IMG/VR virus record: IMGVR_UViG_3300032050_000049
Location: 30,621 to 94,620 of that record
Strand: one strand, 5' to 3'
Length of the DNA stretch: 64,000 nucleotides
Source: a virus
Lineage: Duplodnaviria; Heunggongvirae; Uroviricota; Caudoviricetes
Position numbers and translations under genes: made by a program. Position 1 is the first letter of the stretch; the number at the start of each line of letters is the position of its first letter. The notes below the pieces were generated by a model. It had not been told where the DNA came from. It worked only from the letters and a program-made list of their open reading frames with translations, and did no database searches. Positions 1-64,000 of this stretch are shown one piece after another.

Positions 1-809
1 CCAGCAGTTATGCTACAAATGCTTTGACTGCTAGTTATTCTTTAAAAAGTGGTAATGCTCTAAGAACGGGTAGTTTGTATCCAATTACTGCTAGTAGAGC
101 TGTTAGCAGCAGTTATTTACTTGGTGGAAGTCAAATATTAACTGAGGATAAAACAGTATCATTTAGTAGTTCATTTACTACTGCACAAATTCAAGCATTG
201 ATTGATGTGCAACCAAGAAATTTAGGTAACAAAACTTTAACATTTAAATTTGCTGATGGCAATTACAATTTATCCACAGGTTTGAGATTTTTTAATTTTT
301 CTAATGGATCGATTTATATAAGTGGAAATTCTTCAAATAACACAGTAGCGTTTGCTAAAAATGTAACACTAAGTGGATCGGTTCCTATTTATATTTCTAA
401 TAATTCTACATATACAGAAGTAAATTATTTAAGATTAGCAGTTAATACAAGTACGTATCAAACTGGATTGGTGATAGAAAATGGTAATGCAAATGTATAT
501 TATTGTTCGTTTACAAACCACCCAAGATCAGTTACAGTCGGCTCTGGAAATGGTGTAATGACTCAAGCTGGAGGAACTGCTTGGGTAAGATACTGTTATT
601 TTACTTCGATGGATAGATATATAGTTTCTTTATTCAACGGGATCATTACGGCTGATACAAATTCTCAAGGAACAAATTCAAATATTGCATATTTAGCATA
701 TGGGGGAATTATACAAGTACAAAATACAGGATTAACAGCGGTAACAACTTATTCAACTAGTGTAGGTGGTTTAATTGTAAGACCTAGTGGAACAACAATA
801 GGAACATAA
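1..809 (+). CDS. Fibre/adhesin protein, 5'-truncated by window edge; TASY and YPITAS motifs, then N/S/T-rich beta-helix-like region
   Basis: Open frame runs to position 1. Shares the 'TGSLYPITASRA..SSY' motif with the 4308 and 14242 proteins. Confidence 0.6.
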   Translation, partial: SSYATNALTASYSLKSGNALRTGSLYPITASRAVSSSYLLGGSQILTEDKTVSFSSSFTTAQIQALIDVQPRNLGNKTLTFKFADGNYNLSTGLRFFNFSNGSIYISGNSSNNTVAFAKNVTLSGSVPIYISNNSTYTEVNYLRLAVNTSTYQTGLVIENGNANVYYCSFTNHPRSVTVGSGNGVMTQAGGTAWVRYCYFTSMDRYIVSLFNGIITADTNSQGTNSNIAYLAYGGIIQVQNTGLTAVTTYSTSVGGLIVRPSGTTIGT

Positions 810-813
810 TTTT

Positions 814-1107
814 ATGATAGTACTATATAATGATATTACAGGTGATATTACACTCAAAGTGGTAGAAGGAACAGGTGATGCAGAACCAGGACCAGGACAT
901 TCTCGTATCATATTAAGTGATTGTGTGGGCAATGAAACAAATGTTAATCAAATTCCTAGTTTTGCATTAAGATTTTGTCAAGAAAATAGAAAAAAAGAAT
1001 ATCCTACTGTTAGTGAACAATTGGATTATATTTATCATAATGGAATTGACGCGTGGAAAACTAACATAATTGACCCAATAAAACAAAAGTATCCAAAGCC
1101 AAGTTAA
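814..1107 (+). CDS. Hypothetical small protein (97 aa) between fibre genes
   Basis: ORF tightly packed between fibre genes; no recognisable motifs. Confidence 0.4.
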   Translation: MIVLYNDITGDITLKVVEGTGDAEPGPGHSRIILSDCVGNETNVNQIPSFALRFCQENRKKEYPTVSEQLDYIYHNGIDAWKTNIIDPIKQKYPKPS

Positions 1108-1110
1108 TTT

Positions 1111-3909
1111 ATGCCATTACTAAAAATATTACCATCTTTAATATCTCAAGGATCTTTTACAGGATCTTTCAGTGGTACAGGCAGTTATGCTCGTAGAGCA
1201 TTAACTGCGAGTTATGTATTAGGCGGAGCAGCTGGTTCATCAGGCACAAGTGGCGCAAATGGTACAAGTGGTAGTAGCGGAAGTAGTGGTGCAAATGGTA
1301 CTAGTGGATCGTCTGGTACTAGTGCCACTGCTGGTAGTAGCGGCACAAGTGGTGTAGGTTCTCCAGGCACTAGTGGAACAGCAGGATCAAGTGGTACATC
1401 TGGTTCAAGTGGATCCAGTGGAAATAGTGGTACAAGCGGAAGCAGTGGTGCTACAGGCAGCAGTGGTACAAGTGGTGCTGGATCGCCAGGTAGTAGTGGT
1501 AGTAGTGGAACCAGTACCACTCCAGCTTTATCGTTGGGTCAAACTTATATAGGAAATGGTAGTACTACCACTTATGCTTTATCACAAAGTGTAGCTAATC
1601 GTGATCAAATATTGGTAAATGTAGATGGTGTGTTGCAAGGTAGAAGTGGTAATTATTATACTGTAAGTGGTACCACATTAACTTTAAGTTCCCCACCACA
1701 AAATGGTAGCATCATTGATATACGTTATATTAACGGCGGAAGTGGTATTGTCACAACAGGTAGCTTAGCTAAGCAAACCATATTATACAATGTAGTCTCA
1801 GGCAGTCAAAACACTATAACCGGCTTAAATTTGAACGGTAACAAGTGGGGTGTAGATATAAAAGAAGAGTGGGACGCTGTAATTATAGCTGGTGATCAAT
1901 ATTATAATAGTTGTAGTTTATTATTGCATTGTGATGGTACAAATGGAAGCACCACATTCACTGATAATAGCAAAAATGTTTTAATTGTTACATCGGTTAA
2001 TGGTACTGCAATTAGTACGGCGCAAAGTAAATTTGGTGGTGCTAGTGGATTATTTGATGGCACAAATGATTATCTTTCTATACCAGATAATGAATCCTTA
2101 GAACCAGGTACAAATAATTTGACTTGGGAGATGTGGATAAAAACTACAAGTAGTGTTCAATACGCTACTCTTTATTCTAGGACACCTTCTTCATTTGGCA
2201 GTGGTATGTGGTCGGTGATGATAAATCAGGCATCAAGCACTGCAGGTGATATTGCATTATATGTGGCTGATTATTCAGGTGTTGCACCTCTGTTATTAAC
2301 AACGGGTGTAAGTATTAGAGACAATGCATGGCATCATATTGCTATAGTAAGAAATGGTAGTGCGTGGGTGTGCTATGTTGATGGAACATCTCGTGCGACA
2401 GGCACTTTTAGTGGTAACATCGGTAATCTTAGTTCTGGTCCCAGAATAGGGGCGGACGAATTTTATGGTAGATATTTCAATGGTTATATAGATGAATTGA
2501 GAGTTACTAAAGGTATAGCTAGATATACTAGTAATTTTACACCACAAACATCGGAATTTCCAAATAATGCTAGTATAACGCAATATGCAACCAAATATGT
2601 AGGTTTGATTGGTGGTTTGAATGATAAAAGTGTAGATTATGGTGTGCAGAAGTTGAGTGATAGTTCGCTTAAAGTGGTAAAGATGAGTCAAACTACATCG
2701 CCATTTCCAAGTGGATCATTGAGTTCATCTGTGGACAGAGTGTATGTGAACGTATTGGATTATAGCAAAGTATATGTAACCAGCAGTTATTCGTTAAATT
2801 CAATTAATTCATTAGATATACCCAAAATAAAGTCAATTATATATACAAACAGTAGTTATACCCCAACCACAGCATCAGCTATAGATTTATTCAAACCCAA
2901 TACCAGTTACATTACTATATCAGGTAGTAATTTTAAGCCCAGTGCATCTATATTTATAGATAATACGTCTGGATCAGTGGTTACATATGTGAATAGCAAC
3001 AAACTTAATGTGAATGTAATTTCAAAAAATGAAGGTACTTATCCAATATATTTGATGAATACTGATGGTGCATCTGCATTTAAAATAAACGCTATAACAT
3101 ATATTACCAGCCAAGACCAATTTCAATATTTGGTTTTAGCAGGTGGAGGCGGCGGTGGACTTGCACACGCTGGTGGCGGAGGTGCGGGTGGTTTTCGTAC
3201 TGGATCTTTAGGTTTGAATCGATCTGTACCATACACTGTTTCAGTTGGATCAGGAGGATCTAGCTCACCATCTAGATCCGTAAATGGAACCAATGGAGGC
3301 AACAGTGTATTTGCATCAATTACATCGATAGGTGGTGGCGGAGGAGGATCTGAATACAAACCGGCTAACCCAGGCGGTTCAGGTGGAGGTGGTGCAACCC
3401 AGGGTGCAGGTGGATCTGGAACTGTGTCACAAGGTAATAATGGTGGAGCTGGTAGTCCTACTAGTCCGCCATATGCTGGTGGTGGTGGTGGTGGTGCTGG
3501 TGCTATTGGCGGAAGTTATACTCCTGGTTCAGGAGGTAATGGTGGAAATGGACTTATATCTAATATTTCAAGCACTCCAATATATTATGCTGGCGGCGGA
3601 GGCGGCGGTGTATATGGTGGACAAGGTGGTGTCACCAATCGCGGAACAGGTGGTCTAGGCGGAGGTGGAAATGGTAACTATGGAAATGGAAACGGATCTG
3701 CGGGCGAGGCGGCGCGTGGAGGAGGTGGCGGAGGTGGTGGATATCCAAATGAAAGTGCATATAATGGTGGATCAGGTATTGTAATTGTAAAATATTTATC
3801 TAGTAGAACTTTAACAATTGGGGTGGGTTTGACCTCATCGACTGTTATTACTGGGAGTTATAAAATTACTACGTTTACAGCTGGTTCAGACACAATAACA
3901 ATTTCTTAA
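1111..3909 (+). CDS. Modular fibre protein (932 aa): conserved N-terminal module, collagen-like Gly-X-Y run, LamG domain, C-terminal Gly-rich solenoid-like domain
   Basis: Gly-X-Y run of about 90 aa. 'FDGTNDYLS...YIDELRVTKGIARYTSNFTP' matches the LamG_3 signature. The C-terminus has GGGGGG blocks ending 'GGSGIVIVKY'. Confidence 0.75.
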   Translation: MPLLKILPSLISQGSFTGSFSGTGSYARRALTASYVLGGAAGSSGTSGANGTSGSSGSSGANGTSGSSGTSATAGSSGTSGVGSPGTSGTAGSSGTSGSSGSSGNSGTSGSSGATGSSGTSGAGSPGSSGSSGTSTTPALSLGQTYIGNGSTTTYALSQSVANRDQILVNVDGVLQGRSGNYYTVSGTTLTLSSPPQNGSIIDIRYINGGSGIVTTGSLAKQTILYNVVSGSQNTITGLNLNGNKWGVDIKEEWDAVIIAGDQYYNSCSLLLHCDGTNGSTTFTDNSKNVLIVTSVNGTAISTAQSKFGGASGLFDGTNDYLSIPDNESLEPGTNNLTWEMWIKTTSSVQYATLYSRTPSSFGSGMWSVMINQASSTAGDIALYVADYSGVAPLLLTTGVSIRDNAWHHIAIVRNGSAWVCYVDGTSRATGTFSGNIGNLSSGPRIGADEFYGRYFNGYIDELRVTKGIARYTSNFTPQTSEFPNNASITQYATKYVGLIGGLNDKSVDYGVQKLSDSSLKVVKMSQTTSPFPSGSLSSSVDRVYVNVLDYSKVYVTSSYSLNSINSLDIPKIKSIIYTNSSYTPTTASAIDLFKPNTSYITISGSNFKPSASIFIDNTSGSVVTYVNSNKLNVNVISKNEGTYPIYLMNTDGASAFKINAITYITSQDQFQYLVLAGGGGGGLAHAGGGGAGGFRTGSLGLNRSVPYTVSVGSGGSSSPSRSVNGTNGGNSVFASITSIGGGGGGSEYKPANPGGSGGGGATQGAGGSGTVSQGNNGGAGSPTSPPYAGGGGGGAGAIGGSYTPGSGGNGGNGLISNISSTPIYYAGGGGGGVYGGQGGVTNRGTGGLGGGGNGNYGNGNGSAGEAARGGGGGGGGYPNESAYNGGSGIVIVKYLSSRTLTIGVGLTSSTVITGSYKITTFTAGSDTITIS
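1249..1519 (+). repeat. Collagen-like Gly-X-Y coding repeat (GSSGTSGANG...)
   Basis: Glycine at every third residue across about 90 aa; 9-nt periodic ggnagyggn DNA. Confidence 0.8.
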
Positions 3910-3913
3910 AAAT

Positions 3914-4306
3914 ATGGCACATTACGCATTTTTAAATGAAGATTATGTAGTTACCGAAGTGATTGTCGGTAAAGACGAAAGACTTTTTGATTGGGAACAT
4001 TATTATACAATTAAAAAGGGACAGATATGTAAACGAACTAGTTATAATACTAAAGGGGGTATATATTATAATTCAATAACAAATTTACCAGATATCGATC
4101 AATCTAAATCATTTAGAAAAAATTTTGCTGGAATTGGATTTAAATATGATATGAACTTAGATGCATTCATACCACCACAACCATATCCAAGTTGGATATT
4201 AAATGAACAAATCTGTAACTGGGAGTCACCAATACCATATCCAACTGACGGACAATTTTATAATTGGGATGAAACAACACAATCTTGGATTTTAATTTCG
4301 GAATAA
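3914..4306 (+). CDS. Hypothetical protein (130 aa), possible fibre-assembly accessory
   Basis: Sits between two paralogous fibre genes. Confidence 0.4.
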   Translation: MAHYAFLNEDYVVTEVIVGKDERLFDWEHYYTIKKGQICKRTSYNTKGGIYYNSITNLPDIDQSKSFRKNFAGIGFKYDMNLDAFIPPQPYPSWILNEQICNWESPIPYPTDGQFYNWDETTQSWILISE

Positions 4307-4307
4307 T

Positions 4308-7300
4308 ATGTCATTACTTAAAATACGACCATATCTAATTAATTCAGGTTCATTCACAGGATCTTTCAGTGGTACAGGCAGTTATGCTCGTAGAGCACTA
4401 ACAGCTAGTTATGTATTGGGAGGCGCAGCTGGATCCAGTGGCACAAGTGGCGCAAATGGTAGTAGCGGTACATCAGGCAATAGTGGCACAAGTGGAACAA
4501 GTGCTACTGCTGGTAGTAGTGGTACAAGCGGAGTTGGTTCGCCAGGCACAAGTGGCACGGCAGGATCCAGTGGTACAAGCAGTACCGCAACGGTGCAAAC
4601 AGGCAGTATCGCGAAACAAACACTTTGGACCAATGTAACCTCAGGTAGCACAAACACCATAACTGGACTAAGCTTAAGTAGCAACAAGTGGGATGTAAGT
4701 GTGGTGGAAGAATGGGATGCTGCGACATTGGATCAATATTATAACAGTTCTAGCTTATTGTGCCACTTTGATAGTTTGAATCCTGCGGGAAGATTTATTG
4801 ATAGTAGCAGAAACAATTTTACGATTACTTCTAACGGTGATTCTAGATTAAGCACTTCACAATATAAATTTGGAGGAGCAAGTGCATATTTTGATGGCAC
4901 GGCTGATAATCTTTTAATTAACTATAATAACGCATTTAATTTATCGGGTGATTTTACAATTGAAGTTTGGTTTTATCCGATTACTTTAAATGGTGGAATG
5001 ATTTTAAATTTTGCAGGTGGATTGAATATAGCTTGGGCAAGTTACGAACTGGTTAATAACACAGATGGTATTAATTTCGCCGGTAGTTCTGCGAATAATG
5101 GATATGATATTGGTTCTGAAACAGGTGCTACTGGAAGAATAGGAACGGTTAGTGTAAATACTTGGAATCATATAGCAGTTACTAGACAAGGAAATGTATA
5201 TAGAGGATATATTAACGGTGTTCAAGGTTACACACAAACTTTGGCACTTACTCCATATAATCCAAACGCGAGAGGATTAGCAATAGGTAGTAATTATGCT
5301 ACTACTTGGGGTGTTACACCAGCAACTGTTTTAAATGGTTATTTAGACGAATTAAGAATTACCAAAGGTGTAGCTAGATATACTGCTAATTTTACCCCAT
5401 CTAATGCACCATTTCCAAATTCAAGAAATCAAGTGCTTACAAAGTATGTAGGTTTGGTTGGTGGTATTGATGACAAGTATGTGGATTATGGAGTGCAAAA
5501 GTTGAGTGATAGTTCGCTTAAATTGACACGATTAACTTATCCAAATCAACCTATAGTTGGTAGTGGGTCTTTAAGTGGTAGTGTGAATAGGGTATATGTA
5601 AATGTGCTTGATTATACAAAGGTTAGTGTAACGAGCAGTTATTCATTATTATCTAAGACTGCTAGTTATGCTTTAAATGCTTCTGGTGGGGGTGGTAGTA
5701 CATTAAGAACAGGTAGTTTGTATCCTATAACTGCTAGTTGGTCACGTAGAGCTATTACGGCTAGTTATGCGTTGAATGGTGGTACTGCTCTTGTAAATCA
5801 AACATTGAATTATGTGAGTGGTAGTAATTTATATACTTTAAGCAGAAGCGTAGTTTCCCCCAGTGATGTGTTGTTGAGTGTAAATGGTATTATACAAACA
5901 CCCATAACAGATTATACTGTAAGTGCTAGTAAAGTTACATTTACAGAAAGTTATCCTTCGGGTAGTAAAATTAATGCTAGATATTTGGTAACTGCTACAA
6001 ATAGTAGTGATGTTAATTTAGCCAATATAGTATTGACAGGCACAACAACAGGTGATGCTTATTATCCACAAGTTGCTGCATTGTTACACTTTGATGGTGT
6101 AAATGGTAGTACCACTATAACAGACAATAGCAAAAATAACTTAACTGTTACTTCAGTTAATGGCACTGCCATAAGCACTGCGCAAAGTAAATTTGGTGGT
6201 GCAAGTGTATTGTTTGACGGTACGAACGATTATCTTTCTATAGCAAGCAATTCAGTATTTGACTTACTTGGAGATTATACGATTGAATTTTGGGCATATA
6301 GTTCAAATTTTGCAGCCGGTAATATGGGATATTTACACAGAGGATTTTATACTACGGGTACAGCCACTTGGTCAGGACTATCATTTTCAATTAGAGGACT
6401 TAGCACATTAATAAGATTTTATTTTTATGCAACTACATCTGCGAATGAACAAAAAATAGATGTATCTCTTCCATCTAATAATGCATGGCATCATTTTGCA
6501 ATGGTAAAATCAGGTACAACTGGTACAGTTTATGTAGATGGAACATTAGCAGGAACAATTACTTCATTAAATACACCTGCGGCTAGTTCACAAACTTTGA
6601 GAATAGGAGTATGGGATTATAGTGCTGCATCAGAATATTTTAACGGTTATATAGATGAATTGCGAATAACGAATGGGTATGCAAGATATACCGGTAATTT
6701 TACGCCATCTACCACTGCATTTTCTAATACTGGTGGTGATGTAGGTAAATCGTTGGTAGTAAATAGTACTGCTACAGGTGTTAGTATTGGTACCGCTGGT
6801 TTTAATTTAAATTCTAGCAATATTAATCGTATTATTAATGGTGCTATGGCAGTTGACCAAAGAAATGCTGGTGCAGCACAAACAATTACTGCTGCGGCTG
6901 CATTAGCTTATACAGTGGATAGATGGTATGCATATTGTACTGGGGCTAATGTTACTGGACAAAGAATCACTGGTTCGGCTAATAATCAATTTGCTTATAG
7001 ATTTACAGGTGCGGCTAGTGTTACTGCTATTGGATTTGGACAAAGAATAGAAGCGGCTAATAGTATTGATTTGGCAGGATCTACTGCAACACTTGGTGTA
7101 GATTTGGCTAATAGTGTATTGACTAGTGTAACTTGGACGGCTTATTATGCTAATACTTCGGATACATTTGGTACATTGGCAAGTCCAACTAGAACACAAA
7201 TATCGACGGGTACATTTACTGTAACTAGTACATTGACTAGATATAGCGCACAAATATTTATTCCATCAGCGGCTATTACAGGTCTTGAAATTGTATTTAG

Positions 7301-7724
7301 TGTTGGTGCTCAAACATCTGGTACTTGGACTATAGACAATGTTCAATTAGAAGCAGGTCCATTAGCAACACCATTTGAAAGACGCATGATTGGACAAGAA
7401 TTAATATTGTGTCAAAGATATTTTGCATCTATTAATGGAGCTATAGGTGCAGGTAGCGAATTAAATACATCAGCTGCATATATAAAACTACCATTGTCTG
7501 TTACGATGCGAGCAGATAATCAAACCGTCACATTATCAACAGGAAATTCTATATCAGTTGATTTATTTGGTACCGGTACATCAACTACTTCTACCAGCAA
7601 TGTAACTATCACTGCGAATCGAGCCGGTATACTTTTTAATATTAACAGTTTATCACCATCACAAGGAGCAACTGGTGTACCCGCAACAATTTTAGGAACT
7701 GTTTCGGTTTCATCCGAATTATAA
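4308..7724 (+). CDS. Modular fibre protein (1138 aa) with collagen-like run and two LamG domains
   Basis: N-terminus is near-identical to the 1111 gene. Two 'FDGT.D.L...Y[IL]DELRITKG.ARYT.NFTP' LamG signatures. Carries one YPITAS/TASYALN motif. Confidence 0.75.
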   Translation: MSLLKIRPYLINSGSFTGSFSGTGSYARRALTASYVLGGAAGSSGTSGANGSSGTSGNSGTSGTSATAGSSGTSGVGSPGTSGTAGSSGTSSTATVQTGSIAKQTLWTNVTSGSTNTITGLSLSSNKWDVSVVEEWDAATLDQYYNSSSLLCHFDSLNPAGRFIDSSRNNFTITSNGDSRLSTSQYKFGGASAYFDGTADNLLINYNNAFNLSGDFTIEVWFYPITLNGGMILNFAGGLNIAWASYELVNNTDGINFAGSSANNGYDIGSETGATGRIGTVSVNTWNHIAVTRQGNVYRGYINGVQGYTQTLALTPYNPNARGLAIGSNYATTWGVTPATVLNGYLDELRITKGVARYTANFTPSNAPFPNSRNQVLTKYVGLVGGIDDKYVDYGVQKLSDSSLKLTRLTYPNQPIVGSGSLSGSVNRVYVNVLDYTKVSVTSSYSLLSKTASYALNASGGGGSTLRTGSLYPITASWSRRAITASYALNGGTALVNQTLNYVSGSNLYTLSRSVVSPSDVLLSVNGIIQTPITDYTVSASKVTFTESYPSGSKINARYLVTATNSSDVNLANIVLTGTTTGDAYYPQVAALLHFDGVNGSTTITDNSKNNLTVTSVNGTAISTAQSKFGGASVLFDGTNDYLSIASNSVFDLLGDYTIEFWAYSSNFAAGNMGYLHRGFYTTGTATWSGLSFSIRGLSTLIRFYFYATTSANEQKIDVSLPSNNAWHHFAMVKSGTTGTVYVDGTLAGTITSLNTPAASSQTLRIGVWDYSAASEYFNGYIDELRITNGYARYTGNFTPSTTAFSNTGGDVGKSLVVNSTATGVSIGTAGFNLNSSNINRIINGAMAVDQRNAGAAQTITAAAALAYTVDRWYAYCTGANVTGQRITGSANNQFAYRFTGAASVTAIGFGQRIEAANSIDLAGSTATLGVDLANSVLTSVTWTAYYANTSDTFGTLASPTRTQISTGTFTVTSTLTRYSAQIFIPSAAITGLEIVFSVGAQTSGTWTIDNVQLEAGPLATPFERRMIGQELILCQRYFASINGAIGAGSELNTSAAYIKLPLSVTMRADNQTVTLSTGNSISVDLFGTGTSTTSTSNVTITANRAGILFNINSLSPSQGATGVPATILGTVSVSSEL
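4437..4593 (+). repeat. Collagen-like Gly-X-Y coding repeat
   Basis: Same GSSGTSG periodicity. Confidence 0.8.
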
Positions 7725-7730
7725 AATTTT

Positions 7731-8828
7731 ATGGCAACCAAACCTTTTTTATCACAAATCGCAGTACCTGTTGGAACAACAACAGGTGATGTTTATTATC
7801 CACAAACCAGCTTATTGATGCATTTTAATGGTACAAATGGTAGTACCACTATGACAGATAATAGCAAAAATAACTTAACTGTTACTTCAGTTAATGGCGC
7901 TGCCATAAGTACTGCACAAAGCAAATTCGGCGGCAGTAGCGTATTATTTGACGGTACAAATGATTATTTAACTACTAATACAAATGCTAATTTAGCACTA
8001 GAAAGTGCAAATTTTACAATTGAGGGTTGGTTTTATTTTATTGACGGCACGGCTAATTCACTTCGTCCTGTTTTAGGTAATTATTCGTTATTTTCGTCTA
8101 ATAGTATTTATTTTGGAAAACACACATCTTATGGTGGTAAAATGGCACTTTGGATTGGTAACTATTCTGCCAACAATGCATTGTTGGCAGATCCAACTGA
8201 TCTTACAAATAATCAATGGATACATTTTGCTATAGTGAGAAATGGTTCAAATTGGACAATGTATAGAGATGGGGTAAGTGTTACAACTGTTACGTATAGT
8301 GGTGTAACAAGTACAACAAATTTCTTTTATATAGGAGCTAGTGGTGATGGATATTATTTTAATGGTTATATAGATGAATTAAGAATTACCAAAGGTATTG
8401 CAAGATATACCAGTAATTTTACGCCATCTACCACGCAATTTTTAGATAGTGCGGGTGATGCAAATAGTAGTGTAGTGGTTAATAGTACTGCAACAGGATT
8501 TGCAATAGGAACAGGTGGTATAAATGGCGCACAATTAGCAAAAGCTTGGGTCAACTTTAATGGAACAGGTACTGTAGCTATAAGAGATAGTTATAATGTA
8601 AGTAGCATAACAGATTTAGGGGTGGGTGAATATACAGTTAATTTTAGTACCGCATTAAATAATACAAATTATTGTGCTGTGGGGTCTTCTAGAATTGTTG
8701 TTGGGTCTAGAACTAGTGTAATCGGATTTACAAATTATACAACTACAAGTGTAAGAATCGGTGTAATTAATTTAACAAATAGTGTTCAAGATGAAGATAC
8801 TAACTGTGTATCTATATTTAGCAATTGA
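7731..8828 (+). CDS. LamG-domain structural protein (365 aa)
   Basis: LamG signature 'LFDGTNDYLT...YIDELRITKGIARYTSNFTP'. The 'VVNSTATG' C-terminal module is shared with the 4308 protein. Confidence 0.7.
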   Translation: MATKPFLSQIAVPVGTTTGDVYYPQTSLLMHFNGTNGSTTMTDNSKNNLTVTSVNGAAISTAQSKFGGSSVLFDGTNDYLTTNTNANLALESANFTIEGWFYFIDGTANSLRPVLGNYSLFSSNSIYFGKHTSYGGKMALWIGNYSANNALLADPTDLTNNQWIHFAIVRNGSNWTMYRDGVSVTTVTYSGVTSTTNFFYIGASGDGYYFNGYIDELRITKGIARYTSNFTPSTTQFLDSAGDANSSVVVNSTATGFAIGTGGINGAQLAKAWVNFNGTGTVAIRDSYNVSSITDLGVGEYTVNFSTALNNTNYCAVGSSRIVVGSRTSVIGFTNYTTTSVRIGVINLTNSVQDEDTNCVSIFSN

Positions 8829-9073
8829 AATTAACTATATATAAGAGTATGAGTGAAAAACGAATAATATACCCAACGGAAAATGGTGGAGTTGCTATAA
8901 TAATTCCATCCATAAGTGCAAAAAATTCCAATGAAACTTATGATGAATTTATTGAACGAATTGCTGCAAAAGATGTACCCGCAGCAACATCATATAAAAT
9001 TGTGCCGGTAGAAGATATACCAACAGATAGAACATTCAGAAACGCCTGGGAATATCCAACAGATACACTATAA
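8825..9073 (+). CDS. Hypothetical protein (82 aa; ATG at 8849 is a likely alternative start)
   Basis: ORF; no motif. Confidence 0.4.
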   Translation: MKLTIYKSMSEKRIIYPTENGGVAIIIPSISAKNSNETYDEFIERIAAKDVPAATSYKIVPVEDIPTDRTFRNAWEYPTDTL

Positions 9074-9077
9074 TTTT

Positions 9078-9326
9078 ATGATAACCATAAACCTTGATAA
9101 AGCCAAAGAAATACAAAAAAATAGATGGAGAACCGCAAGAAAACCTATCTTAGAAAAATTAGATACACAATTTATGCGTGCTGTTGAAACCGGAGACACA
9201 GCCAAACAACAACAAATCGCAACACAAAAACAAGCACTAAGAGATGTTACAACCACCGATTTATCATCCGTAACTACCCCAGACCAATTAAAAACAATTT
9301 GGCCAAGTATATTAAACGAATCATAA
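9078..9326 (+). CDS. Hypothetical protein (82 aa)
   Basis: ORF; charged, Q-rich. Confidence 0.4.
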   Translation: MITINLDKAKEIQKNRWRTARKPILEKLDTQFMRAVETGDTAKQQQIATQKQALRDVTTTDLSSVTTPDQLKTIWPSILNES

Positions 9327-9329
9327 TTT

Positions 9330-10013
9330 ATGTACTATAGCCCACGAATAGTCACAAGCGGTTTGGTATTGGCACTAGATGCAGCTGAACGTCTTAGCTA
9401 TCCTCGCACAGGCACAACGTGGCGTGATTTAAGCGGTAATAGTAACAATGGCACATTAACCAATGGTCCTACTTTTAGCGCGGGTAATATGGGTAGTATA
9501 GTTTTCGATGGTGTGGATGATTATGTTAATATGGGCACAAGCACTTATTGTAATCTTATTAATATAAGTGTTTCTGTTTGGGTAAGAGTCACTAGTGCAA
9601 GTGGATATTTTTTGGGTAGATATAATAACATTACTGCTTTTAATGGGTTTATTATGTATTATGATGTAGCATCAACTAAATTTGGTGTTGGTGGTAGAGA
9701 ATCGAGCGCCACATATTTAAATAGTGCAACGATAAATACATATCCGTTAAATAACTGGTATAATTTTACCTGGACAAAATCCGCAAATGTTTGGTCGCTT
9801 TATGTTAATGGTTCTTTAGATGTATCATCTGCACTTGGAAATGGAACCACACCATATTCAAATAATACTATGTGGCTTGGCGCAAATAATGAAGGCGGTA
9901 CCCAATATTATTCCGGTGGAAATTTATCTAATGTTTTTATATACAACAGAACAATAACTGCCGTTGAAGTATTGCAAAATTATAACGCAACTAAAAGTAG
10001 ATTTGGTAGATAA
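9330..10013 (+). CDS. LamG/concanavalin A-like lectin-domain protein, tandem paralog 1
   Basis: 'LDAAE..SYP..GT.WRDLSGN.NNGTLTNGPTFS..N.GSIVFDG.DDY' and the C-terminal 'IYNR.ITA.E.LQNYNATK.RFG' signature. Confidence 0.7.
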   Translation: MYYSPRIVTSGLVLALDAAERLSYPRTGTTWRDLSGNSNNGTLTNGPTFSAGNMGSIVFDGVDDYVNMGTSTYCNLINISVSVWVRVTSASGYFLGRYNNITAFNGFIMYYDVASTKFGVGGRESSATYLNSATINTYPLNNWYNFTWTKSANVWSLYVNGSLDVSSALGNGTTPYSNNTMWLGANNEGGTQYYSGGNLSNVFIYNRTITAVEVLQNYNATKSRFGR

Positions 10014-10024
10014 TTATAGTATAT

Positions 10025-10729
10025 ATGTCTGGTATATCAGGACCCAAAATAATTACAAGTGGATGTGTTTTATCACTAGATGCAGCTGATAAAAACAGTT
10101 ATCCTGGTAGCGGCACAGCTTGGCGAGATTTGAGTGGTAATGGAAAAAATCTCACATTAACAAACGGTCCTACATTTAGTGCTGGTAATCAAGGTAGTAT
10201 AGTTTTTGATGGTACAAATGATTATGCGGTTTTGAATCCAGTATCTGCATTTAATATATACTGTATTAGTATGTGGTTTAAACCAACAACAATAATTAAT
10301 TCTACATCGGCTTATAAACCTTTAATTCATTTCAAAAGTAGTACTGCTAAATATATAAGTTTTGGCGATACAACAAACCGTGTTGCGAATGAATATATTA
10401 CTATTGTACAAGAACCAGGTGACAGAAGAACGGCTGTTAACGATGGAGGGTCTTTATCTGCTGGTGTCTGGTATAATGTTGTTTTTAACTACGAAAGTTC
10501 TAAATACAATATTTATATAAATAATACATTAAAAAGTACAACTATTGGTTCTTCTTTAGGTGATGTCCCATTAATAACAGATCCAGATTTTATATATTTA
10601 AATTCTTATGAAGGAGTTTCTGGATATTTAGATAGTTCATTATCTATATGTACGATTTATAACAGAACATTAACCGCATCTGAATTATTACAAAATTATA
10701 ACGCAGTTAAAAATAGATTTGGATTATAA
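10025..10729 (+). CDS. LamG lectin-domain protein, tandem paralog 2
   Basis: Same conserved N- and C-terminal framework; divergent middle. Confidence 0.7.
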   Translation: MSGISGPKIITSGCVLSLDAADKNSYPGSGTAWRDLSGNGKNLTLTNGPTFSAGNQGSIVFDGTNDYAVLNPVSAFNIYCISMWFKPTTIINSTSAYKPLIHFKSSTAKYISFGDTTNRVANEYITIVQEPGDRRTAVNDGGSLSAGVWYNVVFNYESSKYNIYINNTLKSTTIGSSLGDVPLITDPDFIYLNSYEGVSGYLDSSLSICTIYNRTLTASELLQNYNAVKNRFGL

Positions 10730-10738
10730 TTATAGTAT

Positions 10739-11449
10739 ATGGGAATAGCCAGAGGTCCAAAAATTGTAACAAGCGGTTTATTATTAGCACTAGATGCGGC
10801 CGATAAAAACAGTTACGCTGGTAGCGGCACAGCTTGGCGAGATTTGAGTGGTAATAGTAATAATGGCACATTGACAAATGGACCTACATTTAGTGCGGGT
10901 AATCAAGGAAGTATCGTTTTTGATGGCACAAATGATTACGTTGATACAGTTAATACCGGAACAACTTTTCAATTTGCAAATGTCACATTTACTGTGAGTT
11001 TATGGATAAAAACAAGCGCTACAAGTGGTGTTATTATTTCTAAAGGTGCAACTGCTTCTACGGCAGGTTGGCTGTTTCAATTTAACTCCGAAGGAACAGT
11101 TTCTGGTACTACAAAAGGTTCTGATGGTACTAATACTTATAACAGAGCAAGCACAGCAACAGTCAATAATAATACTTGGAGAAATATAGTATCAGTATAT
11201 ACAACTAATACAACAACTCTTGCGAGTAATACAACATCAATATATATAGATGGTGTTTTAAGTAATGGTACAGGTACATTAGGCGGATTAGTATATGCGA
11301 CAACTACAGATACTGTTCAAATAGGTAGAAGACCTTCCGGTGCTTATTGGTCCGGCTCTGTATCTAATTTATTGATATACAACAGAGCATTAACCGCAAC
11401 AGAAATCTTACAAAACTATAACGCAACAAAAGGTAGATACGGACTATAA
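10739..11449 (+). CDS. LamG lectin-domain protein, tandem paralog 3
   Basis: Same framework; divergent middle. Confidence 0.7.
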   Translation: MGIARGPKIVTSGLLLALDAADKNSYAGSGTAWRDLSGNSNNGTLTNGPTFSAGNQGSIVFDGTNDYVDTVNTGTTFQFANVTFTVSLWIKTSATSGVIISKGATASTAGWLFQFNSEGTVSGTTKGSDGTNTYNRASTATVNNNTWRNIVSVYTTNTTTLASNTTSIYIDGVLSNGTGTLGGLVYATTTDTVQIGRRPSGAYWSGSVSNLLIYNRALTATEILQNYNATKGRYGL

Positions 11450-11454
11450 AATTT

Positions 11455-11727
11455 ATGAGTGAAACAAACGTAACAATATACGAGGATAGAGAATTTATGA
11501 TATTCAATGTAAGTGAATTGAATCTTGTAGATTTCACTAAAGTGGAAGAAACTTCAATCGATACTGTAAGAAAAAGTGTTGACCAAACCAAAACATTTTG
11601 TAAATGGGATGGCGCAACACCTGAATTCTTCAGTCAAATGACCACCAAAGAAGGTCCATACACTTACCCCGAAATATTAGATATACTAGCTACACCCGAA
11701 TGGACAGATCCTAATCCTCCATTCTGA
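11455..11727 (+). CDS. Hypothetical protein (90 aa)
   Basis: ORF; acidic. Confidence 0.4.
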   Translation: MSETNVTIYEDREFMIFNVSELNLVDFTKVEETSIDTVRKSVDQTKTFCKWDGATPEFFSQMTTKEGPYTYPEILDILATPEWTDPNPPF

Positions 11728-11766
11728 TCTATTTATAGTTTTGGTTTATAATATGTATATAAACCA

Positions 11767-14217
11767 ATGATATTTAGAGCTACAAATTCATCGTCGTTTC
11801 TATTTAATCCTATCTACCCAATCTTTCTTACCAGAAAGTATTTGGGTACGCCTCTTTCATTAAATAGACGCAATCTCATTTTCAGAGTAAAAGTAGTAGA
11901 AAGCGCAAGTTTAAATCTTACTCTTAATTCAGCGCTTACCGAATTAAACACAGAATCATCTACCAATAATATAACATTACGATCTGCTAATGTTATACCA
12001 TTATATACCCCAGCTACATTATACAGTTCTCTTAATAGTGTTTCTATACCATCGTCAATTGGAGATAAAATTGATTATGCACAATCACTAAACAGTGTAA
12101 CTTATACAAACGCAAATGTAGAATCTGTAACAATATCACCAGGCTTAAATAACATAAGTTTAAAACTTGACGGTGATAAATCAGTAAATTCAATTAATCT
12201 TTCAAATGTTCAATTAATTGACCCAAGAATAAATATTGGTAATCAAAATATAGCACTAAATAGTACCATATATGATACTCCAATATTAAACTCAAGTGCT
12301 ATATACAATACATTAAATAATGTTGATCATTATAAAAATATAACTGATCAAACAATAACTAATATAGCATTAAACGGTTCAAATTATTACACTGATATAT
12401 TAGATAGTGGTAATACAAACATATCACTTAATAGTATTATCACTTATAAGCCTGATATAGATAATTCAATAAACAGTATCAACTTACATAGCACATTACA
12501 TTTGCCTGTTCAAGTTGATATGGGAAGTAATGTTGTGCAGTTGTTGGGATCATCTTATTATACAAACATATATGATACATCTCAAACCGCAGTATCTGTA
12601 TTGGGATCACAATATTATGTAAACTACACAGATACGTCGCAAACCGCTGTATCTACATTGGGATCACAGTATTATGTGGATTTCTACGATACGTCACAAA
12701 CTGCAGTATCCACACTTGGATCACAATATTATGTTGACTTTTATGATGTATCGCAAATTGCAGAAACAGTACTGGGTTCACAATATTATGTAGATTTTTA
12801 TGACTCATCACAAACCGCAGTATCCACACTTGGATCTCAATATTATGTAAATTTTTATGATGCGTCGCAAAATGCGGAAACTGTACTGGGTTCACAATAT
12901 TATGTAAATTTTTACAATGCATCACAAACCGCTGTATCAACGGTGGGATCTCAATATTATGTAAACTATACTGACGCATCCGATACTTCATTAGCACTAA
13001 ATTCTTCTGGGTATTATGTAAATTATACGGATACATCAATTAATACAAGTAATATAGTTGGTTTAAACAATTATGTAGATTTTTCTGATATATCCAATAA
13101 TTCTATAGCTTTAAATAAATTAAGCAACTATGTTAATTTTGATGATGTATCTATTTCAAATAATGTTTTGGGTAGTCTAAATCATAATCCTGTACAACTT
13201 GAAATTGTAAATGAAAATCTAACTATTTCTAGTCTCAATTATAAATCAATTAATTTAGAAATTGTAAATGAAAATCTTACCATCAATAGTTTAAATTACA
13301 ATTATTATGCTACTGATTTAATTGCTCAAAATAATGGTTTAAATAGTTTAATATTAAAATCTGCTGATTATGATGACAGTGTTTCATTTGCAACATCTTT
13401 AAATTCTGTAACATTTGTACCAAACGAATACATAAAATCGGTTATCCAAAATAGTAGTGTATTGACCAATTTGAGTATGTTTCAAGGACCATATTCAAAT
13501 AATATGACATACAATGTAGCATTAACTAATTTGAATTATTCGTTGAGTGAATATAATAAATTGGTTAATACCACAGATAATTTGCGTAAATTGGTATATG
13601 AAGATGAATCCAACAATAAGTTGGTAAATCAATCATCTAACTTAAGATCGTTAAGATATGATGATACTAGATTTGAAGTAAATGTTAGTGAAAACAATAG
13701 ATTATCATCGTTAAGAAATTTACTTGACTCAAATAATAGCACAAAAATATCTGGGTCATTTAAAAATATATCATATAATGCAGCATTAATTGATACTGTA
13801 TTGGGTTCAAATACTACATTTAGACCATACAGTACCGCTTCAGCTGTTACATTTAATAGTGATTCACCCACAAATTATGTAAAACAAATCAATATTATTT
13901 ACTATATGAACGGGGGTAATTTAACTCAAAGTATAGTAAATTTTGGTGAAGATTTAGCATTTCAAGTAATAGGTAATTCTAATCCTGGCACATATGTAAC
14001 CAACTTTGATTATAATACACCCTACAGAGCCAGTTTTATTACAAAAAATTGGCCAGTATATCAATATGATACAGGTTCCAACGCAAACCTACCTGTTATA
14101 CTCAATTGTTCCAATGTTGAACGTAAAATAAGCGCAACATCAGGTATATGGGTAGAAGCATCATTGGAAGACGGTGGAACATTGGTGGATGAATACGGAT
14201 TTAGTATAGATATATAA
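11767..14217 (+). CDS. Repeat-rich structural or fibre protein (816 aa) with 9 x 17-aa tandem repeats
   Basis: 'LGSQYYV[ND][FY][YT]D.SQTAVST' is repeated. N/S/T-rich composition. Confidence 0.65.
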   Translation: MIFRATNSSSFLFNPIYPIFLTRKYLGTPLSLNRRNLIFRVKVVESASLNLTLNSALTELNTESSTNNITLRSANVIPLYTPATLYSSLNSVSIPSSIGDKIDYAQSLNSVTYTNANVESVTISPGLNNISLKLDGDKSVNSINLSNVQLIDPRINIGNQNIALNSTIYDTPILNSSAIYNTLNNVDHYKNITDQTITNIALNGSNYYTDILDSGNTNISLNSIITYKPDIDNSINSINLHSTLHLPVQVDMGSNVVQLLGSSYYTNIYDTSQTAVSVLGSQYYVNYTDTSQTAVSTLGSQYYVDFYDTSQTAVSTLGSQYYVDFYDVSQIAETVLGSQYYVDFYDSSQTAVSTLGSQYYVNFYDASQNAETVLGSQYYVNFYNASQTAVSTVGSQYYVNYTDASDTSLALNSSGYYVNYTDTSINTSNIVGLNNYVDFSDISNNSIALNKLSNYVNFDDVSISNNVLGSLNHNPVQLEIVNENLTISSLNYKSINLEIVNENLTINSLNYNYYATDLIAQNNGLNSLILKSADYDDSVSFATSLNSVTFVPNEYIKSVIQNSSVLTNLSMFQGPYSNNMTYNVALTNLNYSLSEYNKLVNTTDNLRKLVYEDESNNKLVNQSSNLRSLRYDDTRFEVNVSENNRLSSLRNLLDSNNSTKISGSFKNISYNAALIDTVLGSNTTFRPYSTASAVTFNSDSPTNYVKQINIIYYMNGGNLTQSIVNFGEDLAFQVIGNSNPGTYVTNFDYNTPYRASFITKNWPVYQYDTGSNANLPVILNCSNVERKISATSGIWVEASLEDGGTLVDEYGFSIDI
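12541..13000 (+). repeat. 9 x 51-bp in-frame tandem repeat
   Basis: 'ttgggatcacaatattatgtaaa.t..a..gat.cgtc.caaaccgc.gtatc' recurs. Confidence 0.8.
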
Positions 14218-14241
14218 CAGTGTTTTAATATTTATTAAAGA

Positions 14242-17200
14242 ATGAGAATAACAGATCTACCACAATTATTTACAGCGTCTATCAATGATTTGCTGTACGT
14301 AATTGATGTAAACGATACAAGTAGCTTTTTTTCTGGGTCAAGCAAAAGAATAGACATTAGTACTCTTTTTTCTTCACCTAGCATAACCGCTAGTTTTGCT
14401 AAAAAAGCATTAAGTGCTAGTTATGCTAAAACAGCCAGTTACGCACTAGTATCAAGATCATCCAGTTACGCATTTAATGCTACAACCGCAAGTTATGCAT
14501 TAAATGCTGGTACCAAAATATACACAGGCAGTGTATATCCAATAACCGCAAGTTGGGCTATCAATGGTGGCACCAAATTGTATACCGGCAGTACATACCC
14601 AATAACTTCCAGTTGGGCACTCAATGGTGGCACAAAGTTATATACTTCCAGTACATATCCAATAACCGCAAGTTGGGCCATAACCGCGAGTTACGCTTTA
14701 AATCAAACCACCAGCGGTACATCAGGCACTTCTGGCACCGCAGGTAGTAGCGGAACAAGTGGTACCAGTGGCACAAGTGGTACCAGTGGCACCAGTGGAA
14801 CAAATGGCACCAGTGGATCAAGTGGGTCAAGTGGATCAAGTGGTACATCTGCAACCGCTGGTACTAGTGGTTTAACAGGATCAAGTGGTACGAGTGGTAC
14901 AAGCGGCAGTGATGGTACCAGTGGGTCAAGCGGTAGCAGTGGCAGCAGTGGTACCAGCGGTATAGAAGGTGGTAGATTGTTTACCGTAACAAGTTCTGGA
15001 TTTAATTATAATATCGCTGGTTACACTGGATCATTTCCTACCATTACGGTGGTAAGGGGACAATTATATTACTTTGATGTAAGCGGTGTATCTGCGTCAC
15101 ATCCATTTGCCTTGAGATTGTCAAGTGGCAATACTAGTGCTGTACCTGGCACCACAAATAATGATCCTGTAAATGGATTGGCAAATACAAACACTTTAAT
15201 AATTTACAGAGTACCTGAAGACGCTCCTTCTAGTATAGTTTACCAATGTGTTGTACATTCAGGTATGATTGGAACTATAAATATAGTAAACCAATATGGT
15301 ACATCTGGTACATCTGGTACTGCGGGAACAGCCGGTAGTAGCGGAAGTAGTGGCACAAGTGGTAGTGATGGTACCAGTGGGTCTAGCGGTAGTAGTGGAG
15401 AATCTGGTACAAGTGGTAGCAGTGGAAGTAGTGGAAGTAGTGGTAGTAGCGGATCTAGCGGTAGTAGCGGTAGTAGTGGAAGTAGTGGTACAAGCGGCAG
15501 TGATGGTACCAGTGGATCCAGCGGTAGCAGTGGCAGTAGTGGAACAAGTGGTATAGAAGGTGGTGGTTTATTTACAGTAACTAGTTCTGGTTTTAATTAT
15601 AACATTGCTGGTTATTCTGGTACTTTTCCTACTATTACGGTAGTGAGAGGTCAGTTGTATTATTTTAATGTAAGCGGCGTATCTGCATCACATCCATTTG
15701 CATTGAGATTATCAAGTGGTAATACTGCAACAGTACCAGGAACAACAAACAATGATCCTGTAAATGGATTGGCAAATACAAACACTTTAATAATTTACAG
15801 AGTACCCAATGATGCGCCTAATAGTATAGTTTATCAGTGCGTTATACATTCAGGTATGATTGGAACTATAAACATAGTTGATCAATATGGTACATCCGGT
15901 ACATCTGGTACTACGGGAACAGCTGGATCAAGTGGTAGCAGTGGTAGCAGTGGTAGCAGTGGTGAAAATGGTACAAGTGGTACTAGCGGTAGTACTGGTA
16001 CAAGTGGTAGCAGTGGATCCAGTGGAAGTAGTGGAACAAGTGGTACGTCCGCAACTGCTGGTACAAGTGGTGAAACTTTTGGTACCAGTGGTACTAGCGG
16101 CAGTACAGGAACAAGTGGTACTAGTGGAGAATCTGGTACAAGTGGTAGCAGTGGATCCAGTGGAAGTAGTGGAACAAGCGGCACCAATGGTACATCTGCA
16201 ACTGCTGGTACAAGCGGTGAAACTTTTGGTACCAGTGGTACCAGTGGATTGACGGGAACTAGCGGTACATCTGGTAGTACCGGAACAAGTGGTAGCAGTG
16301 GTAGCAGTGGAGAATCAGGTACCAGTGGAAGTAGTGGACAATCTGGTACTAGTGGCAGTAGTGGTAATACTGGTAGCAGCGGTAGTAGTGGTGTGAGTGG
16401 TACTACGTTGTATACTGGTAGCACATATCCTATAACGGCTAGTAGAGCTGTTACTGCAAGTTATGCGTTGAATGCTACTGGTGGTGGAAGTTCTTTGTAC
16501 ACTGGTAGTACTTATCCGATAACTGCAAGTTGGGCACTGTATGTAGTGAATGGAACTAGTGGTACTGCTTCATTGAATTTAACTAACATTACACGTAGTG
16601 GCAATGGAAGTGGTTCTGTTTATAATTTAAATAACAATACATTTACCGGCACAAATTCTTTGGTATTTCTGGGTGGTATTACTTTAAATAATAATATTGA
16701 TTATACACTGAGTTCTGGAATATTAACATTTACTTCCCCACCACTATTAAATGAAGAAATACACGTTGTTAAATTTACAGGTGGTGGTGCAAATGGTACT
16801 AGTGGTACAAGTGGCATAGTTGGTATTGCCAATGCGCAAACATTCACAAGCAATGGTATTGCTACACAATACGCTCTTACACAAAGTGTAGTACGTAGTT
16901 ATGACATTATAGTTGCTATAAATGGTGTGGTTCAAAATTACAGTTCCAGTTATACTGTAACTGGATCTACACTTACATTAGCTTCTGCACCACCATTAAA
17001 TTCTAAAGTGGATGTCAGATTTTTAGGTAGCGCAGCTGGCGGTGGAGGAGGCGGTAGCGGCACAAACGGTACAAGTGGATCAAGTGGATCAAGTGGTACT
17101 AGCGGCACAAGTGGGTCAAGTGGAGAATCAGGTACAAGTGGATCAAGTGGAGAATCAGGTACAAGTGGGTCAAGTGGGTCAAGTGGAGAATCAGGTACAA

Positions 17201-17865
17201 GTGGGTCAAGTGGTACTAGCGGCACAAGTGGATCAAGTGGAGAATCAGGTACAAGTGGGTCAAGTGGTACTAGCGGCACAAGTGGGTCAAGTGGAGAATC
17301 AGGTACAAGTGGATCAAGTGGGTCAAGTATATCTTTGCAAACTGGCAGTTTATATCCCATAACGGCAAGTAGAGCTATTACTGCAAGTTACGCATTGAAC
17401 GCAACTGGTGGTGGAAGTTCTTTGTATACTGGTAGTACTTATCCCATAACAGCGAGTAGAGCTATTACTGCAAGTTACGCATTGAATGCTTCTGGTGGAG
17501 GTGGTAGTACATTACAAACTGGTAGCACTTATCCCATTACTAGTAGTTATGCTAATTTTGCAATAAATATTGCTGGTAGTGTTACTACATTGGTGGGTAC
17601 TGATATAAATTGGAACAATCCAACTTATGAAAAGAATATTTCAGTTGCAGAGACATATACATTTTCAAATGTTACAACTGGCAGTTCAATTGTGGTTATA
17701 TTGAATAATACAGGCAGCAACAGTATATTATCTACATTTCCAAATAGTGTAAAATGGGCCAATTCATTGCCACCCACAAATATACTATCAAATGCAACTT
17801 CAATTTATACATTTGTAAGAACCAAATTATATGTTCTGGGTAGTTCTACTGAAAACTATCAATAA
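14242..17865 (+). CDS. Giant fibre protein (1207 aa): N-terminal ITDLP module, YPITAS repeats, four collagen-like runs, two cupredoxin-like domains
   Basis: Gly-X-Y runs. Duplicated roughly 110-aa domain with 'SASHPFAL...YQCV[VI]HSGMIG' (H...C-x2-H-x2-M). Confidence 0.75.
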   Translation: MRITDLPQLFTASINDLLYVIDVNDTSSFFSGSSKRIDISTLFSSPSITASFAKKALSASYAKTASYALVSRSSSYAFNATTASYALNAGTKIYTGSVYPITASWAINGGTKLYTGSTYPITSSWALNGGTKLYTSSTYPITASWAITASYALNQTTSGTSGTSGTAGSSGTSGTSGTSGTSGTSGTNGTSGSSGSSGSSGTSATAGTSGLTGSSGTSGTSGSDGTSGSSGSSGSSGTSGIEGGRLFTVTSSGFNYNIAGYTGSFPTITVVRGQLYYFDVSGVSASHPFALRLSSGNTSAVPGTTNNDPVNGLANTNTLIIYRVPEDAPSSIVYQCVVHSGMIGTINIVNQYGTSGTSGTAGTAGSSGSSGTSGSDGTSGSSGSSGESGTSGSSGSSGSSGSSGSSGSSGSSGSSGTSGSDGTSGSSGSSGSSGTSGIEGGGLFTVTSSGFNYNIAGYSGTFPTITVVRGQLYYFNVSGVSASHPFALRLSSGNTATVPGTTNNDPVNGLANTNTLIIYRVPNDAPNSIVYQCVIHSGMIGTINIVDQYGTSGTSGTTGTAGSSGSSGSSGSSGENGTSGTSGSTGTSGSSGSSGSSGTSGTSATAGTSGETFGTSGTSGSTGTSGTSGESGTSGSSGSSGSSGTSGTNGTSATAGTSGETFGTSGTSGLTGTSGTSGSTGTSGSSGSSGESGTSGSSGQSGTSGSSGNTGSSGSSGVSGTTLYTGSTYPITASRAVTASYALNATGGGSSLYTGSTYPITASWALYVVNGTSGTASLNLTNITRSGNGSGSVYNLNNNTFTGTNSLVFLGGITLNNNIDYTLSSGILTFTSPPLLNEEIHVVKFTGGGANGTSGTSGIVGIANAQTFTSNGIATQYALTQSVVRSYDIIVAINGVVQNYSSSYTVTGSTLTLASAPPLNSKVDVRFLGSAAGGGGGGSGTNGTSGSSGSSGTSGTSGSSGESGTSGSSGESGTSGSSGSSGESGTSGSSGTSGTSGSSGESGTSGSSGTSGTSGSSGESGTSGSSGSSISLQTGSLYPITASRAITASYALNATGGGSSLYTGSTYPITASRAITASYALNASGGGGSTLQTGSTYPITSSYANFAINIAGSVTTLVGTDINWNNPTYEKNISVAETYTFSNVTTGSSIVVILNNTGSNSILSTFPNSVKWANSLPPTNILSNATSIYTFVRTKLYVLGSSTENYQ
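14509..14690 (+). repeat. 3 x 60-bp tandem repeat encoding 'GGTKLYTGSTYPITASWALN'
   Basis: Direct repeats visible in DNA and protein. Confidence 0.75.
14710..14950 (+). repeat. Collagen-like Gly-X-Y run 1 of the 14242 protein
   Basis: GTSGTSGTAGSSG... periodicity. Confidence 0.8.
14958..15300 (+). other. Cupredoxin-like domain copy 1 (amicyanin-like ligand spacing)
   Basis: 'SASHPFAL' His, 49 residues, then 'YQCVVHSGMIG' (C-x2-H-x2-M), then 'TINIV' beta-strand. Confidence 0.55.
15298..15548 (+). repeat. Collagen-like run 2
   Basis: GTSGSSG periodicity. Confidence 0.8.
15550..15890 (+). other. Cupredoxin-like domain copy 2
   Basis: Same ligand set 'SASHPFAL...YQCVIHSGMIG'. Confidence 0.55.
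15893..16400 (+). repeat. Collagen-like run 3 (longest, about 170 aa) with two 'SATAGTSGETFGTSGTSG' sub-duplications
   Basis: Gly-X-Y periodicity; internal duplicate blocks. Confidence 0.8.
17040..17330 (+). repeat. Collagen-like run 4 (GTSGSSGESG units)
   Basis: Near-perfect 27-nt sub-repeats 'ggtacaagtgggtcaagtggagaatca'. Confidence 0.8.
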
Positions 17866-17873
17866 TATGTTGT

Positions 17874-19241
17874 ATGCCTATATCAAGAATAACCAGAAAT
17901 AGTCTAGTATACGCCAATAACAAAACTCAAAACATTGAGTCTAGACTATTTGGCTTACCAACACAATCAGGCTCACTTTATTTGCAAAATAGTCAATCAC
18001 TATATTTGCAAGATTTAAGCGGTACATACGTACTAGAATATCCTTCCGCAATCGCATTATCCTATAACAGTTACTACAATAAATTCATAGCCGATAGGTC
18101 CACCCAAAACTCATTACTAACAACACGTTATTATACCAGTGAAAGTAAAGCTACTGGCGATTTTGGCTATATACTGTACCAAAATAGTAGATCAATGTAT
18201 ACTCAAGCTACCCCAGACATTTATTTGCTTGAATATAGCGCTACAAGCAGTTTGTTAACTGATACAGGATCAAGTGCTTTATCGCTCAAAACACGTTACT
18301 TTGTTAGTGAAAGTAAAGCTACTGGCGATTTTGGCTATATATTGTATCAAAATAGCAGATCAATGTATACTCAAGCTACTCCAGACATTTATTTGCTTGA
18401 ATATAACGCTACAAGCAGTTTGTTAACTGATACAGGATCAAGTGCTTTATCGCTCAAAACACGTTACTTTGTTAGTGAAAGTAAAGGAAGTGGTAACTTT
18501 GGTTATATACTGTATCAAAATAGCAGATCCGTATATCTACAAGATCCAAATAGTATACTTTTATTATATGATCCAGATATTATACCAGTTGGCACCAGTG
18601 CAAGTTTACAAGAAACTGGATCAAATGTTTTATCTTTTAGAACTCGTTATTATATCAGTGAAAGTAAAGCGTCAAGTATATATCTAGGTTATCAAAATGA
18701 TAGAAGCATCTATTTAGAAAATACTGCAAATCCATTTGTCATAGAATATAACGGTACAAGCAGTTTGTTAACTGATACCGGATCAAATGCTTTATCTTTT
18801 AGAACTCGTTATTATATCAGTGAAAGTAAAGCGTCAAGTATCTTCTTGGGTTATCAAAATGATAGAAGCATCTATTTAGAAAATACCGCAAATCCATTTG
18901 TCATAGAATATAGTGGTACAAGTAGTTTGTTAACTGATACCGGATCAAGTGCTTTATCGTTCAGAACCAAATACTATATCAGTGAAAGTAAAGCGTCAAG
19001 TATCTTCTTGGGTTATCAAAATGATAGAGCTGTATATTTGGAGAATACTGATAATCCATTTGTTATAGAATATAGTACTACGAGCAGTTTGTTAACTGAT
19101 AGCGGGTCAATTAATCAGTTATTATTAACAAAGTATTATCTCAGTGAAAGTATAGCGTCAGGTAGTTTATATATTGGATATCAAAATGATAGAAGTATCT
19201 ATTTAGAGAATTTAACCGATGTATTTGTTTTGGAGCCATAA
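17874..19241 (+). CDS. Repeat protein (455 aa), about 8 x 56-aa tandem repeats
   Basis: 'TRY[FY][IV]SESKA.G.FGY[IQ]...RS.Y...' recurs with a 168-171 nt period. Confidence 0.65.
   Translation: MPISRITRNSLVYANNKTQNIESRLFGLPTQSGSLYLQNSQSLYLQDLSGTYVLEYPSAIALSYNSYYNKFIADRSTQNSLLTTRYYTSESKATGDFGYILYQNSRSMYTQATPDIYLLEYSATSSLLTDTGSSALSLKTRYFVSESKATGDFGYILYQNSRSMYTQATPDIYLLEYNATSSLLTDTGSSALSLKTRYFVSESKGSGNFGYILYQNSRSVYLQDPNSILLLYDPDIIPVGTSASLQETGSNVLSFRTRYYISESKASSIYLGYQNDRSIYLENTANPFVIEYNGTSSLLTDTGSNALSFRTRYYISESKASSIFLGYQNDRSIYLENTANPFVIEYSGTSSLLTDTGSSALSFRTKYYISESKASSIFLGYQNDRAVYLENTDNPFVIEYSTTSSLLTDSGSINQLLLTKYYLSESIASGSLYIGYQNDRSIYLENLTDVFVLEP
18100..19210 (+). repeat. About 8 x 168-171-bp in-frame tandem repeat
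   Basis: Near-identical blocks, for example 18290-18460 and 18120-18290. Confidence 0.8.
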
Positions 19242-19302
19242 AAAATAAAGTTTATATCATAACATTCTTTATATTTATAAACAGAAATCGTAATTTTATA
19301 AA

Positions 19303-20670
19303 ATGTCAACAGGAATAAACAACAATATTGATTGTAAATTGCAAGGCAAAGTTCGTGTTGTGGTTATGGAAAAAGACAAAATCATACACGACACTGGTGA
19401 AATAAAAAATATGATCACCAATCAAGGTATGGATGAAGTTGCAAATAGACCATTTGCTGAATTATTCGCTTGTTGTGCAATTGGAACTGGAACTGCTGAT
19501 ACTAAAAAAACCAATGTTCCCATAACTGGTTCCATAACATCAGGCAATGGTTTTGATATTAATTTAAGAGGCAGTGTTTCTCGTAGATCTGGATCATTGG
19601 TAACGTTTCCCAGAACAAGTGTAGCATTTCCTATATCAGGCAGTGTTATTAGAGCAAGTGATGTGGGTAATATCATTAAAATAAACAACGATAATACTTT
19701 TAGAATAAGAGCACAAACTGGTATTAATACAGCCAGAAGTTGTAGTGTATTAAATATGGATGGTACTGTACCAACAGGATCCTCAAGTGATAATAATTAT
19801 ACCATTTGGTTTACCAATCAAATTAGTATGTCAAATGAAACACAAAGATGTGGTAGAACATCAGATGGCAATAACTTTCCTGCTGCATCAGGTAGTTATG
19901 GTACAAATTGTAATAGTCAAATTTATAGCAGCGGTATAATTCACAGTCGTCAATTTAATTTTGCAACCGCATTGGTTGATGATACAAATACAATCACTGA
20001 AGTTGGATTGAGTTGGTTACCATTTTATAGAAGTCCAGCATTGTTTAGTAGAATTCGTTTGACCCAAGGCAGTGCTGGTAATGCGATACCTGCTGTATTG
20101 GCTGGACAAAACGTGGTGGTATTTTATTCACTAAACGTTGGTATGTCGCCTACCACAGCTACAACCGGTTCTGTTAATATAACTGGTAGCAATAAAGGTG
20201 GTAATTCACAAATGAATTTGTATGGATTAAGCAAAGTAAGTAGCAGTGGAGTAACAACTTATTTTGATGGTGGGTTACACGGCAATGAACCATATTATTT
20301 TAACCAAAGAAGTAAATACGGACTACCAGATACAGTTTTTAGACCACTGTATATATTTACATCCGCAACTGATACTGCAAGTCCTACGTGGGGTACAAAT
20401 ATAACTAGAAATAGTAGTTTTATTACCAAATCAATTGATAAAACACCTGTATATAGTAGAGTATATCCCACCAGCAGTTATGGTTATACATTAACCAAAG
20501 TGGCTACATTCAATGATACTGAATCTATCAATGCAACTTGGAACAGTTTTGGTGTGGGTGTACATACAGCCAGTAACTTGATGTCATTTGTATTTGGTGC
20601 TACTCAAAATAAACAAAATGGATATTTGTTAGCAATATCTCAATCGTTTACTTGGAATAGAATATTTTAA
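19303..20670 (+). CDS. Hypothetical structural protein (455 aa)
   Basis: Long ORF after a 61-bp AT-rich gap; S/T/N-rich. Confidence 0.55.
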   Translation: MSTGINNNIDCKLQGKVRVVVMEKDKIIHDTGEIKNMITNQGMDEVANRPFAELFACCAIGTGTADTKKTNVPITGSITSGNGFDINLRGSVSRRSGSLVTFPRTSVAFPISGSVIRASDVGNIIKINNDNTFRIRAQTGINTARSCSVLNMDGTVPTGSSSDNNYTIWFTNQISMSNETQRCGRTSDGNNFPAASGSYGTNCNSQIYSSGIIHSRQFNFATALVDDTNTITEVGLSWLPFYRSPALFSRIRLTQGSAGNAIPAVLAGQNVVVFYSLNVGMSPTTATTGSVNITGSNKGGNSQMNLYGLSKVSSSGVTTYFDGGLHGNEPYYFNQRSKYGLPDTVFRPLYIFTSATDTASPTWGTNITRNSSFITKSIDKTPVYSRVYPTSSYGYTLTKVATFNDTESINATWNSFGVGVHTASNLMSFVFGATQNKQNGYLLAISQSFTWNRIF

Positions 20671-20690
20671 TATTAATAGTTATAAGTTAT

Positions 20691-21869
20691 ATGCCACAAC
20701 CAATATCACAATTAGCAGACTATACAACAATAACAGGATCCGCATTTGTTCCTATTGTTGATGTTAATGAAACAGTATCATCAAAAAACAAAAAGATCAG
20801 TGTAGATGATTTGAGAAAAACTTTCTTTAAAAGTGGAGTTCTTCTTTCATCTTCTTTCACAGAACATACGCCGGGTTTTTATTACTTTGGTGACAATCGT
20901 GATGGTCGTCTCAATTTAACAGGTTCAATTGCCACTGTTAGAACTTTTGTAAGCAGATCGTTCGCAAGTACACAAGATGGCGCACCTGTCGTTAAAAACT
21001 TTAGTTCGTTGTTCATTTCCAGAAGTGTGGTGGTGAGTCCAACCAATAGATGTAGAGGATTGTTGATATTTGTGGATGGTGATGCAACCATCAGTGGTAG
21101 CATAAGTATGACTGCTAGAGGAGCGAGGTTTACAGGAAGCGACGCTTCCTTCACAACAATAAATCCGCCATATTTGGGTGATTACTGGAGCACGCAGTTG
21201 TTTCCGTCTGCGAGTTATTTGAGCAGAGTATTTGCGGTTGGAGCGGCTGGTGGTACGGCTGGCCCCGCTCCATCTAGCGTTGGTGGCGTTGGTGTCACTG
21301 GTATACTGGGAAGAAGTGGAGGTGGAGGAGGCGGCGGTGGACAAGCAGCCGCGGGTGGAGCGGGATCAACAGGCACATCTTTTAGTGGTGGATCTGGTGG
21401 TGGAGGAGGTGGGCCATCTCCAGGAGCAAATGGCTTTGCATTTGGTGGTCAAGGTGGTCCAACGCTTGGTAGCGGCGGCGCCGGATCAGGCAATCCAGGT
21501 GGAATAACGCCAGCTCAGCCGCCCAGTAGTCCACTCCCAGTCTCAGCACCAAGTGGTACTGGTGGATTGTTAATATTAATAGTGAAAGGTAATTTAAGAA
21601 TTGGACCAAATGGATCAATTACGGCTAATGGAATCAGTGGTGGTAATGGACTTGCTGGTTTTGGAACTGCTGGTGGCGGTGGAAGTGGAGGTGGAGTGTT
21701 ATATATTTATTATGGTGGGTCTTTAACAAATAATGGCACTGTAACTGCTAATGGTGGGTCAGGTGGTTTAACTGGTACACCCTCGCCAGCTCTTAATCAA
21801 GGCGGAGCAGGAGGAGCTGGAACTGCGATAATATCAAAATTAAACGTTGCATTTCCAGTAGCAAACTAA
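20691..21869 (+). CDS. Gly-rich solenoid-like paralog 1 with N-terminal ITDL module
   Basis: 'NRCRGLLIFVDGDATISG', 'GTGGLLILIVKGNLRIGPNG', 'GGGGSGGGVLYIYYGG..TNNGTVTANGGSGG'. Confidence 0.7.
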   Translation: MPQPISQLADYTTITGSAFVPIVDVNETVSSKNKKISVDDLRKTFFKSGVLLSSSFTEHTPGFYYFGDNRDGRLNLTGSIATVRTFVSRSFASTQDGAPVVKNFSSLFISRSVVVSPTNRCRGLLIFVDGDATISGSISMTARGARFTGSDASFTTINPPYLGDYWSTQLFPSASYLSRVFAVGAAGGTAGPAPSSVGGVGVTGILGRSGGGGGGGGQAAAGGAGSTGTSFSGGSGGGGGGPSPGANGFAFGGQGGPTLGSGGAGSGNPGGITPAQPPSSPLPVSAPSGTGGLLILIVKGNLRIGPNGSITANGISGGNGLAGFGTAGGGGSGGGVLYIYYGGSLTNNGTVTANGGSGGLTGTPSPALNQGGAGGAGTAIISKLNVAFPVAN

Positions 21870-21881
21870 ATAATTATTTAT

Positions 21882-23006
21882 ATGCCTACAAGAATATCAG
21901 ATTTACCCGAATATACAACAATAACATCATCAGCATTTGTGCCTATTGTTGATGTTAATGAATTGGTAGCTTCAAAAAATAAAAAAATAAGAATTGACGA
22001 TTTAAGAAAATATTTTTTCACAGGCACAACCACCAGCAGTTCTTTCACAGAACATACCCCAGGCCTTTATTACTTTGGCGATAACAGCGACGGACCTCTT
22101 AACTTAACAGGCTCTATCGCCACCGTTAGAACTTTTGTAAGCAGATCCTTCGCAAGCACTCAAGATGGCGCGCCTGTCGTTAAGAACTTCAGTTCATTGT
22201 TCATTTCCAGAAGCGTAGTAGTGAGTCCAACAAATAGATGTAGAGGAATGTTGATATTTGTGGATGGTGATGCAACTATTAGTGGTAGTCTACGAATGAA
22301 CGGCAGAGGTGCTTCCGCGGTTGGAGCTGATGCGTCTTTTACAACAATAAATCCGCCATATTTGGGTGATTACTGGAGCACGCAATTGTTTCCTTCGTCG
22401 AGTTATTTGAGCAGAGTATTTGCTGTAGGCGCAGCAGGTTCAGGCTATGGAACTGATGGGGTAACTGGTGTAAATGGAAGATCTGGTGGCGGAGGAGGTG
22501 GGTCTAGTTATGGTGCACCGACAGCAGGTTCAGGCGCAACCGGCACATCGTTTAGTGGTGGTTCTGGTGGAGGTGGATCCCAGGTTAACGTCATCGCCGG
22601 AGGAAGTGCGAGTGGAAATGGTGGCGCAGGGGGAAATGGCGCAACCGGCCCCGGCGGTACCGGCGGCGGTGGAGCTGGAAATCCAGGCGGCACTCCAAAT
22701 GGAGGTGTAGGAACAGGTGGATTATTAATATTAATTGTACGAGGTAATTTAAGAATTGGGCCAAATGGCAGTATAACATCAAATGGTAGCAATGGCGGAA
22801 ATGCAAGTAGTCCAACGCAGGGCGGAGGAGGAGGTGGAAGTGGCGGTGGGGTGTTATATGTATATTATGGCGGTACACTAACAAACAATGGCACTGTAAC
22901 CGCATCTGGAGGCACCCGTGGCACGGGTGGAAACGTTGCTGGAAACGGTGGAGCTGGAACTGCTATATTATCAAAATTAAACGTTGCATTTCCAGCAGCA
23001 AACTAA
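21882..23006 (+). CDS. Gly-rich solenoid-like paralog 2
   Basis: About 75% identical N-terminal half to paralog 1. Confidence 0.7.
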   Translation: MPTRISDLPEYTTITSSAFVPIVDVNELVASKNKKIRIDDLRKYFFTGTTTSSSFTEHTPGLYYFGDNSDGPLNLTGSIATVRTFVSRSFASTQDGAPVVKNFSSLFISRSVVVSPTNRCRGMLIFVDGDATISGSLRMNGRGASAVGADASFTTINPPYLGDYWSTQLFPSSSYLSRVFAVGAAGSGYGTDGVTGVNGRSGGGGGGSSYGAPTAGSGATGTSFSGGSGGGGSQVNVIAGGSASGNGGAGGNGATGPGGTGGGGAGNPGGTPNGGVGTGGLLILIVRGNLRIGPNGSITSNGSNGGNASSPTQGGGGGGSGGGVLYVYYGGTLTNNGTVTASGGTRGTGGNVAGNGGAGTAILSKLNVAFPAAN

Positions 23007-23019
23007 TATTTAATAATAT

Positions 23020-24054
23020 ATGGCAAATAAACGTATAACAGATTTAACCGAAGCAACTTTTGTAAGTGCGAGTAATTTTTATGTTGTGTATGATCCTACA
23101 GCTACACAAGATCAAAATGCTGATGGTTATACTGATTTTAATAAAAAAGTAAAACTAAAAAATATTTGTACCCAAGTAAGTCAATCAGCCATCACTTGGT
23201 TTGGTACAGGCGCAAATGGTGCTTTAAATACAACAGGTAGTGTTACTTTTACCACTACAAATGATCAAGAAGTATTTGTGAGAAATTATACATCTCTCAC
23301 AGTAAATGCTGGTCATACAATGACTGTAAGCAACAGATGTAGAGGATTGTTGATATATGTTGGGGGAGATTGTACTATAAATGGTACAGTAACAATGTCA
23401 GGCAAAGGAGCCAACTCGGTTGGAACAGCTGCTCATTATGTATATCAATCTAAAAATTACTATGGCAACTTTATTCCCCAATATCAATTTAACAGCGTAA
23501 AATTATATGGATCTGGTAGTGCCGGTGGACCCGCAAATACTGCTGGTAGATCCGCAGGCGAAGGTTATACAGGTGGTGGAGGCGGTGGAGGTGGAACTGG
23601 TGGTGCTGGTGCAGCAGGCACCAGTTGGAGTGGTGGATCAGGTGGAGGTGGTGGACCATCTGCAACTGCAGGCACTATAAATGGTGGTGCTGGTGGTAAT
23701 GGTACAGCTGCGAATACTGGTGGTGGTGCTGGTAATGGTGGTGGCAGTGCTGGTCCAGGTGGTATAGCTGGTGGTACTGGTACAGGTGGTTTGATTATTT
23801 TTGTGGTAAAAGGTACATTTACATTGGGAAATACAGGTGCAATAACTGCAAATGGTGTTGCGGGTGGAAATGGTAGTGCAGGAGGAGGAGGAGGTAGTGG
23901 AGGTGGAAGAATAGTTGTATTATACAATCAAAATTATATAAATAATGGTGGTACTATTACTGCAAATGGTGGAGCTGGTGGAGGAACTGCTCCAACTGCT
24001 GGTGGCAGTGGGGGAGCCGGTAGCATAACAATAAGAGAAATAGGAATTTGGTAA
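23020..24054 (+). CDS. Gly-rich solenoid-like paralog 3
   Basis: Same motif set (NRCRGLLIYVGGDCTING; GGGGSGGGRIVVLY). Confidence 0.7.
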   Translation: MANKRITDLTEATFVSASNFYVVYDPTATQDQNADGYTDFNKKVKLKNICTQVSQSAITWFGTGANGALNTTGSVTFTTTNDQEVFVRNYTSLTVNAGHTMTVSNRCRGLLIYVGGDCTINGTVTMSGKGANSVGTAAHYVYQSKNYYGNFIPQYQFNSVKLYGSGSAGGPANTAGRSAGEGYTGGGGGGGGTGGAGAAGTSWSGGSGGGGGPSATAGTINGGAGGNGTAANTGGGAGNGGGSAGPGGIAGGTGTGGLIIFVVKGTFTLGNTGAITANGVAGGNGSAGGGGGSGGGRIVVLYNQNYINNGGTITANGGAGGGTAPTAGGSGGAGSITIREIGIW

Positions 24055-24071
24055 AATATTTATAAAGTTAT

Positions 24072-25313
24072 ATGGCAATACCATCACAAGCAATATCTCA
24101 AATGACTACCTTGGTAGGTAGTAATCGTAACGACAATTGTTTATTTACATTGTATAATGCATTAATATCGTCCAGTGTCAATCAAAATTTAAAAGCAAGA
24201 ATAAGTACCCACGAACAATTTTATAGCAACAACAATACCGTCATAAATCAAGGTACTTATAATAATTACTTTGGAACAGGCAAAGATGGTAGTGTAACCA
24301 TAAGTAGCAGTGCGCAAATAAGTTCATCCACATCTCCAGCTGGATTAAATAATATTAGTCGTGAATTTGGCGACCCAGTTATAAAAAACTTTCAAAATTT
24401 AACCATCAACAGTGGTGTATTGTTCAGCCCATTAAGAGCTTGTAGAGGAATGATAATATATTGTACTGGCAATTTAACAGTAAACGGCACTTTGAGTATG
24501 ACTGGTAAAGGTGGAGGCGTTGGTTCTAAAGTCGCGTCTCCTATTGGATTTGCTACAAGCACCGATTCAAGATATGATTTGGTGGATGCTACATTATATT
24601 TTAACAATTTTTCATCAAGCACTGCAGGTGGAAGAGGAATACCTACACATTGGAATTGGGCGCCTAGTGGTAGTATTTGGTTTAATAATTATAAGATTAG
24701 AGTGCCATTGAGTGGGAGTGCTGCTGGAGGAGGACCAAATAATGGTGGTAGTGCGGGAATATTTTGTTGTGGAGGTGGAGGTGGGGGTGGTCAATCAAAC
24801 CCTGGCGCGGTAAGGGCAGGAGGATCCGGTGGTAGCGGAACTATATTTCTAGGAGGAGGGGGAGGAGGAGGAGGATCATACGGCGGCGGCGCCGGCACCA
24901 ACGGCATATTTGAAGCTGGTGGAATTGGCGGATTTGGGCCTAATCCAGGATTAGGCCCAAATGGTTCTGGCGGAGGTGGAGCTGGAACACCTGCTGGACC
25001 TGGCTCCGGAGGCGCTGGTAATACAGGCGTTGGTGGATTAATTATATTAATAGTACGTGGTAATATTACAATAAACGGCACAGTTTCTAGTGGTGGCGCA
25101 AATGGAGGTAATGGAACTACTGGAGGTGCTGGAGCTGCTGGCGGTGGCGGTGGAAGTGGCGGTGGTAGGATAATAATTATTTACGGCGGTACATATAGTA
25201 ATGTTGGTACCATTGTGGTTAATGGTGGCTCCGGCGGCGCCGGTGGCCCCGGCGCACTCACTGGTGGTGCTGGTGGTGCGGGTTCTATAACTATAAGAAG
25301 GGTAAATGTTTAA
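24072..25313 (+). CDS. Gly-rich solenoid-like paralog 4
   Basis: RACRGMIIYCTGNLTVNG; GGGGSGGGRIIIIYGG. Confidence 0.7.
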   Translation: MAIPSQAISQMTTLVGSNRNDNCLFTLYNALISSSVNQNLKARISTHEQFYSNNNTVINQGTYNNYFGTGKDGSVTISSSAQISSSTSPAGLNNISREFGDPVIKNFQNLTINSGVLFSPLRACRGMIIYCTGNLTVNGTLSMTGKGGGVGSKVASPIGFATSTDSRYDLVDATLYFNNFSSSTAGGRGIPTHWNWAPSGSIWFNNYKIRVPLSGSAAGGGPNNGGSAGIFCCGGGGGGGQSNPGAVRAGGSGGSGTIFLGGGGGGGGSYGGGAGTNGIFEAGGIGGFGPNPGLGPNGSGGGGAGTPAGPGSGGAGNTGVGGLIILIVRGNITINGTVSSGGANGGNGTTGGAGAAGGGGGSGGGRIIIIYGGTYSNVGTIVVNGGSGGAGGPGALTGGAGGAGSITIRRVNV

Positions 25314-25319
25314 AATTTT

Positions 25320-26543
25320 ATGGCTACACAAATATCAAGTTTAACAACACTAGTTAATGGCGTAAACAGTTATGATTGTTTTTTGCCATTGGTTGATCCA
25401 ACATTAGCATTAGATTCTCGTAATGTTAAAATTAGAATAAGTACCCACAATGAAATGTTCAGCAACAACTTTGCTGTAGCTAGTTTGAGCAGTTATGCAA
25501 ACTATTTTGGAACAGGCAAAGATGGTAGCTTAACCATAAGCAGCAGTGCTCAAGTAAGCGCTTCATTGAATAATATTAGTCGTGAATTTGGCGACCCAGT
25601 TATAAAAAACTTTCAAAATTTAACCATCGGCAGTGGTATATTATTTAGTCCACTAAGAGCTTGTAGAGGTATGATAATATATTGCACAGGCGATTTAACG
25701 GTGAATGGTACCATAAGTATGACTGGTAAAGGTGGAGGCGTTGGTTCTAAAGTCGCGTCTCCTATTGGATTTGCTACAAGCACCGATTCAAGATATGATT
25801 TGGTGGATGGCACATTATATTTCAATAATTTTTCATCAAGTACAGCGGGTGGTTATGGAATACCTACGCATTGGAATTGGGCGCCTAGTGGAAGTGTTTG
25901 GTTTAGGAATTATAAGATACGAGTGCCATTGAGCGGAAGTGTTGACGGTGGCAATGGTGCATCGACCGCTGCGGCTTCGGGTAATGCGGGATCAGCTGGT
26001 ATATTTAGTTGTGGTGGCGGCGGTGGTGGTGGTTCCGGAGAATCGCAGTATGGTACTTTTGGATCAGGAGCTTCTGGAGGCAGAGGAACTATATTTTCTG
26101 GTGGTGGCGGTGGAGGAGGCGGCGGCGGTGGATGTTGTGGTGGCAATGTACCTGGTACATCTGGTATTCTTGAAAGAGGAGGAGCAGGGGGAGCTTCTCC
26201 TAACGGCCCAGCGGGTGGAGGAGCGGGAACTACAACTACTGGTGGAAACGGTACATTAGGTGTTGGGGGATTATTAATATTAATTGTACGTGGAAATATA
26301 ATAATTAATGGAACTATTAGTTCAAATGGAGCTAGTGGTGGAAACGGAGTACGTATTAGTAAAGGATCTGGTGGAGGAGGTGGAAGTGGCGGTGGTCGAA
26401 TAATTATAACTTATGGCGGTACATACACTAATGCGGGTTCCGTTGTTGCAAATGGTGGATCAGGTGGTTCTGCCAGCTCTGGCGGTGGTCCAGGTGCGTC
26501 TGGTGGTGCTGGATCTATAACTACAAGAAAGATACATATATGA
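25320..26543 (+). CDS. Gly-rich solenoid-like paralog 5
   Basis: Close paralog of 24072..25313. Confidence 0.7.
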   Translation: MATQISSLTTLVNGVNSYDCFLPLVDPTLALDSRNVKIRISTHNEMFSNNFAVASLSSYANYFGTGKDGSLTISSSAQVSASLNNISREFGDPVIKNFQNLTIGSGILFSPLRACRGMIIYCTGDLTVNGTISMTGKGGGVGSKVASPIGFATSTDSRYDLVDGTLYFNNFSSSTAGGYGIPTHWNWAPSGSVWFRNYKIRVPLSGSVDGGNGASTAAASGNAGSAGIFSCGGGGGGGSGESQYGTFGSGASGGRGTIFSGGGGGGGGGGGCCGGNVPGTSGILERGGAGGASPNGPAGGGAGTTTTGGNGTLGVGGLLILIVRGNIIINGTISSNGASGGNGVRISKGSGGGGGSGGGRIIITYGGTYTNAGSVVANGGSGGSASSGGGPGASGGAGSITTRKIHI

Positions 26544-26908
26544 GAGATAAAATTATAATATATAGCGTTCATGACAAAACGAGCAGAGAATTTGTTGCTG
26601 CATATGGTAACAGAAACGACGTTACTGTGTTGGAAGATGACGGATATAGTGTTCGAATAAAATATCCATACATTAGTGCTTTTCCAACTGTAATAATAAA
26701 TACACCTTCATATACGGAGTCTTTTATTGTAGATGAAGGTGGAGGCGGTGCATTTGTAAATTTAGATTCTATTGGAAATGAAACAATAGTGCCAGAAGAT
26801 GTAGAATATATTAGATCTCCTAAAGATTGGAATGAAGTACAACAACGTATTGATTATTGGGAAAACAAAGTGCCCAATTGGAAACAAACTGATACTAGAT
26901 ATTTATGA
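26540..26908 (+). CDS. Hypothetical protein; paralog of 28174..28503
   Basis: 'IHDK.SREFVAAYGNRNDVTVLEDDG...RIDYWENKVPNWKQTD' is shared with the 28174 protein. Confidence 0.55.
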   Translation: MRDKIIIYSVHDKTSREFVAAYGNRNDVTVLEDDGYSVRIKYPYISAFPTVIINTPSYTESFIVDEGGGGAFVNLDSIGNETIVPEDVEYIRSPKDWNEVQQRIDYWENKVPNWKQTDTRYL

Positions 26909-27579
26909 CAAGATATACCATTTTAGGCGAACGTAGATCAGGTACTAATTTTTTGCAACATTGTATAACTGACAACTTCAATTTACAATTAGATTGGTTA
27001 AAAGGATGGAAACATTTTTTTGGATGTAATGGTTATGAAGATAAATTGAAGAATAACCAAGACGTAATATACTTGTGTATTGTTAGAAATCCAATTGATT
27101 ATTTTGTATCATTTTATAATTCTAAATTGATGCAAAGTGAAGAACGTACAAAAGATATTGAAACGTTTTTATTATCAGAATTTTATTCAGTTTATAACTA
27201 TAAAAACGGATTAATTGACGTATCAGACGACTATAATTTTAAAAATAACAATAAGCGTTACAAAAACATATTTGAAATGCGATCCGTTAAATGTAAATAT
27301 TTGTTAGATGATATGCCTAATTTAGTGAGTAAATATCATTTTATAAGATATGAAGATTTAAAACATAATACTAATACTGTATTGAATACAATTAGTGATA
27401 AATTTAATCTTATAAAAAAGAATGACAATTATTTAATAAATACAAATTATGTCGGTGTAAAAATTAATGGAGGTGTTATAACAGAAAATTATCAAGTTGA
27501 AGATAAAATAAAACAGATAATATATAACAATATAGATTTATCGACAGAACATAGAATGGGTTATTTGACCGATATATGA
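26905..27579 (+). CDS. Putative PAPS-dependent sulfotransferase
   Basis: 5'-PSB-like 'ILGERRSGTNFL' and 3'-PB-like 'VRNPIDYFVSFY'. Confidence 0.6.
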   Translation: MTRYTILGERRSGTNFLQHCITDNFNLQLDWLKGWKHFFGCNGYEDKLKNNQDVIYLCIVRNPIDYFVSFYNSKLMQSEERTKDIETFLLSEFYSVYNYKNGLIDVSDDYNFKNNNKRYKNIFEMRSVKCKYLLDDMPNLVSKYHFIRYEDLKHNTNTVLNTISDKFNLIKKNDNYLINTNYVGVKINGGVITENYQVEDKIKQIIYNNIDLSTEHRMGYLTDI

Positions 27580-28139
27580 AATTATACTCATATGATATAA
27601 CTGAATTTAATTTTAAAGAGCAATTACAAACTGTTTTGAACGTGTCTAATTTAGATGATTTGGGGGAAAACAAAGATAAAGAGAAACTGTATTCTGAGTA
27701 TATTTTGGGTAAACAGTTTTTAGATATGTATGTACAGTTTATAAAAAAATATGTTAGAAATTTGTACGATGACGTTATAGCATATCAAACTAAACCAGTA
27801 TGTAGATTGGTATATAAAAATAAATTAAATATGCATAAACTTCATAAAGACAAGTGGTATAGAAGAAATACTATTTATAGTGATATGCAGATAGATAATA
27901 TTTTTTTACCATTTACAAATGCTTTTGATACAAACACAATTTGGACTGAATCAGTTGAAGACAGTCACGATTTTTTTCCGATAAATTGTGATTACGGACA
28001 ATTTGTACACTGGGATGGTTGCAATTTACTTCACGGTAATAAATTTAATAATACTAACAAAACAAGACTGAGTATAGATTTTAGAGTTTATAAATACAAA
28101 AATTTATTACACCCAGAGTATTCTTTATTGAATTTTTAG
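27576..28139 (+). CDS. Hypothetical protein with a weak HxD...H...RxS (Fe/2OG dioxygenase-like) pattern
   Basis: 'SHDFF', 'LLHG', 'RLSIDFR'. Functional call is speculative. Confidence 0.5.
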   Translation: MKLYSYDITEFNFKEQLQTVLNVSNLDDLGENKDKEKLYSEYILGKQFLDMYVQFIKKYVRNLYDDVIAYQTKPVCRLVYKNKLNMHKLHKDKWYRRNTIYSDMQIDNIFLPFTNAFDTNTIWTESVEDSHDFFPINCDYGQFVHWDGCNLLHGNKFNNTNKTRLSIDFRVYKYKNLLHPEYSLLNF

Positions 28140-28173
28140 AAGAAAAACTATTTATTAGTTACACAAAGAGATT

Positions 28174-28503
28174 ATGAGAGATACAATTATAATACATAAT
28201 ATTCATGACAAAGCGAGTAGAGAATTTGTTGCTGCATATGGTAACAGAAATGATGTTACTGTATTGGAAGACGACGGACTAAATGTACGTTTAGCGTTTC
28301 CTTATATCAGCGCTTTTCCTACTGTTGTAATACCCACACCATCTTATGAAAATACAGATGAAAATGGAACAGTAACCCAAATCGAAGGATCTATAGAATA
28401 TCTAAGAGCACCTGAAGATTGGAATACAGTACAAACACGAATTGATTATTGGGAAAACAAAGTACCCAATTGGAAACAAACTGATAGTAGATACAAACAA
28501 TAA
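28174..28503 (+). CDS. Hypothetical protein; paralog of 26540..26908
   Basis: About 60% identity with the 26540 protein. Confidence 0.55.
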   Translation: MRDTIIIHNIHDKASREFVAAYGNRNDVTVLEDDGLNVRLAFPYISAFPTVVIPTPSYENTDENGTVTQIEGSIEYLRAPEDWNTVQTRIDYWENKVPNWKQTDSRYKQ

Positions 28504-28508
28504 TTAAA

Positions 28509-28883
28509 ATGAATAATCAACCAACCGTAACTTGGAAAGTAACAAATTTAGATTGTTATCCTACATATCAACAAAACACCGATGTTGTATTTACAGTACA
28601 TTGGGATTGTTTGGGGCAAATTGTTGTATCCACTGGCAGTTTGAGTGGATCTACATACAACAGTAGATTATATGGTACCACTGGTGTACAATACCACAGT
28701 GGATCTTCATTTATACCATACAATCAATTAACTCAAGATGATGTGCTTGGATGGACATTTGATAGTATGGGAACTGGCAGCAAGTATAATATTGAAAAAG
28801 GAGCTGTATCAAGTTTATACACTCAGATAAATCCACCTGTAGTACAACCACCTTTGCCTTGGGTAACAACTGGTTCTATTTGA
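28509..28883 (+). CDS. Hypothetical protein (124 aa)
   Basis: ORF. Confidence 0.5.
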   Translation: MNNQPTVTWKVTNLDCYPTYQQNTDVVFTVHWDCLGQIVVSTGSLSGSTYNSRLYGTTGVQYHSGSSFIPYNQLTQDDVLGWTFDSMGTGSKYNIEKGAVSSLYTQINPPVVQPPLPWVTTGSI

Positions 28884-28931
28884 TTTATAATAAGTACTGT
28901 TGTGTAAATAAAAACTATATATTAAAAAGTT

Positions 28932-29111
28932 ATGGAAGAAAACAAACAAATAAATTTAGCTGATTTGACGCTCGTAGAATTAAAAGCAATATCTTATGAT
29001 GAAATTGTCAAATTGAATTTGGCACAAAACAACTTAAGAGTTTTAAATCAAGAATTATATAACCGTCAACAAAAAGGCGTAGAAGGTGCTTCGCCAGTAA
29101 ATCAAAATTAA
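28932..29111 (+). CDS. Small protein (59 aa), paralog of 29121..29315; below the ORF-track length cutoff
   Basis: Own translation: MEENKQINLADLTLVELKAISYDEIVKLNLAQNNLRVLNQELYNRQQ... Confidence 0.45.
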   Translation: MEENKQINLADLTLVELKAISYDEIVKLNLAQNNLRVLNQELYNRQQKGVEGASPVNQN

Positions 29112-29120
29112 AATAGTTTT

Positions 29121-29315
29121 ATGGAAAAAAAGATATCTGACTTAACCGTGATTGAATTAAAAAGTTTAGCATATGATGAATTGGCTAAAATTGAATTGTG
29201 CCAAAATAATCTTCGTGCATTGAATCAAGAAATTACAAATAGATTGCAACCACAGTCAAATCAATTGAGTGGGAATTTTGATAGCCCCCCCACCGCTACA
29301 ACCGAAACCGTTTAA
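29121..29315 (+). CDS. Small protein (64 aa), paralog of 28932..29111
   Basis: Shared 'DLTVIELKSLAYDELAKIELCQNNLRALNQEI'. Confidence 0.45.
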   Translation: MEKKISDLTVIELKSLAYDELAKIELCQNNLRALNQEITNRLQPQSNQLSGNFDSPPTATTETV

Positions 29316-29575
29316 ACGGGATCACCATAGATATTGAAGCCTTTGGGTGGTTGTGGTACCACTTCTTCTTCAATTGTCTTAATAGCATACAATTTGCTAT
29401 CTAGTGGGGCTAGTCTATATTCACACTTGATCTTGGTTTCTTTGAAATAAGATTCAAGCGCTTCAGTGATACTTGGATGAATGATTTTACGGTTATCATT
29501 CACAAGAGTCCATCTATCGCCAGGTGGTACTCTAGTAGCAATCAATTCATTGTGTTCTGTAATTTTTGTAGCCAT
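29312..29575 (-). CDS. Hypothetical protein (87 aa); first gene of the minus-strand block
   Basis: ORF; stop codon overlaps that of the convergent plus-strand gene. Confidence 0.45.
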   Translation of the reverse strand: MATKITEHNELIATRVPPGDRWTLVNDNRKIIHPSITEALESYFKETKIKCEYRLAPLDSKLYAIKTIEEEVVPQPPKGFNIYGDPV

Positions 29576-29581
29576 AATATA

Positions 29582-29875
29582 TTATCGGGGTTTGACAAAG
29601 AATATTTTGTGCATTCCTGTCATATAAAAAGTATTCAAATCCATATTCAACGCTTTACATTCCAATTCTCCCGGCCAAAATCCTTTCCAAGAAGCAAATT
29701 GTTTATCGTGGTTAGTACATTCACAACTTATTTTTTGACCACCACATTCACTACATCTTTCAATGTCACACTTTTTCTTGTGTATTTTACCCGCAACAAC
29801 TTTGCAACTAAAACAATTGTCTAGTTCCACTTTCTGACACACTGGAGTTTGTTTCTTTTTCATAATTAACAACAA
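29582..29875 (-). CDS. Cys-rich zinc-finger-like protein (97 aa)
   Basis: Multiple CxxC pairs. Confidence 0.5.
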   Translation of the reverse strand: MLLIMKKKQTPVCQKVELDNCFSCKVVAGKIHKKKCDIERCSECGGQKISCECTNHDKQFASWKGFWPGELECKALNMDLNTFYMTGMHKIFFVKPR

Positions 29876-30078
29876 TGTCCTTTCTTGTCATCTGCAGTAA
29901 AATTATTTAGATTATAGTTACTTGAACGTATATCCCGCAATCCATACAATTCTCTGTACATATCATATACGATATGATCCAAATCTTTTACTGTCATTGG
30001 AATGCTTTTGGTTTTATCTACTTCTTGCATTTTCAAACAATGTTTTTTGATGATAGAATCAATTTGTTCTTTCATCAA
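29866..30078 (-). CDS. Hypothetical protein (70 aa)
   Basis: ORF in tight overlap series. Confidence 0.4.
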   Translation of the reverse strand: MMKEQIDSIIKKHCLKMQEVDKTKSIPMTVKDLDHIVYDMYRELYGLRDIRSSNYNLNNFTADDKKGHCC

Positions 30079-30320
30079 TTTTTAGTAGTGTTAATAATTT
30101 TACCGTCACAATTATAATAGGCTCTATAATAATTGGTATGCACAGTATATACACTGTTTGTTGAATTTTCAATCATACTATAAGTAATATAGTCGTTGTT
30201 AATTGCATGTACTCTACTACAGGGTGGTAGATTTTCTAATGCTCTATTATAACTATATCTTAGATACATTCCACTAGTACAACCAGTAGACAACAATGCA
30301 ATAATCAATAAATTCTTCAT
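30075..30320 (-). CDS. Putative lipoprotein (81 aa)
   Basis: Signal peptide plus lipobox 'LLSTGC'. Confidence 0.5.
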   Translation of the reverse strand: MKNLLIIALLSTGCTSGMYLRYSYNRALENLPPCSRVHAINNDYITYSMIENSTNSVYTVHTNYYRAYYNCDGKIINTTKN

Positions 30321-30541
30321 TCTGTTAGCTCACGTTCTTCTACTGAATAATTATGACTTTCTTTGTACATATCACAATATTTCTGAGCATTTTCTTTTTT
30401 GAGATATACCTTCTCAATTGCCAGATCGTTTCCTCTATATGACATAATGAGGTATACCTTAAGTTTTGGTGGTTCTACTGTCATAGCAGTCAATAGAATT
30501 GCTGTTAGCCCCCCCACTATAATTTTATTAAAACGATTCAT
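30317..30541 (-). CDS. Hypothetical membrane-anchored protein (74 aa)
   Basis: N-terminal hydrophobic segment. Confidence 0.4.
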   Translation of the reverse strand: MNRFNKIIVGGLTAILLTAMTVEPPKLKVYLIMSYRGNDLAIEKVYLKKENAQKYCDMYKESHNYSVEERELTE

Positions 30542-30746
30542 ACTTACTTAGTTTGTTTTTATAACGTTGAATTGTAATGTGATCTTCATCCATATGATTG
30601 TTAGCTTTAACGATTTCTTTACTGAATCGTTCCACTTCATCACACAGATAACGAATGTCTTCACACAGTTTTGCATCAAGCAAATTATTGCAGTTGTAAC
30701 TTGTGAACTGTCGTAGTCTACTAATTACTTCTTGGTTAGTCTTCAT
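30528..30746 (-). CDS. Hypothetical protein (72 aa)
   Basis: ORF. Confidence 0.4.
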   Translation of the reverse strand: MKTNQEVISRLRQFTSYNCNNLLDAKLCEDIRYLCDEVERFSKEIVKANNHMDEDHITIQRYKNKLSKYESF

Positions 30747-30927
30747 TGGTTCTGTAAATTACTTTATCAATGGTAATACCCTTCTTGGAAGATTTGGGTC
30801 CATATAAAGCACCCCATTGATTTCTGCTATTGATATAAGTCATTAAATCTTTTTTAATAACTTCCGCATCCAAATCATTGAAATTTGGTGGTAGATTAAT
30901 TTTTAAATAATATTTTGGATCACTCAT
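30736..30927 (-). CDS. Hypothetical protein (63 aa)
   Basis: ORF. Confidence 0.4.
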   Translation of the reverse strand: MSDPKYYLKINLPPNFNDLDAEVIKKDLMTYINSRNQWGALYGPKSSKKGITIDKVIYRTNED

Positions 30928-30931
30928 AATT

Positions 30932-31129
30932 TTACCAGTGATGAATAATGTTTGCGATAATGAAAGCGCATGTAATAAAGTTTACCAGAACAATGATAAA
31001 TCTCAAGAAAAAACTAGCAAGAGCATAACTTACAGGCAATACAGGCACATCAGGCTTGCATTCATCTGTATGACCTACACGATGGTCAATAGTACGTGCT
31101 AGAGTTAAAAAAAACTTATTGGTTGTCAT
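30932..31129 (-). CDS. Hypothetical membrane protein (65 aa)
   Basis: C-terminal hydrophobic segment. Confidence 0.35.
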   Translation of the reverse strand: MTTNKFFLTLARTIDHRVGHTDECKPDVPVLPVSYALASFFLRFIIVLVNFITCAFIIANIIHHW

Positions 31130-31207
31130 CTTTTGTTAAAATAAAAAATCCACTGATTATTAAAATTAATCCAATAAAACACAATACATAATATAGTGTA
31201 TCAACAT

Positions 31208-31417
31208 TCATATAATGAGAAACCTTACAATTTGCAGATCACCATCAGCGTTCTTGGTTTCAAGAATTACATCAGGATTTGGACGATCACAGCTAAGATA
31301 AACCTTAGCATTAGGTATATTTAGTTCCTTAATCATCTTCTTTTCCACTGCGTTTTTAACCCATTCAATAATTTCTGATGTTTTTACAATAGTCATATAA
31401 TTTAATTTCCCATCCAA
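31208..31417 (-). CDS. Hypothetical protein (69 aa)
   Basis: ORF. Confidence 0.4.
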   Translation of the reverse strand: MDGKLNYMTIVKTSEIIEWVKNAVEKKMIKELNIPNAKVYLSCDRPNPDVILETKNADGDLQIVRFLII

Positions 31418-31605
31418 TTACTTACATTCTCTGGTCCATTTGATGTATGAATACCCAAATACTTTACCTTGGTCAAATCCATAGGCATCTTGATGCGTTT
31501 CCAATCCCATAGGGCTGGTAGATCACTATCATCAACAGCTTCCCATTCAATTTCCAATACAATTTTAGCAGATTTAGTTTTATTATTCATAACTTTCACG
31601 GTCAA
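31402..31605 (-). CDS. Hypothetical protein (67 aa)
   Basis: ORF. Confidence 0.4.
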   Translation of the reverse strand: MTVKVMNNKTKSAKIVLEIEWEAVDDSDLPALWDWKRIKMPMDLTKVKYLGIHTSNGPENVSNWMGN

Positions 31606-32680
31606 TGTTTGTCACATACGGAAATCTGGGCAGTTCATCACCAGGTGTAAGATTAAAATATTTCACCGTAGCACTCTTTCCAATAAGTTTATTTTTATTC
31701 TTCAAGAGTTCTTTTAGATATTCCCGAGTGCCTTTGATATTACTATGGAACTCAATTCCCTTATGATTCTTGAATACCATATATCCAGCCATACCACTCT
31801 TGTTGCCTATTCCTTCAACAATATCAAGAATTTTGAATTCACTATCTTGAAATTCTTTACGCTTGAGTAGGTATTTACTGCGCTTGTTTTCATATGGCCC
31901 ATCGGTACGAACCATCTGACCTTCGTAACCTTCGTCAATGTACTTTTCATACAACTCATTCAAATGTGTAATCGTGTCCACAAGGTGAGTCGGAACACGA
32001 CGAACCACATTGTTATTAACAAGATAAGTAGTAATGTCAGCATTACGATCACTAAAAGTCTTCTGTACAATCCAGTCATATACCCAATATTGAATATTCT
32101 TTGCACTCTCAGTCAAATCTTCTGGTGTAGGTTTGGTCTTCTTTACCAAACTACAAATAGCATTAAAATCATTGGCAAACTTATCCGCATACAACTCACC
32201 ATCAAGAATTGCATTTGGGAATTTAACAAAGAAATCCTTCAATGCTACCAATACGTGAGGAGCTGAAACAATAGGTTTACCATTACGACTCCACATACCA
32301 TCTTTCTTTACAACACAACGAATGCCATCCAACTTGGGTTGACTATAAACAGGATACTTCAAATCATCCTTATAATCGTCATAGTTCTTTGCCAACATTG
32401 GCTCAGTAAAACTAACTCCATCAATATCCGTGATTTTTTCAAAGTAACCACTTTCTTTCTTTTTCTTCCAAGTGGCTTTGGCTTCTTTTACAGCTTGATC
32501 TTCATTGGAAGTAGCATTCTTTTTGCCGGTATTTTTACCAACACAAAGAGTCCATTCTGTAATTTGAATAGCCCCATCAAGCTGACCATAATGGGTACGA
32601 TACTTGTTGCCATCAACTTCGATGGTCCAAGTTTGAATAGCACCCGTATTTGTACGGGCGAATAACATAGGTAGTTTCAT
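31583..32680 (-). CDS. ATP-dependent DNA ligase (small, T7- or Chlorella-virus-sized)
   Basis: Motif I 'KLDGIRCV' (KxDG). 365 aa with adenylation and OB-fold layout. Confidence 0.75.
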   Translation of the reverse strand: MKLPMLFARTNTGAIQTWTIEVDGNKYRTHYGQLDGAIQITEWTLCVGKNTGKKNATSNEDQAVKEAKATWKKKKESGYFEKITDIDGVSFTEPMLAKNYDDYKDDLKYPVYSQPKLDGIRCVVKKDGMWSRNGKPIVSAPHVLVALKDFFVKFPNAILDGELYADKFANDFNAICSLVKKTKPTPEDLTESAKNIQYWVYDWIVQKTFSDRNADITTYLVNNNVVRRVPTHLVDTITHLNELYEKYIDEGYEGQMVRTDGPYENKRSKYLLKRKEFQDSEFKILDIVEGIGNKSGMAGYMVFKNHKGIEFHSNIKGTREYLKELLKNKNKLIGKSATVKYFNLTPGDELPRFPYVTNIDRESYE

Positions 32681-32720
32681 ATCTTATATAATATTACCAC
32701 GGTGCAATAAAAAAGTCAAG
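32678..32720 (-). promoter_or_regulatory. Sigma70-like promoter TTGACT-17-TAATAT, 10 nt before the DNA-ligase ATG
   Basis: Minus strand: CTTGACTT TTTTATTGCACCGTGG TAATAT TATATAAGAT ATG. Confidence 0.6.
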
Positions 32721-32742
32721 GAGATTTTCATCGTCCTTGACT
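32708..32742 (-). terminator. Intrinsic terminator downstream of the DUF262 gene, overlapping the DNA-ligase promoter
   Basis: Stem GTCAAGGA/TCCTTGAC with an 11-nt loop; T-tract on the minus strand. Confidence 0.6.
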
Positions 32743-32752
32743 TTGGTGTGGT

Positions 32753-33934
32753 TTAAGCAGAAACCGTGTTGATTTTTGTTTTATACTTATAAACTGCGGT
32801 TACGTTTTCGTCTGTCATTACCTTTGACTTGACCAAACCATTGGAAAGCAATTCATATCGCTTTTGACACTTTGGTGTTTCTCGTCCACGAAGCAATGCT
32901 GCATATGTCATTTTTTTGTCACCAACCTTATGATCAGCTTCTGGATTCTTCTTTAGAAGAGCGTTGATTTCCACAAACTTATACATAAACGTCTTTACAT
33001 CCTTGATCTGATTGCGATGACGGTGATAAAACACGAACAAATCAAATACAGTTTGCTTACTTAGCTTCATACCGTCCTTGAATACATCTTCATTTGGAGC
33101 GACCCACGTATTGAAGAAGTTGTCTACATCATTTTTAAAAAGAGATGACTTGCTGTTTAGCTCAGATCCATCTTCGTATTCACTGCGAAGAATGCCATCA
33201 CTAATATTCTTCTTGAATCCAAAACTATGAAAGAATGCCATACCAGCAAATTGCGAGTCAATCTTACGACGGTTATAATCTTGTTCTGAAAAGATCGAAA
33301 GAATCCAACTACGTGTAGTGAAATCCCGATAATATCTTTCGCCAAATTCACGACAAATCTTTGAAATTGGACTAATAATAGCATTACGCTTTTCAGCCGC
33401 GTTCAATTCACATCCACTATTTACAGCGATGAAAATATCACTCAATTGTGAACGAGTTGCATTGGTATATACTTGAACTGTGATGGTACGAGTTAGAATG
33501 AAATCTTTAACTGATTCACTCAGATCCGCCCATCGTTGGTCACGCTTGATGGTAAACTTATTGTCCAGTTCATCTGAATATGTTCCAGCACGCAATTCAA
33601 GTTGATTTGTAAACAACAAACGCAACGTAGTAAAACGGTTGTTACTATCCAAATTGAGATAGTTAGCTCCCTTGGAAAGCCAACCAGAGTAATAGTTGAT
33701 ATCTTCTGCCAACATTGCACTCTTTCTACATTCAGGAACGTCAGCAAAAATAAACTTGCTTGGAGCAATTCCCTTAAGCAAATTGTGGAGATAACTGCGT
33801 GACTTTGTTGCATCCCAACGAGCGGGACTCTGAAAACTATCGTCGATAAACACACTATCGAGAAACTTCTTTGCATTAGAAAGTTCCCAGTTTTCGGTTG
33901 TGGACTTAACCATCTTTTGATTGTTATTAATCAT
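32753..33934 (-). CDS. DUF262/ParB-like nuclease-NTPase-domain protein
   Basis: 'NLDSNNRFTTL' resembles the DGQQR(L)TT motif of DUF262 and GmrSD N-domains. No HNH C-domain seen. Confidence 0.5.
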   Translation of the reverse strand: MINNNQKMVKSTTENWELSNAKKFLDSVFIDDSFQSPARWDATKSRSYLHNLLKGIAPSKFIFADVPECRKSAMLAEDINYYSGWLSKGANYLNLDSNNRFTTLRLLFTNQLELRAGTYSDELDNKFTIKRDQRWADLSESVKDFILTRTITVQVYTNATRSQLSDIFIAVNSGCELNAAEKRNAIISPISKICREFGERYYRDFTTRSWILSIFSEQDYNRRKIDSQFAGMAFFHSFGFKKNISDGILRSEYEDGSELNSKSSLFKNDVDNFFNTWVAPNEDVFKDGMKLSKQTVFDLFVFYHRHRNQIKDVKTFMYKFVEINALLKKNPEADHKVGDKKMTYAALLRGRETPKCQKRYELLSNGLVKSKVMTDENVTAVYKYKTKINTVSA

Positions 33935-34085
33935 ATTACTTTTTATTTTTTATACTGGAATTTTTGGTTATGACATAATTGTCTAATTAATAATTTTTAT
34001 CTCAGACAGCGTAATTGCTTTTTGGATTCAAATTATCAGTCGTGAACCAGTTACTCACAACAAAATCATCTTATCAGTTGTTTCT

Positions 34086-34607
34086 TTAAAAGTCAAGCGG
34101 AACATTGAGCGTTTTCCAAAACTTTTCGTTGAGAATTTTTATAGGTACTTCGTTTTTTAGCTCAAAATTAGGATGTTCATACACATAATCGAGCAAAGTT
34201 TTTGCTGAAATGTAAAACAACACAATTTTATCACTACACAATTTGGTGCAAAAATACCCACCATTGTTAAGAACTTCAGCTTTATCTTCCCAAATCAATT
34301 TTTTCAAATTGCCCGATGTATGTCCCAGATAAATTGTGTTTGTTGGAGATACACGACGAATGTCTACACGAACAGTGGGGTCATTTGTCAATTCAAAATC
34401 CCACTTACTATTTGCTGGACTCTTTTTGATATTGGTATATTCGCTTTTGGTGGTCAAATAATCCAATATCATTCGTTCAATTAGTTCACCACATCCGCCT
34501 ATTTTAACTTGATTGTAAACATAATCGTTGATCATCTTATAGCGTTTTAATTCTTTAAGATAAATTTCACCCATATTATATACTTCAGATTTGAATTCAA
34601 TATTCAT
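34086..34607 (-). CDS. Hypothetical protein (173 aa)
   Basis: ORF. Confidence 0.5.
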   Translation of the reverse strand: MNIEFKSEVYNMGEIYLKELKRYKMINDYVYNQVKIGGCGELIERMILDYLTTKSEYTNIKKSPANSKWDFELTNDPTVRVDIRRVSPTNTIYLGHTSGNLKKLIWEDKAEVLNNGGYFCTKLCSDKIVLFYISAKTLLDYVYEHPNFELKNEVPIKILNEKFWKTLNVPLDF

Positions 34608-34609
34608 TT

Positions 34610-35035
34610 TTAATTTTTTACAATTTCACCCTTAGCATCACTATACCACACTTCACCCACATTAAATTGCTTGACCACACTTTGACAACCACAACACGGC
34701 TTGCTGTTGTTCAACTTACCCGTTCGATCCACTCTAAGTACAACCATTTTAAAATCACTCAGATTCTCACGACCACTCTTCATACACACACTCAACTCAG
34801 CGTGAAGTCCAACAAGCTGATGGTTTTTATAATCATATTCCAAAGTCTTGGGATGACTCTTACAGCTGTTTGTACCAATATGTACAATTTTACCACATCG
34901 AATCAAAAAAGCTATATGACTACACCTATGCTCAATGTTGAGCGGACACATAGCCTTAGCAATGTCAATGGTACGCTTCAGAATCTTGCTGTTCATTACT
35001 AAACTCATACTACCATCGACTTTATAAAAAATCAA
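34610..35035 (-). CDS. CDA-fold zinc deaminase (cytidine, dCMP or tRNA deaminase-like)
   Basis: 'HAELSV' ... 'PCCGCQ' (H-A-E / PCxxC). Confidence 0.6.
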   Translation of the reverse strand: MIFYKVDGSMSLVMNSKILKRTIDIAKAMCPLNIEHRCSHIAFLIRCGKIVHIGTNSCKSHPKTLEYDYKNHQLVGLHAELSVCMKSGRENLSDFKMVVLRVDRTGKLNNSKPCCGCQSVVKQFNVGEVWYSDAKGEIVKN

Positions 35036-35086
35036 CTACATTTTTTATATTTTGAAATTTTGAGGTAGTTGTGATATGATATATTT

Positions 35087-35794
35087 ATGGAAAACCTTTA
35101 TGTTGAAAAAATACACAATTCGATTGCCAAAGAATTGATTGTTAAACATCATTATACACACAAGTGGACCATAGCCGAGTTGTGTATCGGAATTTACGAC
35201 AAAAGCAAACGTAGTGTATTTTTTGACGTTCCTACGCTGGTTGGCGCAGTTGTATTTGGACCCACTGCTGGCGCAAATGTGGCTAGAAGTGTGTCTCCAC
35301 TATTAAATCATTCCAATTTATGGGAATTGAAACGATTGTGGGTAGCAGATGAATTGGGTAAAAATACTGAAAGTTGGGTTATTGGTCAATGTTTGAAATA
35401 TATCAAACAACATCACAGTGAAATAAAGTGTTTGATCAGTTATGCTGATCCTGATGCTGGACACATTGGTACCATATATCAAGCTACCAATTGGCTGTAT
35501 CAAGATATTGAAAGACGCAAAGGCACTAGTGGTTATATTGTTAGTTTTGACGGTGGTATTAAATGGCAACACTCACGTACATTATTCAACAAATATGGAA
35601 CATTCAACTATAATAAATTGGTGGAAGTGTTACCCAGACCATTTAAGATCAAAGAATTATCAGTTAAAGAACGATATATTTATCCTTTGGGAAGCAAAGT
35701 GGAAAAGAAAAATCTGATTAAAAGTTTGAATTATCCCATTATAGAATATCCCAAACTCAAATCAGATAAAGAAACTGTAGTGGAATTTAATTAA
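35087..35794 (+). CDS. Hypothetical protein on the opposite strand within the minus block; weak GNAT/Mom-like resemblance (speculative)
   Basis: 'KHHYTHKW', 'WELKRLWVADELGKN'; orientation anomaly. Confidence 0.55.
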   Translation: MENLYVEKIHNSIAKELIVKHHYTHKWTIAELCIGIYDKSKRSVFFDVPTLVGAVVFGPTAGANVARSVSPLLNHSNLWELKRLWVADELGKNTESWVIGQCLKYIKQHHSEIKCLISYADPDAGHIGTIYQATNWLYQDIERRKGTSGYIVSFDGGIKWQHSRTLFNKYGTFNYNKLVEVLPRPFKIKELSVKERYIYPLGSKVEKKNLIKSLNYPIIEYPKLKSDKETVVEFN

Positions 35795-36635
35795 TAATCT
35801 TCAACTGAATGTTGCCAAGTGTAAGATTTTGCACAATAACATTGTTTGCACTCAAAAACTCATACTTGCTTTCAACTCGCTTTACTTTACGATTACCCTT
35901 TTTGCTCTTACGATACACAATAACACCACCACTATAACTGTTGATAATCATCTGCGCAACAGTCTTACGCCATTCATAAGCTGAAAAATTACCAACAGTA
36001 TCAATCAAAATATTACCAGCCACATTGTTCTTAAAATTGTCGTTGGTTTTGATCATAGTCAACAAGGTATCAAACAATTCAAAATCAGAGCTTGAAAATT
36101 CAGTGACCTTTTTACGAAAATATTGATTAAAATATTTGGTAATATCACTATCAACAAAATAGGTATTCAAAATTTTATCACAAAAAGATCGAATTGTAAC
36201 AAGCTCATTGTACTTGTCAGTAACATTGCCACGGGTTTTGATAGCAAAATCAATGATGCCACTTTCTTTCTTCAATTCATAAGACTTATCACCCAACGTA
36301 ACATCTCCAGTCTCACCACGCTTGATGATGCTCTTTCTTGAATTGGCAATCATCAAAAATACAGACAACTCACCACGACCAGTCTGATGCTTGATGTTTT
36401 CAGGTGACGCAAGCACATTGTCAATTTTATGTGCATCACTATTAACATCATTCACCTCTTTGAGAAATGTGTCTACGTTGTCAAATTGCGGAATGCTGTT
36501 GATACCAATATTGGTCAAAGACGCAACCAAAGTGTCAATTTTGGATTGATGTGATTGAGTCTTGAGCTTGTCAAGACCATTTTTGATTTGATCGCTAAAA
36601 AAAGTGGTAGAATTGGTGCTCATTACAAGAACCAA
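35787..36635 (-). CDS. Hypothetical protein (282 aa)
   Basis: ORF. Confidence 0.5.
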   Translation of the reverse strand: MVLVMSTNSTTFFSDQIKNGLDKLKTQSHQSKIDTLVASLTNIGINSIPQFDNVDTFLKEVNDVNSDAHKIDNVLASPENIKHQTGRGELSVFLMIANSRKSIIKRGETGDVTLGDKSYELKKESGIIDFAIKTRGNVTDKYNELVTIRSFCDKILNTYFVDSDITKYFNQYFRKKVTEFSSSDFELFDTLLTMIKTNDNFKNNVAGNILIDTVGNFSAYEWRKTVAQMIINSYSGGVIVYRKSKKGNRKVKRVESKYEFLSANNVIVQNLTLGNIQLKIIN

Positions 36636-36665
36636 TCTACCACACTTTTTTCAAATGTCAACAGC

Positions 36666-37046
36666 TTATTTTAAGACTTTATGGGTAATCATACTAATAA
36701 TAAGCGTATCGGAGAGTGAACCAGTTTGTGTATTTTTCATATGATCGTTAAACTGATTATAAACAGTTCTAAACACAGATATGTTATTTAAATCTTTAAC
36801 AGTTGCCTTTTTTCCATTTTCTAAATAACCAGTAATCAACGTAGAATATCGTTTTTTAACAGCTTCCTTTGTGGAAAATTCATCTACAAAAACTGTTTTT
36901 TTACGTCTAACCTTCAACATCTCTTTATCATTACGGTTAACAATCTCAAATGTAAGACCTTTACATTTATCAATTGGAACAGGCGGAAAAGTTTTTAACA
37001 TTTCCCACCAAATTTCAAATTTTTGATTTAACTGATGTTTATTCAT
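36666..37046 (-). CDS. Hypothetical protein (126 aa)
   Basis: ORF. Confidence 0.45.
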   Translation of the reverse strand: MNKHQLNQKFEIWWEMLKTFPPVPIDKCKGLTFEIVNRNDKEMLKVRRKKTVFVDEFSTKEAVKKRYSTLITGYLENGKKATVKDLNNISVFRTVYNQFNDHMKNTQTGSLSDTLIISMITHKVLK

Positions 37047-37053
37047 AATAATA

Positions 37054-37785
37054 TTATTTTAAAGCCTTATAATTGTTGATGGGTGTATGCTTTTTTGTAA
37101 GTAAATCCTGATCAAGTACATCAATAGCTTTCTTTTTAGACTTATAAAAAGCATTGGTCAATACACGAAGTTCATAGTCTTCAATATTATATCCCATCTT
37201 GATATACTTAACCAATCGTTTCAACGTAACACTTGGATAATTAATGCTCTTTGGATTGAACTTCAAATTGTTATTTTGAATCTGGTTCAATACATTTTCT
37301 TCAATAACTACATTGTTACCATCATAAGCAATACAACATAAATTGATATCAAATGACCTAAATAAATCTTCAATGGTATCAAAATACTTGAAACTCACAC
37401 ACTGAATCTTCCACTCTGTATCCATATAGGATATTACCATTGTATGATGCCACTCAGATACAATATAACTGTTGACACTATACTTACCAGTTGATAAAGC
37501 ATTGCTATTTAATTCAAGCAAATACTTATCCAATTGTTCTTTGTTCTTAAAAAAGACATCCACATCACTATCACTCAGTGGTAGTTTACGATAGGTTCTA
37601 TGTAAAGCACCCCCAGCAATCCAAGGTCCATCTTCATTACACTTGGGTAGAATCTCAATCAAATGTTCAAGTACACTACCAGTTGTCAAATGCTTTAGAA
37701 AAACATTCAACGACAGTTTATTTGTTTTAATTGGTACCACACATTCAGCTTGTGGCAGTTCTACGAATTTAACATCAGTTGACAT
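37054..37785 (-). CDS. Pol-beta-superfamily nucleotidyltransferase, CCA-adding / poly(A)-polymerase head-domain-like
   Basis: 'GGALHRTYRKLPLSDSDVDVFF' against the class II CCA signature 'GGAVRDxxLGLPxxDxD'. Confidence 0.55.
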   Translation of the reverse strand: MSTDVKFVELPQAECVVPIKTNKLSLNVFLKHLTTGSVLEHLIEILPKCNEDGPWIAGGALHRTYRKLPLSDSDVDVFFKNKEQLDKYLLELNSNALSTGKYSVNSYIVSEWHHTMVISYMDTEWKIQCVSFKYFDTIEDLFRSFDINLCCIAYDGNNVVIEENVLNQIQNNNLKFNPKSINYPSVTLKRLVKYIKMGYNIEDYELRVLTNAFYKSKKKAIDVLDQDLLTKKHTPINNYKALK

Positions 37786-38005
37786 AAATCTTCTTTAATA
37801 AATTTGGATAACAATTATCCTGATAAGTTTTGGTATTCTTTCCACTACTATAACTCAAACATACACTTTCGTCAAGTACAGGTTCAAACTTGTGTTTAGT
37901 CTTATAAAACATATTTACACTATTATTGGTACAAGTCTGATAAAAATCACAACGTACACTCATACACATACCCAGATCATTGGTCTTAATACTATACTTT
38001 TTCAT
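37775..38005 (-). CDS. Hypothetical Cys-containing small protein
   Basis: ORF. Confidence 0.35.
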   Translation of the reverse strand: MKKYSIKTNDLGMCMSVRCDFYQTCTNNSVNMFYKTKHKFEPVLDESVCLSYSSGKNTKTYQDNCYPNLLKKIYVN

Positions 38006-38045
38006 AAAAAAATAAGGGAGGTACTGTTATATACCTCCCTTTTGA

Positions 38046-39056
38046 TTATTCCTTACTTCCAAGTAGGTAAGTATTGCTAATAGCCTTGAAACTAAACTCC
38101 CGTTCAAGACCACGAACAACTACACCTTCACGGTCAACACCCATATTCAATACACTCTTACCTTCAGCATACTTCAACATATTATCAACCAAGTTTTCAT
38201 TGGGTAATACATATCCATACTTTTCAAGTACAGGTACCATTGGCACTTCCAACCTAAACAACAACCACTCCAGTTCATCAAAGAACATACGACGACCCTT
38301 ATCAATGTCATAACCAGTAAAGAAAAACAACTTGTGGTCGCTCAATCCATACAAATTACCATTGATATTTGAACCAATCAATTCTCCCTGAAGCGCAATG
38401 TTCTTGCCATACTTAGTCAACTTATCCTTCAACTCAAGCATATTAGCCATACGCCATAGACTATTGTCATTGGTTTCAGTCAACTCCCAATTACGTCCAC
38501 AAACACCAAATACACCATTATTGAAGTAACAAGTGAAACTAGTACCATCCAACTTCTCAGTGATATACACTCGTTCTCCAACAGGCACAAAACCAATGTC
38601 ACTTTCAAAGTTCTGAATACGAGTTTCATCCGTCTTTGGAATAAAACTAGGAAATGTACCCTTGATCTTTCCAGCCAATTGAGCAGGAATAGGAGGTTCA
38701 TACTTGACAATATCAAGAGCCTCTGTCAAATCATCACCTTCCTTTGGATCAATTATACCATCTGGAATTGGAGTCAATAGACCTTGACTCAATTGTCCAC
38801 GCAACTTGATGGTCTTAAGACGAAATCCTTCAGCGGTTCCCATACGCTTGAAACTACTCTTACGCAAGAATTCAAACTGAGGTCGGATAGGTAAGAAGCT
38901 GTCAATTTCATAATAAACAGCCAAGTCACCTACCTTATATTCTCCAACTTTCACGACTACATTCCACCCCTTTACCTTAGCCACAACAATGGCATCAGCA
39001 CCAACAATAGGTTGAATGTCAACAATCTTTACAACACTAGCTAACTTACGTTCCAT
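38046..39056 (-). CDS. ATP-dependent RNA ligase, DraRnl/DRB0094-like with N-terminal OB-like domain
   Basis: Motif I 'EKLDGTS'. N-terminus 'VVKIVDIQPIVGADAIVVAKVKGWNVVVKVGEYKVGDLAVYYEIDSFLP'. The ATG at 39054-39056 follows 'AAAGGA'; the ORF-track start at 39098 is a TTG overlapping the upstream gene. Confidence 0.65.
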   Translation of the reverse strand: MERKLASVVKIVDIQPIVGADAIVVAKVKGWNVVVKVGEYKVGDLAVYYEIDSFLPIRPQFEFLRKSSFKRMGTAEGFRLKTIKLRGQLSQGLLTPIPDGIIDPKEGDDLTEALDIVKYEPPIPAQLAGKIKGTFPSFIPKTDETRIQNFESDIGFVPVGERVYITEKLDGTSFTCYFNNGVFGVCGRNWELTETNDNSLWRMANMLELKDKLTKYGKNIALQGELIGSNINGNLYGLSDHKLFFFTGYDIDKGRRMFFDELEWLLFRLEVPMVPVLEKYGYVLPNENLVDNMLKYAEGKSVLNMGVDREGVVVRGLEREFSFKAISNTYLLGSKE

Positions 39057-39072
39057 ATTTATCCTTTCTAAA

Positions 39073-39390
39073 TTAATAAGAGTCAAACTCAACCTCAAGT
39101 GAATTGAAATTGATAGTAGACGGATCTACATTCAAATCAATACCACCATCAACAACAAAAACCTTCAAATCCTTCTTAATCTCGGTAGAAGGTCCACCAC
39201 TACAGCTACAACCAGAGCTATAACACCAAGTGACGTTACCATCCTTGTCTACACCAACACCCTCATAAGAGTGATGACCATAACCCCAATTCTCATTCTC
39301 AATCTCCTTGAAAATGACAACGATATCATCATCAAACTTGCTCTTAGGAAGAGCGTCCCAATTCTGTACAATGTAATCTACGATATTCAT
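39073..39390 (-). CDS. Hypothetical protein (105 aa)
   Basis: ORF with upstream promoter motif. Confidence 0.45.
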   Translation of the reverse strand: MNIVDYIVQNWDALPKSKFDDDIVVIFKEIENENWGYGHHSYEGVGVDKDGNVTWCYSSGCSCSGGPSTEIKKDLKVFVVDGGIDLNVDPSTINFNSLEVEFDSY

Positions 39391-39429
39391 TACTCATCTA
39401 AGTTACCACGGAGTTTATACAAAGTCAAC
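39388..39429 (-). promoter_or_regulatory. Promoter motif GTTGACTT-N-CCGTGGTAACTT before the 39073..39390 gene
   Basis: GTTGACTTTGTATAAACTCCGTGGTAACTTAGATGAGTA ATG. Confidence 0.5.
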
Positions 39430-39480
39430 AAAAAACCCGCAGAATTTCTTCAACGGGTCACCAATGTTACTTGTTATTTT

Positions 39481-40386
39481 TTACTTGTTGGTACTTCCAA
39501 TATTAATGAATGGAACAACACCTCCACCATTATACACCGGCAACTTACCATCCCACCTCTGAAGTGCTTCATACTGAACCAGTGACGGAGTTAGTGACTG
39601 TGCCAACACAAGGTTAGCTTTTGCTTGAGCCTCTGCCTTTAGAGCAATACTCCTTGCTTCACCTTCCGCCTTAGCAATATTACTTTCCTTCTCACCACGA
39701 GCCTTTTCAATCACTTGATCTGCCTCTGCCTTTGACTGCTTGACCTTAGTCTCAGCCTCAATAGCACGTTGTGATGCTTCAAGTACTGCATTGATACGTG
39801 CCTGAACACTTTGATCTACACGAAGACCACCGTGGAAGCTAATCAACTCAAACTTGAATCCCTTGGGGCCAAGATGGGCATTGAGATTGCTCTTTACATT
39901 GTCAAGAAGGTACTGCTTACGTTCACCAAAGATATCACTAGCTTTCATTGTACTAGCAACTCGGTTGAATGCATTATTGATTTCATTCCGCATAAATCCG
40001 TGGGTAATAACGTCTGGATCTTGTCGGAACTCAACAAAGATTTGTGGAACCTTATCTGCCACAAATGTATAAGCAAGTGCAATATCTGCATTAACTACTG
40101 CACCCTCAATACTATTGAATGTAACACTATCATCACCGGGACTTTCCTTTGAACCAGCTGCCCTATCCCACACAGCATTTTGCATAAATGTGGGGAACTT
40201 ATAGATATCTTCTGTAAGAGGATTATAGAAGACACCACCAGTCACAAGAGGAAAGTCATTGACTCCCTTCTGACTACCCCACTGATTTACCTTGATGCCA
40301 ACATAACCAGGTTCAACCCTGTCACAACCAGTAAAGGTTGAAATGGCGACGATACCAGCAATAATACTAACAATGTTCTTATTCAT
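39481..40386 (-). CDS. SPFH/band-7 (HflK/C-, prohibitin-like) domain lipoprotein
   Basis: Signal peptide plus lipobox 'STFTGC'. SPFH core and C-terminal 'AEGEARSIALKAEAQAKA' coiled-coil. Confidence 0.55.
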   Translation of the reverse strand: MNKNIVSIIAGIVAISTFTGCDRVEPGYVGIKVNQWGSQKGVNDFPLVTGGVFYNPLTEDIYKFPTFMQNAVWDRAAGSKESPGDDSVTFNSIEGAVVNADIALAYTFVADKVPQIFVEFRQDPDVITHGFMRNEINNAFNRVASTMKASDIFGERKQYLLDNVKSNLNAHLGPKGFKFELISFHGGLRVDQSVQARINAVLEASQRAIEAETKVKQSKAEADQVIEKARGEKESNIAKAEGEARSIALKAEAQAKANLVLAQSLTPSLVQYEALQRWDGKLPVYNGGGVVPFINIGSTNK

Positions 40387-40627
40387 TTTCTTTATTTTCT
40401 GACTTGATGTTCTTGACCAACTTGGTCACATCACTTTTTAAGATTATCAGCGACCCGATAAAAAGTCCAGCGAAAAGTGCGGTTCCAACAAGATTTGCAA
40501 CGTCACTCTTTTGATTAATTAAATTAGTGGATTGATTAAACAAACAAGCGCCCACTGTAAGTACAACAAAATACTTTGCACAATACTTTACAATATTTTT
40601 ATTACTAAACATAAATTTTTCATTCAT
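40379..40627 (-). CDS. Small membrane protein partner of the SPFH gene
   Basis: Two hydrophobic segments; 8-nt overlap with the SPFH start. Confidence 0.4.
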   Translation of the reverse strand: MNEKFMFSNKNIVKYCAKYFVVLTVGACLFNQSTNLINQKSDVANLVGTALFAGLFIGSLIILKSDVTKLVKNIKSENKENE

Positions 40628-40644
40628 ATCAAATAGACTATACT

Positions 40645-40680
40645 ACAAAAAAGAGGAACTGTCAAGTCCCTCTTAAATGT
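40645..40680 (-). terminator. Intrinsic terminator after the 40683..41327 gene
   Basis: Stem AAGAGG/CCTCTT; minus-strand T-tract 'TTTTTGTAGTATAG' then ATG of the next gene. Confidence 0.5.
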
Positions 40681-40682
40681 TT

Positions 40683-41327
40683 TTAATGATGTTTATCTTG
40701 CTTAACGTGATTCTTGTTCATCATAATCTTCTGAATCTCTGGAAAAGACAACGGCTTGCCGTGACCATCCCAACCCACATCCAGAATTTTATTGTCTGGG
40801 TTATCAAGTTGAGTAGTTGGATTGGTATAGTGGCTGTGACCACTCAACTGCCAAGCACCCTTTTGCATCTGATTAAAAATCTGATGTGGGTAATGATGAA
40901 TAACAATCATATGACCATTTACAATTAGTTCCTTGTAATAACCCAGATAAGTTATCTTACCAACTGCATATGGATACACTTCAATATCTTTACCATATTC
41001 AGTTGCAATAGCTTCTTCATACAATCTACGAATACAACTGTTATGATTACCCCAAATATAAGCAATATTTTGACAATTGATTCGTGCTAGAATTTCATTG
41101 AACTCTGGAGGGGTAATGTTTAGACAAAAATCACCCAGATGAATTAGTGTATCTTCTGGACGCACTACTTCATTAATCTTTGCAATCAAAGCATCATCGT
41201 GTTCATAACGATCTTTATAACCTCTAGCTTCAAATATGAAACTTTGGTTATGCCGGAAATGAGTATCACTGGTAAAGAATACCTTGTGACTATCATTATG
41301 TGTTAGTTTTAGAGGTCTTTCAAACAT
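40683..41327 (-). CDS. Calcineurin-like metallophosphoesterase (phosphatase partner of the Pnk-type kinase)
   Basis: 'SDTHF', 'GDFCLN', 'GNHN' metallophosphatase motifs. Confidence 0.7.
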   Translation of the reverse strand: MFERPLKLTHNDSHKVFFTSDTHFRHNQSFIFEARGYKDRYEHDDALIAKINEVVRPEDTLIHLGDFCLNITPPEFNEILARINCQNIAYIWGNHNSCIRRLYEEAIATEYGKDIEVYPYAVGKITYLGYYKELIVNGHMIVIHHYPHQIFNQMQKGAWQLSGHSHYTNPTTQLDNPDNKILDVGWDGHGKPLSFPEIQKIMMNKNHVKQDKHH

Positions 41328-41778
41328 AAATCATTACATCAATTCCTTCATTAAAGGATGGATCTTCATATTTTGATAGCATCCTATCAATAATATTTGT
41401 AGGCACAACTCTACCACCTTGTTCTCCTCGTTTCTTGTTTCTTTCAATTAATCCTTGACGATCCATCTTGAAAACAATAGCAACTACTTTTGCACCATAT
41501 TTCTTTGCAGTCTTAATATAGTCACTACGTTCCTTACGGTTTACACTGGTTGCGTCAACCAATACATTTTTACCATCTTTTAGAAATTCGTCAACCTTTC
41601 TTTTGATGTGACCGAAAACAAGTGGGGTAACAGTTTGATCTTCTTCACTTTTACCATATACAGCACGTAGTGAATCACTACTTAGATATTCAATATCTTT
41701 GTCTTTAATAAAGTTTTTTGCATATGTGGATTTACCACTTCCAGGCAATCCAACCGCAATATAAAGTGTATTATTCAT
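41320..41778 (-). CDS. Polynucleotide 5'-kinase (T4 Pnk kinase-domain-like)
   Basis: 'GLPGSGKST' Walker A, 'SSDSLR', 'NRKERS', 'ERNKKRG...VP'; collinear with the T4 Pnk N-domain. Confidence 0.75.
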   Translation of the reverse strand: MNNTLYIAVGLPGSGKSTYAKNFIKDKDIEYLSSDSLRAVYGKSEEDQTVTPLVFGHIKRKVDEFLKDGKNVLVDATSVNRKERSDYIKTAKKYGAKVVAIVFKMDRQGLIERNKKRGEQGGRVVPTNIIDRMLSKYEDPSFNEGIDVMIYV

Positions 41779-41813
41779 ATGTACATCTTAACTCAACTTG
41801 TTATAAAGTCAAG
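41776..41813 (-). promoter_or_regulatory. Promoter motif CTTGACTT-16-TAAGAT before the Pnk-kinase gene
   Basis: CTTGACTTTATAACAAGTTGAGTTAAGATGTACAT ATG. Confidence 0.5.
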
Positions 41814-41882
41814 AAAATTGTTAAGGGTAGGTAAAAGATGTTTATTTGGGGTACAATCTATGGTATATATGTAGTGTAATCA

Positions 41883-42254
41883 ATGGTTGGTTACAGAGTA
41901 ACAAAAGGTAAATATATGTTAAAGTATCTATTAGTATTGACCGCAGCATTGTCTTTAAATGCTCAACAAGGTCCAAAACAACCAAAAACAGGTGGACCAG
42001 ATCCAGTACCACCACATTTGCGTCCTGAACGTCCCAAGTTGACTGAAGAACAAAAGAAGCAACGTAGTGAACTTGTTGCTAAATATGATGCAAATAAAGA
42101 TGGTAAGTTGGACAAAGAAGAACGTATCAAGGTTAGTGACGCTGATCGTAAGTTAATGAGAAGTTTTGGTCCACCTCCAAGAGGTCCAAAACACGATGGT
42201 CCTCCTCCAACAAAAGATGGTGAAAGACCAGGTAAACCACACAAGAAGAACTAA
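41883..42254 (+). CDS. Secreted Pro/Lys-rich small protein (likely start ATG 41916 after 'AAGGT')
   Basis: Signal peptide 'MLKYLLVLTAALSLNAQQ'; followed by an intrinsic terminator. Confidence 0.5.
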   Translation: MVGYRVTKGKYMLKYLLVLTAALSLNAQQGPKQPKTGGPDPVPPHLRPERPKLTEEQKKQRSELVAKYDANKDGKLDKEERIKVSDADRKLMRSFGPPPRGPKHDGPPPTKDGERPGKPHKKN

Positions 42255-42263
42255 AACAAATAA

Positions 42264-42291
42264 CCCCACTAAATTAGTAGTGGGGTTTTTG
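42264..42291. terminator. Bidirectional intrinsic terminator between convergent genes
   Basis: CCCCACTA-AATTAG-TAGTGGGG then TTTTT; A-tract on the other side. Confidence 0.75.
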
Positions 42292-42306
42292 ATTTATACT
42301 TAAAAA

Positions 42307-43380
42307 TTACGGTGTTTGTATAGCATTGAGTAATGCTCTTGCTACAACACGATCTTTTTCTTTTTCTTCTTCAGGAAGTGAAGAATAATTTACATTTGAC
42401 AATTTTCTTCTTTGTTCAATTTTAGCGTCCAATTTACCATTATCTCTCAACTTTTGAGTATCACTGAATTGGTCTGGGTTTGCCACAAACTTTTTAGCAG
42501 TTTCATTCCAACCACTATGAATTGCATCCGAAATCTTTTCTATGTCAGTTACACCCGCGTCAATTACTCTTTTGGCAAATTCCGCTGATTTTAAATTGGC
42601 TTGCCATCCAAATGTATTACCCGGAGTGCTTCTACCATAATGATAAGCATTATCCAATGCTTCATCACTAACGGTTGCCAAATCTTCTATTGACATATTT
42701 TCATTCAACTTCTTGTGTAGAAGTTTAAGATGCTTTTGAAATGTTTCGTTTAAAATATTCTGGTTCATATGATTATAAGTATCTTCGGTTATATGTAATT
42801 GTTTTAAAAAAAAGTCAACAATTTCTTTTATTATAGGTGCTAATCCTTTCGTGGAAAACATAATATCAGATTCTTTTTCAACGTCATCAAAATCTAAATC
42901 ATAACTTCCAAGCTTTAAACCATTAGTAATGATATCACGTATACTTTTAAGTGCAGCTCCATCACCACTCAATCCTTTTTTATACAATATCAACTTTGCA
43001 ACTTTCATTAATAAACCAATTGTAATTGTATAATATATCGTAATAGCAATATGTTTTAATTCAGATTCATCTTTTGTTTTTAGTTTTGGTATTTTTTTCA
43101 ATACAAACACCAATCCATTAATATATGATGTAGCCCATTTATCAATATTATCTATTGCAATTTGAATTTTTGGTAACATAGTTTTTGTTACAAAATTTGC
43201 AGTCTTCGATTTGTTAGAATCAGCAAACAAATTTTTAGGCATAATTAATGCAATTAAATTTTTTACTATATTAAGAAATGCAGCAGATATTACTGGTAAG
43301 GTAAGCAGCAATGTCACAATTGATACTACATCTCCAATTCCTTCTACATATAGTTTTTTCTTATTTACATTTTTAGCCAT
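42307..43380 (-). CDS. Membrane-anchored hypothetical protein (357 aa)
   Basis: N-terminal TM segments. Shares the 'NETFQKHLKLLHKKL' module with the 43460 gene. Confidence 0.5.
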   Translation of the reverse strand: MAKNVNKKKLYVEGIGDVVSIVTLLLTLPVISAAFLNIVKNLIALIMPKNLFADSNKSKTANFVTKTMLPKIQIAIDNIDKWATSYINGLVFVLKKIPKLKTKDESELKHIAITIYYTITIGLLMKVAKLILYKKGLSGDGAALKSIRDIITNGLKLGSYDLDFDDVEKESDIMFSTKGLAPIIKEIVDFFLKQLHITEDTYNHMNQNILNETFQKHLKLLHKKLNENMSIEDLATVSDEALDNAYHYGRSTPGNTFGWQANLKSAEFAKRVIDAGVTDIEKISDAIHSGWNETAKKFVANPDQFSDTQKLRDNGKLDAKIEQRRKLSNVNYSSLPEEEKEKDRVVARALLNAIQTP

Positions 43381-43400
43381 ATTGATATAAATATATCTAC

Positions 43401-43439
43401 AAAAAAATAAACCCCACTAAATTAATAGTGGGGTTTTTG
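43401..43439. terminator. Intrinsic terminator, same stem as 42264
   Basis: AAAAAAATAA-CCCCACTA-AATTAA-TAGTGGGG-TTTTT. Confidence 0.75.
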
Positions 43440-43459
43440 CTTATTAAATTGATATAGTT

Positions 43460-44119
43460 TTAAACTAATACAGCGTCATATAACTGGTTTGAATTGGCTG
43501 CTTTTATTCGTAGTTCCACTTTGCCAGCACTTCGAATTACATCAATTACCACGGCACCCATTAAACCATCTGGTTCATTACCTTCATTAGTTACTTCATC
43601 AACTGGTCTTTTTAATCCGCCGGCTGTATAGAGTATATCTAATAATTGTTTAAAGTTTTCGTCACTCCAATTTGGAAAGTTGCTTCTAACATCAGGATCC
43701 CCGCCTCCTTGACTCATACTTACAAAATCTCTAGCGGACATTTGCAAAGATGATGAACCTTTACCAAAATGTTTTATATATTGATTAGCAGTGTTTTTTA
43801 CTTTTTCATCTGAAACACCACTGCCTTTTTTAACAATTTTTACAAACTCATTTCCTTTCAATTCAAAACCACTTTCTTTGAATGCATCCACCAATTCATT
43901 AAATGCATCCGTACCTTTTTCAATATCTAAATCATTCAAAACGGTATCAACTTCAAATGAAGAGGTATAACCACTACTATTTTGATCTAACCAAAAGGCT
44001 AGTTTAGCATCTATAGTGTCGTCGTCAGGCTCAAATAATCCTTCATTCAACTGAAGTTTTTTATTTAGAAGACCCAAATGTTTTTTAAATGTTTCGTTAA
44101 GTAAATTGCTCATATACAA
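43460..44119 (-). CDS. Hypothetical protein (219 aa), partial paralog of 42307..43380
   Basis: Shared 'NETFKKHLGLLNKKL' module. Confidence 0.5.
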   Translation of the reverse strand: MYMSNLLNETFKKHLGLLNKKLQLNEGLFEPDDDTIDAKLAFWLDQNSSGYTSSFEVDTVLNDLDIEKGTDAFNELVDAFKESGFELKGNEFVKIVKKGSGVSDEKVKNTANQYIKHFGKGSSSLQMSARDFVSMSQGGGDPDVRSNFPNWSDENFKQLLDILYTAGGLKRPVDEVTNEGNEPDGLMGAVVIDVIRSAGKVELRIKAANSNQLYDAVLV

Positions 44120-44130
44120 TAAATATATAC

Positions 44131-44164
44131 AAAAAAATAAAACCCATCAAATTAATGATGGGTT
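44131..44164 (-). terminator. Intrinsic terminator after the Rnl1-like gene
   Basis: AACCCATCA-AATTAA-TGATGGGTT; minus-strand T-tract 'TTTATTTTTTTG'. Confidence 0.7.
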
Positions 44165-44170
44165 CTACTA

Positions 44171-45262
44171 TTAGTTCTTTAAGACTTGGAACATCAACTT
44201 CTTATATTCTTCCTTACCTAATGGACGATTATCCAAGAGTTTAAATACAAAAGCAGCTCTGTTTGTTTCACCATAAGATGAAATAACCAGTTGTGCTTGT
44301 TCTTTTCTGGTAGGCAATGAACGAAGTCTGTTATTCACAAAACTATTCATACCATCCACAATCTTGTTTACTTCCTTCTTACCATCCGCAATACGGCTAA
44401 TAGTACCTTTAATTTGTTCTGCTAACTCGAAATCAAAGGTGGTAAAGATATAGTTATAAAAAGTGTTGTAGTCAGGCATACCCTGTTCCAACCACACATC
44501 CATAATTTTTTCCAGTGAACTAAGTTCAGACTTTAGATGATGTAACAGGAGATATTTAGATGCTTTAATCTTATGAATAGTCTGATCATTCTTACTATAT
44601 AAGCATACGCCTTCTTTATCTTGCCACTTATCTACAATCTGTAACATATCAGTTATATCAGTAAAAGTATAGATTTCCGGACGAAGTAAATCATACTTCT
44701 TAGCCATAGCATCCAACATATCTTGTTGTGCAAGTGAATAGTTGATATGATTAATAAAACCAATCAACTTCCACATAGGTTCATCGCCATACGATAACAC
44801 AATTTTATTGATTGGAGACAGCCATTCCCAAATGATAGAATAACCCCAAGTATCATTGTTATCCTGTAACTTACTTAGAATAGTTGACTTGAACAATTCT
44901 AACTCAAAACCATTAGCCATAGTAGAAGCATCAACAGTTCCACGGGTTCGTAGAATATATTGACCCTTATACTTGCTAACAATCAAAGTGCTACCGTCCA
45001 ACTTTTCAACAACAGTGCAATGCTTCAATGAAGCAGGAACAGGAAAGTGTTCAGGATTCTCCCCATAGTTAGTAAACTTCGGAAATGATGCACTAATAAC
45101 TTCACCCTCATAATTCACAACCACACTACGCATGTGCTTGTTGTCTTGCGTCCACTTAGTGCCAATATTTTGGGGTTGAATCAAATGGACAATTTCACCG
45201 AAAGCGTGGAAATGGTGCACCATAAATTGAGTGCGGTCAACCTTATCTATGTCAATTTTCAT
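44171..45262 (-). CDS. RNA ligase, T4 Rnl1-like
   Basis: Motif I 'VVEKLDGSTL'. N-terminal 'NYEGE...PKF.N.GENPE' parallels T4 RnlA 'FEMDGEKP...EKFFNLNENP'. Confidence 0.7.
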   Translation of the reverse strand: MKIDIDKVDRTQFMVHHFHAFGEIVHLIQPQNIGTKWTQDNKHMRSVVVNYEGEVISASFPKFTNYGENPEHFPVPASLKHCTVVEKLDGSTLIVSKYKGQYILRTRGTVDASTMANGFELELFKSTILSKLQDNNDTWGYSIIWEWLSPINKIVLSYGDEPMWKLIGFINHINYSLAQQDMLDAMAKKYDLLRPEIYTFTDITDMLQIVDKWQDKEGVCLYSKNDQTIHKIKASKYLLLHHLKSELSSLEKIMDVWLEQGMPDYNTFYNYIFTTFDFELAEQIKGTISRIADGKKEVNKIVDGMNSFVNNRLRSLPTRKEQAQLVISSYGETNRAAFVFKLLDNRPLGKEEYKKLMFQVLKN

Positions 45263-45298
45263 AGATTTATCTTACAACAGATTTTAAAGAAAGTCAAG
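45260..45298 (-). promoter_or_regulatory. Promoter TTGACT-17-TAAGAT before the Rnl1-like gene
   Basis: CTTGACTT TCTTTAAAATCTGTTG TAAGAT AAATCT ATG. Confidence 0.55.
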
Positions 45299-45626
45299 GT
45301 TCATCTTCAACATTTTCACCACATTCTTTGCAACTATCAAATAGTAGAAACAAAGACAGTTTTTCTTCCATTTTTTCTTTGCTTCCAAAGTGTTCTGTAA
45401 GTATTTCGTCTGCTTTGATATCATCTTTCCAACCAGCCCAATTTCCGTCACCGGGAGTTCCACCCAATTCCAGATAATTACACCAAGGAAATTCCACACC
45501 ATTGACATTTTTTACATCATAGTATGGACACCGATTTACTGTGCCACGATAGTTGTTACTTTCACTAGGAACCTCTTTCCAAGTGTAACAATAATCTCCT
45601 TTGGGTATGACACTAGTGTCTTTCAT
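45294..45626 (-). CDS. Hypothetical protein (110 aa)
   Basis: ORF with promoter motif. Confidence 0.45.
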   Translation of the reverse strand: MKDTSVIPKGDYCYTWKEVPSESNNYRGTVNRCPYYDVKNVNGVEFPWCNYLELGGTPGDGNWAGWKDDIKADEILTEHFGSKEKMEEKLSLFLLFDSCKECGENVEDEP

Positions 45627-45662
45627 ACAACTACATTACTACACAGTTTAGAATAAGTCAAG
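45624..45662 (-). promoter_or_regulatory. Promoter TTGACT-17-TAATGT
   Basis: CTTGACTT ATTCTAAACTGTGTAG TAATGT AGTTGT ATG. Confidence 0.55.
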
Positions 45663-46065
45663 CCAAATATTTCAAAATGAAATAATTGCAAATTAGATGA
45701 TAGGTATTATCACTTATAATGTATAGCCAAGTGCTAATAAACTTGGGTCTAGCATCTGGATCAGTATTTTTCCAATCGTCATAATAACCAGTAACGTTGC
45801 ATTTATCATATGATGGATATGACCAATCTGGTCCAATTCGATTTTTATACCAAACAAAGTATTTGATAATACACCATCTATCTTGAATAAAGTGAGTGGC
45901 AAATATTAGAAATAGTGCTAGTATATTTTGAGTAAGCAACAAAAATGGTACAGTATATAACAAACAGTGAACCAAACAAGGAATAGATCGCTTGTTTTTA
46001 TTCAAAGCCATCCAATCGCTTTGGAAATAATAATCTGCTACTAAATGTACCAATAGTTGTTCCAT
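45658..46065 (-). CDS. Membrane protein (135 aa)
   Basis: Several hydrophobic helices. Confidence 0.45.
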   Translation of the reverse strand: MEQLLVHLVADYYFQSDWMALNKNKRSIPCLVHCLLYTVPFLLLTQNILALFLIFATHFIQDRWCIIKYFVWYKNRIGPDWSYPSYDKCNVTGYYDDWKNTDPDARPKFISTWLYIISDNTYHLICNYFILKYLA

Positions 46066-46066
46066 A

Positions 46067-46588
46067 TCAAAGTAGAGTTATATCTTCGTATCTGATTACC
46101 CAACCACCCTTTTTATTAATATCATCATTCACAGTTACTTCATAAGTTTCTGGTTTAATGCCGGTAATATAGTGATTTTCATACTTCTTATAACCTTGTT
46201 TGGCATTTACCTTTTTGCCAATTACATCACTAGGAATCTCTAGAAAATTCTCTTTGGTCCATTGTCCAATAATTTCTTTGGTCAAACTATCCTTGATAGT
46301 ACTAACACCATCCAGAATATATACCAATTCACTATCTGGTTCAATATACTTATATTCACTCAAATATTGAGCAAGTGTAAATCCATCAGTATCAGATTCA
46401 AACAAACAATCAATAATGTCTTGTTCATAGGTTTCCTGTGTTTCTTCATAACCGCCACCAGAGGTACACCAATTTATATATTGATCAACAACACGATTAA
46501 AGTGTTTGTTTTCACGGTTAATATTTTCCCTTGAAAATTTAGGACGCTTAACCTTGTCTTGTAGCTTCATATAGGTTTGTTCACTCAT
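46067..46588 (-). CDS. Hypothetical protein (173 aa)
   Basis: ORF with promoter motif. Confidence 0.5.
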   Translation of the reverse strand: MSEQTYMKLQDKVKRPKFSRENINRENKHFNRVVDQYINWCTSGGGYEETQETYEQDIIDCLFESDTDGFTLAQYLSEYKYIEPDSELVYILDGVSTIKDSLTKEIIGQWTKENFLEIPSDVIGKKVNAKQGYKKYENHYITGIKPETYEVTVNDDINKKGGWVIRYEDITLL

Positions 46589-46627
46589 AACTTTATAAGA
46601 TTACCACACAGTTTATAACAAGTCAAG
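46586..46627 (-). promoter_or_regulatory. Promoter TTGACT-17-TAATCT
   Basis: CTTGACTT GTTATAAACTGTGTGG TAATCT TATAAAGTT ATG. Confidence 0.55.
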
Positions 46628-46973
46628 AAATTTCTGGACACAAAGTTGCATCATACGCTCTTGGTAAAGAATCATCTCTACCATCTTTAAATGGAAATTT
46701 ATGACAAACTGATGGGTAAAATTTATGAGAATGTATTTTACATCCATTATTCCAAAATATACATCTTCCATTCCAAGTTTGGGTTCTATATTCTTTTTTA
46801 TCATTATCAAAGAAAATAAAATTATCCCCAAACTCATTTAACAGACCCTCACCTTCTTCTTTTGATAAGAAAGTTCCCCACTTACAACATACAGAGTTGT
46901 GAGGACACGGATTACATGGTAATATATTCATATTTTTGGCAGTTTGTAGTCTGGAATTTGACTTGGAAACCAA
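46623..46973 (-). CDS. Cys-rich metal-binding small protein
   Basis: 'NPCPHNSVCC', 'CIFWNNGC'. Confidence 0.45.
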   Translation of the reverse strand: MVSKSNSRLQTAKNMNILPCNPCPHNSVCCKWGTFLSKEEGEGLLNEFGDNFIFFDNDKKEYRTQTWNGRCIFWNNGCKIHSHKFYPSVCHKFPFKDGRDDSLPRAYDATLCPEIS

Positions 46974-47137
46974 AAGAAGTCTTCTTCAAAACTATAAAAA
47001 AAGTTTTGATTAGTAGCATGATTATACGCTTCCATTACAGTTCTGTCATTTAATGTACGTTGTTTACCCCTAAATTCCATGTGGGGATATTTTTTCTTAA
47101 TTTCTTCTGGAACGTGAATATTCATTTGGCAATCCAA
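46928..47137 (-). CDS. Hypothetical protein (69 aa)
   Basis: ORF. Confidence 0.35.
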   Translation of the reverse strand: MDCQMNIHVPEEIKKKYPHMEFRGKQRTLNDRTVMEAYNHATNQNFFYSFEEDFFWFPSQIPDYKLPKI

Positions 47138-47448
47138 TCGTGAAATCGTTGCGGTAAAAACATATAAATTGTTATTGTTGCAAGTGAAATTGTAACGGGT
47201 GATACATCTACCTTAAATAGATGATACAACAATATACTTGTACCCAATGACAATATCAAATTAACAATAAACGCTAAAAATAATTTCATAGAAATATTGA
47301 TTGAATGCTCTTTAACTTACGATTAAGTTCTTTATTTTCTTCTTTCAGTTGTTCAACTTCTTGCATTAATCTAGAGTTTTCTTCGTGTAAATTTCTAATG
47401 TTATCCATTAAATCTCGTAAGATATCTTCATTACTTTCAAAGTCCATA

Positions 47449-47661
47449 TTATTCTACCTTTCCATATACAGTTTCAACATCAATATAATAATTAGGCAAT
47501 CCAAATGGACGAATAGTGAACTTCCAAGTCTTTTCCCTATCCTTGAAGTTATAACCACTAATAAATCCAATACCACGGTTAGTGTTTACCTTGTCACCAA
47601 AATGATAAGGAAGAGGATTTTCAGCAAGAACTTTGGCGAACAACTCATTATTATTGATCAT
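47449..47661 (-). CDS. Hypothetical protein (70 aa)
   Basis: Preceded by TTGACA-17-TAAAGT. Confidence 0.4.
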   Translation of the reverse strand: MINNNELFAKVLAENPLPYHFGDKVNTNRGIGFISGYNFKDREKTWKFTIRPFGLPNYYIDVETVYGKVE

Positions 47662-47698
47662 ATAACAACTTTACCCCAACTTTTTTTAAATGTCAAAC
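47659..47698 (-). promoter_or_regulatory. Promoter TTGACA-17-TAAAGT
   Basis: TTTGACA TTTAAAAAAAGTTGGGG TAAAGT TGTTAT ATG. Confidence 0.55.
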
Positions 47699-48213
47699 AC
47701 TTTTCCGTCAAAATATGCTTTACATCCCAAAACTCGGTCAATCGCAAAGATTTTCACATCAGCTTCACTAAACATAGTAAATGTAGCATTATCGTGTCCC
47801 TTCCATTGTTCACGTTGTGCCTCATTACACAAATCATTAAATTGCCGGTGTATATAAACATCTTTGATGCCACTTTGGATGATTCCCCTAGCACAGTCTG
47901 CACAAGGCAAAGCATTGGTATAAAGAATTGCGCCATCGGTGTTTATACCGTACCTAGCAGCTGCGTAAATCGCATTGCGTTCACCGTGTTCGTACCATTT
48001 GTACTTTTCTGGTCGTTCGTTACGAATTTCATTTTTGTCTGCTACCCCAATAGGAATGCCATTGAAGCCAGTAGATATGATTCGTTTGTCTTTTACAATG
48101 AGAGCACCAATCTTTGTCTTGGGATCTTTGGATTTACTTGCAACCCAATAGACTCCTTGTAAAAACCATTCGTTCCAATCTGGTGGTGTATAATTTAATC
48201 CCATAAGTGACAA
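47686..48213 (-). CDS. dCMP deaminase
   Basis: 'HGERNAI', 'LPCADCARGIIQSGIKDVY'. Confidence 0.8.
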   Translation of the reverse strand: MSLMGLNYTPPDWNEWFLQGVYWVASKSKDPKTKIGALIVKDKRIISTGFNGIPIGVADKNEIRNERPEKYKWYEHGERNAIYAAARYGINTDGAILYTNALPCADCARGIIQSGIKDVYIHRQFNDLCNEAQREQWKGHDNATFTMFSEADVKIFAIDRVLGCKAYFDGKVFDI

Positions 48214-48740
48214 TAGTATTTTGCAAATAGTTCTAGACCTTTTTGTTTGCGTTCTTGTAATTCATTGTGTTTTTTCATCCACTCATCAAAAGATTGTTTT
48301 TGTTCTGGAGTTTTTCCTTTATTTAGAAGCCATTCTGTATCTCCAAGATAATGTGGAAATGGATTGAATCGTTCGTCATCATTTAGATATTCAAATGTCC
48401 AAATAAGTTCATCAAGTACATTTTCCCATTCTTCTGGTGTGAAATCTGGATGATAACCATACCGTTTCATTTTCTTGAAGTGTTTTAGTCTGGGTAGAAT
48501 AAACTTACTGAATGTACCATCCAAACTCCAACATTCTTCATTACTTACACCATAACGCATACGTTGATATGTACTAATAAACCATCGTTTAATGTCATGA
48601 CATTTGTAATATACACGCCAACCATATGGTACTGTATCAAACAACCAGTCACCAAATTTATTGGTTCTATACCATTTTTCTTCTGAAAGAGGTGTGTTTT
48701 CAGAATCTTCTAATCGTTCGTTGATTTTTTTGAGATCCAT
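48195..48740 (-). CDS. Hypothetical protein (181 aa)
   Basis: ORF with terminator-promoter unit upstream. Confidence 0.5.
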   Translation of the reverse strand: MDLKKINERLEDSENTPLSEEKWYRTNKFGDWLFDTVPYGWRVYYKCHDIKRWFISTYQRMRYGVSNEECWSLDGTFSKFILPRLKHFKKMKRYGYHPDFTPEEWENVLDELIWTFEYLNDDERFNPFPHYLGDTEWLLNKGKTPEQKQSFDEWMKKHNELQERKQKGLELFAKYYCHLWD

Positions 48741-48775
48741 ATTACAACTATATCACAGAGTGTATATGTGTCAAA
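48738..48775 (-). promoter_or_regulatory. Promoter TTTGACA-17-ATAGTT immediately after a terminator
   Basis: TTTGACA CATATACACTCTGTGAT ATAGTT GTAAT ATG. Confidence 0.45.
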
Positions 48776-48803
48776 CAAAAAACCCCACATTTTACTGTGG
48801 GGT
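48771..48803 (-). terminator. Intrinsic terminator after 48829..49050, fused to the TTTGACA promoter of 48195..48740
   Basis: CCCCACA-TTTTAC-TGTGGGG with a minus-strand T-tract. Confidence 0.7.
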
Positions 48804-48828
48804 ATGATGAATAAACAAACAAATGAAA

Positions 48829-49050
48829 TTATTTAACGTTTTTCAAACCAGGATGTGCTTTGTGCCAAGGCATTTCGTGTACAACTGTTGGTGCTTGGTT
48901 AGACCATCTAGCTTGTTGTGGTTGTTGGGCTTGTTGTTGAGCTTGATCCATTTGTTGAGCAGCTAACATAGCATTTGCGGTACCTGGATTGTTGCTGGTA
49001 AGACCTACAACTGGATTTTGTGTTTTGATTCCTAAATAAAGACCTGACAT
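48829..49050 (-). CDS. Hypothetical Q-rich protein (73 aa)
   Basis: ORF ending at a terminator. Confidence 0.4.
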   Translation of the reverse strand: MSGLYLGIKTQNPVVGLTSNNPGTANAMLAAQQMDQAQQQAQQPQQARWSNQAPTVVHEMPWHKAHPGLKNVK

Positions 49051-49079
49051 AGTGTTATACCTTTTGTTAAATATAACTA

Positions 49080-49277
49080 TTAAGCTTTATCATCATTATA
49101 CACAAAATTATCACTAAACATAGAATATAAATAATCGTGATGTTTATCTTCTAAAAGATATTCACGTATATCAATAATGCGACGGTCATCACAACAATGA
49201 CACTGCATATAAATCTTATCCCGCTTTAATTTAGCTGGCATATCACAATAATTGCAAGTAATTTGAAGGTTGTCCAT
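49080..49277 (-). CDS. Zinc-ribbon small protein
   Basis: CNYC...CHCC. Confidence 0.4.
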   Translation of the reverse strand: MDNLQITCNYCDMPAKLKRDKIYMQCHCCDDRRIIDIREYLLEDKHHDYLYSMFSDNFVYNDDKA

Positions 49278-49360
49278 ATACTATAAAAATATCATACATT
49301 TTAAATAAAACAAGGGATGTCACTGTTACGTAACATCCCCCATTATATTGTAACATTAGG

Positions 49361-50140
49361 TTACAGATCGCTATAGTTCTTCAGTTCAATCTTACCATTT
49401 AGTATGGTAATATACTGACTAAGATTACAATCAATACAAATGTTGTTTGCATCAACGATATTAGCAAATCCTTCTCTATGATATTGTGCGGCTTTACCAG
49501 TTCGCCATTGATTTGTATGACCCACAATTTGTCTCAACTCTTCAATGGGTTGAAACTCTTCGTTAAAATCACACCAAACAATACCACCACATTTGTTTCT
49601 ACCACCCCTTGCATATCCAGCGCCATAAAACCAATGTGGTTCATTGATCTTTAGTTTGGTTCTAGCATCATTATCACTTTGATCCAGATACTTGAAGATA
49701 ACTTCATTTGTGGCACAAATTGGAGGTAACAAACGTTTATCCAATCCAGCGTGGGTTAATAGAATATCATCTACAACAATCGACCAGTGAAACTTATCTT
49801 GTATATCACCTCTGACCTTGCCAATAACGTTATCAATTGCATCATACTTCCATTGTTCATAACCACTACACCAAGATGTAGAAGCATTAAACAGATAGTG
49901 TATATCGTGATTACCAAATAGAGTATAGTTCTTTGGGTTAGGAAGAAATACATCTCTTAGATATTTGGCTGTAGCAACATAGTCAGTAACATCATCCAAA
50001 TTGAAACTATCAAACCAATCACCCAAACAAATGTTGATATCGCCATCTTCTTTGGTAAAGATGGTATCCAACTTTGTGTAATGATTATGTGGATCAGCAG
50101 CAATTACAATCTTTTGTTTATTGGAACTAAACTTTAGCAT
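49361..50140 (-). CDS. Calcineurin-like metallophosphoesterase (Ser/Thr-phosphatase-like)
   Basis: 'AADPHNHY', 'GDWFDSF', 'GNHD'. Confidence 0.65.
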   Translation of the reverse strand: MLKFSSNKQKIVIAADPHNHYTKLDTIFTKEDGDINICLGDWFDSFNLDDVTDYVATAKYLRDVFLPNPKNYTLFGNHDIHYLFNASTSWCSGYEQWKYDAIDNVIGKVRGDIQDKFHWSIVVDDILLTHAGLDKRLLPPICATNEVIFKYLDQSDNDARTKLKINEPHWFYGAGYARGGRNKCGGIVWCDFNEEFQPIEELRQIVGHTNQWRTGKAAQYHREGFANIVDANNICIDCNLSQYITILNGKIELKNYSDL

Positions 50141-50176
50141 ACTGAGAGTATAACACGATTATTTTTAAAAGTCAAG
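50138..50176 (-). promoter_or_regulatory. Promoter TTGACT-17-TATACT
   Basis: CTTGACTT TTAAAAATAATCGTGT TATACT CTCAGT ATG. Confidence 0.6.
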
Positions 50177-50410
50177 TGATTTGGTCTTAACTTTTGTTAG
50201 TAGCCATTTGACCATTTGATATTTGGTAGATGGATCACCATACTTTTTTATATTAAAGTGATCCAGTTCCAATTCATAGAGTCTACGAGTAGTGTCCATT
50301 TTTTCAAACCATTTTGAATCTACTGGAGAGTCATCTGTGTGTTTCTCTAGTTTTTCTAAACATTCGATTAGAAATTCGTATTCAATTTTGGTAAGAATTA
50401 CTTTTTTCAC
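50165..50410 (-). CDS. Hypothetical protein (81 aa)
   Basis: ORF. Confidence 0.4.
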   Translation of the reverse strand: MKKVILTKIEYEFLIECLEKLEKHTDDSPVDSKWFEKMDTTRRLYELELDHFNIKKYGDPSTKYQMVKWLLTKVKTKSLDF

Positions 50411-50467
50411 TTCTCGGTAGATTTAGACTTCTTTTTATCTCCCCAGTTAATTTTATCGTAATTAGAA

Positions 50468-50899
50468 TTATAGGTTTTCTTGTTCACTGGTCTGGGAGAC
50501 GATCCCTTCCCGTTCTGATGTGATTGATTGCTCATAAAAATGTTGATATCCTTTCTCTATTGTACTAAAAAATGAATTGTTCGCATACATATCTGAAGCA
50601 ATTGCTTTATCACTTTTGATATATTGTGCATTTACGTTTTTCAAAGTAAATTTTCCGTTTGTGTCGTCGGTTTTTTCGTATCCTACAAATAAAACACTGA
50701 AATATTTTTCATGAAGCACATCATCAAATGCTCCATCGTAATCTTGGATGTAAACAATGTCTGCTTCGCTCCACTTATTATTAATACGTGGACACACACA
50801 TAGTTTGTATTCGTTATCAATGAATGCTTTGAATACAAAAGCATTGGGTTTGGTTAATTCACTCATATTTTTCAGCACATTTACTGCAAAGTTGACCAA
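50468..50899 (-). CDS. Hypothetical protein (143 aa)
   Basis: ORF. Confidence 0.45.
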   Translation of the reverse strand: MVNFAVNVLKNMSELTKPNAFVFKAFIDNEYKLCVCPRINNKWSEADIVYIQDYDGAFDDVLHEKYFSVLFVGYEKTDDTNGKFTLKNVNAQYIKSDKAIASDMYANNSFFSTIEKGYQHFYEQSITSEREGIVSQTSEQENL

Positions 50900-51041
50900 C
50901 TCCTTCTACATAGTTGTAACGATAGTCGATATGTTTGTCTTTGGGTTCATTTGTTTCGACTCCACAAACAATACATTCTTCCATTTCAGACATTACTTTA
51001 AAGTCACCATTGGGTAATTTTTCAATTTTATTATTCATAAT

Positions 51042-51383
51042 TTATTTCCACAAAACTTGTAATATAACTATTAATGCACTCAATGCAATTAGTGTTAATG
51101 TTTTAACACTTATCTTTTCATTGAAATAAATATGTGTCAATATTGTAAACATAACTATACCAATGCTAAATGTAAAAATTCTATTTGGCCACATTTTTCC
51201 ATTAAAATATTCTGCTAGTAATTTCGTAGCATATATTGATAACAACGTACTAGGTACACTTAACCATATCAACCACATTTCATATTTTTTATAAAATACA
51301 TTAATAAATTGTCCATAAATTTGATGCCAACCAATAATATAAACAAATACTAGTATTGACAATGCAAATAATAACTTAATCAT
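51042..51383 (-). CDS. Multi-pass membrane protein (113 aa)
   Basis: Three to four hydrophobic helices. Confidence 0.45.
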   Translation of the reverse strand: MIKLLFALSILVFVYIIGWHQIYGQFINVFYKKYEMWLIWLSVPSTLLSIYATKLLAEYFNGKMWPNRIFTFSIGIVMFTILTHIYFNEKISVKTLTLIALSALIVILQVLWK

Positions 51384-51574
51384 TTTTTTCTCAATATCGT
51401 ACTATGTTTATTAACAACTTCTTTGCAAACAATACTACCTTTACTTAGTTTAGCATAAAAGTTATCATATATATGAACTAAATCAGCAACTTCAATCTTG
51501 ATACCCTCTTTTAACTTGGTATACTTTTTGATATCTGATTCAGTTAATTCAACTACATTATCAGCGCTCTTCAT
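51380..51574 (-). CDS. Hypothetical protein (64 aa)
   Basis: ORF. Confidence 0.35.
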   Translation of the reverse strand: MKSADNVVELTESDIKKYTKLKEGIKIEVADLVHIYDNFYAKLSKGSIVCKEVVNKHSTILRKK

Positions 51575-51951
51575 ACAGATTTATTATAGGACTCTATATA
51601 AGATTCTATGTTGAGTTTTCCTACGGGATTCATAGAGTGTACCATATAAGGCGGATGTTTAACACCCTTGTTCATACAATATTCCACAAGCCATTTTGCA
51701 CAATCATATCCAGTCTTTTCATTGTATGAATCATATGGAATATCATCACCACTCAACCCATGACCATAGTGGCAGTCTGATAAATCGTGATCATAAGTTA
51801 CAAACTTAGGAAGACCACGCAGTGTAATTATATTAACAAACTCTTGATAATTTCTTACCACAGAGTAATGTTGATCTTTTGGAATATTAACCCAAGTGAC
51901 ATTCGTTGGAATGCGGTTGTCATCGAGAAATAAATTATAGTTGGTTATCAT
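51571..51951 (-). CDS. Hypothetical protein (126 aa)
   Basis: ORF. Confidence 0.45.
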   Translation of the reverse strand: MITNYNLFLDDNRIPTNVTWVNIPKDQHYSVVRNYQEFVNIITLRGLPKFVTYDHDLSDCHYGHGLSGDDIPYDSYNEKTGYDCAKWLVEYCMNKGVKHPPYMVHSMNPVGKLNIESYIESYNKSV

Positions 51952-52141
51952 ATTTTTTAAGTGATTCTTTTAGTGTTTTTAATGCACTTTCTGTACAAGT
52001 CCAAATTACATCTGCTTTATGTTTCTTACGATACTTATTTGCTTCAGCTAATGATGCGTCTTCACTGAGACATTCGCCTAATGAATCAACACATAGATTG
52101 TTGTTTTGATCTAAAATAATAACGTAGTAATTTGTTTTCAT
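51935..52141 (-). CDS. Hypothetical protein (68 aa)
   Basis: ORF. Confidence 0.35.
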   Translation of the reverse strand: MKTNYYVIILDQNNNLCVDSLGECLSEDASLAEANKYRKKHKADVIWTCTESALKTLKESLKKYDNQL

Positions 52142-52323
52142 TTATTAATCTTCTTTTCCAAGTATACCACGAACTTTTTCATCGGTCTACCACTTTCAAA
52201 CAAATCACCAATAAATTCTGCTTTGACTACACGATATCCGTTTGAACCATAATCATTCATTACATTCTCAAGTTCTGAATAATCAATTACATTATGTATT
52301 TTTATTGAATATTTGTATTTCAT
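52138..52323 (-). CDS. Hypothetical protein (61 aa)
   Basis: ORF. Confidence 0.35.
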   Translation of the reverse strand: MKYKYSIKIHNVIDYSELENVMNDYGSNGYRVVKAEFIGDLFESGRPMKKFVVYLEKKINK

Positions 52324-52563
52324 TGTTTGTGCATCATCAAACCACTTAAGTTTGGCATTGTATAACCTTGTTTAATTAGCTCACGGGTATCTTTGACAAT
52401 TTTATCAAAGTAAGCCAACTTCATCTTGATTTCTTCACGTTCTTTTTTTGTAAGCTTCTTCATATAGTAATAATACTATCGTTAGTGATAAAACACAAGA
52501 TTTATTTTTCACACCGTGTCACATTTTATTTCATTTTTTAAAAATGATTAATATTTATTATAT

Positions 52564-53244
52564 ATGAAAATAATATCTGGAATTTATAAACTCACATCAC
52601 CGTCCGGAAAATGTTATATTGGTCAAAGTAAAAATATATATCAAAGATTTCGTGATCACAAAAGAGCTAATAAACATAAACATTGCAAGTTATATGTTGC
52701 AATTAAAAAATACGGATACGAAAATTTTAAAAAAGAAATAATAGAAGAATGTAACAAAGAAATTTTAGATAAAAAAGAACAATATTGGATTAAATATCAC
52801 AACTCCGTTGATAACGGATATAATTGTGATTATGGTGGACAAATTCATAAAGAATTTGGAAAAGAACATAGAGAAAAATTACGTGCAGCATTTTTAGGAA
52901 AGTATAATGGCAACCAAAATATTGAATTTTACATAGATAACATTTTGTATAAATCAATTGGTGATGCTAGTAAAAAATTAAATATACCCCCTAAAACGAT
53001 ATATAATAGGTTAAATTCTAAAAACATAGAATTTGATAATTATAAATATAAAGATGTAAATTTAATACCAACCAGAAGTATTAGAAAATACGCATCACAA
53101 CCTTTTATTATTGATGGTATAAAATATACCACTATAAAAGAAGCGTCTGAAGTATTAAATATACCATCATCAATATTGAGAAGAAAATTAAAATCTGGTA
53201 AATTGTCAAATTCATCATATATTACACCGCAACATCCGCTTTAA
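52564..53244 (+). CDS. GIY-YIG homing endonuclease (I-TevI-like, free-standing)
   Basis: 'GIYKLTSPSGKCYIGQSKNIYQRFRDHK' GIY-YIG core plus NUMOD-like basic C-terminal repeats. Orientation opposite to neighbours. 3' end overlaps the thyA 3' end. Confidence 0.8.
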   Translation: MKIISGIYKLTSPSGKCYIGQSKNIYQRFRDHKRANKHKHCKLYVAIKKYGYENFKKEIIEECNKEILDKKEQYWIKYHNSVDNGYNCDYGGQIHKEFGKEHREKLRAAFLGKYNGNQNIEFYIDNILYKSIGDASKKLNIPPKTIYNRLNSKNIEFDNYKYKDVNLIPTRSIRKYASQPFIIDGIKYTTIKEASEVLNIPSSILRRKLKSGKLSNSSYITPQHPL

Positions 53245-54373
53245 TTGTTGGGTGTGATTGATAATCTATTAACTTAATATCATCATATTTAAAATCAAAT
53301 AATGATTTTATTTCAGGATTCAACCACAATTTTGGTAACTTCATTGGTTCTCTTGACATTTGTAGTTTAATTTGATCCAAATGGTTCGTATACAAATGTG
53401 CGTCACCGATTGAGTATGTCAATGTACCAGTAGCCATATTGCTTACATGCGACATCATTGCTACCATCAGTGCATATGATGCTATATTAAATGGCTTCCC
53501 AAGAAAAATATCATTTGATCTGATTGTCATCATTAAATTCAAACGACGGGTTGGAATATTAGCGTCATTTAATACTTTTTCATTCATTTCAGGCACAGAT
53601 ACCCATCCTTTATTTCCTCCTGATTTTCTGTATAAATCAAATCGTTCTTCCAGTGTCAATTCTTCTGTATTAAAAATTAGAAAACAATGACAGGGCGGTA
53701 AGGCGCAATGATCTACCCAATGTGGATGCCATGCTGATACGATCATACGACGATCATCTGGATTGGTTTTTAGCTTGTCAATTACTTTTTGTAGTTGATC
53801 TATTCTACCAAAAAACCACGATTCGGCATAATCACCTTTTGTTCCACTCACAGTACCTTTGGGACAAGTGCTTGCATCATTATCATTCACGGTGGTATAA
53901 AACGGAAAATTTCTCCACATTCCGCCATACGTTCCTTCACCTAATTCACCCCATAAAAGTGCAAAATTTGGGTCATCTTTAATTTCTTGAATGAAACGCT
54001 CTTGAGTCCAAGAAGACCGCCACCGATTCCCACCCAAATCGCCATACGGATTTGCTTCATAGGTTTCTTCAGGATGAGATTTGCAAAAATCAATATAGCG
54101 TTTATATGCCCACTCATTCCAGATTCTAACGTTATTGTCAACCAGATACTTGATATTTGTATCACCACTAATGAACCACAGCAATTCGTGAACAATAGCT
54201 GGCCAATGAACTTTCTTTGTGGTTAATAGAGGAAATGCATTTAGATCCACATTGTATTTGGCTTGAGCACCAAAAATGCCAATGGTATCTACCCCAGTTC
54301 TGTTCTTTTTAAGTTTTCCGTTTGTCAAAATATCATTGACAATTCTGAAATATTCTGTGTCTACTTTGTTCAT
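53222..54373 (-). CDS. thyA: Thymidylate synthase (ThyA, long form with two insertions)
   Basis: 'RTGVDTIGIFG', 'DDRRMIVSAWHP', catalytic 'PPCHCFLIFN', 'FNIASYALMVAMMSHV', 'GDAHLYTNH'. Confidence 0.85.
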   Translation of the reverse strand: MNKVDTEYFRIVNDILTNGKLKKNRTGVDTIGIFGAQAKYNVDLNAFPLLTTKKVHWPAIVHELLWFISGDTNIKYLVDNNVRIWNEWAYKRYIDFCKSHPEETYEANPYGDLGGNRWRSSWTQERFIQEIKDDPNFALLWGELGEGTYGGMWRNFPFYTTVNDNDASTCPKGTVSGTKGDYAESWFFGRIDQLQKVIDKLKTNPDDRRMIVSAWHPHWVDHCALPPCHCFLIFNTEELTLEERFDLYRKSGGNKGWVSVPEMNEKVLNDANIPTRRLNLMMTIRSNDIFLGKPFNIASYALMVAMMSHVSNMATGTLTYSIGDAHLYTNHLDQIKLQMSREPMKLPKLWLNPEIKSLFDFKYDDIKLIDYQSHPTIKADVAV

Positions 54374-54411
54374 ATTATTTAGTATACATTATAACTTTGT
54401 GTAGGTCAAAT
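54371..54411 (-). promoter_or_regulatory. Internal promoter TTGACC-17-TATACT for thyA, inside the DHFR 3' end
   Basis: ATTTGACC TACACAAAGTTATAATG TATACT AAATAAT ATG. Confidence 0.5.
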
Positions 54412-54866
54412 TCTTTTACAACTTCTTTATGTGTAAACGTATGTTCAAACTCAGGCATAAATGTATCACCATCATAATTACCATTTATATGCGTAACATA
54501 GAACTCCTTAATGTATGGTAACAACTTAATATAAGTTTTAGCACCACCAGCAACAATCAAATAGTCTTTTCTAAATTGACTATATGATTCAAAATCTGTC
54601 ATTGTAATCAGTTGACCAGTCATAGAGTTATTGTTTACCAGATATTGATTTGGATTTGCAGCCATTATTTTGTCTTCTTTGACTAGTACAAGACATTCTC
54701 TATTTTTTAGAAGTGGTAGTGTATCAAATGTATTTTTACCTACCACAATAGTATTACCAACGGTAAATTCTTTAAAGTGCTTAAAATCCTCTTTTATAGA
54801 TGGCCAGGGTAATCCACCATTTTTGCCTATAACCCTATTTTGTGCCATTGCAAGTATTGCTTTCAT
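54375..54866 (-). CDS. folA: Dihydrofolate reductase
   Basis: 'ILAMAQNRVIGKNGGLPWP...DFKHFKE.T.GNTIVVGKNTFDTLP'. Stop directly abuts the thyA start, in frd-td order as in T4. Confidence 0.85.
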   Translation of the reverse strand: MKAILAMAQNRVIGKNGGLPWPSIKEDFKHFKEFTVGNTIVVGKNTFDTLPLLKNRECLVLVKEDKIMAANPNQYLVNNNSMTGQLITMTDFESYSQFRKDYLIVAGGAKTYIKLLPYIKEFYVTHINGNYDGDTFMPEFEHTFTHKEVVKEFDLHKVIMYTK

Positions 54867-55300
54867 TGTATATAATTTAAAATTAGTTTGATTGATTGTT
54901 CAATAGAATTTTTATCGGTGTCAATATCAAGATAGTTATTTAATGGCGGTTCATAATAATCCACCATCTTACCCTCCCTTAATCTGTTACTATGTAGATA
55001 TACTTCTTTTACAATATGTGTAGAATCATTTTTTAATGAGTCTCTTAAATTTCTGAACGGAGATACTAACGACATTATTGTGTAATTATATAATTTGTTG
55101 CTAGTTTTTGCCATTTCTATAGCTAATCTCACATTACTTTTTCTGCCACTAATACTATAGTCTTTATTGTTACTAATACTACGTAACGTATCCCCATCAA
55201 TAGTTACAGCTGTACGATTTGTTTTTGTTAAAAGTGTTTCTAATGTTAACGCCAATGTGGTTTTACCACTATTTGGTTGACCTGTTAATATAATAATCAT
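54863..55300 (-). CDS. cysC: Adenylylsulfate (APS) kinase-like P-loop kinase
   Basis: 'LTGQPNSGKTTLA' and 'IDGDTLR...NKD..S...R..NVR...E.AK...SLVSPFRNLRD' parallel the CysC 'LDGDNVRHGLNKDLGFS..DR.ENIRR..EVAK...SFISPYR.DRD'. Confidence 0.65.
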   Translation of the reverse strand: MIIILTGQPNSGKTTLALTLETLLTKTNRTAVTIDGDTLRSISNNKDYSISGRKSNVRLAIEMAKTSNKLYNYTIMSLVSPFRNLRDSLKNDSTHIVKEVYLHSNRLREGKMVDYYEPPLNNYLDIDTDKNSIEQSIKLILNYIQ

Positions 55301-55944
55301 AACAATATTTTCTTTTCGTGTTTTACCACAACTTCAGGATGTACCCAAACATCAATACCACATTCTTTTACCAAATGACAAAAGCTTACGTCTTCCATTG
55401 TAAACTCCGTAACATTGCCAAATTGTTTCCAAATTGGTCTAAACCATGGATATTTCAATTTTTCAAATACACCCCGTTTTATAAGTATAAAGCCAAATCC
55501 AGTGTAGTCTACTGTAAATGGATCTTTGAATTGTTTTAATTTATCGAAAGTTAAAAATTCAAAACTACCATACTTCTTAAAATGATCTTCGTTCCAATCT
55601 TTTACAGTAGCATAGTGCGTACCATCTTGCATTAGATATAAACCAGATGCAATATCTTTCTTTATATTGAATAGCTTAATGAAGTCATCCACTTTGAACA
55701 TATTGTCACTATCAATCCAAAGTATATAATCATATTCGATTCTACCTTGCCATGGCTTTTGATTTTCTCCAGCATTAGAATCACCACCCAAACACATATT
55801 ACGTACATAATAGATGTTACACGATTCTCTACGAGAAAGTATAGGAGTTATTTTGTTATGAATACACCAATTATAAAATGGTATAAAACTATCTAACCAC
55901 TGACCAGAGAAATTATTGCCGGGTAAACAAATTATTAATCTCAT
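55297..55944 (-). CDS. Glycosyltransferase (DxD type)
   Basis: 'ILWIDSDNMF', 'ASGLY'; paralogous to the next gene. Confidence 0.55.
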   Translation of the reverse strand: MRLIICLPGNNFSGQWLDSFIPFYNWCIHNKITPILSRRESCNIYYVRNMCLGGDSNAGENQKPWQGRIEYDYILWIDSDNMFKVDDFIKLFNIKKDIASGLYLMQDGTHYATVKDWNEDHFKKYGSFEFLTFDKLKQFKDPFTVDYTGFGFILIKRGVFEKLKYPWFRPIWKQFGNVTEFTMEDVSFCHLVKECGIDVWVHPEVVVKHEKKILL

Positions 55945-56690
55945 GATTTAAAAAACAAATTGTTTTGTACAAACAAGTTACCTTTATAACCTTTCCAACC
56001 ATAGTGAGTCAAGTTACAAGTGGTATCTACATATATCTTACCACCGATACTTCTATAAAGATTACAAAAGCCATAATCTTCACTTTCATATTTCTTTGTC
56101 TTTTCATTTATTTTACATGGAAAGAAATCATAGAACTTATCCCCATATCCCATATACCCATCAATGTCATTCTTATATGCTATATTAGGCATTTCTCTAG
56201 AAATTTGATTGAAGACACGTTTCTTGAATAACATGAATCCAGTAGCAGCATAATTTACTTCTTCAATGTTTTTCATTTCGGGATTGAGTTTAATTTCTGT
56301 AGCAAAGTCGGTACATAGTTCTTCGTAATTATCACCGATCATTTCTGGTCCTTGTTTTGCTAACAACTTTACTTTAGACGAATTAATATACTTCTTGGGA
56401 TATAAACCTGAAATAACATCTTTATCAGCCTTTAACAATGAAAAGAAACTCTCGGGTTCAAATGATATATCACTATCAATGAACATCATATAATCACAAT
56501 CCGGTTGATTTAGAAAATTAGCAGCTGCAGCATTTCTAGCTCTAGCAATCAAACTTTCAAAGTATATACAATCCAAACTAAATGATATACCCCTACGTTG
56601 TCCCTCAAATATCAACTTCATCACACTAAACATAAAGTGTGATAGTACAGTATGATTATAACAAATCACAGGCAAATAAACTTTGGTCAT
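55941..56690 (-). CDS. Glycosyltransferase (DxD type)
   Basis: 'MMFIDSDISF', 'ISGLYP'. Confidence 0.55.
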   Translation of the reverse strand: MTKVYLPVICYNHTVLSHFMFSVMKLIFEGQRRGISFSLDCIYFESLIARARNAAAANFLNQPDCDYMMFIDSDISFEPESFFSLLKADKDVISGLYPKKYINSSKVKLLAKQGPEMIGDNYEELCTDFATEIKLNPEMKNIEEVNYAATGFMLFKKRVFNQISREMPNIAYKNDIDGYMGYGDKFYDFFPCKINEKTKKYESEDYGFCNLYRSIGGKIYVDTTCNLTHYGWKGYKGNLFVQNNLFFKS

Positions 56691-56923
56691 AGTATGATCT
56701 TTTCCTTCTCAAAATATTCAGTAACTTCATCATTCCAAGGCTTGTTGATGTCATCTAACTTATTAGCAATAGAACGCATTATATGTGACGGCCAGCAACC
56801 ATCATTACTTGGCCAGAAATAATAATAACCATCAACATCCATAATAAGTTCACCAACTAAATGATTATTCGGAGTCAGTACGTGGAACTTCTGGTTGTTG
56901 ATCTGTTTGTAAATTAGATTCAT
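56687..56923 (-). CDS. Hypothetical protein (78 aa)
   Basis: ORF. Confidence 0.35.
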   Translation of the reverse strand: MNLIYKQINNQKFHVLTPNNHLVGELIMDVDGYYYFWPSNDGCWPSHIMRSIANKLDDINKPWNDEVTEYFEKEKIIL

Positions 56924-57365
56924 TTTTTTCTAAAACAATATTTGTAGTACCCTCGTAATTTACCCCACCAATAACATTAATAATAAATTTGTTGGTGATG
57001 GTTCCCTCCAAGTTACTAGTAACAATATAACTCTCTTGTACGCTTCCGTCAAGAAAAAACACAATTTTGGTAGAACTTGATTCAAGTATCTTCAAGTCAT
57101 TTGTAACAGCATCCATCAAATAAACATCATCAAATGAACTATACATATTATAGTTTTCATCAAACGTAAGTTCAAACTCACGTTGTTGAAATGCTGCTTG
57201 ATGTTTGAGATTAATCAATAGTGTCTTTAAGTTTTCTCTAGCTTCAAAATATCTATTGTTACCAACTAGACTATCATAGTTGATAACAATTGCACCAATA
57301 ATACCAAGCAATATGGTTATGGCTAATACTAACTCTATTAGTGTAAATGCTTTATTGTTTTTCAC
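56865..57365 (-). CDS. Type IV pilin/pseudopilin-like protein
   Basis: N-terminal 'MKNNKA|FTLIELVLAITILLGIIGAIV' (prepilin-like leader, Glu at +5, hydrophobic helix). Position -1 is Ala rather than Gly. Confidence 0.5.
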   Translation of the reverse strand: MKNNKAFTLIELVLAITILLGIIGAIVINYDSLVGNNRYFEARENLKTLLINLKHQAAFQQREFELTFDENYNMYSSFDDVYLMDAVTNDLKILESSSTKIVFFLDGSVQESYIVTSNLEGTITNKFIINVIGGVNYEGTTNIVLEKNESNLQTDQQPEVPRTDSE

Positions 57366-57609
57366 GAATTAGTTTTAATTTTTGTTGACGGGTCAATTGT
57401 TTGATTTGATACTCCCTCTTCATTGCTTCACTTTTACTATTAAAACATTCGGTATATACTAATCTAACTGGTAATCGTGTCTTAGTATATTTAGCACCAC
57501 ACCCTCTAGAATGATCACTAACTCGTTTTTCAACATTATTAGAGTAACCACAATAGAGGGTGTTGTCCCCACAAATAACTATATAGCAACAATGATTCTT
57601 AACTATCAC
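57352..57609 (-). CDS. GIY-YIG nuclease-family small protein (YhbQ/UPF0213-like)
   Basis: 'YIVICGDNTLYCGYSNNVEKRVSDH...EYQIKQLTRQQKLKLI' matches the YhbQ pattern. Confidence 0.7.
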   Translation of the reverse strand: MIVKNHCCYIVICGDNTLYCGYSNNVEKRVSDHSRGCGAKYTKTRLPVRLVYTECFNSKSEAMKREYQIKQLTRQQKLKLIREKQ

Positions 57610-57988
57610 ATCGTATATCTAATTTCGCTGTAGGAGTATAAGTGCCCAATCCAATATTGCCATTTGAAGCAATGGTCAATCGTGATTCTACACCATAATA
57701 TCCAAATGAATTTGTTTCTGCTTTAACTACAGCTGGTTTATTTAGTGGCGAACAAATATTGATTGAAATATTCTCACTATTATTAACTAGGATTTCAAAG
57801 TTATCACTATCTCTGAATTGCATTACACAAGTAGCACCATCACTACGAGTAAATACAAGTTTTTCACAAGTTAATACTTTTTCAGACGAAGAAGCTGGTT
57901 CTGATGCTTTAACAGTTGAACCAGCAACAACACCTGCGATTCCTCCAAATAGGGTGGAGAAAAACCCTTTACGATTTAGTTTTTCCAT
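57599..57988 (-). CDS. Secreted hypothetical protein
   Basis: N-terminal signal peptide. Confidence 0.45.
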   Translation of the reverse strand: MEKLNRKGFFSTLFGGIAGVVAGSTVKASEPASSSEKVLTCEKLVFTRSDGATCVMQFRDSDNFEILVNNSENISINICSPLNKPAVVKAETNSFGYYGVESRLTIASNGNIGLGTYTPTAKLDIRCDS

Positions 57989-58028
57989 ATAATATACTAT
58001 ATCATAGTATGGATACTAAATCAATATT

Positions 58029-58346
58029 TTATTTCTTAAATAGTTCTTTGATACTAACTCCGTGTTTGTTGTCTTTGAAAGACCAAATGGATGGTTTCTT
58101 TTTTAGATATAGATCTTGATTAGCATACAACTCTTTTACACAATTATCTGTTTTAACGATGACCACTTTGTGTTTACCATCTGCGTCTAGTTGGTTTTTG
58201 AATTGAACTAAATGACCGTCTGACCAAGCCATTTGTTGTTTACATACAATACAAGTTCTACCAGACTTTTTCTTGGCAAAGATACTTGCATTTGCATTTG
58301 TTGCGGTTAATACTAATAGTCCAACAATTAATAATACTTTATTCAT
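58029..58346 (-). CDS. Secreted hypothetical protein
   Basis: Signal peptide 'MNKVLLIVGLLVLTATNANA'. Confidence 0.45.
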   Translation of the reverse strand: MNKVLLIVGLLVLTATNANASIFAKKKSGRTCIVCKQQMAWSDGHLVQFKNQLDADGKHKVVIVKTDNCVKELYANQDLYLKKKPSIWSFKDNKHGVSIKELFKK

Positions 58347-58380
58347 AATAACTCAAAGATAACATATATCGAATACAATG

Positions 58381-59406
58381 TCAACGTATATAATAAAGAA
58401 CACGTTGCAAAACATATTGATAGGTATCAAACCATTTTTTATTACCCAACTGATATTTTGGTATCTTACTCAAGTCAATTGATTCACTATAAATTGCATA
58501 TGAACTTAAATAAGCATCATTACAATTGGCGTGTTGTTCATAATGATTAGGCATTGGTATCATCAACAATGGTTTGTTTTGATATATAGCTTCAGCACTT
58601 GTTTCAAATCCACCACTACATACTACTGCCTTACATACCTTCATCTTTTCTTGAAATAGTTTACCATCAAGATTAAATAATTTTAAATTTGGTAGTTCAT
58701 CATATTGTTTGGTTAATTTGGTAAAACAATGAATATTGATATCTGGATATTTTTTTGCTTGATTAATCAATTGCGGTAACATATCTTCATTCATTAGATA
58801 TACCAACACAAAGTCTTCTTGTTTGTGTGATACACTATAACTTTCACTTCTTAATATTGGAGGACTTGCAATCATAACATCATCATTAAATTCATAATAA
58901 CTTAATGCTACGATTTTGGATCTGATACTAGTGATTTTGTTTATGATATTTAAAAATAACTTTTGTACAGGATATCCATTGATTCGTGGATATATAATAG
59001 AATCCATTGCGTATTGATGTCCAAAGCTTACATACTTTATGTTTTTAAAGAATAATGCGGTTAGACCTACCAGTGGTTCATAATAGTTGAATATAGCATC
59101 TGGTTTTTCTTTTTGGATGATGCTACAGATTTTAATGAATGATACAATTAAGCGTGGTAATTCAAATGTGTTGTTCAATATGGTTTTCCAGATAACAACT
59201 CTACCTACACTATCAAATACAAAATCAAATCCATCATAGTCTACTACGTTAAATTCGTCTGTAAAATATTTAGATAACCCCCGTTTCTTTTTAGCTGCAA
59301 AAGCAGTTGTTACCTCAATGCCTTGCGATTGTAGATATTGTTTGGTTGCTATAGCTTGTGTAATGTGTCCATTACCTTCAGTTTGAACTCCGAATAATAT
59401 CTTCAT
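58381..59406 (-). CDS. GT28-family glycosyltransferase (UgtP/MGDG-synthase-like diacylglycerol glycosyltransferase)
   Basis: N-terminal 'QTEGNGHITQAIATKQYL' against UgtP 'ANYGNGHVQVAKTLYEQ'. C-terminal GT-B motif 'VCSGGFETSAEAIYQNKPLLMIPMPNHYEQHANCN'. Confidence 0.65.
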   Translation of the reverse strand: MKILFGVQTEGNGHITQAIATKQYLQSQGIEVTTAFAAKKKRGLSKYFTDEFNVVDYDGFDFVFDSVGRVVIWKTILNNTFELPRLIVSFIKICSIIQKEKPDAIFNYYEPLVGLTALFFKNIKYVSFGHQYAMDSIIYPRINGYPVQKLFLNIINKITSIRSKIVALSYYEFNDDVMIASPPILRSESYSVSHKQEDFVLVYLMNEDMLPQLINQAKKYPDINIHCFTKLTKQYDELPNLKLFNLDGKLFQEKMKVCKAVVCSGGFETSAEAIYQNKPLLMIPMPNHYEQHANCNDAYLSSYAIYSESIDLSKIPKYQLGNKKWFDTYQYVLQRVLYYIR

Positions 59407-60113
59407 AATTTGATTAGTTTTATGTCACCTTCTAATGTCTCAATTATATACGATGTATTTTCTCCAACAATAAAACTACCACAATTGTAATAGTTTATAC
59501 CATCAATAATGGTACATTCTGGTTTGTGTATATGACCGCATAAAATACTATCGTGTCCACTATTTTTACAATAGTGTACAACGGTAGCTTCATAATTGCC
59601 TATGTACTTAACTGCTTCTTTTGCTTTTTGTTTGAGAAAGTTACTGAAGCTAAATTTGAATATTCTAAATAGTTTATTTACCGACAAACTATAATCGTAT
59701 ATTACTGAACCAATATGTTGTATCCACTTATTTTTGGTTACTAATCCATCAAATTGATCTCCGTGAATAATTAATATTCTTTCGTTTTTTAATGTGGTAT
59801 GAGTGATTTCTCTTACAACTTGTATATTATCGCCAAAGTATATGTCATTGAATGGTTCGATAAAGTCATCGTGGTTACCCCAAATATAATATACTTTGGT
59901 TCCTTTACGACTCATACGCAATATTTTTTGCAATATTGTGTTATAATTGCTATGCCACTTAAACTTTCTACTCAATAACCAACCATCAATAAAATCACCT
60001 ACAATATACAAATATTCACATTCAACTTCACTTAATAGTTTCAATAATTTTTCGTGGTTACAAAAATCACTACCTATATGACAATCACTTATAAATAATG
60101 TGCGTACTTTCAT
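59403..60113 (-). CDS. LpxH-family metallophosphoesterase (UDP-2,3-diacylglucosamine hydrolase-like)
   Basis: Collinear LpxH motifs 'TLFISDCHIG', 'YIVGDFIDGW', 'YIWGNHDDF', 'LIIHGDQFDG', 'LCGHIHKP'. Confidence 0.7.
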   Translation of the reverse strand: MKVRTLFISDCHIGSDFCNHEKLLKLLSEVECEYLYIVGDFIDGWLLSRKFKWHSNYNTILQKILRMSRKGTKVYYIWGNHDDFIEPFNDIYFGDNIQVVREITHTTLKNERILIIHGDQFDGLVTKNKWIQHIGSVIYDYSLSVNKLFRIFKFSFSNFLKQKAKEAVKYIGNYEATVVHYCKNSGHDSILCGHIHKPECTIIDGINYYNCGSFIVGENTSYIIETLEGDIKLIKL

Positions 60114-60144
60114 TATTTATAAATATTCATACACTTGTTACAGA

Positions 60145-60546
60145 CTAGTTACGATTTTTTCGGAACTGGCAATCGGTCATCCAGCAATCGCAATGGATAC
60201 ATTCTCCATTGTGGTCTGGTTTGCATGGCAATTGAAAGATATTACCAATCACTTCTAAATTTTCTGAAAGTAAATTACAAAATGGAATGCTTTCTTTACC
60301 ATTTTCAGTAATAGCCCATCCAAAGTCTTTTGATACAACTTCAGCAGCATATCTTACATCATACTTATCGTAAGTTGCTTTATTATAAATAATATCCCCT
60401 TGGTAAATTTCTTTACCATTTTTATCTTTTAAGCCGGTAAACCATTGAATAGTTCTACCTTGTTTCTTAAATTCTTCATATGGATAACAAGTAATTGGAG
60501 ATTCATCCCAACAATTGTATTTTTCGTCCCAAGCTCTGTATTTCAT
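60145..60546 (-). CDS. YopX-domain protein
   Basis: 'MKYRAWD...FTGLKDKNGKEIYQGDII...VIGNIFQ'. Confidence 0.65.
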   Translation of the reverse strand: MKYRAWDEKYNCWDESPITCYPYEEFKKQGRTIQWFTGLKDKNGKEIYQGDIIYNKATYDKYDVRYAAEVVSKDFGWAITENGKESIPFCNLLSENLEVIGNIFQLPCKPDHNGECIHCDCWMTDCQFRKNRN

Positions 60547-60547
60547 A

Positions 60548-60883
60548 TTATTTCTTTGTTTTCTTTAATGTTTGATGAATATTACCCACAACAAGTAGAT
60601 CTTCATCAAACATTGCTAGAGGAAATTCATCTAAATACCACCCATAACTATCCCAGATTACATTACTATAATGGTTTTTACGCCCAAACTTTTGTCTGAC
60701 GATATCACCTTCGAAGATTCTAGTGCCTTTGATATCATTTAGTCCAGTATATTCTTCAATGATGGTTTCATTGCGATTAAAGCATTGTGCTAGATGTGCA
60801 GTACCTTCACAACCATAAAGAGAACCAGTCATAGTGTACTTGTTTTCTTTGATGTTAAAGATTCTGTAAATGAATTGTCTCAT
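60548..60883 (-). CDS. YopX-domain protein
   Basis: 'YTGLNDIKGTRIFEGDIV...VVGNIHQ'. Confidence 0.6.
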   Translation of the reverse strand: MRQFIYRIFNIKENKYTMTGSLYGCEGTAHLAQCFNRNETIIEEYTGLNDIKGTRIFEGDIVRQKFGRKNHYSNVIWDSYGWYLDEFPLAMFDEDLLVVGNIHQTLKKTKK

Positions 60884-61254
60884 AGTAGTTTTAGATGTTT
60901 AGTGACTGGATCTATAATGGAACTATAATTAGGTCCAATAGATATACAAGTGATAGTAGGTTCATCAAACAAGTCATTTTCTTGAATATAATAAACTTTT
61001 AGTCCAATAGCAACAGCTTGATGTCCAATATCAAGCAATTCTTTTTCATCCTTTGCTGCTAAACAAACCTTATAGAAGGTTCCGTTAATCCATTGTTCTT
61101 CACACTTATAGAATGGAATAATATCGTCGGGATATGCTCTGACTAGATTGGTTAAGAAAGCAATACTTGCGTGAGCACCTTGAACAACCATTTGTCCTTT
61201 GCTCAATTTTATATCCTTACGAAACACAATAACTTGTTTTACTTTATCGTTCAT
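60880..61254 (-). CDS. Peptidyl-tRNA hydrolase, PTH2 family
   Basis: 'KQVIVFRKDIKLSKGQMVVQGAHAS' against PTH2 '[25 protein letters not shown]'; 'ISIGPN...IDPVTKHLKLL' against 'LGIGPG..DLIDKVTGHLKLY'. Confidence 0.75.
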   Translation of the reverse strand: MNDKVKQVIVFRKDIKLSKGQMVVQGAHASIAFLTNLVRAYPDDIIPFYKCEEQWINGTFYKVCLAAKDEKELLDIGHQAVAIGLKVYYIQENDLFDEPTITCISIGPNYSSIIDPVTKHLKLL

Positions 61255-61453
61255 TTTTTACTTTAATTGGATATAACCAAAATTCGTTATTACACACTTC
61301 ACATTTGGCTTTTGACATTCTGGTATGATCGTTTGGGTCACTTACAATATTAACCAATTCACCTTCAAGTGCTTCAAATTTGGAACTGCAATTATAACAA
61401 TCACCAACCCACACTCTTTGTTCTGGAGGAGTGCCTCGTTTGATACATTTCAT
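61244..61453 (-). CDS. Zinc-ribbon small protein
   Basis: CYNC...CEVC. Confidence 0.4.
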   Translation of the reverse strand: MKCIKRGTPPEQRVWVGDCYNCSSKFEALEGELVNIVSDPNDHTRMSKAKCEVCNNEFWLYPIKVKNER

Positions 61454-61456
61454 ATA

Positions 61457-61897
61457 TTAGTGTCCTTTACTATTATCAATTTTGACGGGAGCAGTTAGTA
61501 TTTCTTTATTTTTGTTATAATTGCCTAGATACTTGTATTCACGTTGAACAAATTGTAGAACACCACCGGTTCGTTCATATACCATAAAGCCAAAGTGTTC
61601 ATATACGACTCTACCAATGGTAGTTTTGATACCTAGAGGTAGTTCAACGATATCACCCTCATATAGATATTCACCGTTTGTGGCTTTAAAGCCGGTACAC
61701 AGTTCAATTTTATAAGCTTCTTGGTCTACATCACATTTTGATGCATCGTCTTGATTAGTACCAATAGATGTTACAAAGTCAACAAGATTACCATTAGGGT
61801 CTAGGTAATAGTTTGATGTGCAATGTAGTGATGAACCGGGATATTCAGGTTCGTGAGTATAACATTCAGCATTTTTGCTCCAGATACGATATTTCAT
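61457..61897 (-). CDS. YopX-domain protein
   Basis: 'MKYRIW...CTGFKATNGEYLYEGDIV'. Confidence 0.6.
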   Translation of the reverse strand: MKYRIWSKNAECYTHEPEYPGSSLHCTSNYYLDPNGNLVDFVTSIGTNQDDASKCDVDQEAYKIELCTGFKATNGEYLYEGDIVELPLGIKTTIGRVVYEHFGFMVYERTGGVLQFVQREYKYLGNYNKNKEILTAPVKIDNSKGH

Positions 61898-61900
61898 AAA

Positions 61901-62158
61901 TTAATAACCAGTTTGTCTAGTGACACTAAACCCAAATCCAAACAATGTCAACTCAAAATAAGTCCAAACATCATCTTTTCGATAACTTAGTGTGGTATTG
62001 AAGTTTACATCAATAAATTTTGTTGCATAGTTGTTTATCCAAGCGTCACCGGGTTTAGTTCCAAATTTGATTATGGGTAGATGAAGATGAATTTCAAAGA
62101 TATCAAATAGGTCTTCTTTATTTTTTTTAGAGTATAAGCGCATATATTTTATCTCCAA
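61901..62158 (-). CDS. Hypothetical protein (85 aa)
   Basis: ORF. Confidence 0.4.
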   Translation of the reverse strand: MEIKYMRLYSKKNKEDLFDIFEIHLHLPIIKFGTKPGDAWINNYATKFIDVNFNTTLSYRKDDVWTYFELTLFGFGFSVTRQTGY

Positions 62159-62496
62159 GTTCTATGTTCTTCCGCAATATATTCTCCCCCACCTTGTTCA
62201 CGGTTGTCAATATACCATTTGATACCATCTGGTATTTCGACTACTTTAAGTTTGCAACGTTTTCCGTGACTTGATTTTTCACCCAGAGTTTCTACAACTT
62301 TTACAAGATCTGGGTCACTTCTGTCGAATGTCCATTCATCAATTATATTTTCTTCACTTTCTTCATTTTTATAGAAATCCCTATAAACATCATTTCCATC
62401 TTTAATTAGATTATAACCTTTAAATTTAGCGTATAAAGCATGAGCTTCATCACTTAATCTAAAAGCTCCATAGCTTGAGTTGATAACCACTTTCAT
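62149..62496 (-). CDS. Hypothetical protein (115 aa)
   Basis: ORF with promoter motif. Confidence 0.45.
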   Translation of the reverse strand: MKVVINSSYGAFRLSDEAHALYAKFKGYNLIKDGNDVYRDFYKNEESEENIIDEWTFDRSDPDLVKVVETLGEKSSHGKRCKLKVVEIPDGIKWYIDNREQGGGEYIAEEHRTWR

Positions 62497-62532
62497 AGTC
62501 TTACTTTACCACGGGTTTTTATGAAAGTCAAG
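62494..62532 (-). promoter_or_regulatory. Promoter TTGACT-17-TAAAGT
   Basis: CTTGACTT TCATAAAAACCCGTGG TAAAGT AAGACT ATG. Confidence 0.55.
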
Positions 62533-62737
62533 TGTTAGTTTTTTTACCACCGCCTTGATTTATCCATTTGTGTAGGTCATCTAGTTTAGCTTTTAGCTCT
62601 ACATTTTCTGCTTGTAGAGTAGTGGCTTTCAGCATTAGAGCTTGGTAGTCTAATTGTAGTTGATAGTGTGTTTCTCTGATTGACTTGGTTAGGTCAATTA
62701 CATCTGGTTGTTTAGTTGGTAGATTCATATAGGTCAT
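62528..62737 (-). CDS. Coiled-coil small protein
   Basis: Heptad-like 'LQLDYQALMLKATTLQAENVELKAKLDDL'. Confidence 0.4.
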   Translation of the reverse strand: MTYMNLPTKQPDVIDLTKSIRETHYQLQLDYQALMLKATTLQAENVELKAKLDDLHKWINQGGGKKTNT

Positions 62738-63086
62738 TATCTTTGATTATAATTTTTGCATTAACAAAGTCAGACTTTTTGAAAAGAAATACTTTTTGCA
62801 CCATAATATATTCACTTGAATTGTCTTTTAGTTGTTCATTAATATTTGAAATTACCTCTTGATATACTTTAATTGATTTATTTTTTTGTTCAAGAAAAAC
62901 TACATTATCGTCACTTTCAATATTTTCATATTGTCTGTATTCGTGATAACCATCAGTATCTAGTTGATTGTAGGTAATATGTAAAGATACATTGGCTCTA
63001 TATTTAGCTAAATAATAGTTATTTTTCGGTTGTTCTACCGGCGTTGTTTCTGGTTTCTTGAATAGATTCTTTAGATAGTTTATCAT
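62712..63086 (-). CDS. Hypothetical protein (124 aa)
   Basis: ORF. Confidence 0.4.
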   Translation of the reverse strand: MINYLKNLFKKPETTPVEQPKNNYYLAKYRANVSLHITYNQLDTDGYHEYRQYENIESDDNVVFLEQKNKSIKVYQEVISNINEQLKDNSSEYIMVQKVFLFKKSDFVNAKIIIKDNDLYESTN

Positions 63087-63216
63087 ATAACTCTTGTGCT
63101 TGTTTGGACAATGGTAACACTTGTTTTAGTTGTTGTAAAGCAGTAAGTTCATCTTTTAATGGATTATTTAGTCTATCTTGTAGTGTTGGCCATTGAGGTT
63201 TATTCATAATGATATT

Positions 63217-63405
63217 TCACTCAATAATTGGAGCGCCGATTAGTATACCAAATCCAAAAAATAAATTAATTATTGATATTACCAAACAGGCAAAAGATGT
63301 CCAATATAGATTTGTAGTGTCTGCTACTATACCGGCTGTCAATAAAAACAGAAATCCTAGTATAATCATTAAGTAGCTTTTTGGTTTATTATTCATATTC
63401 TTCAT
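63217..63405 (-). CDS. Small membrane protein
   Basis: Two hydrophobic helices. Confidence 0.35.
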   Translation of the reverse strand: MKNMNNKPKSYLMIILGFLFLLTAGIVADTTNLYWTSFACLVISIINLFFGFGILIGAPIIE

Positions 63406-63769
63406 GCATTCCTATTTCAATTGCAATGAATTGGTTTTTGTGGATGACAAGTACATCTGCAAAATTGAATATATCTGTATCTGATATTGTATCAAGTTTT
63501 TGGTATGTTTGCGTACCTATTGTTTGTAGTTTTTTATATGATACTTTGGCTTCTTCTTCAGTATAGTTTTTATAGTAGAGTCTTTTTTTGTTCATCAGGT
63601 CTGTTCCTACGCCGCAGTATGTTAATACTAGAGTGCTGACATAGACTTTCTTTTTGGTTGCGTTTTCTTTAGCTTGGTTGCGTTGGTATAGTGCGGCACC
63701 AACAAAATATAGTGGTATTGCTGCAATTACAAGTAGTAGAAAACCGCCTAATATATATAATTCTAACAT
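63389..63769 (-). CDS. Membrane-anchored hypothetical protein
   Basis: N-terminal TM segment. Confidence 0.4.
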   Translation of the reverse strand: MLELYILGGFLLLVIAAIPLYFVGAALYQRNQAKENATKKKVYVSTLVLTYCGVGTDLMNKKRLYYKNYTEEEAKVSYKKLQTIGTQTYQKLDTISDTDIFNFADVLVIHKNQFIAIEIGMHEEYE

Positions 63770-63780
63770 ATTATGATTTT

Positions 63781-63969
63781 TTAATGGGCTTTACCATTAG
63801 GATTGCATTTACCACACGGATTATAATATCCGTCATAAGTGACATAATATTTATTTCCTTCACAAATGTTGCATTCTTCAGATTTGTTTTCTGCTTTAGC
63901 GTCTTCCAAATCTTTTAAATATTTTTCTGATAATTCTGTGATATACTTGAGTTCATCTATATCGAACAC
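63781..63969 (-). CDS. Zinc-ribbon small protein
   Basis: 'CNICEGN...CGKCNPNG'. Confidence 0.4.
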   Translation of the reverse strand: MFDIDELKYITELSEKYLKDLEDAKAENKSEECNICEGNKYYVTYDGYYNPCGKCNPNGKAH

Positions 63970-64000
63970 TCCGTTTAATTCTATGCATTTATTATTAATA

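What the first reader, a model, noticed from the sequence alone, without database searches (positions are those of the whole stretch)
54863..56690. APS kinase homolog co-transcribed with two glycosyltransferases directly upstream of DHFR-ThyA
The 145-aa protein has P-loop 'TGQPNSGKTTLA'. Its 'IDGD..R...NKD..S...R..N.R...E.AK....SLVSPFR..RD' segment is collinear with the CysC APS-kinase core. It overlaps by 4 nt two paralogous DxD glycosyltransferases. Together with the sulfotransferase elsewhere in the window, this gives a self-contained route: PAPS synthesis, then sulfotransfer, then glycosylation. The protein is shorter than cellular CysC, so activity is uncertain.
Basis: partly seen in the sequence, partly recalled or inferred. 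Interest (0 to 1): 0.7.

Follow-up and report, generated by a model that had tools for sequence, protein, structure and literature searches.

The report
Short-lid phage APS kinase gene
A large phage carries a stripped-down version of the enzyme that makes the cell's universal sulfate donor (PAPS); related phages place this gene beside sulfotransferases, sugar-adding enzymes and collagen-like tail fibres, so these phages may sulfate their own surface structures, but no activity has been tested.

The parts
54863..55300 (-). Short-lid APS-kinase-family protein (145 aa). Walker A G7-T14; D35-G36-D37; R40; Y48; R53; N56; V79-S80-P81; abbreviated lid H103-P119 (R106, R108, K111, Y116).
55297..55944 (-). 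GTa: GT-A fold glycosyltransferase (215 aa), DxD = D78-S-D80. Overlaps the kinase start by 4 nt.
55941..56690 (-). GTb: paralog of GTa (249 aa), 'FIDSDI' DxD motif.
   Evidence: phrog_1574 E 1e-40. Anp1/GT62 E 8e-5, sub-threshold. BLASTP against GTa E 2e-9.
56687..56923 (-). p78: small ORF heading the overlapping gene string. Function unknown.
   Evidence: ATGA overlap with GTb. No Pfam hit. Its homolog lies elsewhere in relatives that lack the GT pair.
54375..54866 (-). Dihydrofolate reductase. Overlaps the kinase stop by 4 nt.
   Evidence: PF00186 E 5.6e-30. Kinase-to-DHFR adjacency in 22 of 27 related loci.
53222..54373 (-). Thymidylate synthase (383 aa, with about 115 aa of insertions).
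   Evidence: PF00303 E 5e-91. The C-terminus '...IKADVAV' is like canonical ThyA (sequence).
26905..27579 (+). Candidate PAPS-dependent sulfotransferase (224 aa), with 'GERRSGTN' and 'VRNPIDYFVSFY' motifs. The proposed consumer of PAPS.
   Evidence: Sulfotransfer_1 27.1 bits (GA 22) and Sulfotransfer_2 22.9 bits (GA 22). Invariant E9 R10 G13 T14 R61 in an 18-member family. No convincing PDB match. One related contig carries both this gene and the kinase.
27576..28139 (+). 2OG-Fe(II)-oxygenase-like protein, overlapping the sulfotransferase by 4 nt. It travels with it as one cassette.
   Evidence: TIGR04324 'sporadic carbohydrate cluster 2OG-Fe(II) oxygenase', partial, E 8e-8. The cassette is present or absent as a unit.
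14242..17865 (+). Collagen-triple-helix-repeat tail-fibre protein (1207 aa). Candidate target of the modification enzymes.
   Evidence: PF01391 Collagen E 7.5e-50, 9 stretches. In other lineages collagen-repeat proteins lie directly upstream of the sulfotransferase-kinase cassette.
58381..59406 (-). GT-B glycosyltransferase (341 aa) in the same minus-strand block. Conserved in relatives whether or not they have GTa/GTb.
   Evidence: PF13528 Glyco_trans_1_3 E 2.9e-27. Synteny in L001, L008, L009, L012.

Best explanation
The 145-aa protein is a catalytically competent, minimised APS kinase. It uses ATP to phosphorylate the 3'-OH of adenosine 5'-phosphosulfate (APS, supplied here by the host) and so makes PAPS during infection. 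The PAPS is consumed by phage-encoded sulfotransferase(s). The likeliest target is a glycoconjugate on, or associated with, the phage's collagen-like tail fibres, which the phage's own glycosyltransferases (GTa, GTb, the GT-B enzyme) would build. Shown: family membership by sequence and fold; conservation of the catalytic and phosphosulfate-binding residues; replacement of the lid by a short conserved basic loop; purifying selection; a sulfotransferase next to homologous kinases in several independent lineages; and presence of the same ingredients in this window. Inferred: that the shortened lid still supports catalysis (R106/R108/K111 standing in for the canonical lid Arg/Lys, Y116 or another aromatic for the lid Phe); that the substrate is APS; that the window's sulfotransferase is the consumer; and that fibres or their glycans are the target.
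Against: About 20 of the roughly 30 canonical lid residues are missing, including the equivalents of R559, K562 and F576. In M. tuberculosis CysC lid closure is essential, and even a C556S change abolishes activity. The protein scores 68 bits against the 138.7-bit equivalog cut-off of TIGR00455. The window has no APS source. The window's sulfotransferase call is marginal, with no structural confirmation. That gene lies 27 kb away in a dispensable cassette and is never adjacent to the kinase in 59 loci. A 173-kb kinase-bearing contig has no window-type sulfotransferase motif. The family's usual partner resembles NMN adenylyltransferases rather than ATP sulfurylase, which leaves room for a different substrate. 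All context evidence comes from phage genomes, where gene order partly reflects descent.
Confidence: 0.45

Rival explanations
1. Same chemistry, different purpose. The kinase is an auxiliary metabolic gene that boosts the host's assimilatory sulfate reduction (APS to PAPS, then sulfite via PAPS reductase, then cysteine) to support phage protein synthesis. It does not feed a phage sulfotransferase.
For: This is the published reading of phage cysC genes: 62 cysC genes in large freshwater phages, transcribed in situ (PMC10914622). The kinase is a core gene of its lineage, while the window-type sulfotransferase is an accessory cassette.
Against: No cysH or other assimilation gene was found in the window ORFs examined. 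In six or more independent lineages the kinase's immediate neighbour is a sulfotransferase, not a reductase. Many bacteria reduce APS directly and would gain nothing from extra PAPS (established knowledge of the APS and PAPS reductase pathways).
Confidence: 0.15
2. The short lid opens the pocket for a larger substrate. The kinase phosphorylates the ribose of a different adenosine-5'-phospho-X compound (for example an NAD-like or dephospho-CoA-like molecule). In most lineages the adjacent NMNAT-like nucleotidyltransferase would make that compound; in this window the host would supply it. The logic is CoA-synthase-like or NAD-kinase-like: an adenylyltransferase followed by a ribose kinase.
For: The NTase is adjacent in 65 of 80 loci and in 20 of 26 de-replicated clusters. 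It is fused to the kinase in several lineages, including cultured Xylella and Stenotrophomonas phages. Its only significant relatives are NadM/archaeal NMN adenylyltransferases (E about 1e-7), and its ATP-sulfurylase hits are only faint. The part of the lid that covers the sulfate and adenine is the part deleted. DHFR next door uses NADPH, and a close relative has an NAMPT/Nudix/PRPP-synthetase NAD salvage cluster 5-9 kb upstream.
Confidence: 0.2
3. The kinase belongs to the thymidylate module. It would be a dTMP/dNMP (or deoxynucleoside) kinase of unusual ancestry, translationally coupled to DHFR and ThyA to push dUMP to dTMP to dTDP.
For: The kinase-DHFR(-ThyA) order holds in 22 of 27 related loci down to 48% identity, usually with overlapping stop and start codons. 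PHROG gives weak 'thymidylate kinase' hits (E 1.5e-3).
Confidence: 0.05
4. With an NMNAT-like partner, the family is a NadR/NARP3-like NAD+ salvage pair, and the kinase acts as a nicotinamide-riboside kinase. The window's copy would be a remnant of that counter-defence system.
For: NARP3 is a phage NadR-like NMNAT + NR kinase with a membrane transporter (PMC13464706). The kinase + NMNAT-like NTase + small membrane protein DUF2061 trio is formally analogous.
Confidence: 0.05
5. The protein is a non-catalytic relic or a PAPS/APS-binding regulator, like the APS-kinase-like allosteric domain of fungal ATP sulfurylase, having lost the lid needed for catalysis.
For: The canonical lid is absent, and lid closure is essential in CysC. 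The score is below the equivalog cut-off.
Against: The Walker A Lys/Thr and both DGD aspartates are intact and invariant or nearly so across the family. The replacement loop is itself conserved and basic. dN/dS is 0.06-0.25. The family is very widespread.
Confidence: 0.05

Closest known systems
Adenylyl-sulfate (APS) kinase, CysC, EC 2.7.1.25 (Pfam PF01583; e.g. M. tuberculosis CysC 4BZQ, A. fulgidus 7YQ0, human PAPSS1 kinase domain)
   Different: No N-terminal extension. The P-loop reads 'GQPxSGKT' rather than 'GLSGSGKS'. One residue is deleted after DGDxxR. The roughly 30-residue two-helix lid (with the R559, K562 and F576 equivalents) is replaced by a loop of about 17 residues with an R-x-R-E motif. 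It scores half the TIGR00455 equivalog cut-off. Activity has not been shown.
Phage 'cysC' auxiliary metabolic genes (e.g. 62 cysC genes in large freshwater phages, PMC10914622)
   Same: A viral APS-kinase homolog in a large phage; JGI annotates relatives of the window protein as adenylylsulfate kinase. The window gene is very probably of the kind those surveys count.
   Different: Those surveys assign the genes by KEGG-type annotation and read them as sulfate assimilation. They do not describe the lid deletion, the NTase/DUF2061 partners or the link to sulfotransferases and collagen-like fibres.
Animal bifunctional PAPS synthase (PAPSS1/2: N-terminal APS kinase + C-terminal ATP sulfurylase)
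   Same: The kinase-NTase fusions found in relatives (P0168, P0195, P0223, P0175, Xylella phage Sano gp35) have the same order: a 3'-kinase followed by an HxGH adenylyltransferase-superfamily domain.
   Different: The phage NTase is about 116 aa and resembles NMN adenylyltransferases rather than PF01747 ATP sulfurylase. The window itself has no NTase.
NadR / phage NARP3 (NMN adenylyltransferase + nicotinamide-riboside kinase + PnuC transporter; PMC13464706)
   Same: It pairs a P-loop kinase with an NMNAT-type adenylyltransferase and a membrane protein in phages.
GT-A glycosyltransferases Mnn9 (GT62), STIV A197, collagen glycosyltransferases LH3 and ColGalT1 (GT25), mimivirus R699
   Different: Sequence identity is 12-21%. 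The proteins are much smaller (215 and 249 aa). Donor and acceptor are unknown. The fibre repeats here are Gly-Ser/Thr-rich and have no hydroxylysine sites.

Membership tests
APS kinase (CysC, PF01583 / TIGR00455, EC 2.7.1.25) | Walker A P-loop with Lys and Ser/Thr (M. tuberculosis CysC K456/S457) | tested here: met
   G7-Q-P-N-S-G-K13-T14. G7, G12 and K13 are invariant and T14 is at least 90% conserved in 84 family members.
APS kinase (CysC, PF01583 / TIGR00455, EC 2.7.1.25) | (L/I)DGD motif: first Asp to the Mg-bound water, second Asp as base at the APS 3'-OH (D478, D480) | tested here: met
   I34-D35-G36-D37, at least 90% conserved. Residue roles from PMC4373884.
APS kinase (CysC, PF01583 / TIGR00455, EC 2.7.1.25) | Two conserved Arg residues that bind the phosphosulfate (R483, R497), plus backbone amides of the I-S-P strand | tested here: met
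   R40 is invariant, R53 is at least 90% conserved, and V79-S80-P81 has P81 invariant.
APS kinase (CysC, PF01583 / TIGR00455, EC 2.7.1.25) | Aromatic sandwich around the APS adenine (core F492 + lid F576) | tested here: inconclusive
   The core aromatic is present (Y48, at least 90% conserved). The lid Phe has no aligned equivalent. Y116 (99% Y/F in the family) or, in most members, an aromatic at position 111 might substitute, but I could not inspect model coordinates.
APS kinase (CysC, PF01583 / TIGR00455, EC 2.7.1.25) | Mobile lid of about 30 residues that supplies an Arg to the ATP adenine (R559) and a Lys to the gamma-phosphate (K562); closure essential | tested here: not met
   Query residues 105-115 align opposite chain residues 127-157. 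The family alignment shows a deletion of about 20 residues and no lid helices in the model. A shorter basic loop (R106, R108, K111) is present instead.
APS kinase (CysC, PF01583 / TIGR00455, EC 2.7.1.25) | Score above curated family thresholds | tested here: inconclusive
   The Pfam gathering threshold is passed (59.8 against 21.1). The NCBIfam equivalog cut-off is failed (68.3 against 138.7), as are all PRK subfamily cut-offs.
APS kinase (CysC, PF01583 / TIGR00455, EC 2.7.1.25) | APS-kinase fold closer than to any other P-loop kinase family | tested here: met
APS kinase (CysC, PF01583 / TIGR00455, EC 2.7.1.25) | Catalyses APS + ATP to PAPS + ADP | not testable with these tools
   Needs an enzyme assay or cysC complementation.
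Thymidylate / dNMP kinase | Sequence or fold closest to TMPK or T4 dNMP kinase | tested here: not met
GT-A glycosyltransferase (GTa, GTb) | GT-A Rossmann-like fold with a DxD metal and nucleotide-sugar binding motif | tested here: met
GT-A glycosyltransferase (GTa, GTb) | Score above the curated threshold of a CAZy-linked Pfam family (GT2 PF00535, GT62 PF03452) | tested here: not met
   GTa GT2 16.3 against 23.3. GTb Anp1 22.7 against 28.8 and GT2 14.3 against 23.3. No NCBIfam hit. Their family is phrog_1574, 'unknown function'.
PAPS-dependent sulfotransferase (window ORF 26905-27579) | 5'-phosphosulfate-binding loop and 3'-phosphate-binding motif, and a score above the family threshold | tested here: inconclusive
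   Sulfotransfer_1 27.1 bits and Sulfotransfer_2 22.9 bits, both just above GA 22. 'ERxSGT' and 'VRNP' are invariant in the family. There is no NCBIfam hit. The family profile finds no convincing solved sulfotransferase (best E 0.07).
Bifunctional PAPS synthase / self-contained PAPS route | An ATP sulfurylase (APS source) encoded together with the kinase | tested here: not met
   The window and all other DNA held from its lineage contain no ATP sulfurylase and no homolog of the family's NTase. In other lineages an NTase is adjacent or fused, but it is NMNAT-like and its sulfurylase activity is untested.

The most novel reading that the evidence does not exclude
Short-lid kinase + 116-aa NMNAT-like nucleotidyltransferase (+ DUF2061) is a previously unrecognised minimal viral PAPS synthase. 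The small nucleotidyltransferase would act as an ATP:sulfate adenylyltransferase of a new type. Phages would use the PAPS to sulfate glycans on their collagen-like tail fibres, and virion sulfation has not been described for any phage that I know of. The window's phage would be a reduced version that keeps the kinase, a sulfotransferase and the glycosyltransferases and relies on host APS.
Probability: 0.25. Interest if true: 0.85.

Novelty: new variant of a known kind. Interest (0 to 1): 0.55.

Why it matters
Viromics surveys count phage "cysC" genes as sulfur-cycling auxiliary genes and take canonical activity and a role in cysteine synthesis for granted. This analysis shows that at least a large class of them forms a distinct short-lid subfamily. 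Its recurrent neighbours are sulfotransferases, a tiny adenylyltransferase, a small membrane protein, glycosyltransferases and collagen-like fibre proteins. If these kinases are active, they point to sulfation of phage or host surface glycoconjugates rather than sulfate assimilation. That would change how these genes are interpreted ecologically and would add a new chemical modification to phage receptor-binding structures. The family also gives a natural experiment on how little lid a P-loop small-molecule kinase needs. If the partner enzyme makes APS, the pair would be the smallest known PAPS-synthesising system, which is useful for enzymatic PAPS regeneration.

Tried and rejected
(1) Nucleotide-level and protein-level searches of GenBank phages with the window's operon and kinase found only ThyA fragments and two unannotated gut-phage contigs at about 27% identity. 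There is no close cultured relative.
(2) I tried to link DUF2061 to sulfate metabolism. The big protein search returned only near-identical phage proteins and no cellular architectures, and the literature search gave nothing relevant.
(3) I tested whether the small NTase is an ATP sulfurylase. PDB and NCBIfam hits are NMNAT-type only, and the Pfam ATP-sulfurylase hits are faint and sub-threshold in 12 of 29 members. This is undecided.
(4) Cluster C13 (233 aa, 11 loci) looked like a sulfotransferase by eye, but hhalign gave only 15% probability, so I did not count it.
The family profile against the PDB was uninformative.
(6) Strict co-occurrence of kinase and window-type sulfotransferase could not be scored. 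There is one positive contig besides the window. The contigs that lack the cassette end before the expected kinase position.
(7) The promoter and terminator scan was not above the shuffled expectation.
(8) The apparent kinase-DHFR fusion P0045 is a deletion variant.
(10) I rejected a role in DNA hypermodification (a 5-hmdU-kinase-like role with ThyA and the GTs). ThyA has the canonical TS C-terminus and is paired with DHFR, and the kinase has no similarity to that kinase class in any search. This last point rests partly on my own knowledge of those systems.
Full report
**What is in the sequence.**
The window is part of a large phage genome. Positions 1-29 kb (plus strand) encode tail-fibre-type proteins with LamG, T7-tail-fibre-N, Gly-rich and collagen-repeat domains. 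Positions 31-64 kb (minus strand) encode DNA/RNA-metabolism and accessory genes. The finding's coordinates are exact. On the minus strand lie p78 (56687-56923), GTb (55941-56690), GTa (55297-55944), the 145-aa kinase (54863-55300), DHFR (54375-54866) and ThyA (53222-54373). The first four junctions are ATGA overlaps. DHFR and ThyA are separated by one base. No terminator-like site lies on that strand within the string, although the scan is not above chance overall. GTa and GTb are paralogs (25% identity, E 2e-9) with 'IDSD' DxD motifs.

**What the 145-aa protein is.**
- Sequence: it passes the Pfam APS_kinase threshold (59.8 against 21.1 bits), but only profile positions 4-107 of 152 are matched. 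It fails the NCBIfam equivalog cut-off (68.3 against 138.7 bits). Its best matches among solved structures are all true APS kinases. They align in two blocks, query 3-105 with chain 25-127 and query 115-142 with chain 157-184, which shows a gap of about 20 residues at the lid.
- Family profile: a profile of 84 diverse relatives scores APS kinases at E 2.8e-28 to 1e-13. The next kinase family (PSTK) is at 2e-6, and no thymidylate or dNMP kinase appears.

**Residue test.**
The M. tuberculosis CysC structures (PMC4373884) define these functional residues:
- K456/S457: P-loop.
- D478: contacts the Mg-bound water.
- D480: base at the APS 3'-OH.
- R483 and R497: bind the phosphosulfate.
- F492 and lid F576: sandwich the APS adenine.
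- I523/S524: backbone amides to the phosphosulfate.
- Lid 552-581: supplies R559 (ATP adenine) and K562 (gamma-phosphate). Lid closure is essential.

In the window protein the non-lid set corresponds to K13/T14, D35, D37, R40, Y48, R53 and V79/S80. All are invariant or at least 90% conserved across the family. The canonical lid is not present. In its place is H103-P119 ('HSNRLREGKMVDYYEPP'). Across the family, position 106 is Arg in 75%, position 108 is Arg/Lys in 82%, position 111 is aromatic in 62% (Lys in this lineage) and position 116 is Tyr/Phe in 99%. This loop is almost invariant across the window's lineage, and dN/dS against relatives is 0.06-0.25.

I read this as a minimised but functional kinase. 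From my own knowledge, short-LID and long-LID adenylate kinases offer a comparable case. That the short loop can do the work of the canonical lid is an inference.

**The family and its contexts.**
The protein belongs to a large family of 140-165-aa proteins: 276 close hits, 1,431 50%-identity clusters at E of 1e-3 or better, and at least 377 IMG/VR viral contigs with the signature 'GQPx(S/A)GKT'. JGI annotates many as adenylylsulfate kinase. Phage 'cysC' genes in large freshwater phages have been published as auxiliary metabolic genes (PMC10914622).

Within the window's own lineage (48-97% identity) the kinase is followed by DHFR in 22 of 27 loci. The GTa/GTb pair lies directly upstream in only 7 of them, inserted between a pilin-like gene and the kinase. 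It is absent in sister loci where those two genes abut. The DHFR-ThyA adjacency is thus lineage synteny, and the GT pair is accessory.

Outside this lineage the picture changes:
- In 70 of 80 loci a nucleotidyltransferase of about 116-133 aa ('FIGRWQPWHxGH...ISATKIR') lies downstream of the kinase. In 65 of them it is directly adjacent (within 60 nt).
- After de-replication into 26 kinase clusters, this NTase is adjacent in 20, DUF2061 in 12, and a Sulfotransfer_3 gene lies just upstream in 6.
- Kinase-NTase fusions exist in metagenomes and in cultured Xylella, Stenotrophomonas and Xanthomonas phages. Kinase-HAD-phosphatase fusions exist too.
- The recurrent same-strand cassette sulfotransferase, kinase, NTase, DUF2061 occurs in lineages whose kinases are only 45-67% identical to one another, and in L027, whose sulfotransferase resembles NoeE.
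- In L125 and L082 the cassette directly follows collagen-repeat proteins (E 2e-114 and 1e-17). In L125 it is followed by GT9 genes and a GT4/GT9/FkbM-methyltransferase protein.

**Back to the window.**
The window contains the same ingredients in dispersed form:
- A 1207-aa collagen-repeat fibre protein (E 7.5e-50).
- A sulfotransferase-like ORF with PAPS-loop-like motifs at the end of the fibre module, overlapping a 2OG-oxygenase-like ORF of a 'carbohydrate cluster' type.
- The kinase.
- Two GT-A enzymes. The GTa model (pLDDT 92.8) is closest to Mnn9, STIV A197 and the collagen glycosyltransferases LH3/ColGalT1 and mimivirus R699.
- A GT-B enzyme.

One related contig (3300042908_000899) also carries both the kinase and this sulfotransferase.

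There are clear limits:
- The sulfotransferase-oxygenase pair is a presence/absence cassette.
- It is never within 6 kb of a kinase in 59 loci anchored on it.
- Its family has no convincing solved relative.
- A 173-kb kinase contig lacks its motif.
- The window and all other DNA held from its lineage lack the NTase, DUF2061 and any recognisable ATP sulfurylase.

**Mechanism and rivals.**
The best-supported reading is that the protein phosphorylates host-made APS to PAPS, which phage sulfotransferase(s) then use. The probable target is glycoconjugates associated with the collagen-like fibres, built by the phage's GTs (confidence about 0.45).

The same chemistry serving host sulfate assimilation, which is the published AMG reading, is possible (0.15). 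It fits the neighbours less well.

The main biochemical rival (0.2) is that the truncated lid accommodates a larger adenosine-5'-phospho-X substrate made by the NMNAT-like partner. The NTase's only significant relatives are NMN adenylyltransferases, and its ATP-sulfurylase similarity is faint.

A thymidylate or dNMP kinase role suggested by the DHFR-ThyA adjacency is rejected on fold, residues and family context (0.05). So is a NadR/NARP3-like NR-kinase role (PMC13464706; 0.05). A non-catalytic relic is unlikely given intact catalytic residues and purifying selection (0.05).

The verdict is partly supported. The homology call and the broad PAPS-sulfation-glycosylation idea are right, and data from independent lineages strengthen them. 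The claims of a 'self-contained route', of functional coupling implied by co-transcription with the GTs, and of a defined order of steps are not supported.

**Novelty.**
Phage cysC genes are known. The short-lid architecture, its NTase/DUF2061/HAD partners and its association with sulfotransferases, GTs and collagen-like fibres are not described in the literature I could search. I classify it as a new variant of a known kind, with activity untested.

Noticed in passing
window 35087-35794 (+): A Mom-family protein (PF25680, E 6e-44) lies next to a deaminase-like ORF (34610-35035). This suggests a DNA base modification system unrelated to the finding.
   Followed up: no
window 53222-54373 (-): ThyA is 383 aa against a 266-position Pfam model, so it carries about 115 aa of internal insertions. 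Some relatives (L003, L008, L009) have versions of 287-300 aa. The C-terminus '...IKADVAV' looks like a canonical thymidylate synthase.
   Followed up: partly
window 52564-53244 (+): A GIY-YIG endonuclease-like ORF converges on thyA and overlaps its 3' end by 23 nt. The same arrangement recurs in L012, L016-L019, L021-L022 and L209. It recalls the homing endonucleases associated with phage td genes.
   Followed up: partly
window 38046-39098, 40683-41778, 44171-45262 (-): An RNA-repair-like set: a PHA02142-type RNA ligase, an AAA_33 polynucleotide-kinase-like protein next to a metallophosphatase-like ORF, and an Rnl1-like RNA ligase.
   Followed up: no
window 26540-28503 (+); loci L172, L174, L175, L178, L183: The sulfotransferase + 2OG-oxygenase pair is a presence/absence cassette flanked by paralogous small ORFs (p122 and p109). 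It is cleanly absent in L178 and L183.
   Followed up: yes
L031, L032, L038, L040, L053, L143, L155, L157-L158, L163-L167: Homologs of the window-type sulfotransferase (31-39% identity, invariant 'RYKNIFEMR') also occur on contigs labelled as giant-virus MAGs (GVMAG).
   Followed up: no
L209 3241-3882 (protein P0045): In one metagenomic contig an in-frame deletion joins kinase residues 1-113 to DHFR at about residue 21. This creates a 213-aa chimera annotated with both Pfam domains. It is probably a defective variant or an assembly artefact.
   Followed up: yes
L184 3389-5820; L186 8295-10717: The DNA ligase homolog (window 31583-32680) is split into two pieces about 1.3 kb apart in two related contigs. 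This suggests an intervening mobile element or intron.
   Followed up: no
L135 (Xylella phage Sano gp35, NC_042344.1 15406-16143); L136 (Stenotrophomonas phage DLP_6 AAY80_227): Cultured phages encode a fused short-lid kinase + small NTase, annotated only as 'kinase' or 'hypothetical'. This gives experimentally tractable members of the family.
   Followed up: partly
window 56865-57365 (-): A 166-aa protein with a prepilin-type N-terminal methylation motif (PF07963, E 2.7e-5) lies immediately upstream of the GT/kinase string and is conserved in relatives.
   Followed up: no
L001 1207-6157: A close relative (kinase 65% identical) carries NAMPT, a Nudix protein and a PRPP-synthetase 5-9 kb upstream of the kinase, which is an NAD+ salvage (NARP2-like) cluster. 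The window ends at 64000, before the equivalent region.
   Followed up: no
window 20691-26543 (+): Five tandem paralogous Gly-rich proteins (344-413 aa) with conserved N-terminal halves lie just upstream of the sulfotransferase cassette. The one scanned against Pfam (20691-21869) had no hit.
   Followed up: no

Follow-up and report, generated by a model that had tools for sequence, protein, structure and literature searches.

The balance of evidence tips towards the two overlapping genes at 58381-60113 of the window (the whole 64,000-nucleotide stretch analysed) being a phage-borne lipid-renovation module. Their products, a phosphoesterase and a GT-B glycosyltransferase, very probably make up a membrane-lipid-modifying module: a PlcP-type, Mn/metal-dependent phospholipase C would act on host glycerophospholipids (PE, PG), removing their phosphorylated head groups to give diacylglycerol, and a MurG/GT1-like inverting GT-B would move a sugar from a nucleotide sugar onto it, yielding a phosphorus-free glycolipid. 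Searches of the accessible literature turned up no report of such a phage-borne module.

A conserved gene pair among unlinked neighbours

The first-pass annotation had described the genes at 55297-60113 as a single envelope-remodelling cluster. The open reading frames are present where it placed them, on the minus strand, with the motifs it quoted (Table 1), and the PlcP stop and GT-B start share a 4-nt overlap, ATGA. Yet these genes are not one functional cluster: the phosphoesterase and the GT-B alone are linked across genomes; the remaining genes, at 55297-58346, are unrelated neighbours.

Table 1. Gene content of the locus and its immediate flank.
Feature	Coordinates	Strand	Remarks
PlcP-type metallophosphoesterase	59403..60113	-	236 aa; predicted phospholipase C releasing diacylglycerol; core part 1
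GT-B glycosyltransferase, MJ1255/VC2487 family	58381..59406	-	341 aa; predicted diacylglycerol glycosyltransferase; core part 2
105-aa protein, Sec-type signal peptide (predicted)	58029..58346	-	neighbour outside module
129-aa protein, N-terminal hydrophobic/signal-like segment, tail-fibre-like C-terminal motif	57599..57988	-	neighbour outside module
Stand-alone GIY-YIG domain protein	57352..57609	-	85 aa; Pfam GIY-YIG, E 1.5e-20; neighbour
Pilin-/pseudopilin-like protein, leader MKNNKA/FTLIE	56865..57365	-	166 aa; neighbour
orf78	56687..56923	-	78 aa; neighbour
GT-A glycosyltransferase, DxD motif FIDSD	55941..56690	-	249 aa; phrog_1574, E 1e-40
Paralogous GT-A glycosyltransferase, DxD motif WIDSD	55297..55944	-	215 aa; phrog_1574, E 7e-58
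Short APS-kinase-like P-loop kinase	54863..55300	-	145 aa; Pfam APS_kinase, E 4e-16; just beyond the edge of the locus

In 59 of 80 GTDB loci, PlcP immediately precedes the gene for an MJ1255-type glycosyltransferase (GT) in the same orientation, and the two often overlap; these bacterial pairs come from Bacteroidota, Verrucomicrobiota and some Proteobacteria. The same order was seen in all related IMG/VR loci (17/17). The other genes of the supposed cluster (pilin-like, two secreted, two GT-A) occurred in none of the 80 bacterial loci; among phages their presence varies, and they are confined to the closest relatives and missing below ~75% GT identity. In bacteria, the most enriched neighbour of the pair was a DAGK_cat/YegS_C lipid kinase (11 of the 59 paired loci, one gammaproteobacterium included), and GH63/MGH1-like hydrolases stood beside it in 8 loci.

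Viral PlcP loci showed that the MJ1255-type GT and agt are equivalent in position: 27 of 80 carried, 3-12 nt downstream, a homologue of Agt1, a validated diacylglycerol glycosyltransferase, and 6 carried an MJ1255-type GT instead. All 80 viral enzymes were PlcP-type: they scored a median of 266 bits against PlcPs and never more than 49 against LpxH. The pairing is tight and widely conserved. On viral contig L222, plcP, agt and pstS are consecutive, and in Pelagibacter phage Mosig a PlcP homologue adjoins pstS. PhoB/PhoR were found neither beside the bacterial pairs nor beside unpaired GTs, and there was no pstS or phoH among the annotated ORFs of the window, which cover part of it.

The pair resembles the PlcP-Agt operon of bacteria (S. 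meliloti SMc00171; Phaeobacter MED193; SAR11 HTCC7211; P. aeruginosa PA3219-PA3218) in its first gene, a PlcP-clade metallophosphoesterase with 36% identity and shared motifs, in having a glycosyltransferase gene immediately next on the same strand, and in the predicted chemistry, from phospholipid through diacylglycerol to glycosyl-diacylglycerol; the 27 viral contigs carry the canonical plcP-agt pair itself. It differs in that the phage partner is not Agt (GT4, retaining) but a MurG/GT1-like GT-B of the MJ1255/VC2487 family, presumably inverting, and in that the genome bearing the module, a lytic-type myophage, shows no Pho box context that could be recognised. In addition, the phage PlcP is shorter, without N- and C-terminal extensions, and lacks 7 cap residues.

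The phosphoesterase groups by sequence with PlcP

Judged by its sequence, the phosphoesterase is a member of the PlcP phospholipase C family and not the lipid A enzyme LpxH. Using blastp, we aligned it over its full length with two experimentally validated PlcPs (function per PMC8528852, PMC4796936): P. aeruginosa PA3219 (35.8% identity, E 1.5e-61), whose locus was recognised via its neighbours agt1 and cyaB, and S. meliloti SMc00171 (35.8%, E 1e-53), recognised via sinR and sinI. Identity to E. coli LpxH was 24% (E 2e-6), as it was to Proteus LpxH. An NJ tree grouped the validated PlcPs, the operon enzymes and the phage enzymes against LpxH with a bootstrap of 100/100. There was a Pfam Metallophos match, and the NCBIfam LpxH models gave 56 bits (cut-off 134) and 42 bits (cut-off 190).

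The collinearity with LpxH claimed in the first-pass annotation is real (P. aeruginosa LpxH, PDB 5B49, residues 5-199; ~195 residues), while the place in the lipid A pathway that went with it does not survive the tree and the NCBIfam scores. LpxH provides the best PDB sequence matches (E 2.4e-6), and the two share a calcineurin-like fold, a helical cap insertion at the equivalent position and all seven metal ligands (D10, H12, D40, N80, H117, H195 and H197 in the phage protein). Differences lie in two motifs, where the phage enzyme has GNHD and HGDQFD and LpxH has GNRD and HGDTLC; with SDxHLG, GDxxDGW and CGHIH, the phage versions make up the PlcP-type set. The otherwise conserved GDWVES motif is destroyed in the window protein by a two-residue insertion (GSFIVGENT), a variant also found in L091 and L101, and enzymes of the phage clade lack 7 residues of the cap region through a deletion; the substrate preference of the phage enzyme may therefore differ. 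Its substrate is presumably a phospholipid.

Database labels follow a different line. Homologues of the phosphoesterase are entered as 'UDP-2,3-diacylglucosamine diphosphatase', and genes of this type are annotated lpxH today; the P. aeruginosa protein annotated 'LpxH' at such similarity is PlcP PA3219. Cyclobacteriaceae loci contain, separately, an additional and more LpxH-like paralogue.

A MurG/GT1-like glycosyltransferase of the MJ1255/VC2487 family

The GT-B protein starts with MKILFGVQTEGNGH. A family alignment of 53 sequences shows no variation at G11, G13 and H14, and 15 of 15 family-invariant residues are retained. The G-x-G-H loop and the C-terminal motif seen in the first pass are sound, but the proposed membership of the UgtP/MGDG-synthase group is not: profile searches gave no PF06925 (MGDG_synth) match and a sub-threshold PF03033 match. 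The family profile is instead PF13528/TIGR00661 (MJ1255/VC2487), with a TIGR00661 score of 104.7, under the curated cut-off of 195.9. Kinship to GT28 MurG holds at superfamily level (hhalign 90%), compared with an hhalign probability of 1.9% for Agt (GT4, retaining). The fold and the N-terminal loop are shared with inverting GT28/GT1 enzymes (MurG; the diacylglycerol glycosyltransferases UgtP and plant MGD1; the sterol glucosyltransferase Ugt51), and the C-terminal nucleotide-sugar motif (GGFETSAEA...P...EQ..N) aligns with MurG.

The structure model predicted a GT-B fold with high confidence. The nearest structures are enzymes glycosylating hydrophobic alcohols or lipid I, and the closest solved ones are GT1 enzymes acting on sterols, triterpenes, flavonoids and macrolides. 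The pI values of the N-domain (9.4) and C-domain (5.3) follow the pattern expected for a membrane-peripheral GT-B, and metagenomes held more than 100 full-length variants. A literature search on the MJ1255/VC2487 family (PF13528/TIGR00661) returned no characterised enzyme and no published function. The protein is a GT-B of the MurG/GT1-like superfamily, presumably inverting, and diacylglycerol glycosyltransferase is its best-supported reading: genomic context suggests the acceptor, and a nucleotide sugar is the presumed donor.

Neighbouring genes

Two signal-peptide proteins had been proposed. The 105-aa protein, with its N-terminus MNKVLLIVGLLVLTATNANA/S, reads as a classical case; it matched no family in Pfam, PHROG or NCBIfam and among viral relatives is found in L091 only. 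The 129-aa protein has a weaker hydrophobic stretch at its N-terminus, is limited to the closest viral relatives, and gave weak PHROG tail-fibre matches at residues 99-128 (E about 1e-3). The pilin-like N-terminus was confirmed (Pfam N_methyl, 24.0 bits, cut-off 21.2; E at +5), including the Ala at -1. NCBIfam minor-pilin models match this protein at the N-terminus only; it has a strongly hydrophobic segment (Kyte-Doolittle 19-residue maximum 2.83, residues 10-28) and had no homologue among 50,697 phage records. Family searches with orf78 (Pfam, PHROG, NCBIfam) gave no match.

The two DxD proteins are glycosyltransferases, as first described, and of GT-A type, with D72 and D74 invariant. For 55941..56690, the AF2 model reached a pLDDT of 93.7 and the best Foldseek matches were GT-A folds (STIV A197, the LH3 glycosyltransferase domain, GalNAc-T2). 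STIV A197 and the LH3 collagen glycosyltransferase domain are comparable in size to the two proteins and have the same fold and the DxD (Foldseek E 7e-9 to 3e-8), but identity is 10-14% and phrog_1574 has no assigned function. Homologues ~40% identical to 55297..55944 occur in 104 cyanomyophage records, the family being a common cyanomyophage gene sited elsewhere in those genomes. Together with the APS-kinase-like gene, which has 4-nt overlaps with the genes on its flanks, the GT-A genes are a separate unit, present or absent together; L088 lacks both GT-A genes and the APS-kinase-like gene.

Alternative readings

That an LpxH-type hydrolase and a glycosyltransferase alter lipid A/LPS within a seven-gene envelope-remodelling cluster is highly improbable, phylogeny and synteny having already largely refuted it. 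The best PDB match, the top NCBIfam models, the diphosphatase label of the homologues and the contiguity of the genes on one strand speak for LpxH, but the model scores are far under their cut-offs, GNHD stands in place of GNRD, the tree separates the two clades fully, and both the additional Cyclobacteriaceae paralogue and the identity of the P. aeruginosa 'LpxH' as PA3219 argue against it, as does the absence of the other five genes from bacterial loci and from more distant viral relatives. It is somewhat less improbable, yet still unlikely, that the substrate of the pair is a different lipophilic or nucleotide-linked one, unrelated to diacylglycerol, for example by cleaving a different phosphodiester or pyrophosphate and glycosylating a carotenoid, sterol-like, polyprenol or small-molecule acceptor. 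The GT1 structures nearest to an otherwise uncharacterised family, the departure of the cap region and GDWVES motif from typical PlcPs and the GH63/MGH1-like hydrolases would fit such a substrate; the nesting of the phosphoesterase with two validated PlcPs, the adjacent diacylglycerol kinase and the equivalent position of Agt on other viral contigs all point back to diacylglycerol.

A marginally stronger candidate, though again an unlikely one, keeps the same chemistry (phospholipid to diacylglycerol to glycolipid) and replaces phosphorus recovery with a change of the envelope as the benefit, such as superinfection exclusion (competitor adsorption or DNA entry) or lysis timing. A review (PMC9804370) cites unpublished data that phosphorus-limited lipid remodelling alters phage adsorption efficiency in P. 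aeruginosa, and mentions that the membrane proteins of a plcP mutant are altered. The same region of the window also encodes pilin-like and secreted proteins, and the examined window ORFs include no further phosphorus-acquisition gene. Set against this, viral plcP adjoins pstS in Mosig and L222, bacteria use the pathway in response to phosphorus stress (PMC4796936, PMC8528852), and the pilin-like and secreted genes are unlinked to the pair beyond the closest relatives. The earlier suggestion of lipid- or glycolipid-modifying enzymes was right in kind for the pair, with stronger support for phosphorus economy than for LPS alteration; superinfection exclusion may still act through altered lipids, and virion-envelope glycans are implausible in a tailed phage.

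A probable phosphorus economy during infection

The pstS, phoA and phoH genes of cyanomyophages and pelagiphages are host-derived genes of abundant aquatic myophages, believed to ease a shortage of phosphorus while infection lasts. The proposed lipid-renovation pair is connected to them by the pstS beside viral plcP and differs from them in its source: they serve the uptake of external phosphate, whereas the pair would mine an internal store, the host's own membrane. The phosphorus-free glycolipid would keep that membrane intact, and the freed phospho-head groups would supply the phosphate pool on which phage DNA synthesis draws. On this reading, the two genes would count as auxiliary metabolic genes suited to phosphorus-poor waters. 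Phosphorus sparing is probably its effect, from which the phage would presumably benefit.

The phosphoesterase is a PlcP by sequence

By its sequence, the metallophosphoesterase at the end of the region is a PlcP, the phospholipase C of bacterial lipid renovation, and not LpxH, the UDP-2,3-diacylglucosamine hydrolase of the lipid A pathway to which the first-pass annotation had likened it. The likeness itself stands: the protein matches Pfam Metallophos (E 1.2e-14), is collinear with LpxH and has a complete set of metal ligands, with D10, H12, D40, N80, H117, H195, and H197 aligning with those of LpxH and PlcPs. Identity with LpxH does not stand. LpxH is the best named family in profile searches, but the scores lie far below the NCBIfam equivalog cut-offs (56.1 vs 134 bits for NF003743; 42 vs 190.35 bits for TIGR01854).

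A protein search over plasmid and replicon records returned full-length, 36%-identical homologues in P. aeruginosa and S. meliloti, both annotated as 'UDP-2,3-diacylglucosamine diphosphatase'. The first is PA3219, since a family-1 glycosyltransferase (agt1, PA3218) and then an adenylate cyclase gene (cyaB) lie downstream, and the second is SMc00171, since the sinR/sinI quorum-sensing genes adjoin it. For both, PlcP phospholipase C activity has been validated by experiment, with diacylglycerol made under phosphorus starvation (PMC8528852; PMC4796936). Each is 35.8% identical to the phage enzyme (E 1.5e-61 for PA3219 and 1e-53 for SMc00171), compared to 24% for LpxH from E. coli (E 2e-6) and from Proteus (E 8e-10); in bits, this is 166-186 vs 38-49. 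LpxH serves as the outgroup of PlcP in published work (PMC9239053), and in our neighbour-joining tree (Poisson distances, 100 bootstrap replicates) the validated PlcPs, the bacterial operon enzymes and the phage enzymes group apart from LpxH with 100/100 support. A second, LpxH-like paralogue of Cyclobacteriaceae also falls outside the PlcP group (100/100).

The PlcP motifs SDxHLG, GDxxDGW, GNHD, HGDQFD, FS.S..K...K.A, and CGHIH are present, GNHD standing where the E. coli and Proteus LpxH have GNRD (Arg for the usual His). Near the C-terminus, where nearly all PlcPs have GDWVES, the window enzyme and those of two related viral contigs (L091 and L101) carry GSFIVGENT; other phage relatives keep GDWVES. 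Because the two related contigs share the variant, it is not a sequencing error. The cap region of the whole phage PlcP clade has, in addition, a 7-residue deletion. Together these changes may mean an altered substrate range; phospholipase C activity on PE/PG/PC is predicted for the window enzyme. A second calcineurin-like phosphoesterase in the window (49361-50140, minus strand, 259 aa) is unrelated, with no similarity to PlcP or LpxH.

Two genes travel together

Nine contiguous ORFs, all on the minus strand, make up region 55297-60113, in which a seven-gene envelope-remodelling cluster had been proposed.

Open reading frames of the region and their positions in the window
Feature	Coordinates	Strand
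GT-A protein	55297-55944	-
GT-A protein	55941-56690	-
78-aa ORF	56687-56923	-
Pilin-like protein	56865-57365	-
GIY-YIG domain protein	57352-57609	-
129-aa protein	57599-57988	-
105-aa protein	58029-58346	-
GT-B glycosyltransferase	58381-59406	-
Metallophosphoesterase (predicted PlcP)	59403-60113	-

Distant relatives of the GT-B glycosyltransferase were collected as 1434 matches from a 1.8-billion-protein library, turned into a profile and used to scan one genome per GTDB species. A phosphoesterase homologue lies directly upstream of the glycosyltransferase, on the same strand, in 59 of the 80 best GTDB loci, and the stop and start codons of these bacterial pairs often overlap, as the GT-B start overlaps the PlcP stop codon in the window. 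The paired loci belong to Bacteroidota, Verrucomicrobiota and some Proteobacteria. Among viruses, the phosphoesterase gene directly precedes the GT-B relative in 17/17 IMG/VR contigs (28-92% GT-B identity). None of the remaining window genes was found in the same 80 bacterial loci. The GT-A pair, the kinase beside it, the pilin-like protein, the GIY-YIG protein and the two small secreted proteins occur only in the closest viral relatives in IMG/VR, in varying combinations. Given this co-occurrence across bacterial and viral loci, the real unit is the two-gene operon 58381-60113, and the proposed seven-gene cluster reflects chance proximity.

Eight Cyclobacteriaceae loci (L006, L016, L022, L040, L047, L050, L052, and L066) share further surroundings: a sigma-54 two-component pair precedes the PlcP-GT pair, a GH63/MGH1-like glycoside hydrolase of ~890 aa follows it, and a second, LpxH-like phosphoesterase lies ~6 kb upstream.

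The glycosyltransferase belongs to a MurG-like GT-B family

The partner of PlcP had been read as a UgtP/MGDG-synthase-like GT28 from its 'GNGH' motif. The motif is genuine (EGNGH at residues 10-14), but the assignment to the UgtP/MGDG synthases does not hold: PF06925 (MGDG_synth) is absent (E <= 0.1) and PF03033 reaches 16.6 bits, short of its cut-off of 26.2, while PF04101 (Glyco_tran_28_C) matches weakly (24.4 bits, cut-off 22). By its profile matches the protein belongs to the MJ1255/VC2487 family, with PF13528 (Glyco_trans_1_3) scoring 96.1 bits (cut-off 25) over residues 1-311 of 341, and TIGR00661 scoring 104.7 bits over residues 2-306, under its subfamily cut-off of 195.9. Near-identical proteins carry the JGI label 'TIGR00661 family'. 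In 53 sequences including this one, 15 residues are invariant (G11, G13, H14, Q17, S169, P183, R186, Y203, G266, F267, E272, K278, P284, Q291, and N294).

The AlphaFold model (pLDDT 95.5) has a GT-B fold. Alignment of the family profile to E. coli MurG covers both domains (90% probability), whereas Agt1, the diacylglycerol glycosyltransferase that accompanies PA3219, gave no alignment (1.9% probability). The fold is thus homologous to MurG/GT28. The two domains differ in charge, with a pI of 9.4 for the N-domain and 5.3 for the C-domain; a basic N-domain joined to an acidic C-domain is typical of membrane-peripheral GT-B enzymes. We found no published function for the TIGR00661/MJ1255/VC2487/PF13528 family in the searchable literature, the coverage of which is incomplete.

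Diacylglycerol is the likely acceptor

That the glycosyltransferase acts on diacylglycerol is likely from its context, along three independent lines. One is its invariable partner, since diacylglycerol is the product of PlcP; bacterial plcP typically has a diacylglycerol-consuming gene after it, be it agt, pgt, btaAB or a UgtP-like glycosyltransferase (PMC4796936; PMC9239053). Another is the top enriched neighbour of the bacterial pair, a DAGK_cat/YegS_C lipid kinase that lies directly downstream of the pair or divergent from it in 11 loci, including one gammaproteobacterium. The triangle of diacylglycerol production, UgtP and DgkB in B. subtilis offers a parallel.

The last line comes from position. 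An IMG/VR scan with a PlcP profile gave at least 579 matches on viral contigs, of which we examined the best 80 (L194, L198, L204, L206, L222, and L233 are example loci). These 80 are all PlcP-type: the validated PlcPs match them at a median of 51% identity and 266 bits, and no score against LpxH exceeds 49 bits. Neighbouring genes on several of the contigs strongly match phage families (ribonucleotide reductase phrog_367, an HNH endonuclease, phrog_35576), so the contigs look viral. A homologue of the validated Agt1 (GT4) follows PlcP by 3-12 nt in 27 of the best 80 loci, and an MJ1255-type glycosyltransferase occupies Agt's slot in another six of the 80. Unrelated glycosyltransferase families that share one slot behind PlcP, as these two do, are the mark of a single function that has undergone non-orthologous replacement.

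Genes surrounding the pair

The two DxD glycosyltransferases of the first-pass annotation are confirmed as such: they are paralogues of phrog_1574, both with a DxD motif in which D72 and D74 are invariant. The AF2 model (pLDDT 93.7) has GT-A enzymes as Foldseek matches, the nearest being the STIV viral glycosyltransferase A197, the glycosyltransferase domain of the collagen-modifying LH3, and protein O-GalNAc transferases; Pfam Glycos_transf_2 scores 14-16 bits, under its cut-off. Relatives ~40% identical occur in 104 cyanomyophage records, and IMG/VR holds at least 538 such loci. With a truncated APS-kinase-like P-loop kinase, the pair forms a translationally coupled set with 4-nt overlaps (54863-56690, minus strand) that is gained and lost together among relatives, the viral relative L088 being without all three. 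A Lake Baikal virome paper gives 'cysC' as a viral gene. As the window encodes collagen-like fibre proteins, one may speculate that the GT-A proteins glycosylate virion proteins.

The GT-A pair and kinase might act in DNA hypermodification, but we found nothing in favour of this: there is a DHFR, and the families that the thymidylate synthase matches are ordinary thymidylate-synthase ones. The idea had come from the succession thymidylate synthase - DHFR - P-loop kinase - glycosyltransferases; for the GT-B enzyme it was dropped, since its gene goes with PlcP in bacterial and viral loci alike.

The pilin-like N-terminus is borne out by FTLIE, with F at +1 and E at +5, a Pfam N_methyl match (24.0, cut-off 21.2) and a hydrophobic segment with a Kyte-Doolittle maximum of 2.83; TIGR02532 scores 15.8, slightly under its cut-off of 16.3. 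The leader is MKNNKA, directly before F, so that Ala takes position -1 and Gly is not found there, as had been noted. The protein is acidic (pI 4.5) and 83-97% conserved in its closest metagenomic relatives; no C-terminal domain could be recognised in it, and the 50,697 phage records contain no homologue. As for the two supposedly secreted proteins, the signal peptide is clear in the 105-aa protein and weaker in the 129-aa one, the last 30 residues of which (NGNIGLGTYTPTAKLDI) match a motif found in PHROG families of tail fibres. Nothing ties the GT-A pair, the kinase or the pilin-like protein to the PlcP-GT pair.

The window at large is AT-rich and myophage-like, with baseplate and tail-fibre PHROG matches, RNA and DNA ligases and a thymidylate synthase. 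A nucleotide search with 55000-60200 against the 50,697 phage records gave zero matches, there are no tRNA genes within the window, and its RNA ligase has only distant matches, to a freshwater cyanophage and a Limnohabitans phage. Directly upstream of the PlcP gene runs a series of small early-type genes (60145-61897, minus strand) with at least one YopX-domain protein, which has paralogues, and a PTH2 peptidyl-tRNA hydrolase. A GIY-YIG homing-endonuclease-like ORF (52564-53244, plus strand) abuts the thymidylate synthase gene (53222-54373, minus strand), the product of which, at 383 aa, is ~100 aa above the usual length. The viral relatives L089, L101, and L105 have in the same position a 287-aa ThyA only 27-28% identical to it, a difference that suggests gene replacement. 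Seven ORFs of 344-455 aa in a row (17874-26543, plus strand) have no PHROG match, and the GC content of this stretch is 0.41-0.45 vs ~0.32 in its surroundings.

A suggested link to phosphorus

Cells store much phosphorus in the phospholipids of their membranes, and the PlcP-driven replacement of these by glycolipids is a major bacterial adaptation to phosphorus scarcity. From the two sequences we infer the substrates of the enzymes and a benefit to the phage: in the infected cell, the PlcP-type enzyme would remove the phospho-head groups of host phospholipids and the GT-B enzyme would transfer a sugar from a nucleotide sugar onto the diacylglycerol left behind, keeping the membrane intact while the freed phosphorus would feed nucleotide synthesis. 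The glycolipid formed would presumably be beta-linked, as expected from an inverting fold group.

A link of the pair to phosphorus is suggested by the adjacency of pstS to the PlcP homologue in Pelagibacter phage Mosig and by the order plcP-agt-pstS in the viral contig L222, together with the phosphorus-stress control of the bacterial PlcP pathway (PMC4796936; PMC8528852). Because Fjoh_0541 of F. johnsoniae, a gene induced by phosphate depletion, appears as a pf04101 glycosyltransferase of a PhoBR operon (PMC8115612), we looked for PhoB/PhoR beside the bacterial glycosyltransferases, and found among their neighbours none, only sigma-54 regulators and a few of OmpR type. Alternatively, the benefit of this chemistry could lie in superinfection exclusion, lipid remodelling having been reported to change phage adsorption (PMC9804370).

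Lipid renovation as a proposed phage function

PlcP lipid renovation is well known in bacteria; the searchable literature, incompletely covered, gave no report of phage- or virus-encoded PlcP lipid renovation, and an earlier description may exist. We propose, with a confidence that falls a little short of even, that aquatic tailed phages widely carry PlcP with a diacylglycerol glycosyltransferase, either Agt or of the MJ1255/VC2487 type, that MJ1255/VC2487 is a further family of such enzymes, and that viral 'lpxH' genes are misassigned. The Lake Baikal virome paper, which puts 'lpxH' under viral LPS biosynthesis genes (PMC9611531), illustrates the mis-annotation of PlcP-type genes. The error would be a systematic one, phage and virome PlcP-type genes being labelled LpxH, and the 'lpxH / LPS biosynthesis' labels of viromes would be misassignments.

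If this proposal is true, the pair represents a class of phosphorus-related auxiliary metabolic genes that has gone unrecognised and that mines the host's own phospholipids during infection, and MJ1255/VC2487 diacylglycerol glycosyltransferases partner PlcP in Bacteroidota, Verrucomicrobiota and phages, which offers a testable function for this large uncharacterised family (PF13528/TIGR00661). Should abundant phages carry the pathway, it would add to phage genes of the pstS/phoA type and affect the reading of lipid biomarkers and metagenomic plcP counts, and in natural waters the conversion of phospholipids to glycolipids could be driven by infection itself.

Follow-up and report, generated by a model that had tools for sequence, protein, structure and literature searches.

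The gene studied here raises the question of whether a phage protein belonging to the PTH2 family, i.e., the archaeal and eukaryotic type of peptidyl-tRNA hydrolase, can be assumed to work as that enzyme does. It lies in a stretch of 64,000 nt of viral DNA, which we analysed as a whole and refer to as the window. Because tail-fibre and baseplate PHROG matches occupy its first 18 kb (1–18 kb), the window is phage DNA, as was supposed in an earlier note on this sequence. That note had proposed a full-length PTH2 gene flanked by YopX paralogs, and had suggested that its product rescues ribosomes or counters host toxins. The strand, which the note left unstated, is the minus strand, and the plus-strand frame across the same interval contains many stop codons.

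60880..61254, minus strand: PTH2-family ORF, ATG start, 124 aa

The Pfam PTH2 profile (PF01981) matches this protein with 86.1 bits against a gathering score of 23 (E 2.5e-24), from residue 5 to residue 124 and over profile positions 1–115 of 115; the proposed full-length alignment is thereby borne out, and the three peptide strings quoted in its favour are all present in the translation. PTH2 is the sole Pfam family at E ≤ 0.01, with no match to Pth1 (PF01195), and the protein also matches PHROG 1866. When all PDB sequences were searched with phmmer, seven Pth2 chains were matched with E 7e-14 to 5e-9 (2ZV3, 1RZW/3ERJ, 1WN2, 1XTY, human Bit1 1Q7S, 24BT, and 1RLK). Close homologues are labelled 'PTH2 family peptidyl-tRNA hydrolase' in the source databases. 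The scores for both NCBIfam Pth2 equivalogs, whose cut-off is the score at which the same function is assumed, are below that cut-off: 85.8 against 126 for NF003314 and 76.4 against 82 for TIGR00283. At E ≤ 1e-5 we found 589 homologues; in the metagenome collection, 42 index blocks contain the identical protein, and 23 contigs were read. Comparing the window gene pair by pair with two diverged relatives gave a dN/dS of 0.29–0.49, i.e., purifying selection of moderate constraint. The homologues, the dN/dS values, and the recurrence in metagenomes establish a real gene, not a chance ORF.

The fold agrees with the profile. An AlphaFold2 model of the monomer (40-sequence alignment; pLDDT 96.3, pTM 0.89) has the alpha/beta PTH2/Bit1 fold of a four-stranded sheet and four helices, and is compact, with no new surface feature. 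Foldseek against the PDB at E ≤ 1e-3 matched Pth2 structures exclusively, with TM 0.70–0.84 for crystal structures and 0.76–0.84 for the best chains. The solved archaeal and eukaryotic Pth2 (S. solfataricus 1XTY, M. jannaschii 2ZV3, A. fulgidus 1RZW/3ERJ, P. horikoshii 1WN2, and human PTRH2/Bit1 1Q7S) share this fold with rmsd 2.3–3.3 Å and 29–38% identity; an insertion of about 8 residues after helix 1 of the window protein is absent from them. By profile and fold, therefore, the protein is a member of the PTH2 family. E. coli Pth1 has His20, Asp93, and Asn10 as catalytic residues, and bacterial Pth1 is unrelated to Pth2 in both fold and catalytic residues. The two catalyse the same reaction (PMC3488237, PMC11994314), and the statement of the earlier note that bacteria normally rely on the unrelated Pth1 agrees with the literature (PMC7824862, PMC3488237). 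Pth2 functions as a homodimer (PMC11994314).

We examined the active site in the numbering of S. solfataricus (Sso) Pth2 (1XTY). Its K18, D86, and T90, which we take to be the catalytic residues, were reportedly assigned that role by Fromant et al. (2005; Biochemistry 44:4294). The operative test was family-wide conservation computed here, and these statistics are independent of that assignment. The reference set consisted of 145 diverse PTH2 representatives, taken from the 2,279 hits at E ≤ 1e-3 that HMMER gave when 1.84 billion cluster representatives were scanned exhaustively; the clade set consisted of the 120 closest homologues (61–98% identity) and the window protein, 121 sequences in all. 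In the alignment to 1XTY, K18 stands opposite Gln21 and D86 opposite Glu92, and a gap extends across the G-x-T of the loop.

Sso K18: Lys in 143/145 representatives; Gln in 61, Arg in 30, and Lys in 29 of the 121 clade sequences; Gln21 here
Sso D86: Asp in 143/145 representatives; Glu in 121/121 clade sequences; Glu92 here
Sso G88: Gly in 140/145 representatives; deleted in 121/121 clade sequences
Sso T90: Thr in 141/145 representatives; Thr in 46, Asp in 30, Gly in 24, and Met in 16 clade sequences; Asp94 here
61192..61200, minus strand: codons of K19-G20-Q21, the canonical K-G-K motif with its second, family-invariant Lys changed to Gln
60958..60984, minus strand: remodelled loop Q91-E92-N93-D94-L95-F96-D97-E98-P99

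The canonical counterpart of the Q91–P99 loop is D-x-G-x-T-(E/Q)-(F/L)-x-(G)-x-P, and the equivalent of its D-x-G-x-T part is two to three residues shorter in the window clade. Position 93, directly after Glu92, is T, N, or C in the clade, and the loop of the window protein itself (E-N-D-L-F) carries neither Ser nor Thr. Position 21 is Q, R, or K in 120/121 sequences, all of them long polar hydrogen-bond donors, and the neighbouring Lys19, which corresponds to the less conserved Sso K16, is invariant (120/121). The pocket-lining family invariants R12, D14, G20, Q25, H28, T100, T102, G107, and P108 are retained throughout the clade; among them D14, Q25, H28, T100, T102, G107, and P108, the equivalents of Sso D11, Q22, H25, T96, T98, and G103-P104, are (near-)invariant and common to the solved Pth2 structures. 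The change from Asp86 to Glu92 is a conservative one that keeps the acidic group.

Judging from these alignments, active-site residues that are near-invariant in the family are replaced in the window protein and its close relatives, and for this reason its enzymatic activity cannot be assumed. The earlier note had tied its assignment to the catalytic Lys/Asp/Ser equivalents as well as to a profile match. The latter stands, whereas the former are largely lacking: Lys has become Gln21, Asp has become Glu92, the Gly is deleted, and the Thr is without a conserved counterpart. With three active-site features failing, membership by profile and fold does not appear to extend to the status of a Pth2 equivalog. 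Canonical activity of this copy would thus be less well supported than that of an ordinary phage Pth2, and the proposed ribosome-rescue and anti-toxin roles likewise.

The altered site characterises a well-bounded group. The window clade, a group of phage Pth2 seen solely in metagenomes, forms one cluster at 50% identity, a drop in bit score from 238 to about 100 divides it from all other PTH2, and it is monophyletic in 99/100 neighbor-joining (NJ) bootstraps. The only two of the 145 representatives without Lys18, P0146 (Q) and P0238 (R), are also the only two without Asp86, and both have Glu instead. A dedicated search extended the metagenomic P0146 lineage to five members (P0146 and P0283–P0286, down to 53% identity). 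This lineage, about 44% identical to the window protein, resembles the window clade in having Glu for Asp (5/5), a shortened loop, and Q, E, or K at the Lys position; the loop, 'IEES.L.-----G', has a larger deletion than that of the window clade. Matches next after this lineage are canonical, 111/118 having K/D/G/T. A single origin for all Glu-type sequences was considered and received no support from the NJ trees (16/100 and 7/100 bootstraps), in which 124 residues give weak resolution. Since the P0146 lineage groups with the window clade in just 16/100 bootstraps, it may have originated independently or be related to that clade only very deeply, and because these Glu-type lineages fail to group with the window clade, the combination probably arose more than once. 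The pattern looks like constrained remodelling rather than erosion, on account of the dN/dS values, the acidic residue that is never lost, the restriction of position 21, the linked loss of Lys and Asp, and the existence of the second lineage. Geometrically, it is plausible that the longer acidic side chain compensates for the shorter loop, and with the Lys dispensable the whole seems a coherent alternative site.

The rarity of phage-borne Pth2 that the earlier note implied does not hold. By tblastn we found full-length Pth2 homologues (29–43% identity) in at least 33 phage records, mostly annotated as peptidyl-tRNA hydrolase; these include the mycobacteriophages Myrna, Baka, Sandalphon, Phabba, and WXIN, the jumbo phages RsoM2USA, XacN1, Xoo-sp13, Atu_ph07, and SCTP-2, and the phiM12 group. 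A viral structure library adds the Pth2 of RaK2, VH7D, CcrBL9, several giant viruses, and fowlpox virus. Such genes have also been in print since 2013, when RaK2 ORF188 was named Pth2 (PMC3622015). Iyer et al. (2021) regarded jumbo-phage PTH2 as a ribosome-rescue component of archaeo-eukaryotic type, not of the host Pth1 type, and set it in a context of tRNA repair and RNA ligases (PMC7824862). A Lake Erie virome study ranked PTH2 first in abundance among the viral genes enriched at one peak of the bloom (PMC12542629).

Detailed comparison was made with the Pth2 of cultured phages (Myrna gp36, WXIN, Baka, RsoM2USA, Atu_ph07, and the phiM12 group) and of the uncultured huge phage LR756511. Like the window protein, these are small stand-alone proteins of large phages, and they align with it over the full length at 30–43% identity, sharing the motifs 'KQVIV.R.DL', 'AQGAHAS', 'W..G.F.K.C', 'F...PT.TC..IGPDY', and 'HLKLL'. 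The hosts of the cultured phages are Mycobacterium (Myrna, WXIN, Baka), Ralstonia (RsoM2USA), Agrobacterium (Atu_ph07), and Sinorhizobium (phiM12 group). The difference lies in the active site: 8/8 other phage Pth2, including that of LR756511, keep K-G-K and D-x-G-x-T (the loop reading D-x-G-x-T-E/V-F/Y…P-T), whereas the corresponding motifs of the window clade are K-G-[QRK] and E-[TN]-x-x-F-x-x-P-T, the latter shorter by three residues. The change is therefore specific to the window clade. No description of a Glu-type, loop-shortened Pth2 was found in the searched literature; the presence of Pth2 in phages is already known, and this variant appears to be undescribed.

The genes around PTH2 in this large, uncultured phage are as follows, and the YopX flanks reported in the earlier note are confirmed by three genes.

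60145..60546, minus strand: second YopX-family gene, downstream; Pfam YopX (PF09643), 50.4 bits
60548..60883, minus strand: YopX-family gene, downstream; Pfam YopX, 37.9 bits against a cut-off of 22.4
61244..61453, minus strand: 69-aa ORF with two CxxC pairs, zinc-ribbon-like; PHROG 2834, E 1.5e-5
61457..61897, minus strand: third, diverged YopX-family gene, upstream; Pfam YopX, 22.5 bits against 22.4, and PHROG 98, E 7e-12

The Pfam assignment of the third YopX gene is marginal and is backed by PHROG 98. In the searched literature YopX occurs only as an annotation label, without a function. The stop codon of PTH2 overlaps the ATG of the adjacent YopX gene in an ATGA, and the 3' end of the 69-aa ORF overlaps the start of PTH2 by 11 nt; these overlapping frames suggest that the 69-aa ORF, PTH2, and YopX are co-translated. 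A YopX gene is directly downstream of PTH2 also in relatives L001, L004, L015, and L020, and the 69-aa ORF is directly upstream in L004–L006, L015, and L017–L020; both CxxC pairs are invariant in the relatives that were translated (L004, L005, L015–L017, and L020). The zinc-ribbon-like product is a possible partner of the PTH2-family protein. Diverged relatives retain the order YopX, 69-aa ORF, PTH2, YopX, (YopX), metallophosphoesterase, glycosyltransferase … kinase, DHFR, ThyA, and gene order is identical on a 39-kb JGI contig bearing the exact PTH2-family protein; a near-identical member of the PTH2 cluster is found on a 105-kb contig. In two relatives the anti-defence genes Acb3 and Tad3 lie 5–9 kb upstream of PTH2, within the same block of small genes.

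PTH2 belongs to a minus-strand block at 29–64 kb of the window, which begins after a strand switch near 28 kb and also contains several GIY-YIG homing endonucleases, numerous small ORFs, and the following genes.

31583..32680, minus strand: ATP-dependent DNA ligase
38046..39098, minus strand: DraRnl-type RNA ligase; TIGR02306, 192 bits against a cut-off of 151
44171..45262, minus strand: T4 Rnl1-like ligase, a weak match
49361..50140, minus strand: metallophosphoesterase
53222..54373, minus strand: ThyA
54375..54866, minus strand: DHFR
54863..55300, minus strand: small P-loop kinase
58381..59406, minus strand: glycosyltransferase
59403..60113, minus strand: metallophosphoesterase

The G+C content is about 31–43% per 4-kb segment. 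The DNA ligase is closest to that of the 595-kb LR756511 (48% identity). Megablast of 58–64 kb of the window against 50,697 phage records gave no match, the structural ORF at 19303..20670 had no tblastn match, and several structural ORFs are without a PHROG match. Neither the window nor L001, L004, or L005 contains a tRNA or tmRNA gene, and the Rfam search returned zero families at the gathering score. Mycobacteriophages of cluster C carry Pth2 within tRNA arrays (PMC5966550), and such a setting is ruled out for the window gene and these three relatives.

We give about even odds (a probability near 0.5) to the reading that the Glu-type protein continues to hydrolyse tRNA esters through a rebuilt site based on Glu and that, co-expressed with its neighbours, it recycles tRNA during infection. 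It would cleave the ester linkage that joins an N-blocked aminoacyl group or a peptide to the tRNA 3' end. The general base would be Glu92, and K19, Q21, and N93 may serve as ligands of the substrate or the oxyanion. The Lys invariant elsewhere would no longer be needed, and the neighbouring Lys19 is the invariant one instead. The zinc-ribbon ORF, PTH2, and YopX would be expressed together as part of a block of small genes that are probably early, and tRNA trapped as peptidyl-tRNA would be recycled when infection disturbs translation. The toxin idea of the earlier note, in which the hydrolase counters toxins that acetylate aminoacyl-tRNA, would be a biological sub-case of this reading. What the data show is the family membership, the fold, the substitutions with their conservation, and the purifying selection; retained catalysis, the parts played by single residues, expression timing, and the purpose of the gene are inferred from them.

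Several lines of evidence argue for it: the full-length profile match and the fold, with all pocket invariants kept; Glu in 121/121 clade sequences, with positions 21 and 93 restricted; the same combination in the P0146 lineage, and the coincidence of the Lys and Asp losses among the 145 representatives; the dN/dS of 0.29–0.49, the conserved synteny, and the overlapping frames; and the phage's own RNA ligases, consistent with the context described in PMC7824862. A precedent is available in phage lambda, whose infection depends on host Pth according to a reference cited in PMC12542629. Against it, three or four positions near-invariant in other PTH2 are changed, the equivalog scores are below cut-off, the loop of this copy is without Ser or Thr, tRNA genes are absent nearby, unlike in the cluster C mycobacteriophages, and selection is only moderate. 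The searched literature contained no experimental assay of any phage Pth2.

What the altered site means can also be read otherwise. The shift is systematic, clade-wide, and recurrent, and it hits precisely the catalytic loop, the remainder of the pocket being retained, as is typical of specificity shifts, and the remodelled pocket may accordingly have come to cleave an ester or amide other than that of ordinary peptidyl-tRNA, for example in unblocked or mis-acylated aminoacyl-tRNA or in a group added by a host toxin or defence enzyme to the tRNA 3' end; the protein would then be a specialised enzyme of counter-defence or tRNA repair. The scores under the equivalog cut-offs, the two RNA ligases in the genome, and the Acb3 and Tad3 genes that relatives carry upstream, at a distance of a few kb, fit this tentative alternative. 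However, the alternative substrates are without direct evidence, the proximity to anti-defence genes is loose (5–9 kb) and seen in two relatives only, and canonical Pth already accepts the N-acetyl-aminoacyl-tRNA that TacT-type toxins produce (PMC9241777), which would make remodelling superfluous against such toxins. A loss of catalysis, leaving a protein that works by binding alone (to the acceptor end of tRNA, to the ribosome, or to a host factor) and so sequesters, shields, or serves as a decoy, possibly with the upstream zinc-ribbon protein, we consider doubtful. It would explain why Lys and Thr, invariant elsewhere, are dispensable in the clade, why the loop is shortened and in the window copy devoid of a hydroxyl residue, and why selection is moderate only, and the tight coupling to a small CxxC..CxxC ORF upstream is in its favour; but Glu in 121/121 clade sequences and in 5/5 of the second lineage is unexpected for a pure binder, every other pocket invariant is kept, and the model offers a compact, confident PTH2 fold with no added surface.

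That the protein is simply a canonical Pth2 with the usual catalytic residues, as the earlier note assumed, is very improbable, even though the Pfam and PDB sequence matches are strong, the fold agrees, and databases name its close homologues accordingly. At the sequence level it is contradicted by Q, E, a deletion, and D at K18/D86/G88/T90, where 143, 143, 140, and 141 of the 145 representatives and 8/8 phage Pth2 have K, D, G, and T, and by scores under both equivalog cut-offs.

The Glu-type clade is abundant in metagenomes, and its existence indicates that a catalytic constellation otherwise invariant can be replaced as a unit, probably more than once. Activity of the Glu-type proteins would mean that a Pth2 active site can be built in another way, and it would sharpen the mechanistic picture of an enzyme that rescues translation universally. 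Inactivity or a new substrate would make the automatic annotation "peptidyl-tRNA hydrolase" wrong for the whole clade, and phage and host may then interact at the tRNA 3' end in a new manner. In either case the family label PTH2 alone should not be equated with function in this clade. A further idea, more speculative and rather unlikely, is that a neofunctionalised Glu-type PTH2, having either a new substrate at the tRNA 3' end or a dead site that binds tRNA or the ribosome, neutralises a host defence or toxin targeting tRNA, possibly together with the zinc-ribbon protein; were this true, the recurrent origin would mark an undescribed class of counter-defence proteins derived from a translation-rescue enzyme. 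As for the zinc-ribbon-like ORF, its resemblance to the N-terminal zinc-ribbon extensions of some PTH2 proteins was checked by BLASTP and was not significant (E 0.63 and 12). PTH2 proteins with such a fused extension are P0126, P0150, P0123, and that of phiM19.

The 69-aa ORF at the PTH2 start, the GIY-YIG genes and some neighbouring genes are as follows, in window coordinates unless the relative L001 or the contig L016 is named.

61244-61453 (-), zinc-ribbon-like ORF of 69 aa with two CxxC pairs, PHROG 2834
57352-57609 (-), free-standing GIY-YIG ORF, 85 aa
53222-54373 (-), thymidylate synthase (ThyA), 383 aa
52564-53244 (+), I-TevI-like GIY-YIG endonuclease, overlapping the 3' end of the opposite-strand ThyA gene
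L001 9133-10008, GIY-YIG gene, 291 aa, directly upstream of PTH2
L016 4540-6318, ankyrin-repeat protein, 592 aa, a few kb downstream of PTH2

The zinc-ribbon-like ORF shares 11 nt with the start of PTH2, its position there is kept in relatives, and both CxxC pairs are invariant. N-terminal CxxC..CxxC extensions are present on some unrelated PTH2 proteins (P0126, P0150, P0123 and phiM19), and BLASTP similarity between the ORF and these extensions was not significant. In L001, the upstream neighbour of PTH2 is the 291-aa GIY-YIG gene, whereas in the window it is the zinc-ribbon ORF; the called PTH2 start in L001 is 10 residues later than in the window. There is homing-endonuclease traffic around the PTH2 locus. 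The window ThyA has 383 aa yet aligns over the full length of the 266-position Pfam profile, implying that roughly 100 aa have been inserted in frame; ThyA of L001 has 287 aa. The Rfam scan gave no group I intron at gathering score. The L016 PTH2 protein is identical to that of the window, yet the genes after it are ordered differently, and this points to mosaicism among these phages.

We have also listed genes related to anti-defence, putative DNA modification and RNA ligation.

L001 855-1559 and L004 4933-5424, Acb3/Tad3 genes of relatives
35087-35794 (+), Mom-family protein (PF25680, 150.6 bits)
38046-39098 (-), DraRnl/DRB0094-type RNA ligase with PHA02142 OB domain (TIGR02306, 192 bits against a cut-off of 151)
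44171-45262 (-), weakly matching T4 Rnl1-like ligase (42.6 bits in Pfam; 58 in NCBIfam against 242)
49361-50140 and 59403-60113, two metallophosphoesterases
54863-55300, APS-kinase/KTI12-like P-loop kinase, 145 aa

Acb3 (anti-CBASS) and Tad3 (anti-Thoeris), known anti-defence genes, lie 5-9 kb upstream of PTH2 in relatives and share the small-gene block with it; the counterpart of this region in the window's phage is past the window end. The PF25680 match suggests that the phage DNA is hypermodified in the manner of Mu Mom. Two RNA ligases occur within this one phage window, and no obvious polynucleotide kinase-phosphatase was found beside them, although the two metallophosphoesterases and the P-loop kinase listed above occur in the window.

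Two further regions were noted.

17874-26543 (+), five large ORFs in succession, of 374-455 aa, that follow the tail-fibre genes
56865-57365 (-), ORF of 166 aa matching PF07963 (24 bits), the N-terminal methylation motif of type IV pilins

The five large ORFs scanned had no PHROG match at 1e-5. For one of them (19303-20670) tblastn gave no match among 50,697 phage genomes, which makes the structural module of the window very distant from cultured phages. The pilin methylation motif is unusual in a phage gene.
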